Below, piece after piece: positions 1 through 64,000 of a stretch of 64,000 nucleotides of DNA (the first letter of the stretch is position 1; the number at the start of each line of letters is the position of its first letter). The DNA lies in NCBI GenBank assembly GCA_963677895.2, contig CAXXGJ010000017.1:143908-207907 (forward strand). Direction: 5' to 3'. The notes beneath the pieces were generated by a model. That model made no database searches. It was not told the origin of the DNA and saw nothing but the letters and a program-made list of their open reading frames with translations. The position numbers were made by a program, and so were the translations under genes. The DNA is from Treponemataceae bacterium (GTDB lineage: Bacteria; Spirochaetota; Spirochaetia; Treponematales; Rectinemataceae).

Positions 1-1
1 G

Positions 2-490
2 GGAATCGAAAAAAAGCGGATCCCGCAGCGTCGGCACAGTGGCCGCGAGTGCCTTGGAGAGGATGTTCCTGTCCTTTCGCATCATTTCGACGAAGGGGTA
101 GCGCTCCCGAGGCGTCAGGAGGCCTTTGGGCGAGGAAGAATCCACGAGGACGAGGGCTTTGACGATCCCCGGATGCCGCAGGGCCAGAGATTGCGCCACG
201 GCGCCGCCGAGCGAGTGGCCGACAACGATAGGCGATTTCAAGCCTAGCGCTTCGATAAATTCCTGGACGCAGTCGGCGTAAGCATGGAGGTCGACATCCC
301 CTGATAGCGCCGAGGAGCGGCCGAAATTCGGCAGGTCCAGCGCGAAGGTCTGGAAACCGGGAATCTCCATGACTTTCGAAAACCAGAGGCTGGAGCCTGT
401 ATTGCCGTGGATATACACGAGAGGTTGGCCGCTGCCGGTCGTGGCGTAGTAAAGATGCATGCCGCCGATAAGAAGCAAGGCGCTCGTCAT
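2..490 (-). CDS. alpha/beta fold hydrolase (runs off the window edge)
   Basis: Own translation from ATG at 490: MTSALLLIGGMHLYYATTGSGQPLVYIHGNTGSSLWF...DLPNFGRS...VVGHSLGG; nucleophile elbow GHSLG; not in the ORF track because it is truncated. Confidence 0.85.
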   Translation of the reverse strand, partial: MTSALLLIGGMHLYYATTGSGQPLVYIHGNTGSSLWFSKVMEIPGFQTFALDLPNFGRSSALSGDVDLHAYADCVQEFIEALGLKSPIVVGHSLGGAVAQSLALRHPGIVKALVLVDSSSPKGLLTPRERYPFVEMMRKDRNILSKALAATVPTLRDPLFFDS

Positions 491-1287
491 GTTTTTTCTC
501 CCATAGTGAAAGCGGCGACCTCGGCCGCCACCAGGGCCGGCCGCTCGATGACGGCCGCGTGGCCCGCCCCCGGCAGCACCTTGAGGATGGAGCCCGCGAT
601 ATTTGCCGCTATGATGGAAGCGAATCCTCTGTGTTTCAGTATATCCCGTTCCCCGACGAGCACAAGGGTTCGACAGGTTATGCGATTTAGTTTTGGCGTC
701 AAGTCTATGGAGAGGAAGGCGCGGCAGAGCCCCGCGAAAGCCTCGAACCATTCTCTCGGCAGCGATGCCACCGAGTCTTCCCTGGTTTTAAGGATGCCGG
801 AATTCGCCGCGATATAGTCCGAAGAGTAATTCCACGGCAGGATCGTCCTGTAGAAAACCCTGGCGTCGCAGAGCGCCGCGGCCATCCATGATTCGACCGT
901 CGCCCTGAGAAGAGCATCCAGCTCGCTCACCCCGTCGATGATCGTCAAAGAAAGGCATTTTTCCGGATGGGCGATGGCAAAAGCCAAAGCCACCTCCGCG
1001 CCGTAGGAGGTTCCGACAATGTGCGCTTCTTGAATGGACAATCCCTCCATGAGCGCCGCCAGATCTTCGGCGTGGCCTTCGAGGCTGTAGGAAGAAGTCG
1101 GCTTTTCGCTCAACGTCTGACCGCGCATATCGTGGCAGAGCGCGCGGCATTTACCGCCGAGAGCTTCCATGACGGGTTTCCAGTGCCCGATCGACATCGC
1201 GATGCCGTTGAGAAAGACCAGGGCTGGTCCCTCGGTCCCGAAAAGTTCATAACGGAGTCTCGCGCCGTTGGCGATGAAATCCGGCAT
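487..1287 (-). CDS. alpha/beta fold hydrolase (enol-lactonase/esterase-like)
   Basis: MPDFIANGARLRYE start after GGAG; GTSYG nucleophile motif, GERD acid, AGH catalytic His. Confidence 0.85.
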   Translation of the reverse strand: MPDFIANGARLRYELFGTEGPALVFLNGIAMSIGHWKPVMEALGGKCRALCHDMRGQTLSEKPTSSYSLEGHAEDLAALMEGLSIQEAHIVGTSYGAEVALAFAIAHPEKCLSLTIIDGVSELDALLRATVESWMAAALCDARVFYRTILPWNYSSDYIAANSGILKTREDSVASLPREWFEAFAGLCRAFLSIDLTPKLNRITCRTLVLVGERDILKHRGFASIIAANIAGSILKVLPGAGHAAVIERPALVAAEVAAFTMGEKT

Positions 1288-1297
1288 ACGGAATCTC

Positions 1298-1999
1298 CTA
1301 AAGCCCCAGATAGGACTTGAGCACGTATGGATTCGTGCGCAGGCCCTCGGCGCTGTCCTCGATGACAATTTTCCCGTTCTCCAGCACATAGCCGCGGTCT
1401 ATGGACCTGAGGCTCTCGCGGACGTTCTGTTCGGTCACGAGAATGGAAACCGATTTCTTCAGCGTCTTGAGCACCTCAAAAACCTCGGCGACGATGGATG
1501 GCTGAAGGCCGAGCGAGGGTTCGTCGAGTATGAGAAGTTTGGGATCCGACATGAGTGCCCTCGCGATGGCGACCATGCGCTGCTGCCCGCCCGACATCGT
1601 CCCCGCGAGCTGCCTGCGCCTTTCCTTGAGAATCGGGAACATCGTGAACACTTTGTCGAGATGATCCTTAGTCTTGGCCTTGGCGTGGGGAATATAGGCG
1701 GCTCCCAGCAGGAGATTGTCCTCCACCGACATGCCGGGGAATAGTTCCCGTTCCTGAGGAACGAGGGCTACGCCCATCCTGGCCATGATATGCGTCTCCG
1801 TGCCCTCGACGCGTTTGCCTTCCAATTCGATGCCGCCCGCCCAGACTTTATTCATGCCCATGACGGCGTTTATTAGGGTAGTCTTGCCGGCCCCGTTCGG
1901 ACCGAAGAGACCCACGGATTCGGCTCCCACTTCCAGGTTCACGCCCTGGATCACCTTCATCCGGCCGTAGCCGCATTCCAGACCTTGTATTTTAAGCAT
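1298..1999 (-). CDS. Liv-type ABC transporter ATP-binding protein (LivF-like)
   Basis: [26 protein letters not shown]. Confidence 0.92.
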   Translation of the reverse strand: MLKIQGLECGYGRMKVIQGVNLEVGAESVGLFGPNGAGKTTLINAVMGMNKVWAGGIELEGKRVEGTETHIMARMGVALVPQERELFPGMSVEDNLLLGAAYIPHAKAKTKDHLDKVFTMFPILKERRRQLAGTMSGGQQRMVAIARALMSDPKLLILDEPSLGLQPSIVAEVFEVLKTLKKSVSILVTEQNVRESLRSIDRGYVLENGKIVIEDSAEGLRTNPYVLKSYLGL

Positions 2000-2718
2000 C
2001 AGGCGGCTCCTCCGAGATAGGCTTCGATGACGCGGGGATTCCTGGATACTTCCTCGTAAGGACCCTGGGCGATGAGTTCCCCGGCTTCCAGGACGATGAC
2101 GCGGTGCGTCAGCTCGCGAATGACGCCCATGACGTGCTCCACCACACCCACCGCCAATCCGCGCTCCTTGGCGACCTTCTGGACCGTGGCGATCAGGTCT
2201 TTCGTTTCGTCGGAGTTGAGGCCGGCCATCACCTCGTCGAGGAAAAGCACCTCAGGTTCGTTGGCCAGAGCCCTGGCGATCTCCATCTTCTTCACCTCGA
2301 GAATCGTGAGACGGCTGGTGTCCCTTTCGATATCCTTGAGGCCGAGTTCGGCGCAGAGGTCTTCGGCCTTGCGTCTGGCCGCCCTGAGCCCGTTGCCGCG
2401 GGCGAAGATCGAACCCACCATGACGTTCTCCACGAGGCTCAAGTTTTCGAGGGGGTGGATGAGCTGGTAGGTTCTCGCTATGCCCATGCGCGCCCGCTCG
2501 TGAGCGGGCGCGTAGGTGATATCCTGCCCTTTGTATTCTATTTTTCCCTCGCTCGGCATGATGATGCCCGAAACGAGGTTGATGAAGGTCGTCTTTCCGG
2601 CGCCGTTCGGCCCTATGATGCCGAGGATTTCGCCCGAATCCATGGAGAAGGACACCTTGTTCACGGCCACGAGACCCAGGAAGCGCCTCGTGAGGTCGGT
2701 AGTCTTGAGCTTAGTCAT
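1999..2718 (-). CDS. Liv-type ABC transporter ATP-binding protein (LivG-like)
   Basis: C-terminal part of track ORF 1999..3414, true start [36 protein letters not shown]. Confidence 0.9.
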
Positions 2719-3653
2719 TTTGTCTTCCTTCCGGTTTTGCCCATCGCTTTCCGAGCGACCCCGAGCAGACCCTGGGGCATGCACAGGATTACGAATATGA
2801 TCATGATTCCGTACACGACGAGATGGCCATAGGGAATCTTCAGCTTGAGCCACTCCGCGACCAGGCCGAGGAGAAGGCCTCCGAGGATCGGGCCCACCGT
2901 GCTGTGGATGCCTCCGAGCAGGGCCATCGCGAGGGGAAGGAGGGTGAAGTCGGCGCTGAACACGGTGTCGGGCGAGGCGAAGCCGTAAGACATCGCGAAA
3001 ATGCCGCCGATCATACCCTGGATGGCCGATGTCACCACGAAGGTGACGAGGAGCCAGCGGAAAATGTCCACACCGGAAGACCTGGCCGAAATTTCGTTGT
3101 TCCTGATGGCGGTGAGCGCGAAACGGACGCGGCTTTTCTCGAACCAGTATGAAGCGCCTAACGCCACGGCGAGACCGGCGAGGGTGAGAAAATAGAGACT
3201 GCTGGATTTGCCGCCGAAGATGATGCCTTCCTGGACGACGATGCCCTCGGGACCGCCCGAGAATTCCTTCATGTTCTGTATGATGATGCGGAATATCTCG
3301 CCCAACGCGAGAGTGACGATCGAGAAGTAGGTATGCCTCAGCCTGAGGATGAGGAAGCCGATAAGGAAGGCCACTATGCCAGAGAAGAGACCGGCGAAGG
3401 GAATCGAAAGCCATCCGGGCATTCCGCCCCTCACGACGCCGAGGATCGAAGCATAGGCTCCCAAGCCCACGAGGCCGGCGATGCCGAACGATATCTGCCC
3501 CGAGCGCAGGAGCATGTCCCAGGTGATGGCGAGGGCCATATACATCATGACGTTGCGCGCTACCTGAAGCGGGTAGTCTCCCGCGAAAGCGGGCAATGTC
3601 AGCGCGAGCACGGCGGCGATCGCGGCGAAAGTCCGGGCTACGTTGCGGTTCAC
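2715..3653 (-). CDS. Liv-type ABC transporter permease (LivM-like)
   Basis: Hydrophobic; [29 protein letters not shown] motifs. Confidence 0.9.
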
Positions 3654-4573
3654 GACTTCCTCCCTTTCAGGGAACGGCTCAGGATGACGACGATGATGAG
3701 GACGAAGAACACGATGTCAGCCCATTCGCGGGTTCCGCGGAAGGCGCGCAGGAAACTCTCGGAAATGCCGAGGAGAATGCTCGCGCTCAGGATGCCGGGA
3801 ATGTTGCCTACGCCGGCCATGGCCACGAGGCAGAAACTCTTCATTGTGAAGGGCGATCCGACGCTCGGGAAGATGGCTGATTTCGTGAGGAAAAGCGCGC
3901 CCATCGCGCCGAGGAGGGCTGTGGCTATCGCGAACACGAGGCCGTAGATCCGGTTGACGTCGATGCCGACGATCGCGGCGCCGCGCGGATTCTGGCCCAC
4001 AGCGAGAGCGGCCTTGCCGGTCGTCGTCTTCGTGAGGAAGAATGTCAGCCCATAGGTGAAAAGGATGGCGGCGGCGACGAAAACGAAGGACCAGACGCCG
4101 AAGGTGAGTTCGCCGATGTCCATAGAGGCCGAAACGTAGTCGAGCGACATCTTGAAGGTCTGCGAGGTGAAGGCCAGGTTGATGGCCTGGCTGAAGACGA
4201 TCGATATGCCGAAGGTGAGGATGAGCTGGTTGAGTTCGGGAGCCTTGAGCGCCCGCCGGATCGTCAATTGGAAGATGACCCAGCCAAAGAGGGCGGTGAC
4301 GAGGGCCGTCGGGACGATGGCGAGGAGGGGATCCATGCCCAGAGCCTTGCAGGCGAAATAGGTAGCGTAGGAGGCCATCATCATGAATTCGCCGTGGGCG
4401 AGGTTCACGATGTGGACGATTCCGAGCACGAGTCCCATGGGGATCGCGATCGCCGCGTAGAGCCCCGCGGACTGCAGGCCGTAGATGAGGACGGTCGGCT
4501 TCCACAGGATGATAGCGATCACGGCTACCGTACACAGAGCTAGGAGGATAGCTGTTCGTTTTTTCAGTGCCAT
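3650..4573 (-). CDS. Liv-type ABC transporter permease (LivH-like)
   Basis: VNLAHGEFMM, T.TGKA..AVGQN..GA.IVGID motifs. Confidence 0.9.
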   Translation of the reverse strand: MALKKRTAILLALCTVAVIAIILWKPTVLIYGLQSAGLYAAIAIPMGLVLGIVHIVNLAHGEFMMMASYATYFACKALGMDPLLAIVPTALVTALFGWVIFQLTIRRALKAPELNQLILTFGISIVFSQAINLAFTSQTFKMSLDYVSASMDIGELTFGVWSFVFVAAAILFTYGLTFFLTKTTTGKAALAVGQNPRGAAIVGIDVNRIYGLVFAIATALLGAMGALFLTKSAIFPSVGSPFTMKSFCLVAMAGVGNIPGILSASILLGISESFLRAFRGTREWADIVFFVLIIVVILSRSLKGRKS

Positions 4574-4602
4574 CTTGACTGCCTTTTTACTGGAATAAAA
4601 TG

Positions 4603-4653
4603 CCGCGGGGCGGCGCGGGCGATCTTCTGGAGATCGCCCGCGAAACCTCGCGG
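4603..4653. other. intercistronic GC-rich stem-loop downstream of the binding-protein gene (likely mRNA stabiliser or attenuator)
   Basis: CGCGGGCGATCT-tctgg-AGATCGCCCGCG perfect inverted repeat with extended outer pairing; no U-tract. Confidence 0.5.
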
Positions 4654-4680
4654 TAATACATTAAAAATACGGAACCGTTC

Positions 4681-5895
4681 TCACTTCCACGCGGGGAAAG
4701 GATACACGGGCTCAGAGGTGGCCGCTTCGAAGGGCCAGATCACTTCCTGGAAACCGTTCTGCCACTGCAGGATTTTCTGCCTGGTGATTCCCTGGTGCTT
4801 GATGACGTTGGACGGCTTGAAGGTGATGGTCTCTCCGAGGGCCGAAGCGTACTTCGTCGCCTCGAGAGCCTTGACGAGCGGCGCGGTTTCGGTGGTGCCG
4901 GCGGCCTTGATGCCGTTGGCCAGGATATGGACCGCGTCATAGGCCAGAAGGGCGAAATAAGTGGCCGGTTCTTCCCTGAATTTCTTGACGTAGGCATCGT
5001 AGAATTTCTTGCTCGTGGCGTTGCCTTCGTTCATGGCCGTCGACCACATTCCGTAGAGCATCACGTTGCGCGAAAGCTTGGACGATCCGAAGCCGATGGG
5101 CCATCCGGGGGGCGCTCCGAGATAGATGCCGGGGCTGAACTTCATGGCCTTGGACTGCTCAAGCAGGGGAAGAGCGTCGGCGTCGTAGCCGGCCCATATG
5201 AAGAGGTCTGGTTTGTAGCTCTTGGCAGCTTCGAGGACAGCGGTGTAGTCGCCGCCGCCGAGGGCCGCGCTCTTGAAGGGCGCGCCGTCGATCGTGAAGC
5301 GGCTGGCGCTTCCGCCGAAAAGGGTCTTCGTCGCGGTCCAGGAGGACTGGCCGAAGGCGCCTTCCTCGTAGGCGAGGAAGATCTTCTTAACCTGGACGTT
5401 CGGGTACTTCGCCATGATGGCATTCCAGCCCTCGAGGTAGGAAGCGCCCTGATTGTAATCCCATGGATGCAGATGGAAATAGAAATCGGATTCGGGCGAG
5501 GGACCGAGCGCCTTCTCGACCGTCGAGCTCGCGGCCGCGCCGGTGGACATGACGACCTTGCCGTATTTCTTGAAGACGGGGATCTTGCCGAGTTCGGCGC
5601 CGGAAGCCATGCCGCCAAGAAAAACGTCTACCTTGTCCACGGTGGCCAGCTTCTCGACCTGAGCCGCGGCCTTGTCGGCCTTGCCCTCATCATCGGCGAC
5701 GATGAGTTCGAGTTTCTTGCCGAGAACGCCGCCGGCCGCGTTGATTTCATCGACGGCGATCTGGGCGGCCTTGCTGCCCTGGTTTCCGGTGATGTCGGCG
5801 AGCATCCAGATACCGCCGATCTTGATGGTGCCCTGCGCGAAAACGCCGCCCGACAAGAGGGCCAGCGCCGCAAGAACCAAAAGGATTCGTTTCAT
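4681..5895 (-). CDS. ABC transporter substrate-binding protein (Liv/PBP type 1)
   Basis: Signal peptide; IKIG...AVDEINAAGGVLGKKLELIVADD; adjacent permeases. Confidence 0.9.
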   Translation of the reverse strand: MKRILLVLAALALLSGGVFAQGTIKIGGIWMLADITGNQGSKAAQIAVDEINAAGGVLGKKLELIVADDEGKADKAAAQVEKLATVDKVDVFLGGMASGAELGKIPVFKKYGKVVMSTGAAASSTVEKALGPSPESDFYFHLHPWDYNQGASYLEGWNAIMAKYPNVQVKKIFLAYEEGAFGQSSWTATKTLFGGSASRFTIDGAPFKSAALGGGDYTAVLEAAKSYKPDLFIWAGYDADALPLLEQSKAMKFSPGIYLGAPPGWPIGFGSSKLSRNVMLYGMWSTAMNEGNATSKKFYDAYVKKFREEPATYFALLAYDAVHILANGIKAAGTTETAPLVKALEATKYASALGETITFKPSNVIKHQGITRQKILQWQNGFQEVIWPFEAATSEPVYPFPAWK

Positions 5896-6005
5896 TCAAG
5901 CCTCCCTGGGACCGCCTAACTCGGCTGCCCCTTTTTCTATCCGGTCCGGAATGCCCGGCCGGCATTGACCAACATAAAGGGCGCGGCGAAGCGCCCCCGG
6001 CGTCT

Positions 6006-6743
6006 TTAGAGCACCAGTCCGCCGTCCACGCGCAGCACCTGGCCCGTGATGAATACCGATTCCTCCGAACAGAGGAAAAGCACGGCGTTGGCGATGTCGA
6101 TAGGCATTGCCAGCCGTCCGAGCGGCGTCTTCGCGATGATGGGCTCGAGGACCTTTTCGGGAACGGACTCGATCATCGGCGTCCTGCAGTAGCCCGGCGA
6201 TACAGAGTTGACCCTGATCTTCGCGCCCTTGCGGGCGAATTCCTTGGCCCAGCCCTTGGTCATGGCCACGACGCCGCCCTTGGTGGCGGCGTAGTTGGAC
6301 TGGCCGATATTGCCGTCCAGCCCGACGACAGAGGCTATGGAGACGATGGCACCGCTTCCGCCCGCCATCATCTGGGGAGCGACCGCCCGCGTCATCTTGA
6401 AGACGCCGGTGAGGTTGACGTTGATGACCGCGGCCCAGTCGTCGTCGCTCATCTTCTGGATGAGGGCGTCGCGCGTTATGCCCGCGTTGTTGACGAGGGC
6501 GTCGATGCGGCCGAATTCGGCCTGGACTTTCTCGACGAAAGCCTGGATCTGCGCGGTGTCGGTGACGTTGAGCACGGCGCCTCTCACATTGCTCCTGCCG
6601 GCTTCGAGTTCGGGGAAGGCCGCGTCGTTGACGTCGACGGCGAAAACCATGGCGGCGCCCTCTTCGGCGAAGCGGTCGACGATCGCGCGGCCTATGCCGC
6701 GGGCGCCGCCCGTCACTATGCAAACCTTGTCCTTCATTCTCAT
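6006..6743 (-). CDS. SDR oxidoreductase, 3-oxoacyl-CoA/ACP reductase (FabG/PhaB-like), probably NAD(H)-preferring
   Basis: TGGARGIG, NNAGITRD, GNIGQSNYAATK; acidic residue (VDVN) after beta2. Confidence 0.88.
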   Translation of the reverse strand: MRMKDKVCIVTGGARGIGRAIVDRFAEEGAAMVFAVDVNDAAFPELEAGRSNVRGAVLNVTDTAQIQAFVEKVQAEFGRIDALVNNAGITRDALIQKMSDDDWAAVINVNLTGVFKMTRAVAPQMMAGGSGAIVSIASVVGLDGNIGQSNYAATKGGVVAMTKGWAKEFARKGAKIRVNSVSPGYCRTPMIESVPEKVLEPIIAKTPLGRLAMPIDIANAVLFLCSEESVFITGQVLRVDGGLVL

Positions 6744-6853
6744 ATGATTCCTCCCAATACTAACTATTTCTATTCACAGACTTCCTGACCGACGGAATCG
6801 CGACGCCTACGGCGCGGTTCCGTCGCGTCAAAGGATAGTGACGCTCAACGTCA

Positions 6854-7867
6854 TTATCCCTTGACGATTCCCCATCGGACGATCGTGCTCGCCCACACGA
6901 AGCCGAGGCCGGCGCCCACGAGGACGATGTTGGCGCCTTCCCTGATCTTCCCCGACTCCAACCCGAGCTTCATGGACAGAAGCTGGTCGTTCTGTCCTAT
7001 ATGGCCGTAATCCTCGAGATAGGTAGACTGCCCCGCCTCAAGACCGAGTTCCGCGAGAACAGCCTCGTGCGCGCTGCGCTTGAAGTGGAGGATGGCGAGA
7101 TAGTCGATGTCGGATTGATCGAGCCCCGATTTCGCGAGCGCGTCGCGGATGACGCCATAAAAGTTGGGCATCGTCACCTCGCCCAGCTTGGCCTTGAAGG
7201 CCGCCTCGTCGGGCACGACGAAAAAGGGCCTCGCGGCGTCCTCGGGCTTGGGGGGCCAGGCTTTGGAACCCAGCACCGGCACCACGCACATCTCGGAAAG
7301 CGATCCATCGCCCCTGAAAGCGGATGAAAGGATGGCGTTTTTCCCCAAATCCTTCACGAGCACGCAGGCCGAGCCGCCCGATCCGATGTCCATCATGAAT
7401 CGCGTGGGCGGATAGGCGAGGTCGATGAGATCGTTGTTGCGATAGCCCGATACGAGAAGGACGGTCTTGAGGTCGTCCCTGGCGAGCATGAGGGACTTGG
7501 CCACGTCGAGCGCCGCCATCATCGATCCGCACATGGCTTCCATGTCGAAACTCCAGGCGCGGCTGGCGCCCAGCCGGTTGGCGACATTGAGCCCTGCGAG
7601 CCAGCATGGATAATCCTTGTGCTGGGCGCCGCACCAGATGACGAGGTCCAATTCCCGGGCTTCAACGCCAGCTTCGTCGAGCGCATCCACCGCGGCCTTG
7701 TAGCCCATGTCGGAGGTCGTGTTGTCGGGACCGGCCACCGGCTTCCGGTTTACGCCGAATTTTCTGGCTATGACATCTTCCGGTACGCCGCTCGCCTGGG
7801 CCAGATCGGCGGCGGTGGTATAGGTATCGGGTAAAAAAACCCCGATACCGGCGATTCCTATATGCAT
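6854..7867 (-). CDS. 3-oxoacyl-ACP synthase III-like protein (non-canonical)
   Basis: FabH fold motifs: AMCGS catalytic Cys, ILHFKR, YGHIGQND, GAGLGFVW; RBS GGAG before ATG at 7867. Confidence 0.85.
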   Translation of the reverse strand: MHIGIAGIGVFLPDTYTTAADLAQASGVPEDVIARKFGVNRKPVAGPDNTTSDMGYKAAVDALDEAGVEARELDLVIWCGAQHKDYPCWLAGLNVANRLGASRAWSFDMEAMCGSMMAALDVAKSLMLARDDLKTVLLVSGYRNNDLIDLAYPPTRFMMDIGSGGSACVLVKDLGKNAILSSAFRGDGSLSEMCVVPVLGSKAWPPKPEDAARPFFVVPDEAAFKAKLGEVTMPNFYGVIRDALAKSGLDQSDIDYLAILHFKRSAHEAVLAELGLEAGQSTYLEDYGHIGQNDQLLSMKLGLESGKIREGANIVLVGAGLGFVWASTIVRWGIVKG

Positions 7868-7883
7868 CCCAAACTCCATGAAG

Positions 7884-7901
7884 AGTGAATCATCTCTCAC
7901 T
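7884..7901. promoter_or_regulatory. putative TetR operator, copy 1 (AGTGAATCATCTCTCACT)
   Basis: Imperfect palindrome just upstream of the leftward operon; near-identical core at 8120-8135. Confidence 0.6.
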
Positions 7902-8078
7902 ATCATATCCATCGGTTTCCTCAATCCGTCAAGGGCAAATTTGTGATATTTTTAACAATTATGGATCATAGGATTATAAGAAATTTCTATCTTATTTTAT
8001 TATATATATTTATAAAGTTTGAATTACCGATGGCATATCCATGATCCGCGGCCTCCGCTCTTTTTTTCGGAATCGCAC

Positions 8079-8135
8079 TTGCGCGATCCGGCCAAGCGCC
8101 TTATACTATTTTTCAAGATATGAACCATCTCTCAT
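8079..8135 (+). promoter_or_regulatory. sigma70 promoter (TTGCGC-17-TATACT) with operator copy 2 (ATGAACCATCTCTCAT, 8120-8135)
   Basis: Correct -35/-10 spacing; repeated palindromic core TGAAYCATCTCTCA. Confidence 0.6.
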
Positions 8136-8191
8136 TCATATCCGCGCGGAATTTTGATCGAGAGAAACTTCGTAATACCTGGGGAAAAGCG

Positions 8192-9334
8192 ATGGACAAA
8201 TCCATATCTGACAAGGAAGAAGCTCCAGGAAGCCGGGATCGGCTCGTTTTCTCGACCATAGAGCTTCTCTCGGAAAAATGGTATGGAACGGTGTCGGTGG
8301 CCGAGATATGCAGGCACGCCGGCCTGTCCAACGGGCTTTTCTATCGTTATTTCCAGAGCAAGGAAGAGATATTCAAACATATCCTCGAACTTGTCATCGA
8401 GAAAATCGCCGAGGCTCTCTCGAACCTTCCCGGCGAAACGCAGCGCGAGAAGCTGGAGCTCTTCGCGAAAAATATTTTTGAGTTCTCGCGCGACAACCGC
8501 TCCCTCGTGAAGGTTTTCCGCGAAGGGCAATATCGATTTTTCGAATACGAAAGACGCCTGATGGCGGTCTATACCGAGGCTTTAGGCAGGGTTACCGGAG
8601 GGAAAGTCCCCCTTTCCTCCTATGTATTCGCCCTCGGGGGACTTCGTTTCGCGGCCATCCGTTCGGCCTTCCACGGCATTCCCGCACGCCTTCCCGTCCT
8701 TCAGCGAATACTCGAAGAAGGCATGTTCAGGCAGTACGACTTCGATCCCGCCAAGGTTTTCTCGACATCCATCACGCCGCTTCCCCTCGACGTGATGCCC
8801 GATGCCAGGGAACGGATCCTTCGCGAAGGCAAGACGCTGATCGGGAAGCAGGGATATTTCGAGACGAACATTCACGAGATCACGACGGCGGCCGGCCTTT
8901 CGACGGGCGCCTTCTACACGTACTTCACGAACAAGGAAGCTTTCTTCGCCGAACTCATCCACAGGGTCGGCAGGGAAGTTAGGCGCTTCATATCCATCAA
9001 TCTCGACCCATCGCTCAACAGGCTGGAGCGCGAGCTTCGCGGCCTCTGGCTTTTTATCGTCTACCTGTCGCTGGAAAGATATTGCTATGGCATCGTGAGG
9101 GAGGCCGAATTCGTCCTGCCCGAAGCCGCCAAGGCATATTACGACGCCTTCGTCGACGGCTACCGGGAACATGACGAGAGCGTCCAGATGATCGACGAAA
9201 CGACGGAGATCGAATTCATGCTGGGCGTCGCGCATTATCTGGGAATCGAGGTGATATTCGATCAATCGCCGGAGAACGCCAGAACGGTGATAAGCGAAAT
9301 AGGAAAATTCTACCGCTTCGGCTATGGAGGATGA
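8192..9334 (+). CDS. tandem two-domain TetR/AcrR family regulator
   Basis: Two HTHs: SVAEICRHAGLSNGLFYRYFQSKEEIF and NIHEITTAAGLSTGAFYTYFTNKEAFF; start placed after the promoter. Confidence 0.88.
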   Translation: MDKSISDKEEAPGSRDRLVFSTIELLSEKWYGTVSVAEICRHAGLSNGLFYRYFQSKEEIFKHILELVIEKIAEALSNLPGETQREKLELFAKNIFEFSRDNRSLVKVFREGQYRFFEYERRLMAVYTEALGRVTGGKVPLSSYVFALGGLRFAAIRSAFHGIPARLPVLQRILEEGMFRQYDFDPAKVFSTSITPLPLDVMPDARERILREGKTLIGKQGYFETNIHEITTAAGLSTGAFYTYFTNKEAFFAELIHRVGREVRRFISINLDPSLNRLERELRGLWLFIVYLSLERYCYGIVREAEFVLPEAAKAYYDAFVDGYREHDESVQMIDETTEIEFMLGVAHYLGIEVIFDQSPENARTVISEIGKFYRFGYGG

Positions 9335-9335
9335 T

Positions 9336-10343
9336 ATGGCAGTCGCGCGCATCATAGGCACGGGAATCTACGCACCGGGCGATCCCATCGACAACGCGAA
9401 ACTGAAACGACTGACGGGCATAGAATTCGGCGCGGCGAAGCACGAGGCCAAACTTGGAATCGCGCAACGTCATGTCGCGAGGCTGTCTGGTCTCGACGAA
9501 ACCACCGCCGATTTCGCGGAAAAGGCCGCGCGTGCTGCGTTGGCCGACGCGGCGCTCGATCCCATGGAAGTGGGGATGTTCGTCGTGGCGACCGACACGC
9601 CCGAGTATATTTCGCCCGCCACGGGAATTCTGCTCCAGGGCCGCCTGCAGAGGGGCGAGACGGAATCGCGCGCCTTCGACGTGGGAGCTTCCTGCGCGAG
9701 TTTCGTCACGGCGCTGGACATGGCCGCCCGCGCCGTCGCCTCCGACCCCAGCCTGCGCTACGCGCTCGTCGTGGGCGTCTACAACATGCCGGCCTACATC
9801 CGCGACGGCGACGCCTTCGGCTGGTCGATTTTCGCCGACGGCGCGGGCGCCGTCCTTCTCGAGCGCGCCGAAAGCGGCGATTTCGGTTATGTCGACGGCG
9901 TCTTCCGCGCCGACGGCACCCAGTGGAACTACGTCGGCGTCTACGCGGGCGGAACCCGCAAACCCGTCACGAGGGAACTACTCGACGCGGGCACCTACGG
10001 CCTTGAACTGCTCCAGCGCCTTCCGGGCGACAGAAACGTGAAGCTGTGGCCGCCCCTCGTGCGGCGCCTCCTCGAAAAGGCCGGCGTCGCGCAGTCCGAA
10101 GTCGCCCACTACATCTTCACCCAGATCAACCGGTCGGTCATCGCCGAAGTGATGGGCATCCTCGGCGAGCCCATGGAAAAGACGACGACCATCATGGACC
10201 GCTTCGGCTACACAGGTTCGGCCTGCGTGCCCATGGCCCTCCACGAGGCGCTCCTGGCCGGAACCGTCCACAGGGGCGATCTCGTCGTCCTCGTGGCGTC
10301 GGGGGCGGGGCTCGCCGTCGGCGCCTCGCTGATCCGTCTATGA
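9336..10343 (+). CDS. 3-oxoacyl-ACP synthase III-like protein (non-canonical)
   Basis: GTGIYAP, ASCASF Cys, FADGAGAV, FTQIN in place of PHQAN, FGYTGSA in place of YGNTSAA. Confidence 0.85.
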   Translation: MAVARIIGTGIYAPGDPIDNAKLKRLTGIEFGAAKHEAKLGIAQRHVARLSGLDETTADFAEKAARAALADAALDPMEVGMFVVATDTPEYISPATGILLQGRLQRGETESRAFDVGASCASFVTALDMAARAVASDPSLRYALVVGVYNMPAYIRDGDAFGWSIFADGAGAVLLERAESGDFGYVDGVFRADGTQWNYVGVYAGGTRKPVTRELLDAGTYGLELLQRLPGDRNVKLWPPLVRRLLEKAGVAQSEVAHYIFTQINRSVIAEVMGILGEPMEKTTTIMDRFGYTGSACVPMALHEALLAGTVHRGDLVVLVASGAGLAVGASLIRL

Positions 10344-10404
10344 AATACCCGCGGCCGGGACATGTCAGGCGGCCGCCTAAACTCTGCCAGTAAAGGAGCA
10401 CACC

Positions 10405-11712
10405 ATGAATTGGCTCGATGTCTACAAAAGCAAGCTGATATCCATCGACGAGGCCGTGTCCATGATCCGGAGCGACAACGACATAATCGTCGGCCAGTGC
10501 GCCTCCGAGCCCCAGGGCTGCATGTCGCGCTTCCATATCGTGGGCGACAGAGTGACCGATGTCAGGGTCTTCTCCGTCCTCACCCTGAAGCCCTACGACT
10601 TCTACATGAAGCCCGAGATGAAAGGCCACTTCGAGCTGGCCTCCTGGTTCCACGCCCCGGGATCGCGCGCCGCCCTCAAGGCCGGGACCGGCACGGTCAC
10701 CTACGTCCCCAACATGCTGCACCGCGCGGCCACGGACAGGATCCACGCCCACCGGCCCGAGATATTCTTCGGCACCTGCACCCCCCCCGACAAGCACGGC
10801 TTCGTCTCCCTCTCCCTCGGCATCACCTACGAGAAGGACATGGTCGAAGCGGCGAAGCTCGTCGTGCTCGAGGTGAATCCCCGCCTCCCGCGCACCTTCG
10901 GCGACACCCAGGTCCATGTTTCGCAGGTCGGCTATTTCGTCGAGTACGACCAGGAAGTGCCCAGCCTTCCAGCCCCCAACCCCGACGCCACCGACATGGC
11001 TATCGGCGCCCATATCGCGGAGCTCGTCGACGACGGTTCGACCATCCAGCTCGGCATAGGCGGGATTCCCAACGCGGCAGCCCTCGCCCTGCGCGACAAG
11101 AAGGACTTGGGCGTGCATACGGAGATGCTGGTAGATTCCATGATGGAGCTGTACGAGATGGGCGTGGTGACGAACGCCAGGAAGGCGCTCAAAAAAGGAA
11201 AGTTCATCACTACCTTCGCGATGGGTTCGCGCAGGTTCTACGACTGGCTCGACGACAACGTAGCCGTCGAGTTCCAACGCGGTCGCTGGACGAACGACCC
11301 GTCGATCGTCGCCCAGAATTCGAAGATGGTGTCGATCAACACCTGCATTTCAGTGGATCTCACCGGCCAGGTGGCGAGCGAGAGCATCGGCCCCAACCAG
11401 TATTCGGGCACAGGCGGCCAATCAGACACGGCCACGGGCGCCGTGGCTGGCTTCGACGGTCTCGGGAAAAGCATCATCGCCTGCTACAGCACGGCGAAAA
11501 ATGGCACTGTCTCGACCATCGTCCCCATGCTCCCCGAAGGTTCGGCCGTCACCCTGCACCGCAGCCTCGTGGATCATGTCGTCACCGAGAACGGCATCGC
11601 CCGCCTGCGCGGCAGGACGGTGCGCGAAAGGGCCAGGGAGCTTATCGCCATCGCGAAGCCCGAATTCAGGGATGAGCTGACTTCCAAGGCCAAGGCCTTG
11701 GGCTATCTATGA
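10405..11712 (+). CDS. acetyl-CoA hydrolase/transferase family CoA transferase
   Basis: TIQLGIGGIPNA, DLGVHTEM, DLTGQVASE, SGTGGQ.D, VVTENGIA.LRG. Confidence 0.9.
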   Translation: MNWLDVYKSKLISIDEAVSMIRSDNDIIVGQCASEPQGCMSRFHIVGDRVTDVRVFSVLTLKPYDFYMKPEMKGHFELASWFHAPGSRAALKAGTGTVTYVPNMLHRAATDRIHAHRPEIFFGTCTPPDKHGFVSLSLGITYEKDMVEAAKLVVLEVNPRLPRTFGDTQVHVSQVGYFVEYDQEVPSLPAPNPDATDMAIGAHIAELVDDGSTIQLGIGGIPNAAALALRDKKDLGVHTEMLVDSMMELYEMGVVTNARKALKKGKFITTFAMGSRRFYDWLDDNVAVEFQRGRWTNDPSIVAQNSKMVSINTCISVDLTGQVASESIGPNQYSGTGGQSDTATGAVAGFDGLGKSIIACYSTAKNGTVSTIVPMLPEGSAVTLHRSLVDHVVTENGIARLRGRTVRERARELIAIAKPEFRDELTSKAKALGYL

Positions 11713-12747
11713 TCTGTCGATCCTGATATCGCCCGAGGCCGAGCTGATTTTTACGGGTATGAGGCCGGTACCGAACCTGATGGTCCGCGCGCCGTTCTGG
11801 ATGCCTTCGCATTCCACGTCGCCCGAGACCGTGGACCAGCCCACCGTGGCATCGATGTCCCTCGGGCAGAGCAGCGAGATGTCGCCCGATGCCGTGGTCA
11901 CCGATACCCTGTTGCACTGATCGTCCATCTCCACCTCGACGGAACCCGATGCCGTCTCGATGGAGATATTTTCCGTGCAGCCCGCGAGGGCTATATCGCC
12001 GGAGGCCGTCGTCACCTCGATGTCGCCCGAGCAGAGTCTCACGTCGACATCGCCGGAGGCCGTCTGGATCGAAAGATCGCCTACCCTGTCCTCGACGACG
12101 ACGTCTCCCGAAAGGGTCCTGACCGAAAGTTGATCCACCGTGCTCGGTATCCCGATTTCGAGGGTTTCAGGCTCACGGGGACCGCCTGTGGCCACGATCT
12201 CCATGGTCCTGTCGTCGCGATTCATTATTCTGAATGAAGGGGTGTCGTCGCCGTTGGCCTTTACCGAGAGGCCGGAAGTCGAGAGAAGGATTTTGACGTC
12301 GGTCGATTTCGTCCTGCAGATGATCTCCCTCACGTTTCCAATCGGCAGATCCTTGAAACGCAGGGTCCTGCCGCCGTCGCCCCGCTCGCGCTCGGCGTCC
12401 TTGAAGATCGTGGCGACGTTGAAAGCCCTGCGGATCACGTCCCCCAGGTCTTCCCCGTCTATGGTGATGCGCGTCTTGGCTTTGACTCGTTCTTTTTTAT
12501 CGTCCGCGCGGTCTTTTTCCTCGGATCCGGTTTTTTGGCAGGTGACGCCCGATTCCTTGCAGAGACATTCGGCGAAGGTCTCGGGCTTTTCGAGGCCGGC
12601 GACGATCTCCTCTTCGCTCATATCGGGATGCTTGAGCGCCAGCTCATCGATATGGTCTTCGATTTCGAGGAGGATGTCCCTCCTCGAGTCCTCTTCGAAG
12701 CCCTCCAGGCCCCGCGAAAGCGCTTCGATGTATTCTTTCCTTGTCAT
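11707..12747 (-). CDS. DUF1700 (HAAS)-like N-terminus plus DUF4097 beta-repeat protein
   Basis: MTRKEYIEAL...DILLEIEDHI...SEEEIVAGL; repeated T.SGD(V/I) motifs; follows padR. Confidence 0.8.
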   Translation of the reverse strand: MTRKEYIEALSRGLEGFEEDSRRDILLEIEDHIDELALKHPDMSEEEIVAGLEKPETFAECLCKESGVTCQKTGSEEKDRADDKKERVKAKTRITIDGEDLGDVIRRAFNVATIFKDAERERGDGGRTLRFKDLPIGNVREIICRTKSTDVKILLSTSGLSVKANGDDTPSFRIMNRDDRTMEIVATGGPREPETLEIGIPSTVDQLSVRTLSGDVVVEDRVGDLSIQTASGDVDVRLCSGDIEVTTASGDIALAGCTENISIETASGSVEVEMDDQCNRVSVTTASGDISLLCPRDIDATVGWSTVSGDVECEGIQNGARTIRFGTGLIPVKISSASGDIRIDRS

Positions 12748-13100
12748 AGTGCCGTTCCTCTGCCCGAAATGCGCGTGCGGGCCCGATCACTTCTATCGTA
12801 TTCCTCCAGCATGGCGGAAAGCAATGCCGAACCCAACCCGGTTATACTGTAATATTTTCGGGGATGTCCCACGTCGGGGGTTTCCCAGCTGGACGATATG
12901 CTGCCGTCTCTCGTCATCCGCATGAGAAGGGGATAGAGCGTTCCTTCGGATACATCGATGCCTATGGTCTTCAGGCTTTCCATCATCTCGAGCCCATAGC
13001 TGCGCCCGCTGGAGCCCAGGAGCTCCAGTATGCAGAGCTCCAGAAAGCCTTTCCGGAACTGGCTTTTCCATTTTTCAAAAAGCTCGCCAGACATATCCAT
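12744..13100 (-). CDS. PadR family transcriptional regulator
   Basis: QFRKGFLELCIL, SYG.E, SEGTLYPLL.R, PRKYYSIT. Confidence 0.92.
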   Translation of the reverse strand: MDMSGELFEKWKSQFRKGFLELCILELLGSSGRSYGLEMMESLKTIGIDVSEGTLYPLLMRMTRDGSISSSWETPDVGHPRKYYSITGLGSALLSAMLEEYDRSDRARTRISGRGTAL

Positions 13101-13216
13101 GAGCTTTTCCTTTCAGGGAAGAAAGATAGCGGGACGCGGGCGCTGTCGTCTCGCGGCGATGCGCCTGCCCTACCCCTTCCCTTTGCCTTCCGCGTCATCG
13201 CGGAGGGGCGCTCGGC

Positions 13217-13465
13217 TCAGAACGGCTGATTTTTGCCGAAAGACGTCGCCATGAAGTATTGGACCATCTCCCTGCCCGAGTATATATCGACCCTTCCGTC
13301 CCTGCCATAGACATCGCGCATCGCGTGACGGTCTCCGATCTCCCTGTAGCGATCGGTTTCGCGGACTTTTGGCTCGACACCTGGCTGCAATGCACCGGAA
13401 ACCGCGTGCACCATTCTCTGGAGTGATCGCATCACGCGCTTCACATCCATCAGAATCGCTTCCAT
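13217..13465 (-). CDS. small hypothetical protein (82 aa), probable first gene of the PadR operon
   Basis: Strong RBS AAGGAGA 5 nt before ATG; PadR-type palindrome directly upstream; no recognisable family. Confidence 0.5.
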   Translation of the reverse strand: MEAILMDVKRVMRSLQRMVHAVSGALQPGVEPKVRETDRYREIGDRHAMRDVYGRDGRVDIYSGREMVQYFMATSFGKNQPF

Positions 13466-13484
13466 GGTTCTCTCCTTTTCAAGA

Positions 13485-13505
13485 ATACCTTGTATTGCAT
13501 AATAT
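13485..13505. promoter_or_regulatory. putative PadR operator (ATACCTTGTATTGCATAATAT)
   Basis: Imperfect inverted repeat of the type usually seen upstream of padR genes. Confidence 0.5.
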
Positions 13506-13622
13506 AATTGTGTGCCTATTATTTTTCAATAGCTTGGCGCGAATTTTTTATCGAATTGCGCGTTTTTTTTTGCGCGCAGGTCGGCCATTGACCGCTGCCC
13601 TGTCTTTGACAACAATGAAGCC

Positions 13623-14390
13623 GTGTACAGCGATTCGCACCTGCATCTCGTCGATCTCAACGACAGGGGTCCCGATTTTCTCTCGAGCTTTCCGGTTCCC
13701 GACTGGCGCGGCGCCGTAGTCGCCCATGATATCGAGGAATTCGAGAGGTCGGAGACCCTGCGGGCGAGCATTCCCTTCACAGTCGCGGGTTTCGGCATCC
13801 ACCCCCAGGCGATACGCTGGGATACGGCGGATTATATGCGGGAGCTCGCGGAGAAGGGAAAGATCGCCTTCATCGGCGAAGCCGGATTCGAGTTTTTCGG
13901 CGACAGGCCCGAATGGATCAGGAACGACGAGAATATCAAAAGACAGCGCGAAGCCTTCGAATTCCAGCTGACCCTCGCGGTCGCCAAGGGACTTCCCCTT
14001 CTCATACATTCCAGGAAGGGATTGGACCTGATAATGGGCTATGGCAGGGAGCTCCGGAAGCTGCCGGCCCTCATCTTCCACGGATGGCCCGGCCGCATTC
14101 AGGACGCGCAGGCCTTCCTGAAAAAAGGCGTTCCGGCCTACTTTTCCTTCGGCATGACCCTGCTCCGGGACGCGAAACACGCCATGGAAACCTGCGCGGC
14201 CATTCCCGAGGACAGGATCCTTTCGGAAACGGACGCCCCCTGGCAGCCGCCCAAAGGCGAGACCTGGACGAGTCCCGGAAAGATCGCGGCGGTTTCGCGG
14301 AGCATCGCGGCGATACGAGGGATCCACACCGAGGCGATGAACCTGCTGCTGCGGAAAAACTTCAATAAAGCCTTCGGCGTCAAGGAATAG
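13623..14390 (+). CDS. TatD family hydrolase
   Basis: DSHLHL, GIHP, IGEAG, LIHSR, IFHG, SETDAP. Confidence 0.88.
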   Translation: MYSDSHLHLVDLNDRGPDFLSSFPVPDWRGAVVAHDIEEFERSETLRASIPFTVAGFGIHPQAIRWDTADYMRELAEKGKIAFIGEAGFEFFGDRPEWIRNDENIKRQREAFEFQLTLAVAKGLPLLIHSRKGLDLIMGYGRELRKLPALIFHGWPGRIQDAQAFLKKGVPAYFSFGMTLLRDAKHAMETCAAIPEDRILSETDAPWQPPKGETWTSPGKIAAVSRSIAAIRGIHTEAMNLLLRKNFNKAFGVKE

Positions 14391-14399
14391 GAAAACCAC

Positions 14400-15596
14400 A
14401 TGTTCAGACCCTTCGAACTGGAACGCTATTTCGCGAAGCATGAATTTTCGGCGCGCTATCTGCTCTGCACTTCCGACTGTGAAAGCATGTCGGTCAGGGA
14501 TCTCCTGTCCATGGAGCCCGGGGCCGAGGAAAGCCTGCTCTCGACATGGCTCGGCTACACCGAATCGAGGGGCAATCCGACGCTGAGGAAGGAAATAGCG
14601 GCCCTCTACGATTCCATGGACGAAGATGAGGTCCTGGTCCACGCAGGCGCGGAGGAGGCGATTCTCAATCTTTTCACCGCTCTCGTCCGGCCGGGACAAA
14701 CGGTAATCGTCAATACGCCCTGTTACCAATCCCTGAGCGAAGTGCCGCGGGCTCTCGGCGCCCGCGTCGTCCCCTGGCATCTACGTCCGGCCGAGGGCCG
14801 GTGGTTCCTGGACCCCGACGAACTGGCCGAACTGCTGGCTATCCATGCGGGAGGGGGAACCGGAATGGCCCCTATCGTCGTGATGAACATGCCCCACAAC
14901 CCGACGGGCGCCCTCCTTACGCGCGGGGAATTCGACCGCGTCGTTTCGCTCTGCGAGAGCCGTGGAGCCATACTCGTCTGTGACGAAGTCTACAGGTTCC
15001 TGGAAACCGATCCGCGCGATCGCCTGCCCGCCGTCTGCGACACGTATGAAAATGGAATTTCACTCTCAGTGCTTTTCAAAGCCTGGGGCCTGGCGGGGCT
15101 GAGGATAGGATGGATCGCCGCCAAACGCCGCGACATCCTCGATTCAGTGGCCCAGGTCAAGGATTATAATTCCATCTGCGCCTCCGCGCCCTCGGAAACC
15201 TTGGCCGGAGTCGCCCTGCGCCATTCGGGCGAGATCATCGCGCACAGCAGGGATATCTGCGCCAAAAATCTGGCCTCCTTCTCGCGTTTTTTCGCTAACA
15301 GGGAAGATATGTTCGAATGGATTCCGCCCCGCGGCGGTTCGGTCGCTTTTCCGAGGCTGAGGATAGGCGGGGGAAGCGGCAGGTGGGTGAACGCGGAAAG
15401 AAAATGGACCGGCAAGGATTCAGGGATCAGCGCCGCTGTGCTCGCCGAAAGGCTGCTGGAGGAACGGGGAATCCTCATCCTTCCGGGGATCTGCTACGAT
15501 TACGATCCCGCCCATTTCCGGATCGGCCTCGGCCGCAGGCAGGTGCCGGAAGCGCTCGCTTTGCTTGACGAGTGGCTCGCGGCGCAAGGATTGTAG
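14400..15596 (+). CDS. PLP-dependent class I/II aminotransferase
   Basis: NMPHNPTG, CDEVY, KAWGLAGLRIGW, FRIGLG. Confidence 0.88.
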   Translation: MFRPFELERYFAKHEFSARYLLCTSDCESMSVRDLLSMEPGAEESLLSTWLGYTESRGNPTLRKEIAALYDSMDEDEVLVHAGAEEAILNLFTALVRPGQTVIVNTPCYQSLSEVPRALGARVVPWHLRPAEGRWFLDPDELAELLAIHAGGGTGMAPIVVMNMPHNPTGALLTRGEFDRVVSLCESRGAILVCDEVYRFLETDPRDRLPAVCDTYENGISLSVLFKAWGLAGLRIGWIAAKRRDILDSVAQVKDYNSICASAPSETLAGVALRHSGEIIAHSRDICAKNLASFSRFFANREDMFEWIPPRGGSVAFPRLRIGGGSGRWVNAERKWTGKDSGISAAVLAERLLEERGILILPGICYDYDPAHFRIGLGRRQVPEALALLDEWLAAQGL

Positions 15597-15657
15597 GATC
15601 GCTCCGGCCGGCCGCAGCCGCGGACGCCGCAAGTAGCCGCTGTGTACAGACGCGCCC

Positions 15658-16983
15658 TCAATCGCCGAACAGAAATCGCCGCGGGTTTTCCGAACAGAAG
15701 GCGTTCTTCAACTCGGGGTTGATCGCGCTCCCCGAAAAAATCCTGAAATAGTCGGCGTAGGATCTCACTTTTATCAGATTGACCATGAAGTCGGAACCGA
15801 ACATGATCCGCTTTTCGGCCACCTTTCTCTTGGCCGGATCCATGCTTCCCAACGTGACGAGCAGGGAATCGTAATATTCCGGCGCGACGCCGTTGAAGGA
15901 AAAATCCCCGTAGACCCCCGGGAAATCCGTCATGAGGCCGAAAATCGCATCCCGCCACTCGGTGGGCGGCGGCGCCAGGCGATTGGGAATGCTGTACTGG
16001 GCGCCTAGATGGGCAAAGTTCACGATAAGGCGGGGATACTTTTCCAGGGCGGGCCGATAGCGCGCGGGGGAAGTATTGCGCCAGGCTTCCTCGAGGGGAA
16101 TCACCCTGAATCCGCCATCGTCGCAATGGACCGTGAGGGGTATTTTTCGTTCTTCCGCGAAGGAATAAAGGATTTCCACCTTCTCCCTTTCGACCCCGTC
16201 GGCGGGCCAGGGGTCGAAACCGAGGGGAGGATAGAGTTTGATGCCGGCGAAAGGCGAATGCTTTCGCTCGGGATCGCCGGTGAGAATCTCGCCCATGCTC
16301 CCGAAATCCGCCCTCGCCTCCTCCCTGTCCCTCGTATAAAACGACAGCCAGGTATCCAGAAAGCGCGCAAGCGATTCGGGGCTGTGGGTTTTGGGATTTA
16401 TCCCGAGGAAGGGCTGGATTTCCAGGAGCCCCTCTGGTCGGGTCAGCCTGTAATCCCTGATGCCGAGCATGACGTCGACGATCTGAGCGTCGATGGTCTT
16501 CTTGGGGTATTTATCGTAATAGGTGTCGGGTTGATATGGTCCGGGCTCGCCGAAATCCATGAGCAGCGGAGATATGACGAGCCTACCATACTTCTGGCCG
16601 CCCACATCGAGGATACCGTCCCGTACCAGCGGCGTTTCGTCGGCGGATTTGGCGTAAACGCCCGTCAGGTCGTCTTCCATCAGCTTGAATATGTCCCCCG
16701 GCTCGTTTTCCATGACCGACAGCATGTTGCGTATCTTTTCGCCGCCTCGATGGAAGAGCGAGGAAGCCAGGTATTCGAAGGAAGTAAGCTGGCTGAAAAG
16801 GGCTTCGAGCCTCCTCCTCCTCAATGTCTGTATGAGCGCGAGAAAGGAGGGGTGCGAAAGCGTATGGGCATGGCAGTGTATGTCGAAGAAATCCGGGAGT
16901 TCCGCCTTGGCGACAAGGCCCGGTCTTGCTTCGCCGACGTCAGCCTTCGCATGGCCAGCGCCGGCGCCGATCTTTACGCTCAT
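15658..16983 (-). CDS. amidohydrolase family protein (Amidohydro_2-like)
   Basis: DIHCHAH, GIKLYPPLGF, TVHC, AHLG, FGSDF; start overlaps the stop of the DMT gene. Confidence 0.8.
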   Translation of the reverse strand: MSVKIGAGAGHAKADVGEARPGLVAKAELPDFFDIHCHAHTLSHPSFLALIQTLRRRRLEALFSQLTSFEYLASSLFHRGGEKIRNMLSVMENEPGDIFKLMEDDLTGVYAKSADETPLVRDGILDVGGQKYGRLVISPLLMDFGEPGPYQPDTYYDKYPKKTIDAQIVDVMLGIRDYRLTRPEGLLEIQPFLGINPKTHSPESLARFLDTWLSFYTRDREEARADFGSMGEILTGDPERKHSPFAGIKLYPPLGFDPWPADGVEREKVEILYSFAEERKIPLTVHCDDGGFRVIPLEEAWRNTSPARYRPALEKYPRLIVNFAHLGAQYSIPNRLAPPPTEWRDAIFGLMTDFPGVYGDFSFNGVAPEYYDSLLVTLGSMDPAKRKVAEKRIMFGSDFMVNLIKVRSYADYFRIFSGSAINPELKNAFCSENPRRFLFGD

Positions 16984-17909
16984 TTTCCCGCTTCCCTCTC
17001 CGCCCGGCTCTGTCGATTGGCTGTCCATACCCCTAGTATAATCACGATCGCGCCCAGTGCTTGCATGACTTCGAAGCGTTCCTTGCGTATGGTCACGCCG
17101 GCCACGATGGTTATCACGGTGACGAGATTGGCGAAGACAGCGCTCTGCGAGGCCTTCAGCCTGGTGAGAGTAAAATTGATTAGGAAGAACGCGACGATCG
17201 ACGAGAGGATGCCGAGATAGGCTATGGAATACCATACCGAGGCCATGCGCGAAAGGAGAGAGCCGGGCGCCGCGGGAGACTGAACGAACCATAGCGACTT
17301 TACGAGTACGATGGCGCCGAAGGCGATCGCCCCCGCCCACATCATGGCGAAGGTCCGCTCGAAATCGCTGAAGCTCCGGGAAGCTTTGCGGGAAAGTACG
17401 TTGAACAGCGCGGCGCTCAGCATGGAGCCTATCAGGAAAAAGACCCCTCTCAGGGTACCTTCGCCGTCGGCCGCGCCCGCCCCGGGGCCGGTGAGTACGA
17501 CGATGGCGACGCCCAGGATCGAGAGCACGAGGCCGAGGGTCTGCAGGGGCGTCGTCTTTTCCTTGAGCGCGAATATGCTCAGAATGGCGACAAAGGCCGG
17601 CAGGGCGCCGAGGATGATGCCGGCGGTGCTGGTCGACGACTCGCGCACCCCGTAGGTTTCGAAGATGAAATACAGGATGGGCTGGAAAAGACAGGTCAGG
17701 ATGAGAATGCCCGGCTTCTTCCCCCTGTAGTCCAGCTTCACCACCTTCGCGGCCACGAGAAGGCTCATGATGAGGGCTGCCAGCAGGAAGCGCGAGAAAA
17801 TAAGCTCCATCGGATCGAGCAAGTCGAGGGCGCTCTTGGTGACGAGGAATGAAAAACCGAATATGGTCGACCAGCCGATGCCGGCCGCTATGGAAACTGT
17901 CCGATTCAT
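16980..17909 (-). CDS. DMT/EamA family transporter
   Basis: IFGFSF.VTK, about 10 TM segments, duplicated EamA pattern. Confidence 0.88.
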   Translation of the reverse strand: MNRTVSIAAGIGWSTIFGFSFLVTKSALDLLDPMELIFSRFLLAALIMSLLVAAKVVKLDYRGKKPGILILTCLFQPILYFIFETYGVRESSTSTAGIILGALPAFVAILSIFALKEKTTPLQTLGLVLSILGVAIVVLTGPGAGAADGEGTLRGVFFLIGSMLSAALFNVLSRKASRSFSDFERTFAMMWAGAIAFGAIVLVKSLWFVQSPAAPGSLLSRMASVWYSIAYLGILSSIVAFFLINFTLTRLKASQSAVFANLVTVITIVAGVTIRKERFEVMQALGAIVIILGVWTANRQSRAEREAGK

Positions 17910-18018
17910 TGTGGCGACAGTAGCACCGGGGCGATTTCTTGGCAATCGGCGCATGACACTATGACACTATGATGCGCGGCCTTTCCGGCTATGATATATT
18001 CACGACAGAGGTGGAGCG

Positions 18019-18441
18019 ATGGAAAACAACGTGGAAGCTTTCTGGGCGGACTTCGAAAGGGAAACCGGCGAAAAAGTGCTCGCCAGGACCATGGGGCAGT
18101 TCTTCTCTTCGTCCAAGGATCGGGGCGACTGGGGCCTTCTCGTCCTCTCCCCCACGGGGATACGTTTCCGCAGGACGCCGGGCGAAAACTGGTTTGCCTC
18201 GATGTTCAGGACTTCCTCTCCTCCCGTATCGACGAAAAGCGTGGAGGATCTCGTCATTTCCTATGCTTCAATCTCCGGGGTCACGAATCCGCCCAAGAAA
18301 TTCCTGGATTTCCTGTTTGGAAGCCCCTTTCTTCTCATGGTGGTTTCCTACGAGAAGGACGGGCAAAGCCGGGAGGCTCGTTTCGCGGTAGATCCCAAGA
18401 GCGATTTCTGCAAGCGGCTGAAGACTTTCATCCAAGACTGA
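18019..18441 (+). CDS. hypothetical protein
   Basis: RBS GGAG, host-like codon usage, fills the gap between genes. Confidence 0.65.
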   Translation: MENNVEAFWADFERETGEKVLARTMGQFFSSSKDRGDWGLLVLSPTGIRFRRTPGENWFASMFRTSSPPVSTKSVEDLVISYASISGVTNPPKKFLDFLFGSPFLLMVVSYEKDGQSREARFAVDPKSDFCKRLKTFIQD

Positions 18442-18449
18442 AAAAACGT

Positions 18450-19130
18450 TCAGACCAGCTGGTAAGGCAATCCCGCGGCGCCGAGATGAGGCGCGCACCA
18501 CTTCGCCCCGGCCTTCAGCAGCGTTTCCTCGGAAAAGCTCGTCGTAAGCCCCAGGCAGGCGGCGCCGGCGCTGACGCCGGCCAGGATGCCGTTCACCGCG
18601 TCCTCGACCACGAGGCACCTGCCGATATCCACGCCGATCCTGGAAGCCGCTAGCAAGTAGATGTCGGGAAAGGGCTTTTTCCTCTCGATGTCGGAACCGG
18701 TCACCACGGCGTCGAAAAAATCGGTGTCGATGCCGAGAACGCGCAGGTTTATCTTCACCTTGGCGAGATCGGCCGCCGAGGCCAGGGCTATTTTGAGCCC
18801 CATCTCCCTGCAGGCGTGGAGATACTCAGGGGCGCCGGGCAGGACCTTTACGTATTCGGAAGCGAGCTCGCCGTAAATCTCGTAGGTCCAGGTCTTAGCG
18901 GCGGGAAGATCGACGGAAAGCCCCATCTCGCCGGCGGGGCCGCCTATGAAACGGTCCTCGCCGGCTCCAACGTATGGATAGAAAATGTTTCGAGGCGCTT
19001 CGACGCCATAACGCTGCCTGAACATCTTCATGGCCGATTGCGCGATGAGTTCCTCCGAATCCACGAGGACTCCGTCCATGTCGAAAAGTACCGCGTCGAA
19101 CTTTTCGGCAGTAAAGCCGCAACCTTCCAT
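18450..19130 (-). CDS. HAD-IA family hydrolase (beta-PGM/CbbY-like)
   Basis: FDMDGVLVDSE, KPFPDIY, VEDAVNG. Confidence 0.9.
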   Translation of the reverse strand: MEGCGFTAEKFDAVLFDMDGVLVDSEELIAQSAMKMFRQRYGVEAPRNIFYPYVGAGEDRFIGGPAGEMGLSVDLPAAKTWTYEIYGELASEYVKVLPGAPEYLHACREMGLKIALASAADLAKVKINLRVLGIDTDFFDAVVTGSDIERKKPFPDIYLLAASRIGVDIGRCLVVEDAVNGILAGVSAGAACLGLTTSFSEETLLKAGAKWCAPHLGAAGLPYQLV

Positions 19131-19252
19131 TCTGACTCCTCGCAAAGCTTCCAATTCGGGCTGACTGTAGCATATCGTCCCGCCGCGCTTCCAGCCTTCC
19201 AGCCTTCCAACCTGGATTGCCCTTTTCGCGCCAAACCGCTATCTTTCCACCG

Positions 19253-20353
19253 ATGACAGACATCGCCGCCACCATGGAGAGCGCGCGCATACCTTTCAGG
19301 GAATTCGGCCTCACCGCCATCGATTCCTACTGCGGCTTCACCATGGACAGACCGATAAAATTTTTCCTCGTCGAAGGCAGCATTGTCGATCTCGCGAAAA
19401 ACTTCGAAACCCTAAGTTACCCCGCCCTGCCCTATGCCGACGCGAGCCTCGACGCCGCCGCGGCGGGCTACGAGGCGCGTTTTCTCTGCGTCGACGACAT
19501 CGACAGGAAAAATGTCGGCGCCCTGGGCATGAGCGCTTTCCGGAGAAATCCTCTCGACGGCCACTACTTTGATCCACATGGAATTTATGCCGACCTGAAG
19601 AACCGCCAATTCAAAGTGGAACGGGTAGACGGGGAAAACGTACTTTTTGAGACGGCCGCATTCCTGTCGCGCCTTCATCCGGCGCCGGAGACGACGATCG
19701 GGGCGCTTCCCCTCCCCGGCGCGGCTTCGGCCTTCTGGCAGAGGGACCTTCTCTCGCTCATCCTGCAGGGACCTAACTCGGCCGCGGCCTTCGAACTCCT
19801 CAGGGAGAGCGGCTTCGTAAAGACCTACTGGCCCGACCTGGACGCCCTCCTCCTCGTCGATCACGCCAAGGACTGCCACCCCGAAGGCGGGGGATGGTCC
19901 CACACGATGGAGGCGCTGGGCTACCGAAAATCCCTGGACCTGACCCTTTCCCTCGCCCTTCTCCTTCACGACATCGGCAAACCCCGTTCCGAATCGAGCG
20001 AAGGGCATCGATTCGACAAGCATGCGGAAATAGGCGCCAGAATAGCGGCCCGTTTTCTCCGGTCGCTGGGTTTTGACGAAAAAATCATACGCGACGCATG
20101 CTTCATGATTCGCTGGCACATGCTGCCAGCCGGCCTGCCCCGCATTCCCCTCTCGACGGTGAGCGACATCATACTCGACAGCCGTTTCGTGGATCTTCTG
20201 GAGCTTTTCCGCTGCGACGAGTTTTCCTCGTTCAAAGGGCCTGACGGATACTATGCCTCATGCGCGGCCTACAAGGCTTTCATGAGGAACCACAAAAATC
20301 CGTACCGGGATCAGGATGGCAGAAAAAAGGCTCAGATCTTTTCCAGGCTGTGA
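19253..20353 (+). CDS. HD-domain protein with a degenerate CCA/poly(A) polymerase-like N-terminus
   Basis: HPEGGGWSHT, LLLHDIGKP, HAEIGA, WHM; N-terminal FDPHGIYADLKNR resembles the polA/CCA head. Confidence 0.75.
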   Translation: MTDIAATMESARIPFREFGLTAIDSYCGFTMDRPIKFFLVEGSIVDLAKNFETLSYPALPYADASLDAAAAGYEARFLCVDDIDRKNVGALGMSAFRRNPLDGHYFDPHGIYADLKNRQFKVERVDGENVLFETAAFLSRLHPAPETTIGALPLPGAASAFWQRDLLSLILQGPNSAAAFELLRESGFVKTYWPDLDALLLVDHAKDCHPEGGGWSHTMEALGYRKSLDLTLSLALLLHDIGKPRSESSEGHRFDKHAEIGARIAARFLRSLGFDEKIIRDACFMIRWHMLPAGLPRIPLSTVSDIILDSRFVDLLELFRCDEFSSFKGPDGYYASCAAYKAFMRNHKNPYRDQDGRKKAQIFSRL

Positions 20354-21549
20354 TGATATTCCAGAACCCATTTGGGCGCATGGAACTGCCTGAAATCATC
20401 GTAATTCGCTATCAGGACATCCACGATCGACTGATCGACGGGCATCGTCCGTAGCGTCTCGAAGGCTTCCTTGGGCGCCACCGGGTCCCTGTACGGCCTT
20501 TCGCCCACCAGCGCCTCGAAGACGTCCACCACGGCGATGATGCGCGATTCCTCAGGGATTTCCTTGGCCATTAGCCCTTCGGGATAACCGGAGCCGTCCA
20601 TGCGTTCATGATGGTAGAGAACGATGGTACTGAGATGCGCGAGTTCCCTGAAGTTCTTCAGTATCCTGGCCGAGATGATCGGATGGGCCGCCACCGCCTG
20701 CTGCTCCGGCTTCGTGAGAGGTCCGGCCTTCAGAAGCAGGCTGGAAGGAATGCTTATCTTGCCGATATCGTGAAGCAGGGCCGCCGTGTAGAGATTGCGG
20801 AGCCGCCTTCCCTTGTAGCCCATTTTCATCCCCAGATACATGGTGAGGACGGCCACGCGCCGCGAATGGTTGGCTGAAAACTGTTCGGTCTGTTCAAAGA
20901 GAAAAATTATGGACTCAAGTCCCTTCGTTTCGTAGAAGATCAGGTTCTTGCGCCAGAGCCAGACGGAAACCGAATAGCCGACGGCCATGGTCAAGATGAT
21001 GACAAGAAGATAATCCCGCCAGTCGAGAAGGGGTTTCTCGAAGTCCGCCTTGAGCGAATACATGAGATCATGCCCCTTGGCCGGGGCGATCACCAGTTTG
21101 TTTTCGGATTGGAGAGCATCGAGGAGACCCTGCGCGTTCATCGTGACGACACCCTTCCAACCGGGGAGAGGGTTGAAGCCGAAATCGTCTTTCAGCGCGA
21201 ATGAAAGGTTCAGACTCGTATCGGTGCTGCTTATGTCGAAATCGTCCACGGGAGGGCTGCCCCGCTGGAGCCTTATCTCATTGACGAAGGGATAGATTTC
21301 GAGCGCGTCGTCCAGGAGAGCCTGCGCGTCGGGGATCCTATTCCTCTCCACCAGGTTGCGGACTTCGCTCCACGAGAAATACCCGTCGTTGAGGGCTGAA
21401 GCCTGAATCTGGACCATCGCCTTGAGGCCGATCTGGGTGGTCCTGAACTGCGTATCCCTCTGCGAAACCTTGATCGCGGTTATCATGGCTATGGACATGA
21501 TAAAAAGAAGAAGGATAAAGGCAACTGTTTTAAATGCATAACGTTTCAT
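20332..21549 (-). CDS. membrane-anchored HD-GYP phosphodiesterase
   Basis: Two TM segments; HSRRVA, LLHDIGK, HHERMDGSGYPEGL, RIIAVVDVFEAL, RPYR. Confidence 0.9.
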   Translation of the reverse strand: MKRYAFKTVAFILLLFIMSIAMITAIKVSQRDTQFRTTQIGLKAMVQIQASALNDGYFSWSEVRNLVERNRIPDAQALLDDALEIYPFVNEIRLQRGSPPVDDFDISSTDTSLNLSFALKDDFGFNPLPGWKGVVTMNAQGLLDALQSENKLVIAPAKGHDLMYSLKADFEKPLLDWRDYLLVIILTMAVGYSVSVWLWRKNLIFYETKGLESIIFLFEQTEQFSANHSRRVAVLTMYLGMKMGYKGRRLRNLYTAALLHDIGKISIPSSLLLKAGPLTKPEQQAVAAHPIISARILKNFRELAHLSTIVLYHHERMDGSGYPEGLMAKEIPEESRIIAVVDVFEALVGERPYRDPVAPKEAFETLRTMPVDQSIVDVLIANYDDFRQFHAPKWVLEYHHSLEKI

Positions 21550-21595
21550 AATAGAAAGAATAATATCGGAAAACCAGGAAGAGTTCAAGAATGGA

Positions 21596-21814
21596 TCACG
21601 TGGTCCGTTTACGGTAGTCGGCCACCAGGGAAAGAGCGTCCTCTTCCTGTTCATCCGGTACGACAACGCTGACTCCCTTTATGGTCGTGGAAAAGAGCGG
21701 GTTCATGTTGAGCATATTGTCCGACATTATCAAGGCGTCTATTCCGCCCGATTTCAGAATGCTGAGCACGACAAGAGCATCGTCCTGAAAGGTCGATGTG
21801 AAAATAGTCTTCAT
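21596..21814 (-). CDS. DUF2007-like putative signal-transducing protein
   Basis: 72 aa; S.LKSGGI.A...V.VVVP.EQ.EDA pattern. Confidence 0.7.
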   Translation of the reverse strand: MKTIFTSTFQDDALVVLSILKSGGIDALIMSDNMLNMNPLFSTTIKGVSVVVPDEQEEDALSLVADYRKRTT

Positions 21815-23205
21815 ATGCCCCTCCTCGCTTTTTCGATGGCCTCAAGGCTCTTGTCCAGGTCCGGTCCCAGCCGTCGGGAGGCTCGTTCCATGACAAGCCA
21901 GTCCTCTTCGATACGCATTCCGCCGCCGCCGCGCCATTTGCGCAGTTCGGCATAATTGATGAATGTTTCATGGAGACCTTCGGCCTCCCATTTGTCGATA
22001 AGGCCGGGAATGAAGTAGATGCCCGGCTCCACCGAATGGACCATGCCGGGCTTGAGCTTTTTCGCCAGCCTCAAGGAACTCAGACCGAACTGTTCGCTTC
22101 GCCTCGTGTCGGAATAGCCGACATTGTCCTCGCCCAGTCCCTCCATGTCGTGCACGTCGAGGCCGATCATGTGGCCGAGGCCGTGGGGGAAGAAAAGAGC
22201 GTGGGCGCCCGCGGCGACGGCTTCCTCCGGGTCGCCTCTCATTATCCCGAGCTGGACGAAGCCCCGCGCCAAGGCCAGGCTGGCGGCCCTGTGAGCGTCC
22301 GCGAAGGGCAATCCCGGCTTCAGGATTCGCGTAGCGTCCGCGAACATGGATAACAGCACCCGATAGACAGCCGCTTTTTGGAAAGGGAAGGTACCGCCGA
22401 CGGGAAAGCTCGTCGTGAGGTCGCCCGCGTAGCCCGAGGGCAGCTCGACTCCAGCATCGAGGAGGAACATATCGCCTTCGCGGCAGATGGAATTTCTTTC
22501 GTGGTTATGGAGGACTTCTCCATGCACCGTTCCGATCGTGCCGAAGCTGAGCGCGCAGCCGCGCCGCGCGGCCGCGTATTGGAACAGCGCGGCGGCTTCC
22601 GTCTCGGTCCAGCCGGGACGCAGTTGCGTCAAAAGCATCGTATGGATCTCGGCGCTGACGGCGGTGGCTTTCTCCAGCTCCGCCACTTCCCTCTCTTCCT
22701 TTATTTCCCTCAGAGATAAGATCGCCTGGATGAGCTCGGGGCTGGCGCTGTCGCGGATGATGTCAGCGGGGATTTCGAGGATTCCCGCCACGCGGCGAAT
22801 GGTCTCTTCCCTGGAGAAGGGAGGATAATGGATGGAAGGCGCCGACAGACCGGACAGATACCGCCCCGCAAGCGAAAGCGGCATGACGCAGTCGATTCCG
22901 GAAAGGGCCGCCAGTTCGGCGACCCCGCGCTTCGGTCCCGTCCATATCATATCGTCCATGGATACATCGTCTCCGAAGAGAATCGCGCTTCCGTCGGCGA
23001 TATCGATGAGGGCCGTCATCGCGGGTTCGTTAAGGCCGATAAAATAGAGCCAGTTCGAATCCTGCCTGAAAGGATAGCAGTTGTCGGGGTAATTTATGGG
23101 GCTTTCGGAATGGGAAGCGAGGAGGACAGATCCGCCGGCGCCGCGGTCGCGCAGCGAGGCCGCGAGTTTTCTTCGTCTAGAATCATATACGGAGCTTTCA
23201 AACAT
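21811..23205 (-). CDS. pepP: Xaa-Pro aminopeptidase (M24)
   Basis: YPFRQDS, LDAG, YAGDLT, HGLGHMIGLDVHD, VEPGIYF, RIEED. Confidence 0.9.
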   Translation of the reverse strand: MFESSVYDSRRRKLAASLRDRGAGGSVLLASHSESPINYPDNCYPFRQDSNWLYFIGLNEPAMTALIDIADGSAILFGDDVSMDDMIWTGPKRGVAELAALSGIDCVMPLSLAGRYLSGLSAPSIHYPPFSREETIRRVAGILEIPADIIRDSASPELIQAILSLREIKEEREVAELEKATAVSAEIHTMLLTQLRPGWTETEAAALFQYAAARRGCALSFGTIGTVHGEVLHNHERNSICREGDMFLLDAGVELPSGYAGDLTTSFPVGGTFPFQKAAVYRVLLSMFADATRILKPGLPFADAHRAASLALARGFVQLGIMRGDPEEAVAAGAHALFFPHGLGHMIGLDVHDMEGLGEDNVGYSDTRRSEQFGLSSLRLAKKLKPGMVHSVEPGIYFIPGLIDKWEAEGLHETFINYAELRKWRGGGGMRIEEDWLVMERASRRLGPDLDKSLEAIEKARRGI

Positions 23206-23337
23206 GAGGCCATACTAAGCTCCGCCGATGCTTTGGTCAACAAAGGACTCTCACGCCGCCCGGTCCTTTCCTATGGAAGGGGAAATTCTCTGTATCCGTA
23301 AATGGCGAAACATCCAGCTTCGGATATGGTAATTATA

Positions 23338-23688
23338 ATGAACTATGTCCAGGAATGCCTCGCCATGAATCTCAGGACAAGACGGGCTGTCATGAATCTG
23401 TCCCAGGAGGCGCTCGCCGAACAGGCAGGCCTTTCCCCTGGATTCATCGCCAACCTCGAGACGGGACGCAGCTGGCCCTCGGCCACGTCCCTGCTCAAAC
23501 TCAGCATGGCATTGAAGATGGAGCCCTCCAAGCTCCTCGTCGACCCCCAAAAAGACGAGATAGGCTATACGAAGGAAGAACTCCTCATGATGTTCGAGCG
23601 GGTCAAAAACAACTTCCTGAAAGAACTGCCCTCCGGCTATTCCGCCCCGCGGCAGTTATTGGGCGAGAATAGCGCCAAGCATCGCTAA
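23338..23688 (+). CDS. XRE family HTH regulator
   Basis: NLRTRR..MNLSQEALAEQAGLSPGFIANLETGR.WPS. Confidence 0.85.
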   Translation: MNYVQECLAMNLRTRRAVMNLSQEALAEQAGLSPGFIANLETGRSWPSATSLLKLSMALKMEPSKLLVDPQKDEIGYTKEELLMMFERVKNNFLKELPSGYSAPRQLLGENSAKHR

Positions 23689-25037
23689 AGCCCCAACTTT
23701 TCCATCGCTTTCCGATTCCCCTCGGCTTTTTCAGCGTTCAACGTATTCATCCTAAGAAAAACCCATACGCCGATGACAAGAAGGACGGCCGGGATCAAGG
23801 CTGTATGAAGCCGAATGCCCAACTGAGCCTTGGGAGCGCGGGGACTCTGGGCGAAACCCGTCAGACTGTGGGCTATCCAGAATGACACAGCCTGTACCGC
23901 GTAGGCGAGCCTTCCGGCGAACGCCCTGAAGCCGATATAGACACCGTCGTCCCGCTTTTTCGTCGTCACGACGATCTCGTCGATCACATCGGCCATGGCA
24001 GGCGTCATCAGCATCCAGAAGCCGCCGAAGGAAATACCCCAGGCGAACATCGCGGCCACGAATCCGTTGTGGCTGGTCACGAACATGAGAGGGACGCAGA
24101 AAACGGCGAGCCCAAGAGCCGAGAGAGCGAGCAGTGTCTGATTGGATTTTATGCGCTTCTTGATCCCCAGCCACAGGGGAATGCCCGCCAGGGCGCCGGC
24201 GAGCATGCCGGCGAAAATGAGGGTCGTGCTCCTGCCGCCCAGAAGATAGTCACCCACGTAGTGGATTGAGGCTGTCATGGAAATCGTGGCCGACTGGTAG
24301 AAAAAATACAGCAGTATGAAAGCGAGGAAATTGCGGCATGAAAACGCCGCCTTCAGCTGGGTTTTCAGCGAGGCTTTTTCCTTTCGGGCGGCTTCCTGGG
24401 CAAGATAGCGGGCTATCATGTCGGGCGTTTCGCGCACGCCGGGCAGGAGAAGGAGGGCCGCCGCGACGCTCACGGCGGCGAAGATGAAGGCATTCCCGAG
24501 GTAGGTCGCGGGTTGGCCATAGCGTACGAAGAAGGTGGGCAGGACCGCGCCTCCGGCCACGCCCACTACGCCGATGAGGGTGGCTATCCCGGCGGCTTTC
24601 GCCCTCGGGGCTTCCTCCCTGAACTTGTCGGGGAAGAGGGATTGATAGTTGACTTCCCAGGTGGAGTAGAGGGCGTCATAGAGACAGATGGAAAGGAGGA
24701 GCCAGAGGAAGGTTATGCCGACGGGAGCGGCGGGCGGGGCGAAGATAAGGACGAAGGCCAGCGCGCAGGACAAGGATCCGGCGACGATCCAGGGAAAACG
24801 GCGGCCATGACGGCCGGTGAATCGCGTGGGCCGGGAAGTAAGGAAGCCGATCAAGGGATCGTTCAGGGCATTCCAGGCTGAATAGAGAACGATCGCCAAG
24901 GCCACGAGGCCGGCGGGAAGCCCGATTTCCGTCTCATAGTATTTGAAAACAAGGGAAGCGAAGGCGCCCGTCAGGAATTCAGCGAGAAATTTCCCTGTTC
25001 CGTAGGATGCCATAAGGGGGATCGTGTTTTTGGCCAT
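23685..25037 (-). CDS. MFS transporter, GPH/MelB-like
   Basis: WNALNDPLIG, GRRFPW, MADVIDE, about 12 TM segments. Confidence 0.88.
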   Translation of the reverse strand: MAKNTIPLMASYGTGKFLAEFLTGAFASLVFKYYETEIGLPAGLVALAIVLYSAWNALNDPLIGFLTSRPTRFTGRHGRRFPWIVAGSLSCALAFVLIFAPPAAPVGITFLWLLLSICLYDALYSTWEVNYQSLFPDKFREEAPRAKAAGIATLIGVVGVAGGAVLPTFFVRYGQPATYLGNAFIFAAVSVAAALLLLPGVRETPDMIARYLAQEAARKEKASLKTQLKAAFSCRNFLAFILLYFFYQSATISMTASIHYVGDYLLGGRSTTLIFAGMLAGALAGIPLWLGIKKRIKSNQTLLALSALGLAVFCVPLMFVTSHNGFVAAMFAWGISFGGFWMLMTPAMADVIDEIVVTTKKRDDGVYIGFRAFAGRLAYAVQAVSFWIAHSLTGFAQSPRAPKAQLGIRLHTALIPAVLLVIGVWVFLRMNTLNAEKAEGNRKAMEKLGL

Positions 25038-25143
25038 GGGCGAATACTACCTTCAGCCTCTGGGGAAATCAACAAGAACCTTGAGGAAGGGGCCGGATAT
25101 GATCAAGGTTGACAGTCGGAAGGATAGTTTCTAGTATTGGACG

Positions 25144-26664
25144 ATGATACAGAGGCCCTTCTCGATTCGCGTCCTCGCCGTTCTTTTTTCGGCGGTCTGG
25201 ATGGCGCTGCCGCCCATGGCGAACCATCTTTTTGCCCAAACCCCCAAGCCCGCAACCCTTTCAGCCTATACCCTGCCCGCGTCCATTTCGACCTACACCC
25301 TGGACAATGGCATGGACGTCATCCTCCTGCCCCTTCCCGAAAGCGCCGCGGTTTCATTGGGCATCGTGTTCAGGGGCGGAGCCGAAGCCCAGACGAAAAA
25401 AAACGCGGGCTTGTTTCACCTGCTTGAAAAAGTGCTGTTCAGAGGTTCGGCGATCGCTCCGGGCGAACCCGAACCGGCGGGAGCGATGGATTCCCTCGGC
25501 GCCATGGCAATCGAGGGAGGCGCCCAGGCCGATCGCTTCGGCCTCACTTTTCTTCTTCCCCCCGAGATGCTCGGCCAGGGCCTGGACACGATCGCCTACC
25601 TCTTTTCGGGCTTGCGGCTGGAGACGGTTTTTTCCGACGCGCTTACGCTCGAGAAAGCGAGGAGTTCCAGCCTGGCCGATATGGAACAGGCTTTTTCGGA
25701 CCCGAAAGCCATCTTTGAGGCGGCCATGGCTAAAAAACTCTTCTCGGCCGCGCCTTGGCGCTTCGATATTCTGGGGACGGACGCCATCGTCAACGCGGCG
25801 ACCGAGGATGAACTCAAGGGAATCGCGGCCGCCTGGCTCGTGCCCAACAACGCGGCTCTCGTCATAGCCGGCAACTTCGCGGCGGAAACGCTGCGGCCCA
25901 TGATAGAAAAAGCCTTTTCCTCCTGGAAAAAGACATCCGATCCCTGGAAGACGGCGCTTACCGCCCTGCCGAAACCCGGGGTCACTCGCCCCACCCTCAT
26001 GGTCTATGCCGATCCTTCCGTTCCCGCCGGGGAAGCGCTCATCGAAATGCGCTACCGCGCTCCGGACGCGGGATCCAGCCGTTCCGCGGCCGCCGAATTC
26101 TGGGCGGAAATGGCTTCCCAGCCGGGATCGAGGCTCGTCCAGGCCATCGCCAAAGGCATGCCCAAGTGGTCCTCTCCCTCAGCCATCGGCGCCAAGTATC
26201 AGCTTTCGAGAAACGCCTCGTGGTTCTCCGTATCGACGAGAATGCTTCTCGACGCGAAGGGAAACGCGGCTGAAAGCGTCTTCACTTTCAAGGAGATCGT
26301 GCGCGGTTCTGAAATGTATGCCATGAAAACCAACACCGGCTATTTCACCTCGAAGGAATACGAACGGGCAAGGGAAGCGCTCGCGGAAAAACGGAACGAT
26401 ATGTTCACCGATCCACAGGAAGCCGGTTCAGCCATCGCCGATGGATGGATTCTGGGAGGAAACGCCTGGATGCAGACCTGGTCGGATCGTATAGGCTCTA
26501 TAACAAGCAAGGATATCACGGCCTTCGCCGACGAATACTTCATGAAAAACCTGGAAGTGGTGGCGATCCATCTCGAGCCCAAGGACTACGCGGCCAGGAA
26601 AAAAAGTTTCGACGCTTTCGGGTTCGAGATCATTACGGCGCAAAAAGCCTTCTGGTGGAAATAG
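25144..26664 (+). CDS. exported M16 (insulinase) family protein, probably catalytically inactive
   Basis: Signal peptide; TLDNGM.V, GLFHLLEKVLFRGS (HxxEH changed to HxxEK), PNNA.LVIAG. Confidence 0.8.
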   Translation: MIQRPFSIRVLAVLFSAVWMALPPMANHLFAQTPKPATLSAYTLPASISTYTLDNGMDVILLPLPESAAVSLGIVFRGGAEAQTKKNAGLFHLLEKVLFRGSAIAPGEPEPAGAMDSLGAMAIEGGAQADRFGLTFLLPPEMLGQGLDTIAYLFSGLRLETVFSDALTLEKARSSSLADMEQAFSDPKAIFEAAMAKKLFSAAPWRFDILGTDAIVNAATEDELKGIAAAWLVPNNAALVIAGNFAAETLRPMIEKAFSSWKKTSDPWKTALTALPKPGVTRPTLMVYADPSVPAGEALIEMRYRAPDAGSSRSAAAEFWAEMASQPGSRLVQAIAKGMPKWSSPSAIGAKYQLSRNASWFSVSTRMLLDAKGNAAESVFTFKEIVRGSEMYAMKTNTGYFTSKEYERAREALAEKRNDMFTDPQEAGSAIADGWILGGNAWMQTWSDRIGSITSKDITAFADEYFMKNLEVVAIHLEPKDYAARKKSFDAFGFEIITAQKAFWWK

Positions 26665-26706
26665 ACTCTACGGACGGGGCAAAAGCGCGGGCTGGAAAAG
26701 GCGCCC

Positions 26707-29025
26707 TCATTCTTCTTCGATGGAGATAATGCTCGGCAGCCCTTTGAGCGCCTTGGAGACTTTCTTCAGATTCTCCCTCGTGTCGGTTTCCATGGTGAAA
26801 AAACCCGAAAAGGTTCCATCGCCGCGTTCACCCAGCTTGCCCTCGCGCAGGCGGCCCGCGAATTTCCTCACCGCGTTCTCGATTTCCGAAAAAATGCCCG
26901 GCTCCATCTTCGTCGAGACCCTGAATCTCGCTATGCAGTACGAGGCGTCTTCCCAGCGCACTTCGATTTTCCGCTGCGCGAAGTCCGCCACGGCGTTTAT
27001 CGACTTGCAGTCCGCCCGGTGGATGATGATGCCCCTGCCCCTCGAGACGTAGCCCACGATGGCGTCCCCCGTAACCGGCATGCAGCAGCCGGCGATGCGT
27101 ATCATCATATTCCTCGCGCCGTTTATCGACAGGCCTACGTGGTCGCTCCTGAGTTCCTGTTGGGGCTTGTAGGTGCGGAACTCCACTTCGGTCCGGCCAT
27201 GTTCGGCGCCAGCGATGGCGGCCGAGGCGAAGGTTTTCTCGGCGAGCAGCTTCGCCTCTTCTTGCTGCGCGGCTTCCCTCGATTTTTCGTCGGAGGGCTT
27301 CTTGCCGACGACGATGCTCTTGTCGATGGCCAGGGCTTGGCCGCTCTGGACCAGGATAGCCCTGATCTTCGATCGAGCCTTGGACGTGTGGGCGAGCTTG
27401 AGCCAATTCAGATTGGGCTTGGCGAGCGGCGAGGTGATGATTTCGACGATTTGCGTATTCTTGAGTTCGGCGTCGAGGGGAATGATGGCGCCGTCAGCTC
27501 TTGCGCCCAGGCAGTGAGACCCTACGTCCGTATGGATGGCGAAGGCGAAATCTATGGCTGTCGCTCCCGAGGGCAGCTCTATGACCTCGCCCCGGGGGGT
27601 GAAGACGAAAATTGAATCCTTCAGGAGTTCCCGTTTTATCTCATCGAGGTATTCGGCTCCCTGGGAGACGAATTCGTTCCACTGCTTCAGCCTGTTGATG
27701 ATGGGAAGGTCCTCGAGCCGGGGACGTTCGGTGGTGGATCCCTTTTTATAAAGCCAATGGGAGGCGACGCCGAACTCCGCGATGGCGTGCATGTAGCGCG
27801 TGCGGATCTGGACCTCGAGGAGCTGGCCGTCGTAGCACATCACCGTCGTGTGCAGGCTTCTGTAGCCGTTGGCCTTCGGCATGGCGATATAGTCCTTGAA
27901 TCGGCCGTCTATGGGCTTCCAGAGCCTGTGGACGAGACCGAGCAGGGCATAGCAGTCGTTGTCGCTTTCACAGATGAGCCTCAAACCCAGCAGATCGTAG
28001 AGCTCTTCGGCCGGCTTGCCCTTTCTGCGCATCTTCTGGTAGATCGAATAGAAATGCTTGGCGCGGGAGCCTACCTCGACGCTGATGCCTTCCTTCAGGG
28101 AAGCCCTGCGGATTTCCTCGCTCACCCTGGCGAGGAATTTTTCTCTCGTTCCTTTCTTGGCGGACACGATTTCCTTTATCTGGTCGAAGACTTCCCTGTT
28201 GAGCACCTTGAGGGAGAGATCCTCCAGTTCGTCCTTGAGCCAGGAAATGCCGAGCCTGTCGGCGAGAGGGGCGAAAATATCGAGGGTTTCGGCCGCGATG
28301 GTCTTCTGTCTGTCTTCTGGCAGCGATTTCAGGGTGCGCATGCTGTCCAGTTTGTCGGCGAGCTTGACGATGATGACGCGGATGTCGCCCGTCATGGCGA
28401 AGAGCATTTTCCGCATCGTCTCGGCCGCCTGCACGGTCTTGTTCTTGGCGCGGACGGTGGAAAGCCTCGCCACTCCCGCGACGATTTTGGCCGTGTCTTC
28501 CCCGAACTCCGCCGTTATAACGGGGTCGGGGACGGCTCCCAGAGCCTTTCTGTGCGCTTCCTTCTGGCGATCCTCGAGTTTCTGCTCCTGGTGTCCGGGT
28601 TTTCCTTTACGCACCGGCGAGGCTTCCGAACCGGCCGCTTTGCCTGCTTCAGGCCCGGTTCCCGGTTCCGTCGCACGGTCGACGCTCTTGCCGGCGGCAT
28701 GGTCAGGGCTCTTGCCGGCGGCATGGCCCGATGATGATGATGAGGATGAGGCGGCTGATCCGTCATTTTTCGGAAAATAACCGGAGGTTCGATGTTCGGT
28801 GATGTCGTGGACGAGGCCGGCGATCACCGAATCCAAATCCATGCCCATGTCGAGAAGGGTGGAAGCGACGCGGAAGTCATGTTCCCACGCTGGCTCGCCG
28901 GAAGCGCGCAGCGACGCTCCATGCTTTTCCTTGGCCCAGCCGATGGCCTTGGAGACGAGGGCGGCCCCTTCATCGCCAAAGCTGCCGCGGACTTTCTCCT
29001 GAAACTGAACGATCTTCTCATCCAT
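26707..29025 (-). CDS. rel: long RelA/SpoT homologue ((p)ppGpp synthetase/hydrolase)
   Basis: KLAD, APLADRLGI, RAKHFYSIYQK, RFKDYIAMPKANGYRSLHT, EVQIRT, TGS (VFTPRG..DFAFAIHT), CC.PV.GD, ACT. Confidence 0.95.
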   Translation of the reverse strand: MDEKIVQFQEKVRGSFGDEGAALVSKAIGWAKEKHGASLRASGEPAWEHDFRVASTLLDMGMDLDSVIAGLVHDITEHRTSGYFPKNDGSAASSSSSSSGHAAGKSPDHAAGKSVDRATEPGTGPEAGKAAGSEASPVRKGKPGHQEQKLEDRQKEAHRKALGAVPDPVITAEFGEDTAKIVAGVARLSTVRAKNKTVQAAETMRKMLFAMTGDIRVIIVKLADKLDSMRTLKSLPEDRQKTIAAETLDIFAPLADRLGISWLKDELEDLSLKVLNREVFDQIKEIVSAKKGTREKFLARVSEEIRRASLKEGISVEVGSRAKHFYSIYQKMRRKGKPAEELYDLLGLRLICESDNDCYALLGLVHRLWKPIDGRFKDYIAMPKANGYRSLHTTVMCYDGQLLEVQIRTRYMHAIAEFGVASHWLYKKGSTTERPRLEDLPIINRLKQWNEFVSQGAEYLDEIKRELLKDSIFVFTPRGEVIELPSGATAIDFAFAIHTDVGSHCLGARADGAIIPLDAELKNTQIVEIITSPLAKPNLNWLKLAHTSKARSKIRAILVQSGQALAIDKSIVVGKKPSDEKSREAAQQEEAKLLAEKTFASAAIAGAEHGRTEVEFRTYKPQQELRSDHVGLSINGARNMMIRIAGCCMPVTGDAIVGYVSRGRGIIIHRADCKSINAVADFAQRKIEVRWEDASYCIARFRVSTKMEPGIFSEIENAVRKFAGRLREGKLGERGDGTFSGFFTMETDTRENLKKVSKALKGLPSIISIEEE

Positions 29026-29039
29026 CGTCGACGCTCCAC

Positions 29040-29900
29040 TCAGGGTTTTCTGGCTCCCGTGATCCTGTCCAGGCCCGCGAGATCCCTCCATACTCTTATA
29101 TCGACAAAACCTTCGCTCCTGAACATAACACGGAGGGATTCGGATTGCAAAGCGTCGGTTTCTATTAAAAGAAACCCGCCGGGGGCAAGGAATGCGCCAG
29201 CCTGGCGAACGAGGCGGGAGACGATATCGAGGCCGTCGGGGCCGCCGTCCAGCGCCAGCGCGGGCTCCTTCCACCCCTGAGAGAGCAGGGCGGCCGTCTC
29301 CCCGGTCGGCACGTAAGGAGGATTGGCCGTTATGATGTCGAAAGGACCTTCGAGGCCCGCAAGGAGATCGGCGAGAAGAAGAGGTAGTTTTTTTTCAAGA
29401 AGCCGGGACGCGTTCGCGCGGGCGACGTCGAGGGCATCGGCCGAGATATCCGACGCGCTCACCGACCAGGCCGGCTTTTCGGCGGCGATGCTGATGGCTA
29501 CGGCCCCCGATCCAGTGCAGAGATCGTGGAGGCGAAGCGCATGGCCGTCCGGCTCCATGGCGTCGCCCACTTCGAGGGCCGCGGACACGAGGGTCTCGGT
29601 ATCGGGTCTCGGCGCCAGAACCCTCCGGTCGACGAGAAAATCCCGGCCGAAAAATTCTTTCATGCCGACGATATAGGCGACGCTTTCGCCGGCGAGACGG
29701 CGAGCCCAGCCCTCCTCGAATGAGGGAGGGATGTCGCCAGGGGCGATCGTTTCAGGATACTTCATCAGAAGCTGGGTTCTTGGAATGCCCAGACAGCGGG
29801 CGAGAATCAGGGAGACATCGAGAAAAGCCGTATCGTCGGAGCCGTTTTGCCGCCGACGCAGTTCGGCCGCCTTCGCGGCGAGAAATTCCCTATAGGTCAT
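29040..29900 (-). CDS. prmC: release factor glutamine methyltransferase
   Basis: PRPDTE, DLCTGSGAVA, ANPPY, ALDGG.DG; follows prfA. Confidence 0.93.
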   Translation of the reverse strand: MTYREFLAAKAAELRRRQNGSDDTAFLDVSLILARCLGIPRTQLLMKYPETIAPGDIPPSFEEGWARRLAGESVAYIVGMKEFFGRDFLVDRRVLAPRPDTETLVSAALEVGDAMEPDGHALRLHDLCTGSGAVAISIAAEKPAWSVSASDISADALDVARANASRLLEKKLPLLLADLLAGLEGPFDIITANPPYVPTGETAALLSQGWKEPALALDGGPDGLDIVSRLVRQAGAFLAPGGFLLIETDALQSESLRVMFRSEGFVDIRVWRDLAGLDRITGARKP

Positions 29901-29936
29901 CGCAGAAGGCGGTCGACCGCCCACGTTTTTTTGGCA

Positions 29937-31004
29937 TTAGGCGCCGCCCTCGAGGGCTTTCCTTCGCGCGTCGGCCACGAGGGCATCGACGAGTTCCCCG
30001 ATGTCGCCTTCCATAATCAGGTCGAGCTTGTACAGCGTCAGATCGATGCGATGGTCGGTGAGCCTATTCTGCGGGAAATTATAGGTGCGGATGCGTTCGG
30101 AACGGTCGCCTGTACCCACCTGGCTCTTACGGTCGGCCGAACGTTCGGCCTGCAGCTTGGCGTCCTCCAGCTCGAAAAGCCTGGCACGGAGGATGCGCAT
30201 GGCCTTGGCCTTGTTCTTTATCTGGCTTTTCTCGTCCTGGCAGTGGACGACGAGCCCCGAGGGAAGGTGGGTGATGCGCACCGCCGAGTCGGTGGTGTTG
30301 ACGCTCTGCCCGCCGGGGCCGCCTGAACGCATGACATCGATACGCAGATCTTCCTGCTTAATGTCGATCTCGGTCTCTTCCATCTCGGGGAGCACGGCCA
30401 CCGTCACGGCGCTCGTGTGGATTCGCCCGGAGTTCTCCGTGGAGGGAACCCTCTGGACCCTGTGCACGCCGGATTCCCAACGCAGCTTTTCGTAGACGGA
30501 CTCGCCGTTCACCGAAAAGATTATTTCCTTGAAACCGCCCAGCTCCGTCTCGCTCGCGCTCATCACTTCGATGCGCCAGCTCTGGGAATCGGAATAGTGG
30601 GAATACATCCGGAAGAGGTCGGCGACAAAGAGCGCGGCCTCGTCGCCGCCGGTGCCCGCCCTGATTTCCATGATCACCGACTTGTCGGCGAGAGGATCGC
30701 GCGGCGCGAGAAGGTCGCTGAGCGCTATTTCCAGTTCCTTCCGCCTGGCTTCCAGAAGATCGAATTCCTCCTGGGCCATGGAGCGCAGCTCGGGATCGGA
30801 TTCGCCCTTGAGCATCGCCGTAGCGTCGGAGAGCCCCGCGAGGACCCCCTCGAACTTGGCCGCCATCTCGTCGATCGCGGAAAGACGGGATCTCTCCCTC
30901 ATGATATCTCTATATTTCGTCTGATCCTTGAGGATCGCCGGATCTGAGACCATCGTATCGAGTTCGTGCAGGCGCTCGCGGATGCCTTGTATTCTGTCTA
31001 TCAC
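29937..31004 (-). CDS. prfA: peptide chain release factor 1
   Basis: EIRAGTGGDEA, HRVQRVPST (PxT), GGQ, RIRTYNFPQ; GTG start inferred from promoter position. Confidence 0.97.
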   Translation of the reverse strand: MIDRIQGIRERLHELDTMVSDPAILKDQTKYRDIMRERSRLSAIDEMAAKFEGVLAGLSDATAMLKGESDPELRSMAQEEFDLLEARRKELEIALSDLLAPRDPLADKSVIMEIRAGTGGDEAALFVADLFRMYSHYSDSQSWRIEVMSASETELGGFKEIIFSVNGESVYEKLRWESGVHRVQRVPSTENSGRIHTSAVTVAVLPEMEETEIDIKQEDLRIDVMRSGGPGGQSVNTTDSAVRITHLPSGLVVHCQDEKSQIKNKAKAMRILRARLFELEDAKLQAERSADRKSQVGTGDRSERIRTYNFPQNRLTDHRIDLTLYKLDLIMEGDIGELVDALVADARRKALEGGA

Positions 31005-31095
31005 GAATCCATCGTAACCTGCATCGGGCTTTCGCTTCAAGAAGCCGTAAGGCCTCCTTGTGTTTCGGAAAGCGGATGTATATCATTCCGCCATT

Positions 31096-32367
31096 ATGCT
31101 GGAATACAAATTCATCAAGGACAACCTTGAAGCCGTCAAGAAAAACATAGCCGACCGTTACATGAGCGCCGACGCCGATCTCGTCGTCGCGCTTTTCGAC
31201 GAGAAGAGCGCCCTGCTGCGAAAGGTCGAGGATCTGCGCAAGCTGCGCAACGATAACGCCCTCTCCATGAAGGGGAAGCTCGATCCCGCCACCCGGGCGG
31301 CACGCATCGAGGAAGGCAAGCAGCTCAAGGAAAAAATCGCCGAAAGCGAGGCAAGCTTCGCCGACATCGAAGCCCGGCTAGCCCTCGAAGGCGCTAAAAT
31401 ACCCAACATGGCCCATCCGGAAGCCCCCCGCGGCAAGGAAGACAAGGACAACCTCGAGATAAAGCGCGTGGGCGAGCCCACGAAGTTCGATTTCGAGCCC
31501 AAGGACCATGTCCAACTGGGAGCCGACCTCGACCTCATCGATTTCGACACCGCCACCAGGGTATCGGGCACCAAGTTCTACTATCTCAAGAACGAAGCCG
31601 TCCTCCTCGAAATGGCCCTGGTCCGCTACACCCTCGACATCCTGCGCAAAAAGGGCTTTACCCTTTTCCAGACTCCGGACATAGCCAGGACGGAAATACT
31701 CGAAGGCATCGGCTTCAACCCCCGCGGCGCCGAATCCAACATCTACACGATCGAAGGCGAAGGCACCTGCCTCATAGGCACGGCCGAAATAACCCTCGGC
31801 GGCTACTATTCGGGCACCATCATCGACAAGGAAAAACTGCCCCTCAAACTCGCGGGCGTCTCGCACTGCTTCAGGCGCGAGGCGGGTTCGGCGGGCCAGT
31901 TCTCGAAAGGGCTGTACCGCGTTCATCAGTTCACCAAGGTGGAAATGTTCGCCTACACCCTGCCCGAGGAATCCGACGCCACGCACGAATACTTGAGGTC
32001 CATTGAGGAAGAGATATTCTCCGGCCTCGGCATCCCCTTCCGTGTGGTCGACACCTGCACCGGCGACCTGGGCGCCCCCGCCTACCGCAAGTGGGACCTA
32101 GAAGCCTGGATGCCCGGCCGCAACGGCGGCGAATGGGGCGAAGTCACCTCCACCTCCAACTGCACCGATTTCCAGGCCCGCCGCCTCAACATCAAGTACA
32201 AGGACGATGACGGCAAGAACAAATATGTCCACATGCTCAACGGCACGGCCATAGCCTGCTCGCGCGGCATCATCGCCGTCATGGAAAACTTCCAGCGCGC
32301 CGACGGATCTATCGCAATTCCGCCCGCTCTCGTGCCGTACTGCGGATTTGACGAGATCAGGCGATAA
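31096..32367 (+). CDS. serS: serine--tRNA ligase
   Basis: GTAE, CFRREAG, GLYRVHQF.KVE, SNCTDFQARR, HMLNGT. Confidence 0.97.
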   Translation: MLEYKFIKDNLEAVKKNIADRYMSADADLVVALFDEKSALLRKVEDLRKLRNDNALSMKGKLDPATRAARIEEGKQLKEKIAESEASFADIEARLALEGAKIPNMAHPEAPRGKEDKDNLEIKRVGEPTKFDFEPKDHVQLGADLDLIDFDTATRVSGTKFYYLKNEAVLLEMALVRYTLDILRKKGFTLFQTPDIARTEILEGIGFNPRGAESNIYTIEGEGTCLIGTAEITLGGYYSGTIIDKEKLPLKLAGVSHCFRREAGSAGQFSKGLYRVHQFTKVEMFAYTLPEESDATHEYLRSIEEEIFSGLGIPFRVVDTCTGDLGAPAYRKWDLEAWMPGRNGGEWGEVTSTSNCTDFQARRLNIKYKDDDGKNKYVHMLNGTAIACSRGIIAVMENFQRADGSIAIPPALVPYCGFDEIRR

Positions 32368-32427
32368 AAAACAGGGATCGACGCTCCACAGGCCCGCAAG
32401 GCCGAGGACTGTCGATCCCTGTTTTTT
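32366..32427 (+). terminator. intrinsic, likely bidirectional terminator after serS
   Basis: AAAAACAGGGATCGAC...GTCGATCCCTGTTTTTT. Confidence 0.75.
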
Positions 32428-32497
32428 CGAAGGCGGGCCCCATGCCTGAAGGCGACGCTTTATCAGCGTGCTCTGGCTGGCTGCCGTGAAAAGCGAT

Positions 32498-33034
32498 CTA
32501 CCGAACCGCTATCGAATAATAATCTTCAAAATCATTGGACTGCACGAAGAACACGAGCACAGCGTTATCGGTTTCGATGGGTCTCATTTCCCAGACATCG
32601 TGCTTGCCTGGCTTATTGAAGGCCTGCTGCGAGGAGAAGACGGTTTTCCTCATCGTTCCGTATGGCGGAATGACCATTGGCCCCATGGAAGAGTAGGAAT
32701 TTCCGTAGTTCTGTCCCTCTATGAAGGGATAGTAGGATCCGCCGTTATACTGCAATGTGGACTTGTTCCAGAATATGCGGACCGTGCTGTCCGTATTGTT
32801 GCGGATGGTGACGCTGAAGCTCGATATTCGCTTGGTCCCATACGCCTTTCCATGACTATTACCAGGTCCGAAATTTTCCCACGAAGGCTGCACCGATATA
32901 GTCACCGGGCTGATGTTTCGCGGCGTCTGGCTCACCGCGACGAAAACGGGGGGCCGTATCATAAGCGAAAAGCTGGTACAGGAAAATGCCAACATGCTCA
33001 TGGCGATGACTGCCAGTAGTAAAATCTTTTTCAT
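32498..33034 (-). CDS. hypothetical lipoprotein
   Basis: MKKILLLAVIAMSMLAFSC lipobox; RBS GAGGAG. Confidence 0.7.
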   Translation of the reverse strand: MKKILLLAVIAMSMLAFSCTSFSLMIRPPVFVAVSQTPRNISPVTISVQPSWENFGPGNSHGKAYGTKRISSFSVTIRNNTDSTVRIFWNKSTLQYNGGSYYPFIEGQNYGNSYSSMGPMVIPPYGTMRKTVFSSQQAFNKPGKHDVWEMRPIETDNAVLVFFVQSNDFEDYYSIAVR

Positions 33035-33158
33035 CGTTTCTCCTCGAAACCGGAAAATAAGAAAATTTATATTTCTTTTTCTATAAATAAGATACTCAAT
33101 TTCGTTCCCTTGGTCCAACATAGTCATTATTTTATGTACTATAGGTAAGGAGCTAACA

Positions 33159-33377
33159 ATGAGTTCACGGAGCATTTTCGGCATCATACTTCTGGTTGTG
33201 GGGATTCTCGTATTTGCGGTCGGCTTGAACGCGTCCAATTCCATGACCGATCAAGTGAGCAATGCCTTGACCGGGCGTTTTACGGAAAACACGACATGGT
33301 ATATGATCGGAGGCATCGCGGCCGCCCTGGCCGGACTCCTCATGCTGGTATCAGGATTCCGGAGCCGTCGTTCCTGA
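33159..33377 (+). CDS. DUF3185-like small membrane protein
   Basis: Two TM segments around NASNSMTDQVSNALTGRFTENTTWYMIGG; RBS AAGGAG. Confidence 0.8.
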   Translation: MSSRSIFGIILLVVGILVFAVGLNASNSMTDQVSNALTGRFTENTTWYMIGGIAAALAGLLMLVSGFRSRRS

Positions 33378-33434
33378 TTCCGTTCGATGGGATTAGGCCG
33401 AGGAGACGACAGTTCATTCCTCAGCCTTCGGATT

Positions 33435-33519
33435 CCTCTTACCCGATCAGGGCTTTGGCGATAGGGCTGGCCCAGCTTACATAGCCTCTGGCTAAATCTA
33501 TCTCATCCACGCCTACGAT
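33435..33519 (-). pseudogene. relic of the 3' part of a GreA/GreB-family gene
   Basis: Translates IVGVDEIDLARGYVSWASPIAKALIG*, matching IVGADESDPDRGYVSWASPIAKALIGKR in the intact gene at 34417-34998. Confidence 0.8.
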
Positions 33520-33552
33520 GCCTGCCCTCGAGCCCGAAGAACCATTCCGGGG

Positions 33553-34317
33553 CTAGAACGCCCTCGCCGGCCTGATATAGCCTGTACGGCCCAATCCGGA
33601 AACCACGATTCCGCTCTTGAAGTTTAGGCAATTGGGTAAGTCGTCCGCGGGCTGGGTTGAACTCCAATATAAGGCGTTTTGAAAAGCGCCGAGGTCGTTC
33701 ATATGCAGGCGCTCGAGCATGAGGAGAAGCTCCCCCGTGGAGGGCAGGAACCAATCGTCGTATCCGTTCAGCGAGAACGACCAGCATTGTACTGCGGCGC
33801 GCATGCCGGCGACTGATAAAAGGTAATAGGTGTTCGTCTCCCCTGCTCCCACTTCGGCGCTGGTGGCATCGCCGGTAGGACGGCCGTACAGTTCGGTGCC
33901 AATATCAGCCGGAGCGGCCTCGAGGTAACGCCAGCCTTCGGTATTGATACCCTTGTCGTAGAAGATCAGGCCACCCGCCGGCCCCGCGTCGCCCACGGAC
34001 AGAGGCCTCCACTGGGCATACAGGACGACGTTTTCGGCGGGCATGACGAAGCTGGTCCCGATGGCGCGATCGGCTCCCGAGCCGTCGGGCTTGGTGTTCC
34101 ATCGATCGAAGACGTACCCTGCCTTGGAGAGATCCCCCTCATTGCCGAGCACCGCCGCCTTCGTCCCGACGGTGTAGACATTGCCGTCTGATGGAACCGC
34201 CCCTCCAATATTCCCGTTACCGTCGTAAATGATCGAATACATGACGACGGGGTTCCCGCAGCTGCCGAGGCAGAACGCGATACAACAAAGAATCGCGACG
34301 ATAGGTTTGGCTCGCAT
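33553..34317 (-). CDS. lipoprotein with an InlB B-repeat and a DUF1566/Lcl-like C-terminal domain
   Basis: Lipobox LGSC; YDGNG...GYVFDRWNTKPDGSG...LYAQW; GPAGGLIFYDKG, DWFLPS..EL, YWSS, IRPARAF. Confidence 0.75.
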   Translation of the reverse strand: MRAKPIVAILCCIAFCLGSCGNPVVMYSIIYDGNGNIGGAVPSDGNVYTVGTKAAVLGNEGDLSKAGYVFDRWNTKPDGSGADRAIGTSFVMPAENVVLYAQWRPLSVGDAGPAGGLIFYDKGINTEGWRYLEAAPADIGTELYGRPTGDATSAEVGAGETNTYYLLSVAGMRAAVQCWSFSLNGYDDWFLPSTGELLLMLERLHMNDLGAFQNALYWSSTQPADDLPNCLNFKSGIVVSGLGRTGYIRPARAF

Positions 34318-34416
34318 AACTTTCCTCTTCGATTCGATAGTTTTGGAATTGTTATTAAACGTTCGTACTGTAGGGCTGGAAGGAGATTTTGTCAAACGGG
34401 AATTCGCCGGAAACGC

Positions 34417-34998
34417 CTAGGGAAGACCAGGAAAAGCGATGTCAAGGACGCTGAGCCGCCGCTCCCCAGCGGGAAGCCTCACCGTTGCCACCTCGCCCAC
34501 ACGCTTGCCGATCAGCGCCTTGGCGATAGGACTCGCCCAGCTGACATAGCCCCGGTCAGGGTCGCTTTCGTCGGCGCCCACAATACGGTAAATAGCCGCC
34601 TCAGTCTCCATGCCGTGCTTAACACCGACTCCCGAGGGCCGCGCGGCGCCGACTTCCTCACGCACCTTCACGACCAGGCCGAAGACGACGCGCTCGGCGC
34701 TCGCCGGCAGTTCGACGACAGAGAGGACAGCCTTCATTCGAGAGAGATAGGTAATTTGCCTGTCAATAATTGAAATCCGCCTCAAGAATTCGGCTTTCGC
34801 CGCCGGATCGGCGGCCGACAGGGCGCTTGCCGCCTTCGGCCTCTCCTCTTCGACGAGTTTTCGAAGCTCGTCGGCCATCCGCATGGCGCCTTCGAGAGTC
34901 ATGTAATTCCGAGCGCCGGCCGGGAGCGGAAGGGGGATCTCATGCATGCCGTCGGTTTCATCCGAGCCCGCATCCTCGTCGACAAAGGCTCTGCTCAT
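34417..34998 (-). CDS. GreA/GreB family protein (MSRAFV-type)
   Basis: NYMT.EG, VVFG..V, YRIVGADE.D..RGYVSWASPIAKALIG..VGE. Confidence 0.85.
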   Translation of the reverse strand: MSRAFVDEDAGSDETDGMHEIPLPLPAGARNYMTLEGAMRMADELRKLVEEERPKAASALSAADPAAKAEFLRRISIIDRQITYLSRMKAVLSVVELPASAERVVFGLVVKVREEVGAARPSGVGVKHGMETEAAIYRIVGADESDPDRGYVSWASPIAKALIGKRVGEVATVRLPAGERRLSVLDIAFPGLP

Positions 34999-35013
34999 GA
35001 AGAGGCGCCTTCC

Positions 35014-35883
35014 TCAGGGCCGTCTGGTGCGGTGCGTGGCTTCCATCGTCCTCTCGAGGGCTTCGATGGCCGATTCCACATCGCCGGAGACGATAAGTCT
35101 ATAGAGGATATCCACGACGGTGAGCTGGCTGAGGCGCGATGTCTCGGCGCCTCGCCTGTAGACTCTTTCCGAAGCGGGAACGATGAGGGGAATGTCAGCG
35201 AAACCCCGGAGCTTGTTGGCGCCTTCCATGGTCAGCGTGATGACGCAGGCTCTCTTCGCCTTAGCCTGCCTCGCCACCTCGAGCATGGATTCGGTTTCCC
35301 CCGAATAGGAAACGATGAAGGCGACCTGCGTATCCTTGAGAGAACAGGCCGCCGTTATCTGCGCGTGAGCGTCGTGCGTGTAGGAAGCCGGTATGCCAAT
35401 TCTCAAAAGCTTTAGATGAAAATCCGAGGTCACGATTCCCGACGCGCCGATACCGAACAGCATGGTCAGCGAAGCCTCCCTGATCCTGGTGGCCGCGAGC
35501 TCCAGCATCTCCGGATTGAGCGTGCGGGACAGGTCGCCCAGGCTCTGTCTCGCGAAGTCTATCACTTCGCGCATCGCTCTTTCTGCCGGCGGCTTCGATT
35601 CAAGATCCAGGTCGGGCAGGTATTTTTCCTCTTCGTCCCGGAAGACGTCCTTGGCCAGCCAGAGCTTGAACTCGTTGTAGCCGTCGGCGCCGATGCGTTT
35701 GCAGAATCGCACCACCGCGGCGCTGCTGGAAGAGGAATGGCGGGACAGCTCGACAACGTTGAAATGGAGGGCTTTATGAGGCTGATCCAAAACGTAGAGC
35801 GCGATCTTCCTCTCGGCTTCCGACATACCGGGAAGCATGCCTCGGATAATGTCCAAGGCGCCCGATTTCACGTTTTCGCTCAT
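35014..35883 (-). CDS. MurR/RpiR family regulator
   Basis: SEAERKIA, SSAAVVRFCK..G..GY.EFK, SIS domain GIGAS, SYSGET. Confidence 0.9.
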   Translation of the reverse strand: MSENVKSGALDIIRGMLPGMSEAERKIALYVLDQPHKALHFNVVELSRHSSSSSAAVVRFCKRIGADGYNEFKLWLAKDVFRDEEEKYLPDLDLESKPPAERAMREVIDFARQSLGDLSRTLNPEMLELAATRIREASLTMLFGIGASGIVTSDFHLKLLRIGIPASYTHDAHAQITAACSLKDTQVAFIVSYSGETESMLEVARQAKAKRACVITLTMEGANKLRGFADIPLIVPASERVYRRGAETSRLSQLTVVDILYRLIVSGDVESAIEALERTMEATHRTRRP

Positions 35884-35887
35884 CGCC

Positions 35888-36829
35888 TCACCTCCCCTGC
35901 CTGGCCTGGTCCGCGTGAAGCTTCATCGCTTCCGAGATGCGGCCGCCGCCGTTCGCCGCGAGGTTCACGGCTTCATCCCTGCCGATCCCCAGCAGGGTCA
36001 TGAGAATCGCGATCTTGGGCTTCCTTCCTGAGCTTTCAAAAGCCTGTTCGGCATCCTCCCGGGAGCAGCCGGTGGCTTGGCGAATGAGGCGTTTCGATCT
36101 TTCCACCAGTTTTCTGTTGACGGGAGCGAGATCGACCATGAGATTTCTGTAGACCTTTCCCAGACGTATCATGCTGGCCGTCGTCAGCATGTTGAGGACA
36201 AGCTTCTGGGCCGTGCCCGCCTTCATCCTCGTGGAACCGGTGATGACCTCGGGCCCAACGTCGAGAAGTATCCTGTAGTCGGCGCTCTCAAAAGTCCTGG
36301 ATTCCCTGTTGCAGCTAATGGCCCCGACCTTGGCGCCCAGACTCCTGGCATAGCCCATGGCCCCGAGAACATAGGGAGCTGATCCCGACGCGGTAATGCC
36401 CACCAGAACGTCGTTCTTCGAAAAACCGATTTCGCGCAGAGCGGCCTCTCCGGCCGCGGGATCGTCTTCCGCGCCTTCCACGGATCGTCTGAGGGCCACG
36501 TCTCCGCCGGCGATCAGTCCGAGCACCATGGTCGAAGGAACGCCGAAAGTCGGCGGGCATTCGGAAGCGTCCAGGACGCCAAGTCTTCCCGATGTGCCGG
36601 CGCCTATATAGACCAGGCGGCCGGAATTCCGGAAAGCGGTCACGATAGCCTCCACGAGGGCGGCTATTTCCGGGAGCGCCCTTTCCACCGCAGTCGGCAC
36701 CGTCTTGTCTTCATCGTTGATGATCGCCAGGATCTCGTTGACCGGTAGAGCGTCGATATTCATCGAGCGGTCGTTGCGTGACTCCGTTGTCGCGTGTTCC
36801 AGAGGATCATCACTATGCCGTATATCCAT
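35888..36829 (-). CDS. murQ: N-acetylmuramic acid 6-phosphate etherase
   Basis: TESRN, GAGTSGRLGVLDASECPPTF, GPEVITGSTRMKAGTAQK, NLMVD. Confidence 0.95.
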   Translation of the reverse strand: MDIRHSDDPLEHATTESRNDRSMNIDALPVNEILAIINDEDKTVPTAVERALPEIAALVEAIVTAFRNSGRLVYIGAGTSGRLGVLDASECPPTFGVPSTMVLGLIAGGDVALRRSVEGAEDDPAAGEAALREIGFSKNDVLVGITASGSAPYVLGAMGYARSLGAKVGAISCNRESRTFESADYRILLDVGPEVITGSTRMKAGTAQKLVLNMLTTASMIRLGKVYRNLMVDLAPVNRKLVERSKRLIRQATGCSREDAEQAFESSGRKPKIAILMTLLGIGRDEAVNLAANGGGRISEAMKLHADQARQGR

Positions 36830-36844
36830 CACCTCATCCTTTAC

Positions 36845-36898
36845 GAAATTATATTTCAATATACATTGATCTTTGGCTTTGTAAAGAAAATAATTTTC
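36845..36898. promoter_or_regulatory. two GAAA-N5-TTTC palindromes upstream of murQ (putative RpiR-family operators)
   Basis: GAAATTATATTTC (36845-36857) and GAAAATAATTTTC (36886-36898). Confidence 0.6.
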
Positions 36899-36963
36899 AA
36901 ATCCGTTATATATCATAAAAGACGAGGAATGGCCATAAGGGAAGGTGTTTCATGTAAGTGAAT

Positions 36964-36991
36964 TGAAAAGCCCGGCGACGCGGGCTTTTCA
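36964..36991 (-). terminator. intrinsic terminator
   Basis: TGAAAAGCCCG-gcgacg-CGGGCTTTTCA. Confidence 0.7.
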
Positions 36992-37005
36992 GGAAGTGCC
37001 AATGC

Positions 37006-37482
37006 TCAGATCTTGGTGATGTAGGAGGAAATTTCCCTTCTCCAGGGCTGTTTTTCCCCTTCTTTTTCCCAGCGGATCCTGCGTTTCACGATAAAAGCGC
37101 CGTCGTTTCCGCTCTTGAAGCCGACGACGCCGAAGCATCCGGCGCCCAGGTACACCAGCTTCTCTCCGGCCTCGAGGGGTTCGGCAGCGGTTACGCGCTC
37201 AAGCGCGCAGTCAAAATGAACCGGTTCGCCGGAATCCCTGTCTCCTATGGCGCCGGCTAAATCGAAAATGGGTTTCCCGCAGATCGCGCAATTCTTGACC
37301 GGAAGGGGTTTCTTGGGCTCTTCCTTGCGGACGCCCAGGGTGGAAGCGTCGCGCTGGCCGCGATTGGGTTGCCCTGGCTGCGTTCGCAGGTGCCCGCCAT
37401 GCCTTGGCGGACCCGACTTCTGGGAAGGTCGCTTCCCCCCCTCGCCGGGCTGACCGGGATTCTTAGCGTTATTATTCATCAT
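37006..37482 (-). CDS. hypothetical protein with a putative zinc-binding motif
   Basis: CAICGKPI...HFDC...YLGAG.FG; disordered N-terminus. Confidence 0.7.
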   Translation of the reverse strand: MMNNNAKNPGQPGEGGKRPSQKSGPPRHGGHLRTQPGQPNRGQRDASTLGVRKEEPKKPLPVKNCAICGKPIFDLAGAIGDRDSGEPVHFDCALERVTAAEPLEAGEKLVYLGAGCFGVVGFKSGNDGAFIVKRRIRWEKEGEKQPWRREISSYITKI

Positions 37483-37699
37483 TACCCTTCTTTTTCAGCG
37501 TACTTGTCAGGAAATTGGCGATCCGCGTAACCGCGCCGTCGACGTAGGTGTCGTCATCCAATTTATGACGCATCTCATGAAGCTTGTAAATGTCCTGACG
37601 CGTGGAGCCGGCGAGCAGACGATCCGTCGCGTGGCTGTCCCCGGGATTGGAACCTGCCCATGAGAGCGGATCCCTGCCGGTTATTTCGTTTTTATTCAT
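37472..37699 (-). CDS. small hypothetical protein
   Basis: Overlaps both neighbours in operon fashion. Confidence 0.6.
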   Translation of the reverse strand: MNKNEITGRDPLSWAGSNPGDSHATDRLLAGSTRQDIYKLHEMRHKLDDDTYVDGAVTRIANFLTSTLKKKGNDE

Positions 37700-38064
37700 A
37701 CCGTCTCGTCGAACGCTCCTTCGTAACGCATGGGCTCTCTGCCTGGAGAGAGAAGGAAAACATCGTATCGAATTTTCTTCCCACTATATTGTCGATACTT
37801 TGAGAGGAAAATTTTAGAGGTTTCGATAATTCTCCCGGTTTTCCCTCTGTCGATGGCGTCGCGGAGCTCCATGGAACCGTTCCGGTTCCAGCGCTTCACC
37901 TCCACGAAGGCGACGAGTTCCCCTTTCGCGGCGATGAGATCTATTTCGCCCCGGCCCGCCCTGAAATTACGCGCGAGAATCGTCCAGCCGTCCCCTTCGA
38001 GAAGGGCGTTTACGCGATCCTCGCCCGCTCGGCCCATAGCGCAGGAAGAATCTTTGCCGTCCAT
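37696..38064 (-). CDS. YraN (UPF0102) family protein
   Basis: GRAGE, ILARNFR...GEIDLIA, FVEVK, RYDV. Confidence 0.9.
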   Translation of the reverse strand: MDGKDSSCAMGRAGEDRVNALLEGDGWTILARNFRAGRGEIDLIAAKGELVAFVEVKRWNRNGSMELRDAIDRGKTGRIIETSKIFLSKYRQYSGKKIRYDVFLLSPGREPMRYEGAFDETV

Positions 38065-38107
38065 GTCATATATACGGGCGGGTACCGGCGCGGCGATTCA
38101 GAAAAGC

Positions 38108-38135
38108 AAAAAAAACCCGGCAGACGCCGGGTTTT
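38108..38135 (-). terminator. intrinsic terminator after rplS
   Basis: CCCGGC-agac-GCCGGG stem with an 8-nt U-tract on the minus strand. Confidence 0.75.
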
Positions 38136-38184
38136 CTGCGGAAAGTCGGCCTGAAGACGAGTCTTCAGACACCGATGATCAGGC

Positions 38185-38553
38185 CTATTCGGCCTTCTCG
38201 ACCTTCTTGGAAATGATAAGTTCCTTGACCTTGGATTTCTTGCCGACCTTGGTGCGGATGTAGTAGAGCTTGGCCCTTCTCACCTTGCCGCGGCGGAGCA
38301 CTTCCACGTTTTCGACGCGCGGTGAATTGAGCGGAAAAACTCGCTCCACGCCGACGCCGTAGGAAGTCTTGCGGACCGTGAAGGTTTTGGCGACGCCGCC
38401 GTTCTTGATCGCAATGACGAGGCCTTCGTATGCCTGAACACGCTCTGTCTTGCCTTCCACGATTTTAAAGCTCACGCGAACGGTGTCACCCACGTTGAAC
38501 GCGGGGAGCTCACTCTTGATCTGTTCGGCTTGAATGGACTGTACCAGGTTCAT
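38185..38553 (-). CDS. rplS: 50S ribosomal protein L19
   Basis: [37 protein letters not shown]. Confidence 0.97.
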
Positions 38554-39280
38554 GCCATCCCCCTTCATCGATTACTTCACGCAATAATCCGCCCACTTCT
38601 TTGGGCAGTTTGTCATCGGACAAAAGCTCGGGGCGGTAGGCCAGCGTCTTCGCGATGCTCGCCTTTAACCTCCACCGTGCGATTTGTGCATGGTTCCCCG
38701 ACAAAACAACGTCGGGGACTCGCATAGTAGCATAATTCGCGGGGCGTGTATACTGGGGATACTCGAGTAGACCCTTCGAGAAACTCTCTTCGTCGAGCGA
38801 TTCCCCCGAAATAACGCCTGGCTTGAGCCGGTAAATCGCGTCGACGAGAACCATGGCCGCGATCTCTCCGCTCGACAGAACATAGTCGCCTATGGAGATT
38901 TCATCGGTCACCCTGGTGTCGATGACGCGCTGATCCACGCCTTCGTAGCGGCCGCAGAGGATCACGAGATGTTCCTCGCGCGAAAGCTCGGCGGCCAGCT
39001 TCTGGTTGAAGAGCCTTCCCGAAGGAGTGACGAAGACGGTGCGCACGGTGGGCGAGCCGACGGCTTCCAGCGCCCTGTCGAGGGGCTCGGGCTTCATCAG
39101 CATGCCGGCCCCGCCGCCGAACACCTCATCGTCGCATTTATGGTGCTTGTCGGTGGCGTAATCCCTGAAATTCACGAGCGAATACTCGATCAGCCCGCTC
39201 GCGACCGCGCGCTTCATGATCGAGGCGTCGAAATAGGCTTGCACAATCTCGGGAAAGATGGTCAGGATGGTGAACTTCAT
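38510..39280 (-). CDS. trmD: tRNA (guanine37-N1)-methyltransferase
   Basis: [38 protein letters not shown]. Confidence 0.97.
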
Positions 39281-39903
39281 TCCAGAAGCCATCCCGCGAG
39301 GAGTTCCATGGATCCGGCTTCGCAGTCCACCTCGCCGATGAACTCGTTCCTGAAGGGAACGAGCACCTGGGAGCCCAGGGCCGGGGGCTTGTCCTCGCCG
39401 GAGGTTATGGCCGAGGAGGCGCCGGAGGCGGGGCCGGAAACGGGGCCGGGGGCGCAGCCGGAGGCGGCTTTTCTAGCGAGCACCTTCACCTCGAGAAGAG
39501 GGTCGGCTCCGCCGTCCAGGACGCCCATGATCTCTCCGACGGCAAGGCCGTCCAGCATAAGCTTCATGCCGATGAGATCGTGGATATACCATTCGTTGCT
39601 TTTAAGAGGACTCACGCGATCTCTGGGAAGGTAGAGCTCCAGGCCGGTCAGGGCGCGCGCTTTCTCGGGCGTATCGTAGCCTTCGAAAACGAAGCTCAAG
39701 CCCCAGTCGCCCGACTCGGCGGATTGGATTTTCATCATTTTCGCCAATTCAGGTTTTTTTTCGGGAGCCGCGAGAATTGTCGTGAGACCTTTAAGATGAC
39801 TATATTCGCCGGAATAGCTGTGCAGCTTCAGGAATCCATTGAGACCCCGCGGGGCCCCAAGCTTGGCGACGGCCAAAAGTTCCTTGTCGGCGACTTTATT
39901 CAT
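39277..39903 (-). CDS. rimM: ribosome maturation factor RimM (with a low-complexity insert)
   Basis: GAPRGLNG.LK, EWYIHDLIG, VLVPF; position in the operon. Confidence 0.93.
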   Translation of the reverse strand: MNKVADKELLAVAKLGAPRGLNGFLKLHSYSGEYSHLKGLTTILAAPEKKPELAKMMKIQSAESGDWGLSFVFEGYDTPEKARALTGLELYLPRDRVSPLKSNEWYIHDLIGMKLMLDGLAVGEIMGVLDGGADPLLEVKVLARKAASGCAPGPVSGPASGASSAITSGEDKPPALGSQVLVPFRNEFIGEVDCEAGSMELLAGWLLE

Positions 39904-39912
39904 GGGAGGCGT

Positions 39913-40146
39913 TCAGTCCAGAATCTCCAGGATCACACGCTTGGACTGTGCTGAAGCGCAGGCTGAGAGGATCGTCCGGATGGCTCTGGCGATCCGGCCG
40001 TTCTTGCCGATCACCTTGCCGATGTCGGCGTCGGCGACCTTGAGTTCAAGAATCGTCGATTTCTCGCCTTCGATAACCTTGATGTCTACGGCATCGGGTT
40101 CGTCGACGAGGGATTTTACAATATATTCTACTAAATCGCGTTCCAC
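39913..40146 (-). CDS. khpA: KH-domain RNA-binding protein
   Basis: LVEYIVKSLVDEP, DIGKVIGKNGRIARAIRT. Confidence 0.93.
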   Translation of the reverse strand: MERDLVEYIVKSLVDEPDAVDIKVIEGEKSTILELKVADADIGKVIGKNGRIARAIRTILSACASAQSKRVILEILD

Positions 40147-40211
40147 TTCGTACTCCTTGGCAAAAAAAAGCGCCGGTCGGCTGTATGGGCCGAAGAATCG
40201 GCCCTCACCGC

Positions 40212-40463
40212 CTATTTGACCTGGATATTTTTCTTGTTGAGCAGGGAGCGAACGGTATCCGAAGGCTGGGCGCCGCGCGCAAGCCAGAATTTCGCCTTTT
40301 CCTCATCTATTCGAATCTGCTTTTCTTCGATTTCGATGGGATGATAGAGGCCGATTTCATCGATGGTTCTGCTGTCGCGGGGCGACCTAGCGTCCATGAT
40401 GACTATTCGATAAAAAGGACGGGCTTTCGCTCCGAATTTCTTGAGCCTTATCTTAACGCTCAC
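40212..40463 (-). CDS. rpsP: 30S ribosomal protein S16
   Basis: [36 protein letters not shown] start after GGAGG. Confidence 0.97.
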
Positions 40464-40553
40464 GGATTCCTCCTGAACTTTATGGAAAATTGGACCCTGC
40501 TTGAGACACACGTACCCCCGGCTCAGGATCCGAATCGGGGATTAGCGCTCTGA

Positions 40554-40582
40554 TTTATAACCCAATGCCGGCATAAAGTCAA
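40554..40582 (-). promoter_or_regulatory. sigma70 promoter of the rpsP operon (TTGACT-17-TATAAA)
   Basis: Consensus-like hexamers with 17-bp spacing. Confidence 0.7.
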
Positions 40583-40689
40583 CTCACCGCGGGGAAGGTC
40601 TCAGGAACCGAGGCATTCCCTTATGGTCAGCTTTCTCGCGCCGCGAGCCGGAAGGGCGGCGGCCAGAAGCGGAAACCATTCCCGGGCAT

Positions 40690-40832
40690 AAAAAACCCGC
40701 GGGAAGGATACTGAATAGAGTATGAATCCCACGGGGTTTCGCCCGTTGCTTATCACCGCTCCATATGGAGGGGTTTTAGCCCGGAGCCTGTCGCAGGCGG
40801 CTTCTCAGGCGACCCCTCGATATTTCTTGTAC
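40690..40832 (-). ncRNA. NiCo (czcD)-like metal-sensing riboswitch with an overlapping intrinsic terminator
   Basis: Ordered motifs GTACAA..GAGG-[P2 GTCGC/GCGAC]-CCGGGC-[P3]-GCAAC-[P4 GGG/CCC]-GTGGGA; terminator CCCGTGGGA..TCCCGCGGG-TTTTTT shares the aptamer 3' strand; 5' P1 side deviates from the consensus I recall. Confidence 0.65.
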
Positions 40833-40836
40833 TGAA

Positions 40837-40865
40837 ACCATAGGCCGTCGGGGGAAGGCTGTCAA
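40837..40865 (-). promoter_or_regulatory. sigma70 promoter for the riboswitch transcript (TTGACA-17-TATGGT)
   Basis: Perfect -35 and 17-bp spacer directly upstream of the RNA element. Confidence 0.7.
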
Positions 40866-40985
40866 TATTTTTTCGCTCTGGGCTATGGTGACAGTCCCTA
40901 TCATTTTGTGATATTATCATACTGGTTGTTGGACACAGTAGGAATTCCGGAACTTATCGTTGTGCAGACAGACTACAGGAGTAAT

Positions 40986-41678
40986 ATGGAACTTGAAAAG
41001 AGTGTCGATTTCGACTTTTTCATCAGATTTGCGGAAGGATTGCAGAAGTTCCTCGGCGACAAGTGCGAGATCGTCATCCATGATTTTCGAAAAGGTTTCG
41101 AGCACACCATAGTGCACATCATCAATGGGCAGCTGAGCGGACGCGATGTGGGCGGCCCTCCCCGCGGAGGCATGATCTCCAATTCCGGGAAGGACATAGA
41201 ACCTTTCAAGGAGAGCAGGATCTACTTCTACAATGGCACCAACGAGACGAAGGGGCAGATATTCAAATCCTGCACCACCCTCATATGCGACGAGAACAGG
41301 AAGATCATCGGGTCGGTCTGCCTCAATCTCGAAATGTCCGATTTCATACTCGCGCAGAACGCGTTGCAGAATTTCGTCCGCTACAACAATCCAGACATCT
41401 CCACGCTCAAGGAGGAAGATGTGGCCTTCGAGAATGTGGATGATGTTATGCGCTATTATATGGAACAGTGCGAACAGGTCGTTGGCAAGCCAATGTCGCT
41501 GATGAGCAAAAAAGAGAAGATAAAGGCGCTGGAGTATCTCGACAGCAAAGGTGTTTTTAAAATCACGAAAGCCAGCGTGCTTCTATGTCAAGCCTTCCAT
41601 GTTTCGAAATTCACGCTCTACAGCTACCTGGAAGAGGCGAAGGGACTTCGGGAGCCAGCTGATTTGGAAAACTTGTAA
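40986..41678 (+). CDS. YheO/DauR-like PAS plus HTH transcriptional regulator
   Basis: CEIVIHDF...TIVHIING.LSGR.VG.P, KS.T, IG..CLN, KIKALEYLDSKGVF.I...VSKFTLYSYL. Confidence 0.9.
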   Translation: MELEKSVDFDFFIRFAEGLQKFLGDKCEIVIHDFRKGFEHTIVHIINGQLSGRDVGGPPRGGMISNSGKDIEPFKESRIYFYNGTNETKGQIFKSCTTLICDENRKIIGSVCLNLEMSDFILAQNALQNFVRYNNPDISTLKEEDVAFENVDDVMRYYMEQCEQVVGKPMSLMSKKEKIKALEYLDSKGVFKITKASVLLCQAFHVSKFTLYSYLEEAKGLREPADLENL

Positions 41679-41696
41679 GGTTAAGTACCAGCGCAT

Positions 41697-41732
41697 AACG
41701 GGTTCTGACAAACGTCAGAACCCGTTTTTTTT
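41697..41732 (+). terminator. intrinsic terminator
   Basis: AACGGGTTCTGAC-aaac-GTCAGAACCCG-T8. Confidence 0.85.
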
Positions 41733-41809
41733 GCCGTTATCCATTTCGGACATGATTGGAGGTATAGGTGAAATGTGGAAGTTTTTACGCAAATATTTTA
41801 AAAAAAGCA

Positions 41810-41838
41810 TTGCCAGATTTAAAGAGTGCATCTATACT
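41810..41838 (+). promoter_or_regulatory. sigma70 promoter of the catabolic operon (TTGCCA-17-TATACT)
   Basis: Near-consensus hexamers, AT-rich upstream region. Confidence 0.7.
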
Positions 41839-42035
41839 CTCAATATAACATACAGTTAGTATGACTAAATTACTGAATGTATGAAGTAGAAGGAAAATCC
41901 AATGCCCATAAAGAGCGCGTCGGCATAAACCGTGTCGCACCCGCTCCGGGAGGGCGCGACAAAAAGGAAAAGGGGGCAACTGTGGGTGACACAGCGAGCG
42001 CGATACAAAAAAAAGAATCGGGGTGTGGCACAACC

Positions 42036-43157
42036 GTGAAAATCGAACGAGTCGAATATATACCGGTGCGGATCGCGAAACGCGGCGCCAAAAACGGACT
42101 CGGTTGGAAAACGGCGCTGGGCAACAATCCCTACGGCGATGCCGTCATCGTCATTCTTCACGTCGAAGGCGGCAACTTCGGCCTGGGAGAAGTGTCGTCC
42201 ATCTGGGACGGCGGCGCCGGCAACCTCGTGGCGGGATTCGGGGAAAGAATAGCCGATTCCATAATCGGGTTGGATGTCTTTTCGGTCTCCGAGGCGATCG
42301 CCCGGATGGACAAGGCGATGGCCTGGAGCAAAAACGCCCTCTGCCTGAAGGCCGGCATCGAGATGGCGATGTATGACCTGATCGGCAAGCTCAAGGAGAT
42401 GCCGGTGTATCAACTGCTCGGCGGTAAGCGCCGGGAGCGCATCCCCCTTTCCCATTCGGTCTCGATGGGCACAGTCGATGAACAAGTCGCCCAAGTGACC
42501 GAGCATGTAGCCTGCGGTTTCAGGACGGTGAAAGTGAAGGTCGGCATCGATTTTGAGCGCGACCTGGCGGCCGTGCGCGCCATACGCGAGCACTTTGGTC
42601 CTGAACTTGGTATCCGCGTGGACGCGAACATGGGATGGCGCGATCAAAAAATGCTCCTCAATGTCGCCTATCAGCTTTCAGCGCTGGGGGTGCTCTCGAT
42701 AGAGCAGCCCTTCGCGCCCCACGAGCTTGAGAAACTCGCTTTCATACGCAGGCACAGCCCGATTCCCATCATGCTCGACGAGAGCGTCTGGGATCCCGTG
42801 GATGCCTTGAAAGCGATCGAAGCCGGCGCGGGGGATATCTTCAACGTTTATGTCAGCGAGTCCGGCGGGCTCAATAAGTCGATGCAGATAGCGAATCTCT
42901 GCGAGACGGCGGGAGTGGGCTTCTGCATCGGCAGCATGCCGGAATTCGGCATCGGGACCGCTGCGGAGCTTCACTTGGGCATCGCCGCGCCGCGCATCGA
43001 TCATCCCAGCGACGTGATCGGCAATCTTTATTTCGTTGACGATGTCATAGCAGAAGTTTTGCCGGTAAACGAAGGCTTCGCCTATGCCGTCGAAGGCCCC
43101 GGCCTCGGGGTCAGCCTCGATTGGGACAAGGTGGAGAAATACCGCACCGACAAATAG
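42036..43157 (+). CDS. enolase superfamily protein, muconate lactonising enzyme (MLE)-like subgroup
   Basis: GLGE, AGIEMAMYDLIGK..PVYQLLGG, KVKVG, DAN, EQP, DES, GPGLG; start may be the upstream GTG at 41982. Confidence 0.9.
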   Translation: MKIERVEYIPVRIAKRGAKNGLGWKTALGNNPYGDAVIVILHVEGGNFGLGEVSSIWDGGAGNLVAGFGERIADSIIGLDVFSVSEAIARMDKAMAWSKNALCLKAGIEMAMYDLIGKLKEMPVYQLLGGKRRERIPLSHSVSMGTVDEQVAQVTEHVACGFRTVKVKVGIDFERDLAAVRAIREHFGPELGIRVDANMGWRDQKMLLNVAYQLSALGVLSIEQPFAPHELEKLAFIRRHSPIPIMLDESVWDPVDALKAIEAGAGDIFNVYVSESGGLNKSMQIANLCETAGVGFCIGSMPEFGIGTAAELHLGIAAPRIDHPSDVIGNLYFVDDVIAEVLPVNEGFAYAVEGPGLGVSLDWDKVEKYRTDK

Positions 43158-43209
43158 AGAGTGGCCGGTGAGGCACCCTTAGGGCAGCCAAAGAGGAAAG
43201 AAAATCTAT

Positions 43210-43710
43210 ATGGACATCTATGAAAGGCTTGTGCAACTTTTGGTCGAATTGCCGCCGCACACATCTCCGAACGGAAGCTACACGCTGATGGCGGAGTTCG
43301 GCGGGCATTACTTGTATACCTCCGGAACCGGCTGCGCCTCGGGTGGAAAACCCCTCGTCGTGGGCAGGTTGGGAGAAGAAGTCTCGATCGCGGACGGGCA
43401 GCGCGCGGCGCGTCAGTGCGTGCTGAATGTACTCTCCAACGCGAACGCCTACCTTGGGGACCTGAATCGCATACGTCGTGTGGTGAAAACCACGGTCTTC
43501 ATCGCCTGCGGGGAAGCCTTTGGTGACCAGAGCGTCGTGGCCGAGGGCGCTTCCGAACTTCTCTGCGCGCTGTTCGGCGCGGAGGGACGGGGAGTGCGCA
43601 GCGCCATCGGCGTGAGCTCTCTTCCAAAAAGCCAGGCGGTGGAGATCGAGATGATTTTCGAGTTGAAGGAAATTGGAAAGGAGCGACCGGATGATGATCC
43701 ACTGGAATGA
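43210..43710 (+). CDS. RidA/YjgF family (Rid) protein
   Basis: LYTSG, GRLG.EVS..DG..AAR, GASELL..LFG.EG..RSAIGV.SLP...VEIE; conserved Arg present. Confidence 0.9.
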   Translation: MDIYERLVQLLVELPPHTSPNGSYTLMAEFGGHYLYTSGTGCASGGKPLVVGRLGEEVSIADGQRAARQCVLNVLSNANAYLGDLNRIRRVVKTTVFIACGEAFGDQSVVAEGASELLCALFGAEGRGVRSAIGVSSLPKSQAVEIEMIFELKEIGKERPDDDPLE

Positions 43711-44452
43711 GTTGAGCAAGGATCAATTCGAGCGGTACCGCGATACGGCGACCGTCGCCATCAACTTCGCCTCCACCGAACAGCACTCGAGGCACCTCCC
43801 GGTGGGCACCGACGCTATCCTCGGCAAGGCGGTGCTGGAAGAGGCGGCCCGGCTGGCCACTTCCCCCATGCTCATCCTGTCGCAGGCCTGTTACGGCTAT
43901 TCTCCCCACCACCGTTTCGCGCCGGGTTATGTCACCATCTCGCAGAACACACTGATCTCCTACGCACGGGACATATGCAAAAGCGTCTACGAGAATGGTT
44001 TCAAAAGAATGTTCCTGGTCAACTCCCACGGCGGCAACCAGGTCTATCTCTCCGCCGTCATCAACGAGATCGGCGAGGAATATGGCGAGAAGTTTTCCCT
44101 CATGGAATTGCGGTACTGGGATGTCGCGGGCCCTCGCATCATGGAGATACGCGATTCGGCGTTGGGTGGCATGGGGCACGCCTGCGAATTCGAAACCTCG
44201 ATGATGATGCATCTGCGGCCAGACCTGGTGCAGGCGGATAAAATCGCCGAATGCCCTCCAGTGCCAGGGGACCCATGGTTCCAGATGGATCTGCTGGGGT
44301 TCAAGAAATACCTCAAGTTCTCCAATTTCAATACCTACAACCCCGACGGCCACGTCGGACAGCCGCATCTGGCGACCGCCGAAAAAGGCAGACTGTTCTT
44401 CGAGGCGGTCACCGAGGAACTGGCGAAATTCTTTGACTATTTCCATGTCTGA
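43691..44452 (+). CDS. creatininase family amidohydrolase
   Basis: STEQHSRHLPVGTD, GYSPHH, NSHGGN, HACEFETS, ATAEKG. Confidence 0.92.
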   Translation: MMIHWNELSKDQFERYRDTATVAINFASTEQHSRHLPVGTDAILGKAVLEEAARLATSPMLILSQACYGYSPHHRFAPGYVTISQNTLISYARDICKSVYENGFKRMFLVNSHGGNQVYLSAVINEIGEEYGEKFSLMELRYWDVAGPRIMEIRDSALGGMGHACEFETSMMMHLRPDLVQADKIAECPPVPGDPWFQMDLLGFKKYLKFSNFNTYNPDGHVGQPHLATAEKGRLFFEAVTEELAKFFDYFHV

Positions 44453-44491
44453 AAAACGATGACGAGGCGCTGAATTCGAAGGAGTGTTTGA

Positions 44492-44683
44492 ATGCCTAAA
44501 TACAAGATCGAAATAAATAGGGCATGGTGCAAAGCCTGCGGGATCTGTATCGATTTTTGCCCCAAGAAAGTCCTGGGCCCCGATGAGAACGGCAAGGCTT
44601 CGGTGGTGAGTCCGGACGATTGCACGGGCTGCTCCATGTGTGAGCGCCGCTGTCCCGATTACGCAATCAAAGTGGAAGGATGA
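44492..44683 (+). CDS. 2[4Fe-4S] ferredoxin, OFOR delta subunit
   Basis: CKACGICIDFCP and CTGCSMCERRCPD. Confidence 0.93.
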   Translation: MPKYKIEINRAWCKACGICIDFCPKKVLGPDENGKASVVSPDDCTGCSMCERRCPDYAIKVEG

Positions 44684-44687
44684 GAAG

Positions 44688-45830
44688 ATGGCAGAACAGC
44701 AAGTAAAGCTTTTACAGGGGAACGAAGCCTGCGCGATGGCGGCGCTCGACGCCGGGGTCAGGTTTTTCGCCGGATACCCCATCACTCCCGCGACGGAAAT
44801 CGCCGAGATTCTCGCGAAGGAATTGCCTAAGCTGGGCGGCATTTTCATACAGATGGAAGACGAAATCGCCAGCATGGGGGCCATCATCGGCGCCTCCATC
44901 GGCGGTATGAAAAGCCTCACCGCGACGAGCGGCCCCGGTTTCACGCTGATGCAGGAGAATTTAGGATACGCGGCGATGGTGCAGGTGCCCTGCGTCATCG
45001 TGGACGTCCAGCGCGGAGGGCCCAGCACGGGAATGCCCACGCTTCCATCCCAAATGGATGTGATGCAGGCCCGCTGGGGAACGCATGGCGATCACCCGAT
45101 CGTCGTCCTCTGCCCGTCGACTGTGTACGAGTACTACATCCTGACGATCAAGGCCATCAACTTTTCCGAAATGCTGAGAACGCCGGTCATCCTTCTGGCC
45201 GACGCGATCGTGGGACATCTACGCGAGAAGGTGATTATCCCCGATAGTTCCCAAATCGAACTGGTCGAACGGAAGCGAGCCGCCCTGCCGGCAAAGGACT
45301 TCCTGCCCTTCAAGCCGGATGATGACGATGTGCCGCCCTTCATGCCCTACGGTATCGGTTACCGGTATCACATGACCAGCAACAACTACGATGAGGGCGG
45401 ATACCCCGCCACCAACGATTCACAGGTAGCGGTCAAACTGCTCACACGTCTGCATCGCAAAGTCGAGAAGCGTCGCGGCGAAATAATCATGACGGAAGAA
45501 ATCATGATGGACGACGCCGAAATCGCGCTGTTCGCCTATGGATGCACGGCCCGCTCGGCGCACAGCGCGGTCGAGACGGCGCGCCAGCAGGGCATAAAGC
45601 TGGGCCTGATAAAGGCGCTCACGCTCTGGCCCTTCCCGCGGGAAGTAGTGGAAAAATACGGGGACAAAGTAAAAGCGATCATCGTCGCCGAAATGAACAT
45701 GGGGCAGCTCGTCGGCGAAGTAGAGCGCGCGCTGAAAGACAAAAAGGCGGCCGTGCGCCAGGTGAACAGGTTTGACGGGAAAATGATAACGCCCGACCAG
45801 ATTCTCGATGCCGTAAAAGAGGTGAGGTAA
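44688..45830 (+). CDS. 2-oxoacid:ferredoxin oxidoreductase alpha subunit (Kor-like)
   Basis: GNEA, GYPITP, QMEDE, TATSGPG, QRGGPSTG.PT, EMN.GQ. Confidence 0.93.
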   Translation: MAEQQVKLLQGNEACAMAALDAGVRFFAGYPITPATEIAEILAKELPKLGGIFIQMEDEIASMGAIIGASIGGMKSLTATSGPGFTLMQENLGYAAMVQVPCVIVDVQRGGPSTGMPTLPSQMDVMQARWGTHGDHPIVVLCPSTVYEYYILTIKAINFSEMLRTPVILLADAIVGHLREKVIIPDSSQIELVERKRAALPAKDFLPFKPDDDDVPPFMPYGIGYRYHMTSNNYDEGGYPATNDSQVAVKLLTRLHRKVEKRRGEIIMTEEIMMDDAEIALFAYGCTARSAHSAVETARQQGIKLGLIKALTLWPFPREVVEKYGDKVKAIIVAEMNMGQLVGEVERALKDKKAAVRQVNRFDGKMITPDQILDAVKEVR

Positions 45831-46649
45831 ATGTCAGCACATGTTCAGGACTATCTGAGAACGAACAAGATGCCTCATATCTGGTGCCCCGGATGCGGCA
45901 CCGGCATCGTGCTCGGGGCGGTGGTGAGGGCTATCGCCACCATGGGATACAAGCGCGACGAGGTCATGGTCATCACCGGGATCGGATGCTCGGCGAGGAC
46001 GAACGCCATCATCGATTTCAATACCTTCCAGACAACCCACGGAAGGGCTCTCAGCTTCGCCACCGGATTCAAGCTCGCCAGGCCCGAGATGAAGGTAATC
46101 GTGATAACCGGCGATGGCGACGGCGCCGGAATAGGGGGAAATCACCTGATCCAGACCTGCCGCCGGAATATCGACATCACGACGATACTGATCAACAACA
46201 GCATCTACGGCATGACAGGCGGCCAGTATTCCCCGCTGACCCCGATGGGAAAATACGCCACGACGTCGCCCTACGGAATGATGGAGCAATCTTTCGATGT
46301 CTGCAAGCTCGCCGAAGGCGCCGGGGCGAGCTATGTGGCCAGGAGCACCGCGTACCACGTGACGCTGCTGGAGCAGCTCATCACTAAGGCGATGGCGCAC
46401 GAAGGTTTTTCCTTTGTGGAAGCCGTGTCCCAGTGCCCGATCGGCTTCGGGCGCCGCAACAAGATGAAAACGCCCACCGCGATGCTCGAGTGGCAGCGCG
46501 ACAATGCCGTGAACGTAAAGGCGGCCGCGGCCATGAGCCCCGAAGCGCTGGAGGGCAAATTTACGATAGGCGAGTTCGTGAACAAAAACGTTCCCGAATT
46601 GGTGAAGGCATACGCGGAGCTGAACAAAAACTGCGGCGCGAGAGGATAG
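45831..46649 (+). CDS. 2-oxoacid:ferredoxin oxidoreductase beta subunit
   Basis: WCPGCG, GIGC, THGR, GDGD...NN.IYGMTGGQ.SP (TPP binding). Confidence 0.93.
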   Translation: MSAHVQDYLRTNKMPHIWCPGCGTGIVLGAVVRAIATMGYKRDEVMVITGIGCSARTNAIIDFNTFQTTHGRALSFATGFKLARPEMKVIVITGDGDGAGIGGNHLIQTCRRNIDITTILINNSIYGMTGGQYSPLTPMGKYATTSPYGMMEQSFDVCKLAEGAGASYVARSTAYHVTLLEQLITKAMAHEGFSFVEAVSQCPIGFGRRNKMKTPTAMLEWQRDNAVNVKAAAAMSPEALEGKFTIGEFVNKNVPELVKAYAELNKNCGARG

Positions 46650-46653
46650 GGCG

Positions 46654-47190
46654 ATGGAACGAAAAGAAATAGTCATAAGCGGCTCGGGCGGACAGGGCGT
46701 CGTTCTGGGCGGTATTATCCTGGCCGAAGCCGCCGCGATCTACGACGACCTCAATGCCACGCATAATCAATCGTATGGGCCGGAGGCGAGAGGCGGAGCC
46801 AGCAAGTCGGAAGTGATTATCAGCGAAGGCGCGATTCATTTCCCCGAAATCGAAAACCCGGACATCCTCGTGGCGCTGACCCAGGAAGCGATCAGGAAGT
46901 ATGGGAATACCATAAAATCACAGGGAATACTCATCGTGGATTCCAAGGTCAAGGTCGATGAAGATCTCAAAAGAAAGGCGAAAACCTTCAGCCTCCCGAT
47001 AGTGGAAACGGCGATCAGCAAAGTCGGCAACGAGGTGACCGTCAATATGGTGACGTTGGGCGCTCTCGTCGCCATCACCAAGATCGTAAGCAGGGAATCC
47101 ATCGAGAAGGCGGTGCTCAATCGAATTCCAAAAGGGACGGAAAACCTGAACAGGAAAGCGTTGGCGGAAGGTTTCGCGCTGGCGGAATAA
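46654..47190 (+). CDS. 2-oxoacid:ferredoxin oxidoreductase gamma subunit
   Basis: GSGGQG, QSYGPEARGGAS.SEV, NMV.LG. Confidence 0.93.
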   Translation: MERKEIVISGSGGQGVVLGGIILAEAAAIYDDLNATHNQSYGPEARGGASKSEVIISEGAIHFPEIENPDILVALTQEAIRKYGNTIKSQGILIVDSKVKVDEDLKRKAKTFSLPIVETAISKVGNEVTVNMVTLGALVAITKIVSRESIEKAVLNRIPKGTENLNRKALAEGFALAE

Positions 47191-47230
47191 GCCAGGAAAA
47201 TTTGCGCTGGTGAGCAAAGGGAGAATGGTC

Positions 47231-48667
47231 ATGGCAGTCAAAACAAAGGCCGAGTATATCGAGTCGTTGAGAAAACTGAAGCCGACGGTTTATATGTTCG
47301 GCGAGAAGGTCGAGAATTTTGTGGACAATCCCAGGATCAGGGCGGGGATCGAGGCGACGGGGGAAACCTATGCGGTCGCCGAGAGCCCTGAACATCGCGG
47401 TTCGATGATAACGAAGAGTCCCCTGATCGGGGAGGACATCAACCGCTTCACTCTGCCTCCCGGATCGCGGGAAGACTTGGTGGCGAGAGTGAAAAACAAC
47501 CGGATGCTCGGCGGCAGGGTCGGGACCTGCTTCCAGCGCTGCACGGGCCTGGACTGCATCAGCGCCCTCTCCATCGTCACCTACAACATCGACCAAAAGT
47601 ATAAAACTCAGTATAACGCCAGGTTTCTGGAGTTCCTGAAATATGTCCAGAAGAACGATCTCACCTGCAACGCCGGCGTGACCGACGTAAAAGGCGATCG
47701 TTCCCTAGGGCCTTTCGAGCAGGCGGATAAGGACCAGTATTTGCGCGTGGTCGAAGAAAAGGAGGACGGCATCGTCGTGCGCGGTGCCAAGGCGCATCAG
47801 ACCGGCTCCCTCTCTTCGCATGAGATCATCGTGCTGCCGACGCGCGCGATGAAAAAAGAAGACAAGGACTACGCCATCGCTTTCGCGCTTCCCGTGGATA
47901 CACCCGGAATCATCCACGTCGTCGGAAGGTCCACCCTCGATATGCGCGAGCTTCAGGGCTGCGACCGGGGGAATACGAAATACTCCAAATATTGCCCCAC
48001 GGTGATTTTCAATGATGTGTTCGTCCCCTGGAGCCGGGTGTTCATGTACGGCGAGACGGAGTTCGCCGGAGAGCTGGTGATGCGCTTCTCATCATTCCAC
48101 AGGCAGAGCCATGGCGGCTGCAAGGCGGGGAAGATCGACTGCATGATCGGCGCCGCCATGAACATGATGGAATACAACGGCACGCAGAAAGTGAGCCACC
48201 TCCGCGAGAAAATCATCGACATGATACACAGGGCGGAAACCCTGTACGGGTGCAGCATCGCCGCCTCCTATGAGGGGGATCAACAAGATTCCGGCACGTA
48301 TTTCATAGATCCCGTCCTCGCGAACGCCTCCAAGCTGCACGAGGGTAAGGAAATGGCCGAAGTCGGAAGGCTCCTCATCGATATCGCCGGCGGCTTCGCC
48401 TGCGACTTGCCTTCCGACAAGGACTTCGAAAATCCCGAGATCGGCCCGCTGCTGAAGAAGTACATGAAGGGCTCCGAGAGCGCTTCGGTCGAAGATCGCA
48501 TCAAGATGCTGCGATTGGTCGAAAAGCTGACTTTGGAGAGCGCCGACACCGTGTCGGATATACATGGCGGAGGTTCGCCGGAAGCGCACAGGATAACGAT
48601 AATGCGCGAGTCCGATGTGGAAGGCAAGAAAAAGCTGAGCAAAAGGCTCGCCGGGATAGAGAGTTAA
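47231..48667 (+). CDS. 4-hydroxybutyryl-CoA dehydratase (AbfD) family protein, active-site variant
   Basis: YIESLRKL, CFQRC, TD.KGDR, GAKAHQTG, HRQSHGGCK, DIAGG, HGGGSP. Confidence 0.88.
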   Translation: MAVKTKAEYIESLRKLKPTVYMFGEKVENFVDNPRIRAGIEATGETYAVAESPEHRGSMITKSPLIGEDINRFTLPPGSREDLVARVKNNRMLGGRVGTCFQRCTGLDCISALSIVTYNIDQKYKTQYNARFLEFLKYVQKNDLTCNAGVTDVKGDRSLGPFEQADKDQYLRVVEEKEDGIVVRGAKAHQTGSLSSHEIIVLPTRAMKKEDKDYAIAFALPVDTPGIIHVVGRSTLDMRELQGCDRGNTKYSKYCPTVIFNDVFVPWSRVFMYGETEFAGELVMRFSSFHRQSHGGCKAGKIDCMIGAAMNMMEYNGTQKVSHLREKIIDMIHRAETLYGCSIAASYEGDQQDSGTYFIDPVLANASKLHEGKEMAEVGRLLIDIAGGFACDLPSDKDFENPEIGPLLKKYMKGSESASVEDRIKMLRLVEKLTLESADTVSDIHGGGSPEAHRITIMRESDVEGKKKLSKRLAGIES

Positions 48668-48695
48668 GTGGTTAAAGAAACGAGGAGCTAAAGTC

Positions 48696-49877
48696 ATGAG
48701 GAATGTAGTCATTGTCAGCGCGGTGAGGACGGCGGGCGGGAGTTTTGGCGGCGCCTTCAAAAATCTCACGGCGGTGGATCTCGGGGCCGCTGTGGTCGGG
48801 GAGTCGGTGCGCAGGGCAGGAATCGCTCCGGAGGATGTGGGCCAGGTCATATTCGGCAATGGCTGGCAGGCGGGCGTCGGGCCAAATCCGGCCAGGCTGT
48901 GTACGGTGAAGGGAGGGCTCCCCGTCAGTTGTCCCGCTTTTACGGTGAACCTGCGCTGCGCCTCAAGCCTGCGAGCGATCGAATTGGGAGCGCTGAGCAT
49001 CGCCGGCGGCGAGGAAGATATAGTCCTGGCTGGCGGCACCGAGTCATCCACACAGGTGCCCTTCATCATGCCCACGCTCCGCTGGGGACAGCGCATGGGG
49101 GACGGCAAGGCCTGCGATGTGCTGCATAAGGATGGATTCATGTGCCAGCTGGCGGGGATGATGATGGGCAACACCGCCGAACTTCTCGTCGACAAGTACG
49201 CCATCTCCCGCCAGGAACAGGATGAGTTTTCCCTGGAAAGCCACCTGAAGGCGTTGAAAGCCATGGAGGGAGGCTTCTTTGACGAAGAAGTGCTGCCGAT
49301 GACGATCCAGGAAAAGAAAGCCGTCACCGTGGTGAAGAGCGAAGAAATTCCCCGCAACGACATATCCCTCGAAAAGCTTGGAAAGCTGCCGCCCGTATTC
49401 CTCGAAAACGGAACGGTGACGGCGGGGAACAGCTGCGCTCTGTGCGACGCTGCGTCGGCGGTGCTGCTGATGTCGGAAGAGAAGGCCCGGGAAATGGGCC
49501 TCAAGCCGATGGCGGTCATACGTTCATATTCCTATGTGGCCCTCGACCCGAAATCCATGGGCTTGGGACCGGCCCTGGCCATACCGAAGGCGCTGAAGAA
49601 GGCGGGGCTCGCGTTGCGCGATATCGACCTGATCGAGTTGAACGAAGCTTTCGCGGCGCAGGTCATCGCCTGCGACCGGGAGCTGAAGCTGGACAGGAGC
49701 AAGCTCAACGTGAACGGCGGCGCCATCGGGCTCGGGCATCCCGTGGGCGCCACCGGAGCCAAAATCCTGACGACCCTTCTCTATGCTCTGAAAAACAGGG
49801 ACAAGAAATTGGGCATGGTCAGCCTTTGCATCGGCGGCGGACAGGGCGTGGCCCTGATCGTCGAACGACTGAATTGA
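48696..49877 (+). CDS. acetyl-CoA C-acyltransferase (thiolase)
   Basis: NLRCAS, NEAFA, GHPVGATG, SLCIGGG all intact. Confidence 0.95.
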   Translation: MRNVVIVSAVRTAGGSFGGAFKNLTAVDLGAAVVGESVRRAGIAPEDVGQVIFGNGWQAGVGPNPARLCTVKGGLPVSCPAFTVNLRCASSLRAIELGALSIAGGEEDIVLAGGTESSTQVPFIMPTLRWGQRMGDGKACDVLHKDGFMCQLAGMMMGNTAELLVDKYAISRQEQDEFSLESHLKALKAMEGGFFDEEVLPMTIQEKKAVTVVKSEEIPRNDISLEKLGKLPPVFLENGTVTAGNSCALCDAASAVLLMSEEKAREMGLKPMAVIRSYSYVALDPKSMGLGPALAIPKALKKAGLALRDIDLIELNEAFAAQVIACDRELKLDRSKLNVNGGAIGLGHPVGATGAKILTTLLYALKNRDKKLGMVSLCIGGGQGVALIVERLN

Positions 49878-49897
49878 TGGGACGCGAGGTGAATACA

Positions 49898-50782
49898 ATG
49901 CAAACGATCTTTATTATCGGGGCCGGAACGATGGGACGGGGCATAGCCCAGGTCGCCGCCCAGGCGGAGAACGATGTCTATCTTTCCGATATGAGCCTGG
50001 ATCTCGTAAAAAAGAATCTTGAAATTGTCGCGGCCGGCCTGGACAAGCAAATTGAAAAAGGAAAGATGACCAAGGATGAAGCCGAAGGAATCATGGGGCG
50101 GATCCATATGGTCGAAAACCTGAACAAGGTCGAAAATGCCGATTTCGTCATCGAGGCCGTCCTGGAAGATGTCGCTTTGAAGCAAAGCATTTTCAAGGAA
50201 CTGGACGAAAAGACAAAACCGGATGCCATCCTGACCACGAACACGACATCCTGCTCCATCACGCAGATCGCCTCGGCGACAAAAACCCCCGAGCGGGTCG
50301 TCGGCATGCACTTTTTCAACCCGCCGGCGATCATGAAACTCGTCGAAATCATGCCGGGCATGCTCACTTCGAAAAGCACTTTAGAGCGGACGAAAGAACT
50401 CGCGCTGAGCCTGAACAAAGATCCCGTAGTCACCAAGACCGAGGGGCCGGCGGGCGTCACGAGCCGAATATTGTCCGGCATGCTCAACGAGGCGGTGTGG
50501 GTATTGCAGGAAGGCATCGCTTCCGTCGATGAGATCGACAAGGCGATGGTCCTGGGCTGCAACCATAAAATAGGGCCGTTCGCCCTGATCGATCTCATCG
50601 GTGTGGATATCCATCTCGCGAAGACGCAGATGCTTTACAAGAAAACCGGCGACGCGCGGTACAGGCCCTGCTATCTTCTGGAACAGATGGTGACGGCCGG
50701 CCTCCTCGGGAAGAAGACCGGGGTGGGATTTTACGACTATTCCACGGATCCGGTTGAGCCGTCGGCGTTTTTCAAACGATGA
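49898..50782 (+). CDS. 3-hydroxybutyryl/3-hydroxyacyl-CoA dehydrogenase
   Basis: GAGTMG.GIA, IEAV.E, GMHFFNP..MKLVE, LGKKTG.GFY. Confidence 0.93.
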   Translation: MQTIFIIGAGTMGRGIAQVAAQAENDVYLSDMSLDLVKKNLEIVAAGLDKQIEKGKMTKDEAEGIMGRIHMVENLNKVENADFVIEAVLEDVALKQSIFKELDEKTKPDAILTTNTTSCSITQIASATKTPERVVGMHFFNPPAIMKLVEIMPGMLTSKSTLERTKELALSLNKDPVVTKTEGPAGVTSRILSGMLNEAVWVLQEGIASVDEIDKAMVLGCNHKIGPFALIDLIGVDIHLAKTQMLYKKTGDARYRPCYLLEQMVTAGLLGKKTGVGFYDYSTDPVEPSAFFKR

Positions 50783-50815
50783 ACGGGAAATCCACTATGA
50801 AGGCAGGCCGCAGAG

Positions 50816-51592
50816 ATGGGTAACTATTTTTCCTATGAAAAAGCGGAGGGCGTCGGCCGTTTGATCATCGACAATCCACCGATGAATGCCCTATGCGACG
50901 ACATGGTGGAGGAACTGGATAAGATTCTCGCGACCCTTGAGCGCGATGGTGAGCTGAAGGCGCTCGTCATCACCGGCGCCTGCGGGAAGGCCTTTATGGC
51001 TGGCGCCGATATACGCGAGTTGAGCGAAAGGGATTTTATCCAGGGCCGCGCGCAAACCCAGCGCCGCCAGGCGGTCTACAACCGGATCGCCGATTTCCGC
51101 GCGCCCACGATAGCGGCGGTAAATGGCTATGCCCTGGGCGCCGGGCTGGAACTCGCCCTGTCATGCAGCATCCGGGTCGCCTCGGAAAACGCCAAGTTCG
51201 GCGCCCCGGAAATCAATCTTGGGATAATCCCCGGCGATGGGGCGACGCAGCGTCTTCCCAGGATCATCGGATTGGGAAGAGCCATGCACATGATTCTTAC
51301 ATCGGAGATGATCACGGCCGATGAAGCCCTGCGGTATGGCCTTGTCACAAAGCTCTTCCCTCAGGACGAACTCGCGGAAGGCGCAAACGCGATGGCGCGG
51401 AAGCTCGCGAAAAAGGCTCCATTGGCGTTGATGTATGCCAAGGAAGCCGTGAATCGATCCTTCGATACCGCCCTGTCGGTCGGCTTGACCATGGAGTCCT
51501 ATCTGCACGCGCTGGCCTGCGCGAGCGAGGACAAGGAAGAAGGCGTAAAGGCCTTTCTCGAAAAGCGGGAACCCGCGTTCAAGGGGAAATGA
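50816..51592 (+). CDS. enoyl-CoA hydratase (crotonase family)
   Basis: [38 protein letters not shown]; both catalytic Glu present. Confidence 0.93.
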
Positions 51593-51623
51593 ATCCTGCG
51601 GTGGCGACAGAAGTGGAGGGATC

Positions 51624-52916
51624 ATGTTCGAATGGAAAGGTGAGACCCAGGCTGAGCTGCCCAGGATTTGCGCCGTGAAGCAGCGGTCTGATATCTCCGG
51701 CATCGATGTCCGGGAAGGTATCCGCGCCGAACTGACGAAGCCGGAAATCAAGAAGCTGTTAGTTCCGAGGCTGAGGGCGGCGGTCGCCGTCGGAAGCCGC
51801 GGCATAGGCGAAATCGACATCATCGTACGAACCATCGTCGACGAGCTCAAGAAAAGCGGTCTGGCCGTTTTTATCGTCCCGTCGATGGGGAGCCATGGCG
51901 GCGCCACGGCCGAGGGGCAAATCGAATACTTGGCTGGCTATGGAATAACCGAGGAAACGATGGGTGTTCCAATCCGATCTTCGATGGAGATTGTCGAACT
52001 TGGGGACGTGGAGCCGGGGGTCAATGTCTGCTTCGACAGAATCGCTTATGAAGAAGCCGATTTGATAATTCCCGTCAATCGCGTCAAATGCCACACCGGT
52101 TTCAAGGGGCCGGTCGAGAGCGGCCTCTACAAAATGCTGGTGATAGGCATGGGCAACCATATCGGCGCCTCGCGCATCCATGCCTTGGGATTCCCCCGCT
52201 TCAGGGAATTGATTCCCAAGACCGGAGAGTTCATTCTCGGCAAGGTTCCCGCCGTCAAGTTCGGCATCGCGATTGTCGAGAATGCCAAGGATCTTCCATC
52301 CATCATCGAAGCTGTTCCCGCGAAGGAATTTAAGACGCGAGAGCCGGAACTTCTGAAATTGTCGCGACTACTGATGCCTCGATTGAATTTTTCCAACATC
52401 GACCTATTGGTCATCGGCGAATTGGGCAAGAATATCTCGGGAGCGGGGCTCGACCCCAACGTGACCGGACGTTTCTGGATGTCTCACATGGAAGATGGCC
52501 CCCTGATCTGTAACAGGATCGTCCTCCTCGATCTGACTCCGGAATCCCACGGGAACGCCATGGGGGTGGGCATGGCGGACGCGATAAGCAGAAAGCTATT
52601 GGATAAAATCGATTTCAACGCGACCTACACGAACGCGATAACCGCGGGAAGAATCGAGAAAGCCCGTGTTCCCATGGTCATGAAGAACGACAGGGATACG
52701 ATCAAGATCGCGCTCCAGGCCATCGGATTGGCTCCCCGGCAAAAGCCGCGGGTTGTAATCATCAAAAACACCTTGGAGCTGGAGCAAATTTATGTTTCTG
52801 AAGAGTTGATGGAGGATGTTAAGACTAATCCCAACCTGGTGATATTAGGTGATCCTCGCGAAATGCAGTTTGATGAAGGTGGAAACCTTGTTCTGGAATT
52901 CGAACCATTACCCTAG
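51624..52916 (+). CDS. LarA/DUF2088-like (lactate racemase N-terminal domain) protein
   Basis: AVGSRGI, PSMGSHGGATAEGQ, NRVKCHTGF, ESGLYKM..IGMG, GKNISGAG.D.N, SHGNA.G.G.AD. Confidence 0.7.
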   Translation: MFEWKGETQAELPRICAVKQRSDISGIDVREGIRAELTKPEIKKLLVPRLRAAVAVGSRGIGEIDIIVRTIVDELKKSGLAVFIVPSMGSHGGATAEGQIEYLAGYGITEETMGVPIRSSMEIVELGDVEPGVNVCFDRIAYEEADLIIPVNRVKCHTGFKGPVESGLYKMLVIGMGNHIGASRIHALGFPRFRELIPKTGEFILGKVPAVKFGIAIVENAKDLPSIIEAVPAKEFKTREPELLKLSRLLMPRLNFSNIDLLVIGELGKNISGAGLDPNVTGRFWMSHMEDGPLICNRIVLLDLTPESHGNAMGVGMADAISRKLLDKIDFNATYTNAITAGRIEKARVPMVMKNDRDTIKIALQAIGLAPRQKPRVVIIKNTLELEQIYVSEELMEDVKTNPNLVILGDPREMQFDEGGNLVLEFEPLP

Positions 52917-52946
52917 AGCATTAAGCGTTAAGGCTCAGCATTAATT

Positions 52947-53002
52947 TTTCAAGGAGGTTTTGAAATGAATAAGCAACTGTTTCAAGGAGGTTCTGAAATG
53001 AA
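52947..53002 (+). repeat. 23-bp direct repeat duplicating the RBS and start codon
   Basis: TTTCAAGGAGGTTTTGAAATGAA (52947-52969) and TTTCAAGGAGGTTCTGAAATGAA (52980-53002), period 33 bp. Confidence 0.9.
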
Positions 53003-54410
53003 AGAGCAAGTGGGTAAAGAGAAAAAGAAAAAAAAGCTGGAGTTGCCCGATACACTGATCATCCTGCTTGGTATGATTTTAGTAGCGACTGTCTGCACTT
53101 TTATTATTCCTGCCGGCGAATATAAACGTGTCCTGAACCAAGCAACCAATCGCCAGGTGGCCGATCCGGCATCTTTCCATTACGTGGCGCAGAAACCTGT
53201 TGGCATAATGGAAATGTTTTTTTCCATCCCCCAAGGTCTGATTGAAAGCGCCAATATCGTATTCTTGACCCTGATCTGCGGCGCGGTTTTCCATTTAGTC
53301 ACCTTTACGGGCGCTCTCGATGCCGGGCTTAACAACGCTATTAAAAAGCTTTCCGGTGGAAAAAAGTACGCACTTGTATTCGGACTCTTTTTCATATCGT
53401 TTCTTCTTGGCCTTAGGGGAAGCGCCGAAACGCTGCTCCCCTTTGTGCCTCTCGCTGTGGCGGCCAGTATCGCGATGGGGTTTGACTCGATTACCGGTAC
53501 CGCTCTAGTCCTCCTCGGCGGCGTTGCCGGTACTTCAACTACGTTCATGGACACTTCGTTAGTTATCGCGCAGGGTATTTCCGAGCTGCCGGTTTATTCC
53601 GGAGCCGGCTTCAGGCTTGCCTGTTCTGGTGTCACCTTCATTATCGCTTTGCTTTTCATCCTCCGCTATTGCAGAAAGCTTGATAAAGATCCTGCAAAAA
53701 GCAGCATGTATGAATCTGACAGAACCCTTGATATAAAAATAGATATCAAAGTTCAGGATTTTACTGCCCGGCGCAAGGCTGTCCTTGCCACATTTGTCCT
53801 CGGCATCGCTATACTGATGGTCTGTATCGCGGTTTTCGCGTTCAGTTCCATCCAGGTAACCGCTTTGTACTTTATGCTCGCCGTGGCCATCGGTATCGCC
53901 GGCGGATACACTCCGAATTTGTTCGCTAAAGAATTTGTCAACGGCTGTAAGTCAATGATGTATGGCGCGCTTATCATCGGATTCGCGAGGCCGATCACCA
54001 CTGTCATGACAAAAGGTTTAATCCTTGATACAATCACCCATGCGGCTTCCGGATTATTGAGTTTCCTGCCCGCTTCCGTCTGCGCATTCGGTATGTTTAT
54101 TGTTCAAGGCTTTTTAAGCATTGTGGTTCCTTCAGGTTCCGGTCAGGTTGCCGTCACGATGCCGATTATGGCTCCGCTTGCCGATTTTATCGGTGTAACA
54201 AGGCAGACTGCCATTGTTGCGTATTCCCTCAGCGACTCCTTTATCAACCTGCTTACGCCGACATCCGGTTATTTTATGGCCGCGATCGGAATCAGCCAGA
54301 TTCCATGGACCAAATGGGTCAAATGGTATATACCGCTATTGATTGCCTTCGTTGTCGAAGCATTCTGCATACTAAGCATCGCAACTATAATTCACTTGGG
54401 GCCGTTCTGA
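52998..54410 (+). CDS. YfcC/DcuC-like (basic amino acid antiporter family) transporter
   Basis: TFIIPAGEY.R, AQGISELP.YSG..FR, ILDTI, PSGSGQ..TMPIMAPLAD..GV.RQ, PTSG; alternative in-frame start at 52965. Confidence 0.88.
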   Translation: MKEQVGKEKKKKKLELPDTLIILLGMILVATVCTFIIPAGEYKRVLNQATNRQVADPASFHYVAQKPVGIMEMFFSIPQGLIESANIVFLTLICGAVFHLVTFTGALDAGLNNAIKKLSGGKKYALVFGLFFISFLLGLRGSAETLLPFVPLAVAASIAMGFDSITGTALVLLGGVAGTSTTFMDTSLVIAQGISELPVYSGAGFRLACSGVTFIIALLFILRYCRKLDKDPAKSSMYESDRTLDIKIDIKVQDFTARRKAVLATFVLGIAILMVCIAVFAFSSIQVTALYFMLAVAIGIAGGYTPNLFAKEFVNGCKSMMYGALIIGFARPITTVMTKGLILDTITHAASGLLSFLPASVCAFGMFIVQGFLSIVVPSGSGQVAVTMPIMAPLADFIGVTRQTAIVAYSLSDSFINLLTPTSGYFMAAIGISQIPWTKWVKWYIPLLIAFVVEAFCILSIATIIHLGPF

Positions 54411-54432
54411 TAGTTTCATACCATATTAAAAA

Positions 54433-54460
54433 ATCTCCGCTGCAAAAATGCAGCGGAGAT
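54433..54460. terminator. stem-loop at the end of the catabolic operon
   Basis: ATCTCCGCTGCA-aaaa-TGCAGCGGAGAT; the A-tract is on the left side. Confidence 0.65.
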
Positions 54461-54470
54461 GCTCAACAGC

Positions 54471-54515
54471 ATTCCCGCTTCTGCTGTAAACACGACAGGG
54501 GCGGGTGACGCATTA
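54471..54515 (+). pseudogene. relic of a PfkB-family kinase signature
   Basis: Translates IPASAVNTTGAGDAL, resembling DTTGAGDAF; no surrounding ORF. Confidence 0.5.
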
Positions 54516-54699
54516 GAAAGGTAACTTTCTTCTCATTCCAGAAGGACAAACTCAGGCAAAGCCATTCTAGTGATATGTCAAAAAAAAATCACATGATATA
54601 AGAATAAAGTTTTGCTATACTCATAACATAGGAAAAAAGTAAAATCGAATATCACTGAGGATGAAATTACGCTCATGGAAAAATCCTGACATTAGGATC

Positions 54700-54975
54700 A
54701 GTCCAATACAAATACGCAGCCAGGCTTCCAATGAAACAACCAAACTCTGATGAAAAAAAACGAATTGAGCAGAATCGTTTGCAATGAAAAGCCAGAGTCA
54801 GGGACTCATTGGAGTAAGCGGGAGCTTGGCAAAGGACTTGGTGTTGGGCATTCATCAGTATATAAGATTCTCCACGATCGTGGACTAAGGCCCCATTTGG
54901 TTAAGCAGTTTCAAGTCAGCAAGATCCGGATTTTAAAAAGAAGCATGAAGACGTCGTTGGCCTCTGTCTCGACAA
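54700..54975 (+). mobile_element. degenerate IS630-family transposase fragment
   Basis: KPESGTHWSKRELGKGLGVGHSSVYKILHDRGLRPHLVKQFQVS, then after a frameshift DPDFKKKHEDVVGLCLD; AT-rich; DDE domain missing. Confidence 0.8.
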
Positions 54976-55228
54976 TACCATTGTTCAGATTCCACCCCTA
55001 CTTTTCATCAAAATTCGATCATCTTATAACTTTTGAAAGAGCCTCTAATAACTTACATCAAGCCGACTCCAAGCCATAATCGACAATACAAAATCGGATT
55101 TCCCCAAAAATCTGTTGTGCATCTCGTTCGTCGCTGGCAAAGTGGCAGAAATGGTAGTACATTATCTTCGCTCTCCTAGCTTGATGCAGTTATTGAGTTT
55201 TATCCTCTTGCCATATAGTATCTTTCGA

Positions 55229-56227
55229 ATGATTCCTTTCGTCAAGAACGCCTTTCTCCTCGCGCCTATGGTGGGCATCACGAACCGTGCCTTCAGGACT
55301 CTCCTCGACGAGCTGGGCGGACCCGACTATGCCTTCACCGAGATGGCGAGCGCCGAAGCCTTCAGCTCCCACGCGCAGTACGAAGCCGTCTATACCGACG
55401 CAAGGCCTTCGCCGGGGGCCACGTCCGTGCAGTTCTACGCGCGCTCGGCGGCTGCCATGGCGGCCGCCTGCAAGGAAATCCTGTCGCGCGCGGCCCCGGA
55501 AGCGCCGGCGGGGATAGACATAAATTTCGGCTGCTCCGCGCCGCACATACGGAAATCAGGCGGCGGTTCGGCCTGGAGTTCCAACCCCGCCGGCGCCGCC
55601 GAACTGGTGGCCGCGGCAAGGTCAGCCTGGTCCGGCGCGCTCTCGGCCAAGATCAGGATGGGCCCCGACGACGATTACGACAGGTTCCTCTCCTTCTGTT
55701 CCAGGATCGCGGAAGCCGGCCTGGATTTTTTGAGCGTGCATCCCCGCACCGACGGGCAAAAATTGAGACGGCAGCCGCAGCATGAAGTCACCCTCCGCCT
55801 CGCGGGCGATCTTTCCATCCCCATCGTCGCCAACGGAGACATCACCGACCTGAAAAAGGCGCTCGCCCTTCTGGGCGAAAAAGGCGCTTACGCCGTCATG
55901 ATAGGCCGGGAGGCGGTGCGCCGTCCCTGGATATTCCAGAGGCTCCGCGCCGAGTTGTCCGGCACGCAGGCCGGGGCCGCCATCGACCGCCCCGCCATCG
56001 ACCGCCTCGCCATCGGTCTCAGGTTCCTGGAGCTCGCCGGATCGCTCCTGCCGGAAGCATGGCAGCTCGAAACCTGCCGCCGCTTTTTTTCCTATTATAC
56101 CGAAACCATGTCCTTCGCCCATCATATCAAGTACAAACTCATGAATTCCCCGTCGCTCGAAACGATGAGCGGCGTCCTCACGGAATACTTCGAGCAGGTT
56201 CCCGAAGACAGGATTGTTTACTCATAA
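55229..56227 (+). CDS. tRNA-dihydrouridine synthase family protein
   Basis: LAPMVGIT, TEM, DINFGC, SAKIRMG, VHPRT, ANGDI, VMIGR. Confidence 0.92.
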   Translation: MIPFVKNAFLLAPMVGITNRAFRTLLDELGGPDYAFTEMASAEAFSSHAQYEAVYTDARPSPGATSVQFYARSAAAMAAACKEILSRAAPEAPAGIDINFGCSAPHIRKSGGGSAWSSNPAGAAELVAAARSAWSGALSAKIRMGPDDDYDRFLSFCSRIAEAGLDFLSVHPRTDGQKLRRQPQHEVTLRLAGDLSIPIVANGDITDLKKALALLGEKGAYAVMIGREAVRRPWIFQRLRAELSGTQAGAAIDRPAIDRLAIGLRFLELAGSLLPEAWQLETCRRFFSYYTETMSFAHHIKYKLMNSPSLETMSGVLTEYFEQVPEDRIVYS

Positions 56228-56363
56228 ATTGAAAGATTTTGGCGGTAAAGCATACACTCATATTTTTGCCTCTTGTATTTGGCAAAAAAAAATATTATAT
56301 ACACAGTGCGTGACAACAAGACAATTTTAGTGATTATGTAAATCCTTTTTCTCAGGAGCATGT

Positions 56364-58274
56364 ATGACACAGACGATACCCCAGATGTTCATTGAAAAAG
56401 TGCGGAGCCAGCCGGAAGCCGTCGTCCAACTTTCCAAGGATAGCCACGGGGTATTCCAGCCGACCACCTATTCCGGCCTGCTGGATGTCGTGAAGGCCTT
56501 CGCTGCCGGACTCAGGAGCCTGGGCGCGGCGCGCGGCGACAGAATCGGACTCATCGCGGACAACAGAAAGGAGTGGCTCGCCGCCGATCTGGCCATCATG
56601 GGCATAGGAGCGGCTGATGTGCCCCGCGGCTGCGACGCGACCAACCAGGAGATCTCCTACATTTTGTCTTGGAGCGAATGCGTCATCGTGATCCTGGAAA
56701 ACGACAAGCTCCTCCACCGACTCTGCGGTCTCAGAGACTCCCTGCCTCTGCTCAAGACCATCATCCTTTTCGATCCGGCCGGCGAAAAATACGAATCCGA
56801 AGCCAGGGCGCTGGGCTTTGATCTCTACACCTACTCGCAGATCAGGGAAAAGGGTCTGGAGGCTGAGCGCGAACACCCCGGTTTCTATCTCGAGGAAGCG
56901 GAAAAGGGAAAGCGAAACGACCTCGCCACCATCATCTATACCTCAGGCACCACGGGCGAGCCCAAGGGCGTCATGCTGAGCCACGGCAACTTCCTCCACC
57001 AGACCGATTACCTTCCCGGATTTTTCGGCGTCAAGCCGGGGCACCTCTTCCTCTCCGTCCTGCCCGTCTGGCATGCCTTCGAGCGCATCGTCCAGTATGT
57101 CATTCTCGCGGGCGGCGCCATGGTGGCCTATTCCAAGCCCATCGGTTCCGTCCTCCTCGCCGACATGCAGGCCGTCCAGCCCCACTGGTTCACGTCGGTG
57201 CCGCGCATCTGGGAATCGGTGCAGGAAGGCGTCTACAAGAACCTCAAGCAGGCGAGTCCCGCGTTGCGGAACATTTTCACCTTCTTCGTAGGCATCGGCG
57301 AAAGCTATTCCTATTTCAGGAACCACCTTCTCAAGCTCGTTCCCGAATTCACGCCCAGATCGCGCGTCCTGGAAATCGCCTCCTCCATCATCCCCTTCAT
57401 TCTCCTAGGACCCGTATGGGAGCTGGGCAATCTCATCGTTTTCAGGAAGATCAAAGCCAAGCTGGGCAAGCGTTTCATCGCGGGCATATCGGGCGGCGGC
57501 GCCCTCCCCGGCTCGGTGGACCGTTTCTTCAACGCCATAGGCGTCCTCATCCTGGAAGGTTACGGCATCACGGAGACGGCGCCCGTCATCAGCCTGAGGC
57601 TGAGAAAGCATCCGGTCATCGGCACCGTCGGTCCGGCCCACAAGGGCACCGAGATCCGCATTCTCAACGAAAAGGGCGAACTCTTGGGGCCGGGCAAGAA
57701 GGGCCTCATCCAGGTACGCGGCCCTCAAGTGATGCTGGGGTACTACAAGAAGCCCGAACTCACCGCCAAGGCCATTTCGCCTGACGGCTGGTTCGATACG
57801 GGCGACCTCGGGATGATGACGCTCAACGGCGAGCTGAGGATAACGGGAAGGGCCAAGGACACGATCGTCCTTCGCGGCGGCGAGAACATCGAACCCGTCC
57901 CGATAGAACAGAAGCTCTGCGAAAGTCCCTACATACAGCAGGCCGTCGTCCTGGGACAGGACGAACGATACATCGCGGCGCTGATTGTCCCGAAGCAGGA
58001 CAACATCACTTCATGGGTGGAAGAGAACAATATACCCTTCGTGGATTACGAAACCCTGCTGCAGCAGCCCGAGGTGAAGGAACTGCTGGATTCCGAAATC
58101 TCGGATCTTATCAGCCCCAGGAATGGATTCAAGCCTTTCGAGAGGATTTTCAGGTTCGACATCCTCTCCGAGCCTTTCCAGCCCGGCAAGGAACTGTCGG
58201 CCAAGCAGGAGCTGAAGAGATTTGCCGTCAACGAGATTTACAAGAAGAAGATCAAGGCGCTCTTTTCGAAATAA
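56364..58274 (+). CDS. long-chain fatty acid--CoA ligase (AMP-dependent synthetase)
   Basis: IIYTSGTTGEPKGVMLSH, EGYGITE, WFDTGDLG, GRAKD.IVL.GGENIEP. Confidence 0.92.
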   Translation: MTQTIPQMFIEKVRSQPEAVVQLSKDSHGVFQPTTYSGLLDVVKAFAAGLRSLGAARGDRIGLIADNRKEWLAADLAIMGIGAADVPRGCDATNQEISYILSWSECVIVILENDKLLHRLCGLRDSLPLLKTIILFDPAGEKYESEARALGFDLYTYSQIREKGLEAEREHPGFYLEEAEKGKRNDLATIIYTSGTTGEPKGVMLSHGNFLHQTDYLPGFFGVKPGHLFLSVLPVWHAFERIVQYVILAGGAMVAYSKPIGSVLLADMQAVQPHWFTSVPRIWESVQEGVYKNLKQASPALRNIFTFFVGIGESYSYFRNHLLKLVPEFTPRSRVLEIASSIIPFILLGPVWELGNLIVFRKIKAKLGKRFIAGISGGGALPGSVDRFFNAIGVLILEGYGITETAPVISLRLRKHPVIGTVGPAHKGTEIRILNEKGELLGPGKKGLIQVRGPQVMLGYYKKPELTAKAISPDGWFDTGDLGMMTLNGELRITGRAKDTIVLRGGENIEPVPIEQKLCESPYIQQAVVLGQDERYIAALIVPKQDNITSWVEENNIPFVDYETLLQQPEVKELLDSEISDLISPRNGFKPFERIFRFDILSEPFQPGKELSAKQELKRFAVNEIYKKKIKALFSK

Positions 58275-58325
58275 TCGCCGGAAATCAGATGACCCCGCAA
58301 GGTCCGGGATGGGAATTGCGGGGGT

Positions 58326-59201
58326 TCATTCCACTTCGATGTCGCCGAGGACGCTCTTCACATGGAGGCGCTTCGTGCCCTGCCCTATCCGGTAAGCGCA
58401 TCTTCTCGGCCCGGCTCCCGAGGAAATAGTGGTGCCCGGCGAGTTGATCTGTCCGGAGAGGGTTTCGGCGCGGAACTCCACGTTCGCCACCTCCAGCATG
58501 AGATTGATGTCGCCCGAATAGGTATTGGCCTCGCCGCCGCCGAAAGCGCTGGCGAGTTCCAGTTCGATATCGCCCGAGTGCGAGATAAGCCTGATTCTGC
58601 CTTCCGGCTTTAATATGGAAATATCCCCGCTCTGCGTGAGGGCTATCACATTGCCTTTTACCCTGGATGCCTGAATATCGCCGCCCTGGGTCTCCACGTG
58701 AAGCGAACCGTTCAGCTTCGTGCATTTGACCGATCCGTCGATGGTGTTCACGGTGGCCGAGCCGCAGTTCAGCAAGGTTATCGATCCCTGTACGCTGGAG
58801 GCCTCGATATTGCGGGCTCCATGGATATGGATAGTGCCCAGTTCCGAAATGACGAGTATATCTATGTCGCAGTCCCTGATGTCTATTTCGCCCTTCATGC
58901 TGTGGACTTCAAGATCCTTGATGCGCGGGGGAATGCTCACGATGACGCTGGCAGTATAGATGTCCTTGGGCGTATCGTTGGTCATGATGAGAATGCTGTC
59001 GTGCCGGCGAACCGATGATTTCCACGCCGAAAGCAGGGAGGAAGTTCCATGCAGTTCGTACTCGGCATGAATAAGATCATCCGAAGAACTGTTGATAGTA
59101 ATCGCCCCCTCGGGGATTCGCAAAACCATGCGCTCGGCCGCCTCGGGCCCTACGGTTTCCTGAAAATATCGAATCTCGAGATCGGCGCTTTCACTCCTCA
59201 T
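58326..59201 (-). CDS. DUF4097-like beta-strand repeat protein
   Basis: Repeated (T/S)xxG(D/S)I motifs; RBS AAGGAG. Confidence 0.75.
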   Translation of the reverse strand: MRSESADLEIRYFQETVGPEAAERMVLRIPEGAITINSSSDDLIHAEYELHGTSSLLSAWKSSVRRHDSILIMTNDTPKDIYTASVIVSIPPRIKDLEVHSMKGEIDIRDCDIDILVISELGTIHIHGARNIEASSVQGSITLLNCGSATVNTIDGSVKCTKLNGSLHVETQGGDIQASRVKGNVIALTQSGDISILKPEGRIRLISHSGDIELELASAFGGGEANTYSGDINLMLEVANVEFRAETLSGQINSPGTTISSGAGPRRCAYRIGQGTKRLHVKSVLGDIEVE

Positions 59202-59373
59202 AGGTTCTCCTTGATGCGTCGCAAAACGCGCGATTGACATCCGAATCATATCATGGCTACGGTTTTTTGACTACCTTTTACGTTTGGAGGCTCTTTCACA
59301 TCCCGTAGCCTCGGCGGCTCGCTTCTCCGCCACGACAAATCCGCTTCGCGCCGATACATTTACCGGTCAATGC

Positions 59374-59420
59374 TTGACAAAGGAAAAAGAGAGAATTATC
59401 ATATGGTTTATAACATAAAC
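59374..59420 (+). promoter_or_regulatory. sigma70 promoter (TTGACA-17-TATCAT) followed by the palindrome GTTTAT-AAC-ATAAAC
   Basis: Palindrome at 59406-59420 overlaps the predicted transcription start; likely operator of the wHTH at 60118. Confidence 0.65.
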
Positions 59421-59437
59421 TAGTTTATGGAGGTGTT

Positions 59438-60121
59438 ATGAACGATAATGACATGAAAGAATCGCGCGAATCGGTCTCCATCGAGGAACTGGAGCGCACG
59501 CTCAGCGATCTGAGGTCGGCGGTGAGGGCTAGCAATCCCCTCCTGAGGGCTATCGCCTCCTCGCGCCTCTACCCCACCCTTTCCCTCATACTCGGCTTCG
59601 TATCCGTAGTCTTCTGCTTTGTGGCGAGGGCGGCCGAACGCAACCCCTCGGGCGGCGGCATCGGCGCCTGGAACTGGATTTTCCTCGTCGCCGTCTTCGT
59701 CATAGGCGGCGCGGGCAAGGTCATCATCACGTCGAGGCTGGCCGCGCGGCAGGGAGGGCGAAGTTTCTACGCCCTCATGACGGCGATCTACGGCGGCAAG
59801 GCGTCCACGTTGATCGCGAGTTCGGCCATCGCGATGATAGCCGGAGCCGTCTTCCTCGTATGGATCGGCCATCCCTGGTACATCGCCCCCATAACCGCCA
59901 TCTACACGGGTCTCGCCTCCCACGCCTTCGATCTCCTGATCGATCTGGCCGAATACCGAATCCTGGGTTGGGCGGCCATGGCGGCAGGCATCATCGCCCT
60001 CTTTTTCGTGGAGAACGACCCTCTGCTCTGGACGGCCATCGTGACGGCGGCGGTCTTCGTCGTCTTCGGTATCGTGGGGCTGGCGGCGGCTTCGGCGCGC
60101 GAGAAAGGCCAGCGTCGATGA
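59438..60121 (+). CDS. hypothetical multi-pass membrane protein
   Basis: RBS GGAGG; about 6 hydrophobic segments; coupled to the regulator gene. Confidence 0.75.
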   Translation: MNDNDMKESRESVSIEELERTLSDLRSAVRASNPLLRAIASSRLYPTLSLILGFVSVVFCFVARAAERNPSGGGIGAWNWIFLVAVFVIGGAGKVIITSRLAARQGGRSFYALMTAIYGGKASTLIASSAIAMIAGAVFLVWIGHPWYIAPITAIYTGLASHAFDLLIDLAEYRILGWAAMAAGIIALFFVENDPLLWTAIVTAAVFVVFGIVGLAAASAREKGQRR

Positions 60122-60447
60122 AGGATGAAGAAAGGAGCGCGCCGCCCGAATTCGACAAGGTGATCCACGAGCGGGCGCGTCTCAGGATTCTCGTCTACCT
60201 CGCCTCCTCGCAGGAGGCTGAGGTGGGCTTCACCGACATGAAGAAGGACCTGGCCATGACGGCGGGAAACCTCTCCGTGCAGCTCGGTACGCTGGAGGAA
60301 GCTGGCTACATCCTGCTGAGGAAAGCCTTTGTCGGGAAAAGGCCTTATACGGGAGCGAGCCTCACGCCGATCGGGAAGATGGCGCTCGAGCGTTATCTCA
60401 ATGAAATGGAATCGATGTTGGCGCTGCTGCGCGGCGGCAGGATATAG
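60118..60447 (+). CDS. winged-helix transcriptional regulator
   Basis: FDKVIHERARLRIL..L, F..MKK.L.MTAGNLSVQL..LEEAGYI...K.FVGKRP.T. Confidence 0.88.
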   Translation: MKDEERSAPPEFDKVIHERARLRILVYLASSQEAEVGFTDMKKDLAMTAGNLSVQLGTLEEAGYILLRKAFVGKRPYTGASLTPIGKMALERYLNEMESMLALLRGGRI

Positions 60448-60457
60448 GGAGGGCAGA

Positions 60458-61150
60458 ATGAGCATATTATCGTTGTCGGGAATCACGAAAATCTACAGGA
60501 AGGGCGATATCGAAGTCGCCGCGCTCGGAGGGATAGATCTGGAATTCGACAAAGAGGAATTCTGCGCCGTCGTCGGCCCCTCCGGCTCGGGCAAGACTAC
60601 CCTTCTCAACATCATCGGCTGCCTGGACAAACCTACGGCCGGAACGATGAAGTACAGGGGGCAGGAGCTCAGGATGCTCGGGGAAAAGGAGCTGTCGGCC
60701 TACCGTAGGGAACATGTCTCCTTCATCTTCCAATCCTACAACCTCATTCCCGTCCTCACCGTCGCCGAAAATGTCGAGATCCCCTTGAGCATAGCGGGCA
60801 AGCTCCAGAAGCGGGAAATGCGGAGGAAAGCCCTCGAGATCCTCGACGCCGTCGGCATCGCCGACAAAGCCAACAGATTTCCGCGCGAGCTTTCGGGCGG
60901 GCAGGAACAGCGCGTCGCCATCGCCAGGGCCCTGGTCAAGGACCCGGTCGTCGTCCTCGCGGACGAGCCGACGGCCAACCTCGACTCGCGCACGGCCGAC
61001 GAAATCGTCCGCCTCATGAAGTCGATCAACAAAAGCCTCCATACAACCTTCATTTTCTCCACCCACGACAAGATGATCATGGATGAGGCCCTGAGGGTCG
61101 TCCAGCTCCACGATGGACTGATAACGAAGGACGAGAGGAGGACGCTATGA
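60458..61150 (+). CDS. ABC transporter ATP-binding protein (LolD/MacB-like)
   Basis: [45 protein letters not shown]. Confidence 0.93.
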
Positions 61151-62412
61151 CGAGGGTGCTGGTCGCGATCGCCTTCAGGAACGTGCTGAGGCATGGAAAA
61201 CGCACGCTCATCACCTCTCTCGTCCTCACCGCCGGCATCGGAATGTTCATCTTCTTCGACTCGATCCTGGCGGGGATGGACCGCATGACCATCGATTCGA
61301 TGGTCGACTATACCGAGTCGTCGATGCAGGTGACGACGGCGGAATACATGAAGGACAGCCGCGCCTTCCCCCTGAAATACGGGATACCTTCGCCCGAAGC
61401 GGTGATCGGACGCATCGACGAATTGCTTCCCGAAGCGGTCGCCTCGACGCCGCGGACGGCCTTTATGGCATACGCTTCCAACCGCATCGACAGCCTGCCC
61501 GCGATGGGCACGGCGATAGACCCGGTCCGCGACAGGAAGGTTTTCAAGCTCTCGGAACATCTCGCCGCCGGGGTCTGGCTGGATCCCGACGCGGCCGACA
61601 ACGAGATTCTCGTCGGCCAAGGGCTCGCGAAGGACTTGGGTCTGGGCGTAGGCGACTGGCTCGTTCTCTCCGCCAGGGCCGTCGACGACGCGTTGAACGC
61701 CGACGAGTTCCGGATTGTGGGCCTGCTCGACGTGCCCGCGCAGGAAGTGTCCCAAAGCGGCGTCTTCGTCAGCTACGGCGCGGCCAAGGCGCTTTTGGGC
61801 GAGGATCTGCCCGTGACGATGATCAATGTCTCATTGCCCAAATCCGCCACCCTCGATCAGGAACTGGGCAATTCCGAAAAAGCGGCGCAGGCGGTCTTGG
61901 GCGCCTTCCCCGGCTTAGCAGCGCGCCCCATCGCCGAGGCGGCCAAGGACTACATGGCCATGAGAAACATGAAGGCCAAGTATTCTTCGCTCATCATTCT
62001 CGTCGTCCTTCTCATCGCCGGCGTCGGCATCGTCAACACCGTGCTTATGAGCGTCTATTCGCGCATTAAGGAGATCGGCGTCCTGCGCGCCTACGGCATG
62101 CTCCCCGGCCAGATCAGGCGGCTCTTCTCCCTCGAAGGCATGATGATAGGCGTCATAGGCAGCCTGGGCGGCGTTCTCCTAGGCTGCGTCCTGACATGGT
62201 GGTCGATACGCTGGGGGATTCCCCTGGACAAGATGTTCGCTGGGCTCGACCTGGGCTCGATTCCCATAGGAGGAGCGCTGCGAGGCGAATGGCACCCGGC
62301 GACAATCATCCAAGGCTTCGCTTTCGGCGTGGTCGCTTCCTGGATTTCGGCTCGGATTCCCGCCAAGAAGGCGGGCAAGCTCGAGGTCACCGATGCCCTG
62401 CATTTCGTCTAA
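61147..62412 (+). CDS. ABC transporter permease (FtsX/LolCE-like)
   Basis: [37 protein letters not shown]...AL. Confidence 0.9.
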
Positions 62413-62424
62413 AGGAGGCGGCGC

Positions 62425-63669
62425 ATGAAAATCATTCCCTTCGCGGCAAGGAACCTCCTCAGGAACAAGCGCAGGAGCGCGCTCGCGGCCACTTCGGTCT
62501 TCCTCTCCATCCTCATGGTCATCGTCCTCCAGGGCTTCACCAACGGATTCCTCGATTCCATGGTCAGGAACTACATAAAGAACGAAACCGGGCACATCAA
62601 CATCGCGACGAAAGGCTTCAGGGAACGCACGAGATTCCAGCCCGTCGACGAGTACATCGAAAACTCAGCTGGGCTCGCCGAGTCCATCAGGGCGGCCATA
62701 GCCCCGCGGGACCCGGGCGCTGTCGTGGCCGAAAGGATACGCTTCGGCGTTCTCCTCTCCTCCGAGAGCGGGAACAAGGAAGCGATGGCCATAGCGGGCG
62801 ATCCCGACGTGGAGCGCAGGCTCCTCATGCTCGACACGCGGATACTGCCGGGCGGCGCCTACATGGGCCCCATCGGCGAAACGATCCTGGGCGAGGCGCT
62901 CGCGGCCGATCTGGGGCTCAAGGTCGGCGACACGCTCAAGGTTGTGACGCAGAAGGCCGACGGTGGCCTCGGATTCAGGAAGCTGAGGATTTCCGGCCTC
63001 TTCAAGACAGGGGTCAACTCCCTCGACGGCATCGTGTTCCAGATGAGCCTGGCCGACGCAAGGATTCTCCTTGGCATGGAGAACGGGGCGCAGCAGATTT
63101 CCGTCACCCTTTCGGGGATGAGGGAGGTCGCGGTGACGGAGAAACTCGTGCGCGGCATTGTAGCTGACGGCGGGCTGACCTCGCTCTCGGTCCTGCCCTG
63201 GACCGCCATCGGCGAATATCCGAAAATGATCCAGCTGATGAGCGTCGTCTACTACTGGGTCTTCCTCTTCGTCGCCCTCCTGGGCTCCTTCATCATCGCC
63301 AACGTGATGACCATGGTGATCCTGGAACGCCGACGGGAGATCGGCATCCTGATGTCCATGGGCATGCCGAGGGGAAAAATCCTCGGGCTCTTCCTGACCG
63401 AAGGCACGATGCTGGGACTCATAGGCTCGCTCGCGGGGACGGCGATCGGCGTCGGGACTATCGCGCTCATGGCGCGCAAAGGTTTCGACATGACGAGCGC
63501 CATGGCGGGATTCTCCTGGCCACTCGACAACGTCATCTATCCGTCGGTCACGCCGGGAACCATTTTCATGGGCATTTTCATGGGAACCTTCGTCTCGGCG
63601 GCGATTTCCTACCTTCCCTCGCGGAAGGCGGCGAGGATGGCGCCGGTGGAAGCCATCAGATCAGTGTAG
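62425..63669 (+). CDS. ABC transporter permease (FtsX/LolCE-like)
   Basis: ARNLLRNKRRS, ERRREIGIL.SMG, PSRKAARM.PVEAI. Confidence 0.9.
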   Translation: MKIIPFAARNLLRNKRRSALAATSVFLSILMVIVLQGFTNGFLDSMVRNYIKNETGHINIATKGFRERTRFQPVDEYIENSAGLAESIRAAIAPRDPGAVVAERIRFGVLLSSESGNKEAMAIAGDPDVERRLLMLDTRILPGGAYMGPIGETILGEALAADLGLKVGDTLKVVTQKADGGLGFRKLRISGLFKTGVNSLDGIVFQMSLADARILLGMENGAQQISVTLSGMREVAVTEKLVRGIVADGGLTSLSVLPWTAIGEYPKMIQLMSVVYYWVFLFVALLGSFIIANVMTMVILERRREIGILMSMGMPRGKILGLFLTEGTMLGLIGSLAGTAIGVGTIALMARKGFDMTSAMAGFSWPLDNVIYPSVTPGTIFMGIFMGTFVSAAISYLPSRKAARMAPVEAIRSV

Positions 63670-63694
63670 CGCCCGGGCGCTGGGAGAAACGACG

Positions 63695-64000
63695 ATGAAA
63701 TCTATTTCGCATGCGACAATTTCGCTTTTTGCCACATTCCTGTTCTGCGCCGCGGGCGCGACGACGGCGGGCGCCCAAGCGGCGGGCGCCACCAGCTCGG
63801 CGGGCGCGGTGGGCGCCCAAGTTCTCGGCGCCTCCGAGATCCTCGCCAGGGTCGACGCGAACCAGCTCTATTCGACCATCTACTACGAAGGAAAGATGGA
63901 AATCGTCTCGGGAGCGCGGACGAAGGTGAAAACCATGAGGGCATGGGCGGCCGGGAGCAAGAAAGCCTTCATCGAATTCACGAATCCCGAGGACAGGGGC
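63695..64000 (+). CDS. outer-membrane lipoprotein-sorting (LolA-like) protein, truncated by the window edge
   Basis: Own translation MKSISHATISLFATFLFCAAG...ASEILARVDAN...KMEIVSGARTKVKTMRAW...AFIEFTNPEDRG; follows the two permeases. Confidence 0.75.
   Translation, partial: MKSISHATISLFATFLFCAAGATTAGAQAAGATSSAGAVGAQVLGASEILARVDANQLYSTIYYEGKMEIVSGARTKVKTMRAWAAGSKKAFIEFTNPEDRG

Follow-up and report, generated by a model that had tools for sequence, protein, structure and literature searches.

A streamlined spirochaete operon joins an amino-acid-breakdown module to an uncharacterised family of radical enzymes

The described systems closest to the locus analysed here belong to several fermentation routes. 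One is 4-hydroxybutyryl-CoA dehydratase, AbfD, of C. aminobutyricum (1U8V) and N. maritimus (6VJR), whose catalytic residues are T190, E257, Y296 and E455 (bioRxiv 2020.02.05.935528) and whose name is used to recognise 4-aminobutyrate/succinate fermentation and carbon fixation. Another is the hydroxyglutarate pathway of Acidaminococcus fermentans (GctAB, HgdCAB, GcdA; PMC3035267). The 2-oxoglutarate:ferredoxin oxidoreductases (8YS5, 6N2N) and the MLE-subgroup enolases, i.e., dipeptide epimerase (3JVA), muconate cycloisomerase (3CT2), N-succinylamino acid racemase (2P88) and cis-3-hydroxy-L-proline dehydratase, complete the set.

We show that an anaerobic spirochaete (Treponemataceae bacterium) carries a real, streamlined operon, made of an amino-acid-breakdown module and an uncharacterised radical enzyme family. 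The window, i.e., the whole stretch analysed, comprises 64,000 nucleotides of contig CAXXGJ010000017.1. Pfam and NCBIfam profiles recover the 14 genes in the order given by a preliminary description, every one on the + strand. The features are as follows (OFOR, 2-oxoacid:ferredoxin oxidoreductase):

40888..40917, +, sigma-70-like promoter candidate for yheO (consensus match only: 10/12, extended -10 TG)
40986..41678, +, YheO/DauR-type regulator (PAS_6 and HTH_22 profile matches)
41697..41726, +, intrinsic terminator candidate 3' of yheO (13-bp stem and T-run)
41810..41838, +, operon promoter candidate (TTGCCA-17-TATACT, 10/12 match)
41847..41863, +, candidate operator near +1, inverted repeat CATAC-N5-GTATG (cross-strain conservation)
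41968..42028, +, 5' remnant of the AbgT transporter gene lost here, sharing the reading frame of the enolase (87% identical to L081 8346-8406)
42036..43157, +, MLE-subgroup enolase, Tyr-at-beta6 subfamily (MR_MLE_N/C profiles, alignment; alternative start 41982)
43197..43202, no strand, approximate site of a 2.8-kb deletion junction (lost: two amidohydrolase_2 genes, one M42 peptidase gene; joint 11121->13957)
43210..43710, +, Rid protein, Rid1-3 type, Arg retained (profile, alignment)
43691..44452, +, creatininase-family hydrolase (PF02633 family match; below all three equivalog cut-offs)
44492..47190, +, 2-oxoglutarate-oxidoreductase-like OFOR (profiles): delta 44492-44683, alpha 44688-45830, beta 45831-46649, gamma 46654-47190
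47225..48667, +, variant AbfD (HpaB_N/HpaB profiles, alignment to 1U8V)
48696..49877, +, thiolase, Thl (profiles; sole tblastn match in the host genome)
49898..50782, +, 3-hydroxyacyl-CoA dehydrogenase, Hbd (3HCDH profiles; below the PRK05808 cut-off)
50816..51592, +, enoyl-CoA hydratase, Crt (ECH profiles; below the PRK05809 cut-off; sole tblastn match in the host genome)
51624..52916, +, LarA group 22 protein (NF052515, 491.8 bits against a cut-off of 400)
52965..54410, +, YfcC/DcuC-family transporter, strain-specific insertion (DcuC/YfcC profile, below cut-off)

The gaps between genes are -20 to 52 nt from enolase to larA, and 81 nt ahead of yfcC; yheO is probably a separate transcription unit because of the stem and T-run at 41697-41726. 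As first noticed, no CoA ligase or CoA transferase is present among the ORFs. The enolase and the variant AbfD occur together in 4 of 69 genomes of the family, host included. No described pathway matching the cluster and no paper on the variant AbfD clade was found in a search that covered titles and the start of abstracts, mostly outside subscription journals. Taken as a whole, the earlier interpretation is partly supported.

The variant AbfD is a full-length homologue of AbfD (464 bits to 1U8V, its best PDB match, and 440 to 6VJR), and is about 50% identical to canonical AbfD-type loci. Like AbfD, it keeps the [4Fe-4S] ligands (C99, C103, H292 and C299, here C102, C106, H292 and C299, invariant in 14/14 aligned sequences) and the equivalents of Arg90 and Thr190 (R93, T193), and crotonase, Hbd and thiolase genes come next. 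The earlier treatment of it as an ordinary AbfD is nevertheless not supported: only the threonine is left of the four catalytic residues, E257, Y296 and E455 being replaced by C257, H296 and S444. D445, beside S444, could stand in for Glu455 and preserve ordinary AbfD activity. The AlphaFold model (mean pLDDT 54) was left unused.

These replacements (E257 to C/A, Y296 to H, E455 to S) define a separate clade (branch 0.40). Of its 97 loci, 93 are full length; 92 show the motif YSKYxPT and 91 show ESADxxSDxHGGGS. The clade is widespread: 354 sequence stretches matched clade-derived patterns, and the protein is present in hundreds of anaerobe genomes. Databases label the Syntrophus proteins of this clade 4-hydroxybutyryl-CoA dehydratase, a name that is probably wrong for the clade. 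Unlike AbfD, whose partner is 4-hydroxybutyrate CoA-transferase, the variant adjoins an OFOR (32/97 loci) or a non-canonical SucCD-like ligase (38/97), never both (0/97), which makes it plausible that the OFOR supplies the acyl-CoA, as the preliminary description held. This partner split is largely one evolutionary switch between kin that are not independent, 37 of the 38 SucCD loci falling in one subclade of the tree. Near the 32 OFOR loci lie genes for D-2-hydroxyacid dehydrogenase (17), LarA group 22 (11), OYE-type reductase (10) and Ldh_2 (8), and 17/97 loci have an LhgO/GlpO-like gene. Such neighbour logic narrows the candidates to a short substrate list.

The operon OFOR has the four-subunit layout of the 2-oxoglutarate:ferredoxin oxidoreductases, which are its best PDB matches, and its alpha subunit exceeds the PRK08659 cut-off; it differs from them in scoring below the OorA and OorB equivalog cut-offs (390.9 against 579; 310.9 against 364). 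R56 of the beta subunit aligns with R63 of 6N2N; 8YS5 also has Arg there, and the broad-specificity 5B46 has Lys. R63 has a role in binding the distal carboxylate. A second host OFOR of the same type (51-58% identical, Arg present) adjoins methylmalonyl-CoA genes and looks like a housekeeping enzyme, so that the operon OFOR need not serve 2-oxoglutarate. Its alpha and beta subunits are 81-87% identical to copies in Peptococcaceae and in the related genome G064. The deltaproteobacterial OFORs beside the variant AbfD mostly carry Trp, not Arg, at the R63 position (24/35 motif matches).

Upstream, the enolase shares with the MLE subgroup the KxK motif (K166/K168), three metal ligands (D196, E223, D248) and an acidic beta8 residue, but it is distant, below every equivalog cut-off (136.4 against 500 for cis-3-hydroxy-L-proline dehydratase, NF043002), and an ESM Atlas look-up returned generic MR/MLE clusters only. 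Y272 replaces the second catalytic Lys of dipeptide epimerases and N-acylamino acid racemases, which makes two-base racemisation unlikely; 21 of the 25 best representatives likewise have Tyr there. The Rid Arg aligns with that of 3D01 and PA0814, the residue that marks imine-hydrolysing Rid proteins (RidA, Rid1-3; PMC4433059). Elimination followed by Rid, as first suggested, is thus plausible. The hydrolase reaches 109.3 against a cut-off of 235 for the creatininase equivalog TIGR04448.

The same upstream module occurs in Bacillota, with enolases 54-77% identical and its own orthologous OFOR (71-78% among three lineages), usually near glutaconate CoA-transferase, with a close GctB homologue (353 bits to 1POI). 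In two genomes (G080, G082) this gctAB is additional to a canonical gct-gcd-hgd operon, and in a third (G002) the cluster continues into hgdAB, gcdA (896 bits to 1PIX) and gcdB. GctB and HgdAB-family matches were found in 5/5 Bacillota genomes against 0/4 spirochaetes bearing the variant AbfD, a comparison of few lineages and of incomplete genomes (92.8% for the host). GcdA was not found in these four spirochaetes or in two Peptococcaceae genomes, and the sole carboxyltransferase of the host is MmdA-like. AbfD-family genes lie elsewhere in 2/5 Bacillota genomes, at much lower scores. The HgdAB-family search in five deltaproteobacterial genomes was uninformative, the family including benzoyl-CoA reductases.

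The OFOR Arg and the passage of the Bacillota product to glutaconate CoA-transferase point to a dicarboxylate and speak against the simple 4-substituted butyryl-CoA of the preliminary description; the operon probably breaks down a glutarate-type acid rather than a butyrate-type compound. We tentatively favour a fusion of two modules into one operon that breaks down an N-containing C6 dicarboxylic acid, running via 2-hydroxyglutaryl-5-CoA (or its 4-amino analogue) to glutaconyl-CoA. The ancestral AbgT would import a conjugated (acylated or peptide-linked) form, from which amidohydrolases and M42 peptidase would release the core compound; the short operon would act on the free compound. The enolase would perform a one-base beta-elimination or ring opening, the creatininase-family enzyme would open an amide or lactam, and Rid would convert the enamine/imine into a 2-oxo-dicarboxylate, most simply 5-hydroxy-2-oxoadipate (or its 5-amino analogue). 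From this the OFOR would make 2-hydroxyglutaryl-5-CoA, that is, 4-hydroxybutyryl-CoA with an extra C4 carboxylate (or gamma-glutamyl-CoA). The variant AbfD would take off the C4 group by AbfD-type radical chemistry, the substrate carboxylate possibly substituting for the lost Glu455, to give glutaconyl-CoA. CO2 would leave on the variant AbfD, or later, once Crt and Hbd had made 3-oxoglutaryl-CoA, and thiolase would yield two acetyl-CoA.

This favoured route draws on the OFOR Arg, the Bacillota GctAB/HgdAB/GcdAB linkage and the 2-hydroxyacid enzymes near the variant AbfD; it has against it the lack of GcdA and LarC matches in the host, the Trp of most deltaproteobacterial OFORs at the R63 position, a Bacillota OFOR that is not orthologous to the operon one, the AbfD-family genes elsewhere in two Bacillota genomes and the possible part of D445. 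Glutaconyl-CoA would be the intermediate in common with A. fermentans. The host genome has no GctB, HgdAB or GcdA match, and the thioester would sit on C5 instead of C1.

We know of no natural compound that gives 5-hydroxy-2-oxoadipate through an enolase, a creatininase-family enzyme and Rid. In the closest downstream module (L092/L093), found behind TRAP, LarA, UxaA/GarD-like, 2-hydroxyacid dehydrogenase and IlvD-like genes, the products of these genes could turn a hexarate into it.

A possible but rather doubtful extension is that the variant AbfD is a new radical hydratase/dehydratase that converts glutaconyl-CoA to 2-hydroxyglutaryl-5-CoA and back with no ATP-driven activator, completing here an undescribed amino-dicarboxylate fermentation and working in reverse in Syntrophus, Syntrophorhabdus and Desulfobacterales. 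If true, the enzyme, together with the SucCD-like ligase and LhgO-like dehydrogenase of these organisms, would provide a missing conversion of glutaconyl-CoA into 2-oxoglutarate and glutamate.

It is unlikely that a 5-substituted 2-oxopentanoate (5-hydroxy, 5-amino or 5-guanidino) gives a 4-substituted butyryl-CoA from which the variant AbfD eliminates water, ammonia or guanidine to form crotonyl-CoA, with Crt, Hbd and Thl acting as usual. Such a route, that of the preliminary description, requires no decarboxylase, agreeing with the absence of GcdA, fits Thl-Hbd-Crt directly after AbfD and the place of cis-3-hydroxy-L-proline dehydratase among the top NCBIfam matches (far below cut-off, as given above), and an amine leaving group could suit the changed active site. 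However, it has the OFOR Arg and the strain-specific yfcC against it, and leaves unexplained the SucCD-like ligase, the 2-hydroxyacid enzymes and the GctAB/HgdAB/GcdAB genes beside the same upstream module.

Quite improbable is a conversion of 2-oxoadipate to glutaryl-CoA by the OFOR, the variant AbfD being a (decarboxylating) glutaryl-CoA dehydrogenase feeding Crt/Hbd/Thl and the Bacillota passing the CoA on by GctAB. Glutarate is a Gct substrate, the lower pathway is a textbook one with no need of GcdA, and the OYE-type reductase could reduce 2-oxohexenedioate; yet the operon has no ETF or other acceptor, the Fe-S ligands are all retained, and the G002 cluster includes hgdAB, which suggests hydroxyglutarate. 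AbfD and acyl-CoA dehydrogenases do have features in common (bioRxiv 2020.02.05.935528).

The operon OFOR and that of the Bacillota enolase clusters are not orthologues (alpha/beta 42-47% identical), and therefore the modules may not share an intermediate. The upstream module would then release, e.g., 2-oxoglutarate from a glutamate derivative for general metabolism, while OFOR and the variant AbfD handle a different acid, a co-transcribed mosaic that we hold to be decidedly unlikely. The two modules mostly occur separately and seldom side by side (the variant AbfD has enolase, Rid and creatininase all beside it in 1/97 loci), and GltS, formiminotransferase and arginase-family genes neighbour the Bacillota clusters. 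Against this, the fusion is kept in two genera, the gap between the creatininase and OFOR delta genes is 39 nt in the window, with no strong internal terminator, and dN/dS is low in the short form (0.03-0.20). Moreover, most Bacillota loci with sufficient flanking sequence pair the upstream module with an OFOR, a partner that the variant AbfD module replaced here.

A sugar-acid logic, from 2-keto-3-deoxypentonate to 3,4-dihydroxybutyryl-CoA and, by the variant AbfD, to acetoacetyl-CoA, would suit the UxaA- and IlvD-like dehydratases and two LarA homologues of L092/L093 and the sugar-acid-like contexts of LarA group 22 (PMC7583248 supplement), but it is very improbable and gives no role to Rid, creatininase, AbgT, Hbd/Crt or GctAB. 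Readings built on sulfonate, itaconyl-CoA, malyl-CoA, modified histidine, capreomycidine and S-succinylcysteine were set aside, none accounting jointly for Thl/Hbd/Crt and GctAB.

The window operon is a mosaic. In relatives, the order is yheO-abgT-enolase-two amidohydrolases-M42 peptidase-rid-creatininase-OFOR-variant abfD-thl-hbd-crt-larA22, and the window lacks four of these genes, abgT, both amidohydrolases and the peptidase, which blastn did not find elsewhere in the host genome. An assembly artefact is ruled out: the abgT joint (L081 8400->9996) and the 2.8-kb joint both lie inside read contigs of runs X1 and X3, possibly the source samples, and both recur, the abgT junction identically, in L205, a separate metagenome contig 93% identical to the window. 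Decay is ruled out as well, dN/dS between the window and L205 (0.03-0.20, a rough NG86 estimate) being like that of full-form pairs; the remaining genes are under purifying selection. Similar dS among all strains suggests recombination. In this natural deletion variant the core enzymes (enolase, Rid, creatininase) stand apart from the accessory ones, which makes the upstream pathway easier to reconstitute.

At the other end, the yfcC stretch (52923-55163) is missing in G055, where larA is followed by dus, and yfcC is also missing after larA in L001 and G064. With yfcC absent from three relatives, and AbgT as the ancestral transporter, YfcC is little informative about the substrate, and the earlier argument from it for basic amino acids is not supported. 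Its GC3 is 0.55, against 0.64-0.79 for the other operon genes; the assignment is at family level (PRK11588, 249.4 against a cut-off of 500), and a homologue search gave generic results. LarA group 22 is listed as 'Unknown function' in the PMC7583248 supplement. LarC was not found in 4/4 spirochaetes, host included (genomes 92-97% complete), and was found in 2/2 Peptococcaceae; no LarE exceeded the cut-off in the host, so the LarA protein may lack its NPN cofactor.

In spirochaetes and Bacillota alike, YheO (33-98% identity) adjoins the enolase module. The region shows no enrichment of sigma-70-like sites (15 against 10.3 +/- 4.1 expected), but relatives conserve the position of the operon promoter candidate; by eye, a -35/-10-like pair stands at the aligned position in 7/8 upstream regions. 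The CATAC-N5-GTATG repeat, to which we infer that YheO binds, is identical in the window, L205, L081 and L194, similar in L196, L082 and L169, and weak in L209.

We found all 14 genes of the operon, in one orientation and in the order described, so that the preliminary description was right on gene content, co-orientation and order. The closest named relative of the window is a Rectinemataceae spirochaete, with a DNA identity of 88-95% over the main blocks. On the 3' side of yheO lies a terminator-like hairpin, followed by a sigma-70-like promoter. When eight upstream regions were aligned, the spirochaetes proved to have kept the promoter position as well as an inverted repeat (41847-41863), with looser conservation in two Bacillota; the repeat is a candidate operator. 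An ABC transporter block, located 5' of yheO in the related DNA stretch L081, is missing from that place in the window. Two nearby regions recognised by eye are ordinary, i.e., an RpiR-like regulator with a MurQ-like etherase (35014-36916) and an rpsP-KH-rimM-trmD-rplS cluster (37696-40511). A literature search covering titles and abstract starts (supplementary alignments of 4-hydroxybutyryl-CoA dehydratases, which could include the clade studied here, being outside its scope) returned nothing on the pathway and no mention of 5-CoA ester or 5-hydroxy-2-oxoadipate terms. The operon is real and, as far as searched, undescribed, and the view that the gene combination matches no described pathway stands to that extent.

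The AbfD homologue of the operon (AbfD*) retains the Fe-S ligands, Arg90 and Thr190 of the canonical enzyme (structure 1U8V), whereas E257, Y296 and E455 are replaced by C257, H296 and S444; its former identification as an ordinary AbfD has to be revised. D445 might substitute for Glu455. In S. aciditrophicus, SYN_02445 was reportedly described by Kim et al. 2015 as devoid of key AbfD residues. T190, E257, Y296 and E455 are given elsewhere as important for AbfD activity (bioRxiv 10.1101/2020.02.05.935528). We sampled 97 loci of the variant clade (HRQSH motif and >60% identity), a sample biased toward close relatives since its loci come from the best 80 of 233 and the best 80 of 354 matches; two further motifs of the clade are present at 92 and at 91 of the 97 loci. 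A FastTree phylogeny built from 95 variant and 14 canonical sequences recovers the clade as a monophyletic group (branch 0.40, support 0.81) and places the window copy with Bacillota copies L092-L095 (support 0.99). Within 2.5 kb or less, AbfD* neighbours an OFOR at 32 loci and a SucCD-like ligase at 38, never both, and neither at 19, the flank being short at the remaining 8; 37 of the 38 ligase-linked copies form one subclade (support 0.94). Compared with canonical succinyl-CoA synthetase, the SucC-like protein is altered in the region of the succinate loop. The ligases make up a distinct subfamily (L132:8421-9569, L112:7051-7923 and 36 similar loci); in Syntrophorhabdus/Desulfobacterales-type genomes they lie divergent to a unit of GntR and abfD*.

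Whether the genes co-occur in other genomes had been raised earlier, and they do: enolase-clade and AbfD*-level matches are found together in 4/69 family genomes including the host (three in the host genus, one in another), a count that leaves out weaker matches in genomes G033 and G058. Beyond spirochaetes, matches to the enolase clade (54-77% identity) were confined to records with a Bacillota name and to metagenome contigs without one. The Bacillota loci carry abgT, rid, creatininase and usually amidohydrolases. In three Bacillota lineages, enolase clusters include orthologous OFORs (71-78% to one another, 42-47% to the window OFOR); no OFOR was seen on L209 or on the G003 contigs. The closest downstream module belongs to Peptococcaceae (L093: OFOR alpha/beta 84-85%, AbfD* 84%, Thl 80%, Hbd 78%, Crt 71%), where it stands behind sugar-acid-type genes, with enolase, Rid and creatininase absent. 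The window operon is therefore, from sequence comparison, a fusion of two modules, both with their nearest relatives in Bacillota. Other front ends of the OFOR-AbfD* module are TRAP-LarA-UxaA-2HDH-IlvD (L092/L093) and, in L094 and L096-L099, GntP-GlcD/F-cupin or TRAP-OYE-cupin with a 290-aa protein lacking a Pfam match.

A long form, yheO-abgT-enolase-amidohydrolase-amidohydrolase-M42-rid-creatininase-OFOR-abfD*-thl, is present in L081, L206, G055 and G064, and continues to hbd-crt-larA22 wherever the available DNA extends that far. The window lacks abgT, of which a 61-nt remnant is joined in frame to the enolase, as well as a 2.8-kb block. When four sequencing runs were mapped to L081, both deletion joints fell within contigs of X1 (depth about 10) and X3 (about 21), which also covered the deleted parts at lower depth; X10 showed the long form only. 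The window may derive from the samples behind X1 and X3. Over L081:6900-16600, short- and long-form strains appear to share the X1 and X3 samples, the short form having the higher contig depth. Metagenome contig L205 (7.7 kb aligned, 93.3%) shares the window's junctions, and the dN/dS between the two (enolase 0.07, Rid 0.20, creatininase 0.17, OFOR/AbfD* 0.03-0.11) resembles that of full-form pairs; the short form is thus stable, and the genes it has lost are accessory. The HxH metal motif is absent from the first amidohydrolase of L081 (11173-12000) and present in the second; the first is possibly a non-catalytic partner subunit.

Concerning the upstream chemistry, Tyr272 of the enolase is kept in 21 of the 25 best representatives, and some o-succinylbenzoate synthases have Tyr in place of the beta6 Lys. 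The operon Rid bears the conserved Arg. Directly 3' of the enolase cassette, L209:8994-14261 encodes a parallel series, abgT - AstE/AspA deacylase - threonine-synthase-like PLP enzyme - creatininase - Rid. The enolase Tyr, the Rid Arg and the L209 series support only a general logic of elimination, then imine hydrolysis. The overall logic proposed earlier holds.

The carbon skeleton put forward at the same time, a 4-substituted butyryl-CoA, needs revision, as a C5 dicarboxylic acyl-CoA is indicated in three ways. First, the window OFOR shares its Arg with 2-oxoglutarate-type enzymes, yet a further OFOR of this type adjoins methylmalonyl-CoA genes in the host. Arg63 of the M. marinus enzyme reportedly binds the distal carboxylate (Chen et al. 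2019). Second, Bacillota enolase clusters contain a close GctAB homologue. G080 and G082 have it in addition to another copy, and in G002 the cluster is joined to hgdAB-gcdA-gcdB. GctB and HgdAB-family matches were obtained in 5/5 Bacillota tested and in none of the four AbfD*-bearing spirochaetes searched. Third, 2-hydroxyacid dehydrogenase, LarA22 (LarA group 22) and LhgO-like genes neighbour AbfD*. The shared intermediate may be 2-hydroxyglutaryl-5-CoA, which fits all three lines because it could be made by an OFOR from 5-hydroxy-2-oxoadipate or by a succinate-type ligase from 2-hydroxyglutarate, and amounts to 4-hydroxybutyryl-CoA carrying one extra carboxylate. Klees and Buckel 1991 reportedly described this 5-CoA ester as an 'erroneous product' of Gct. 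Against 2-hydroxyglutaryl-5-CoA count the non-orthology of the window and Bacillota enolase-cluster OFORs, the Trp, not Arg, of most deltaproteobacterial OFOR partners of AbfD*, the possible substitution of D445 for Glu455, and the lack of a LarC match in the spirochaetes; the evidence in its favour is drawn from few independent lineages. GcdA is a further point against it: present in 4/5 deltaproteobacterial AbfD* genomes, it had no match in the six genomes that resemble the host most in the downstream module (host included), where CO2 loss must then fall to AbfD* or 3-oxoglutaryl-CoA.

The earlier argument from the transporter also has to be reconsidered: relative to G055, yfcC sits in a 2.2-kb insertion (52923-55163), L001 and G064 likewise have no yfcC after larA, and its GC3 is below that of the other operon genes. 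Within this strain-specific insertion, 3' of yfcC, a short HTH-bearing ORF (54750-55079) has weak HTH matches only in Pfam and, by eye, looks like an IS630-type transposase remnant.

LarC had no match in 4/4 spirochaetes searched, and LarA group 22 may work without LarBCE in the host, since this genome, with three LarA22 copies, has no LarC match. In PMC7583248, the group is listed as 'Unknown function', with a gene context of SDR (45%), IlvD (30%) and TRAP (30%). The two further host paralogues (C4:21214-22482 and C2:289524-290846; 37-40%) each lie near an enolase-family gene and transporters.
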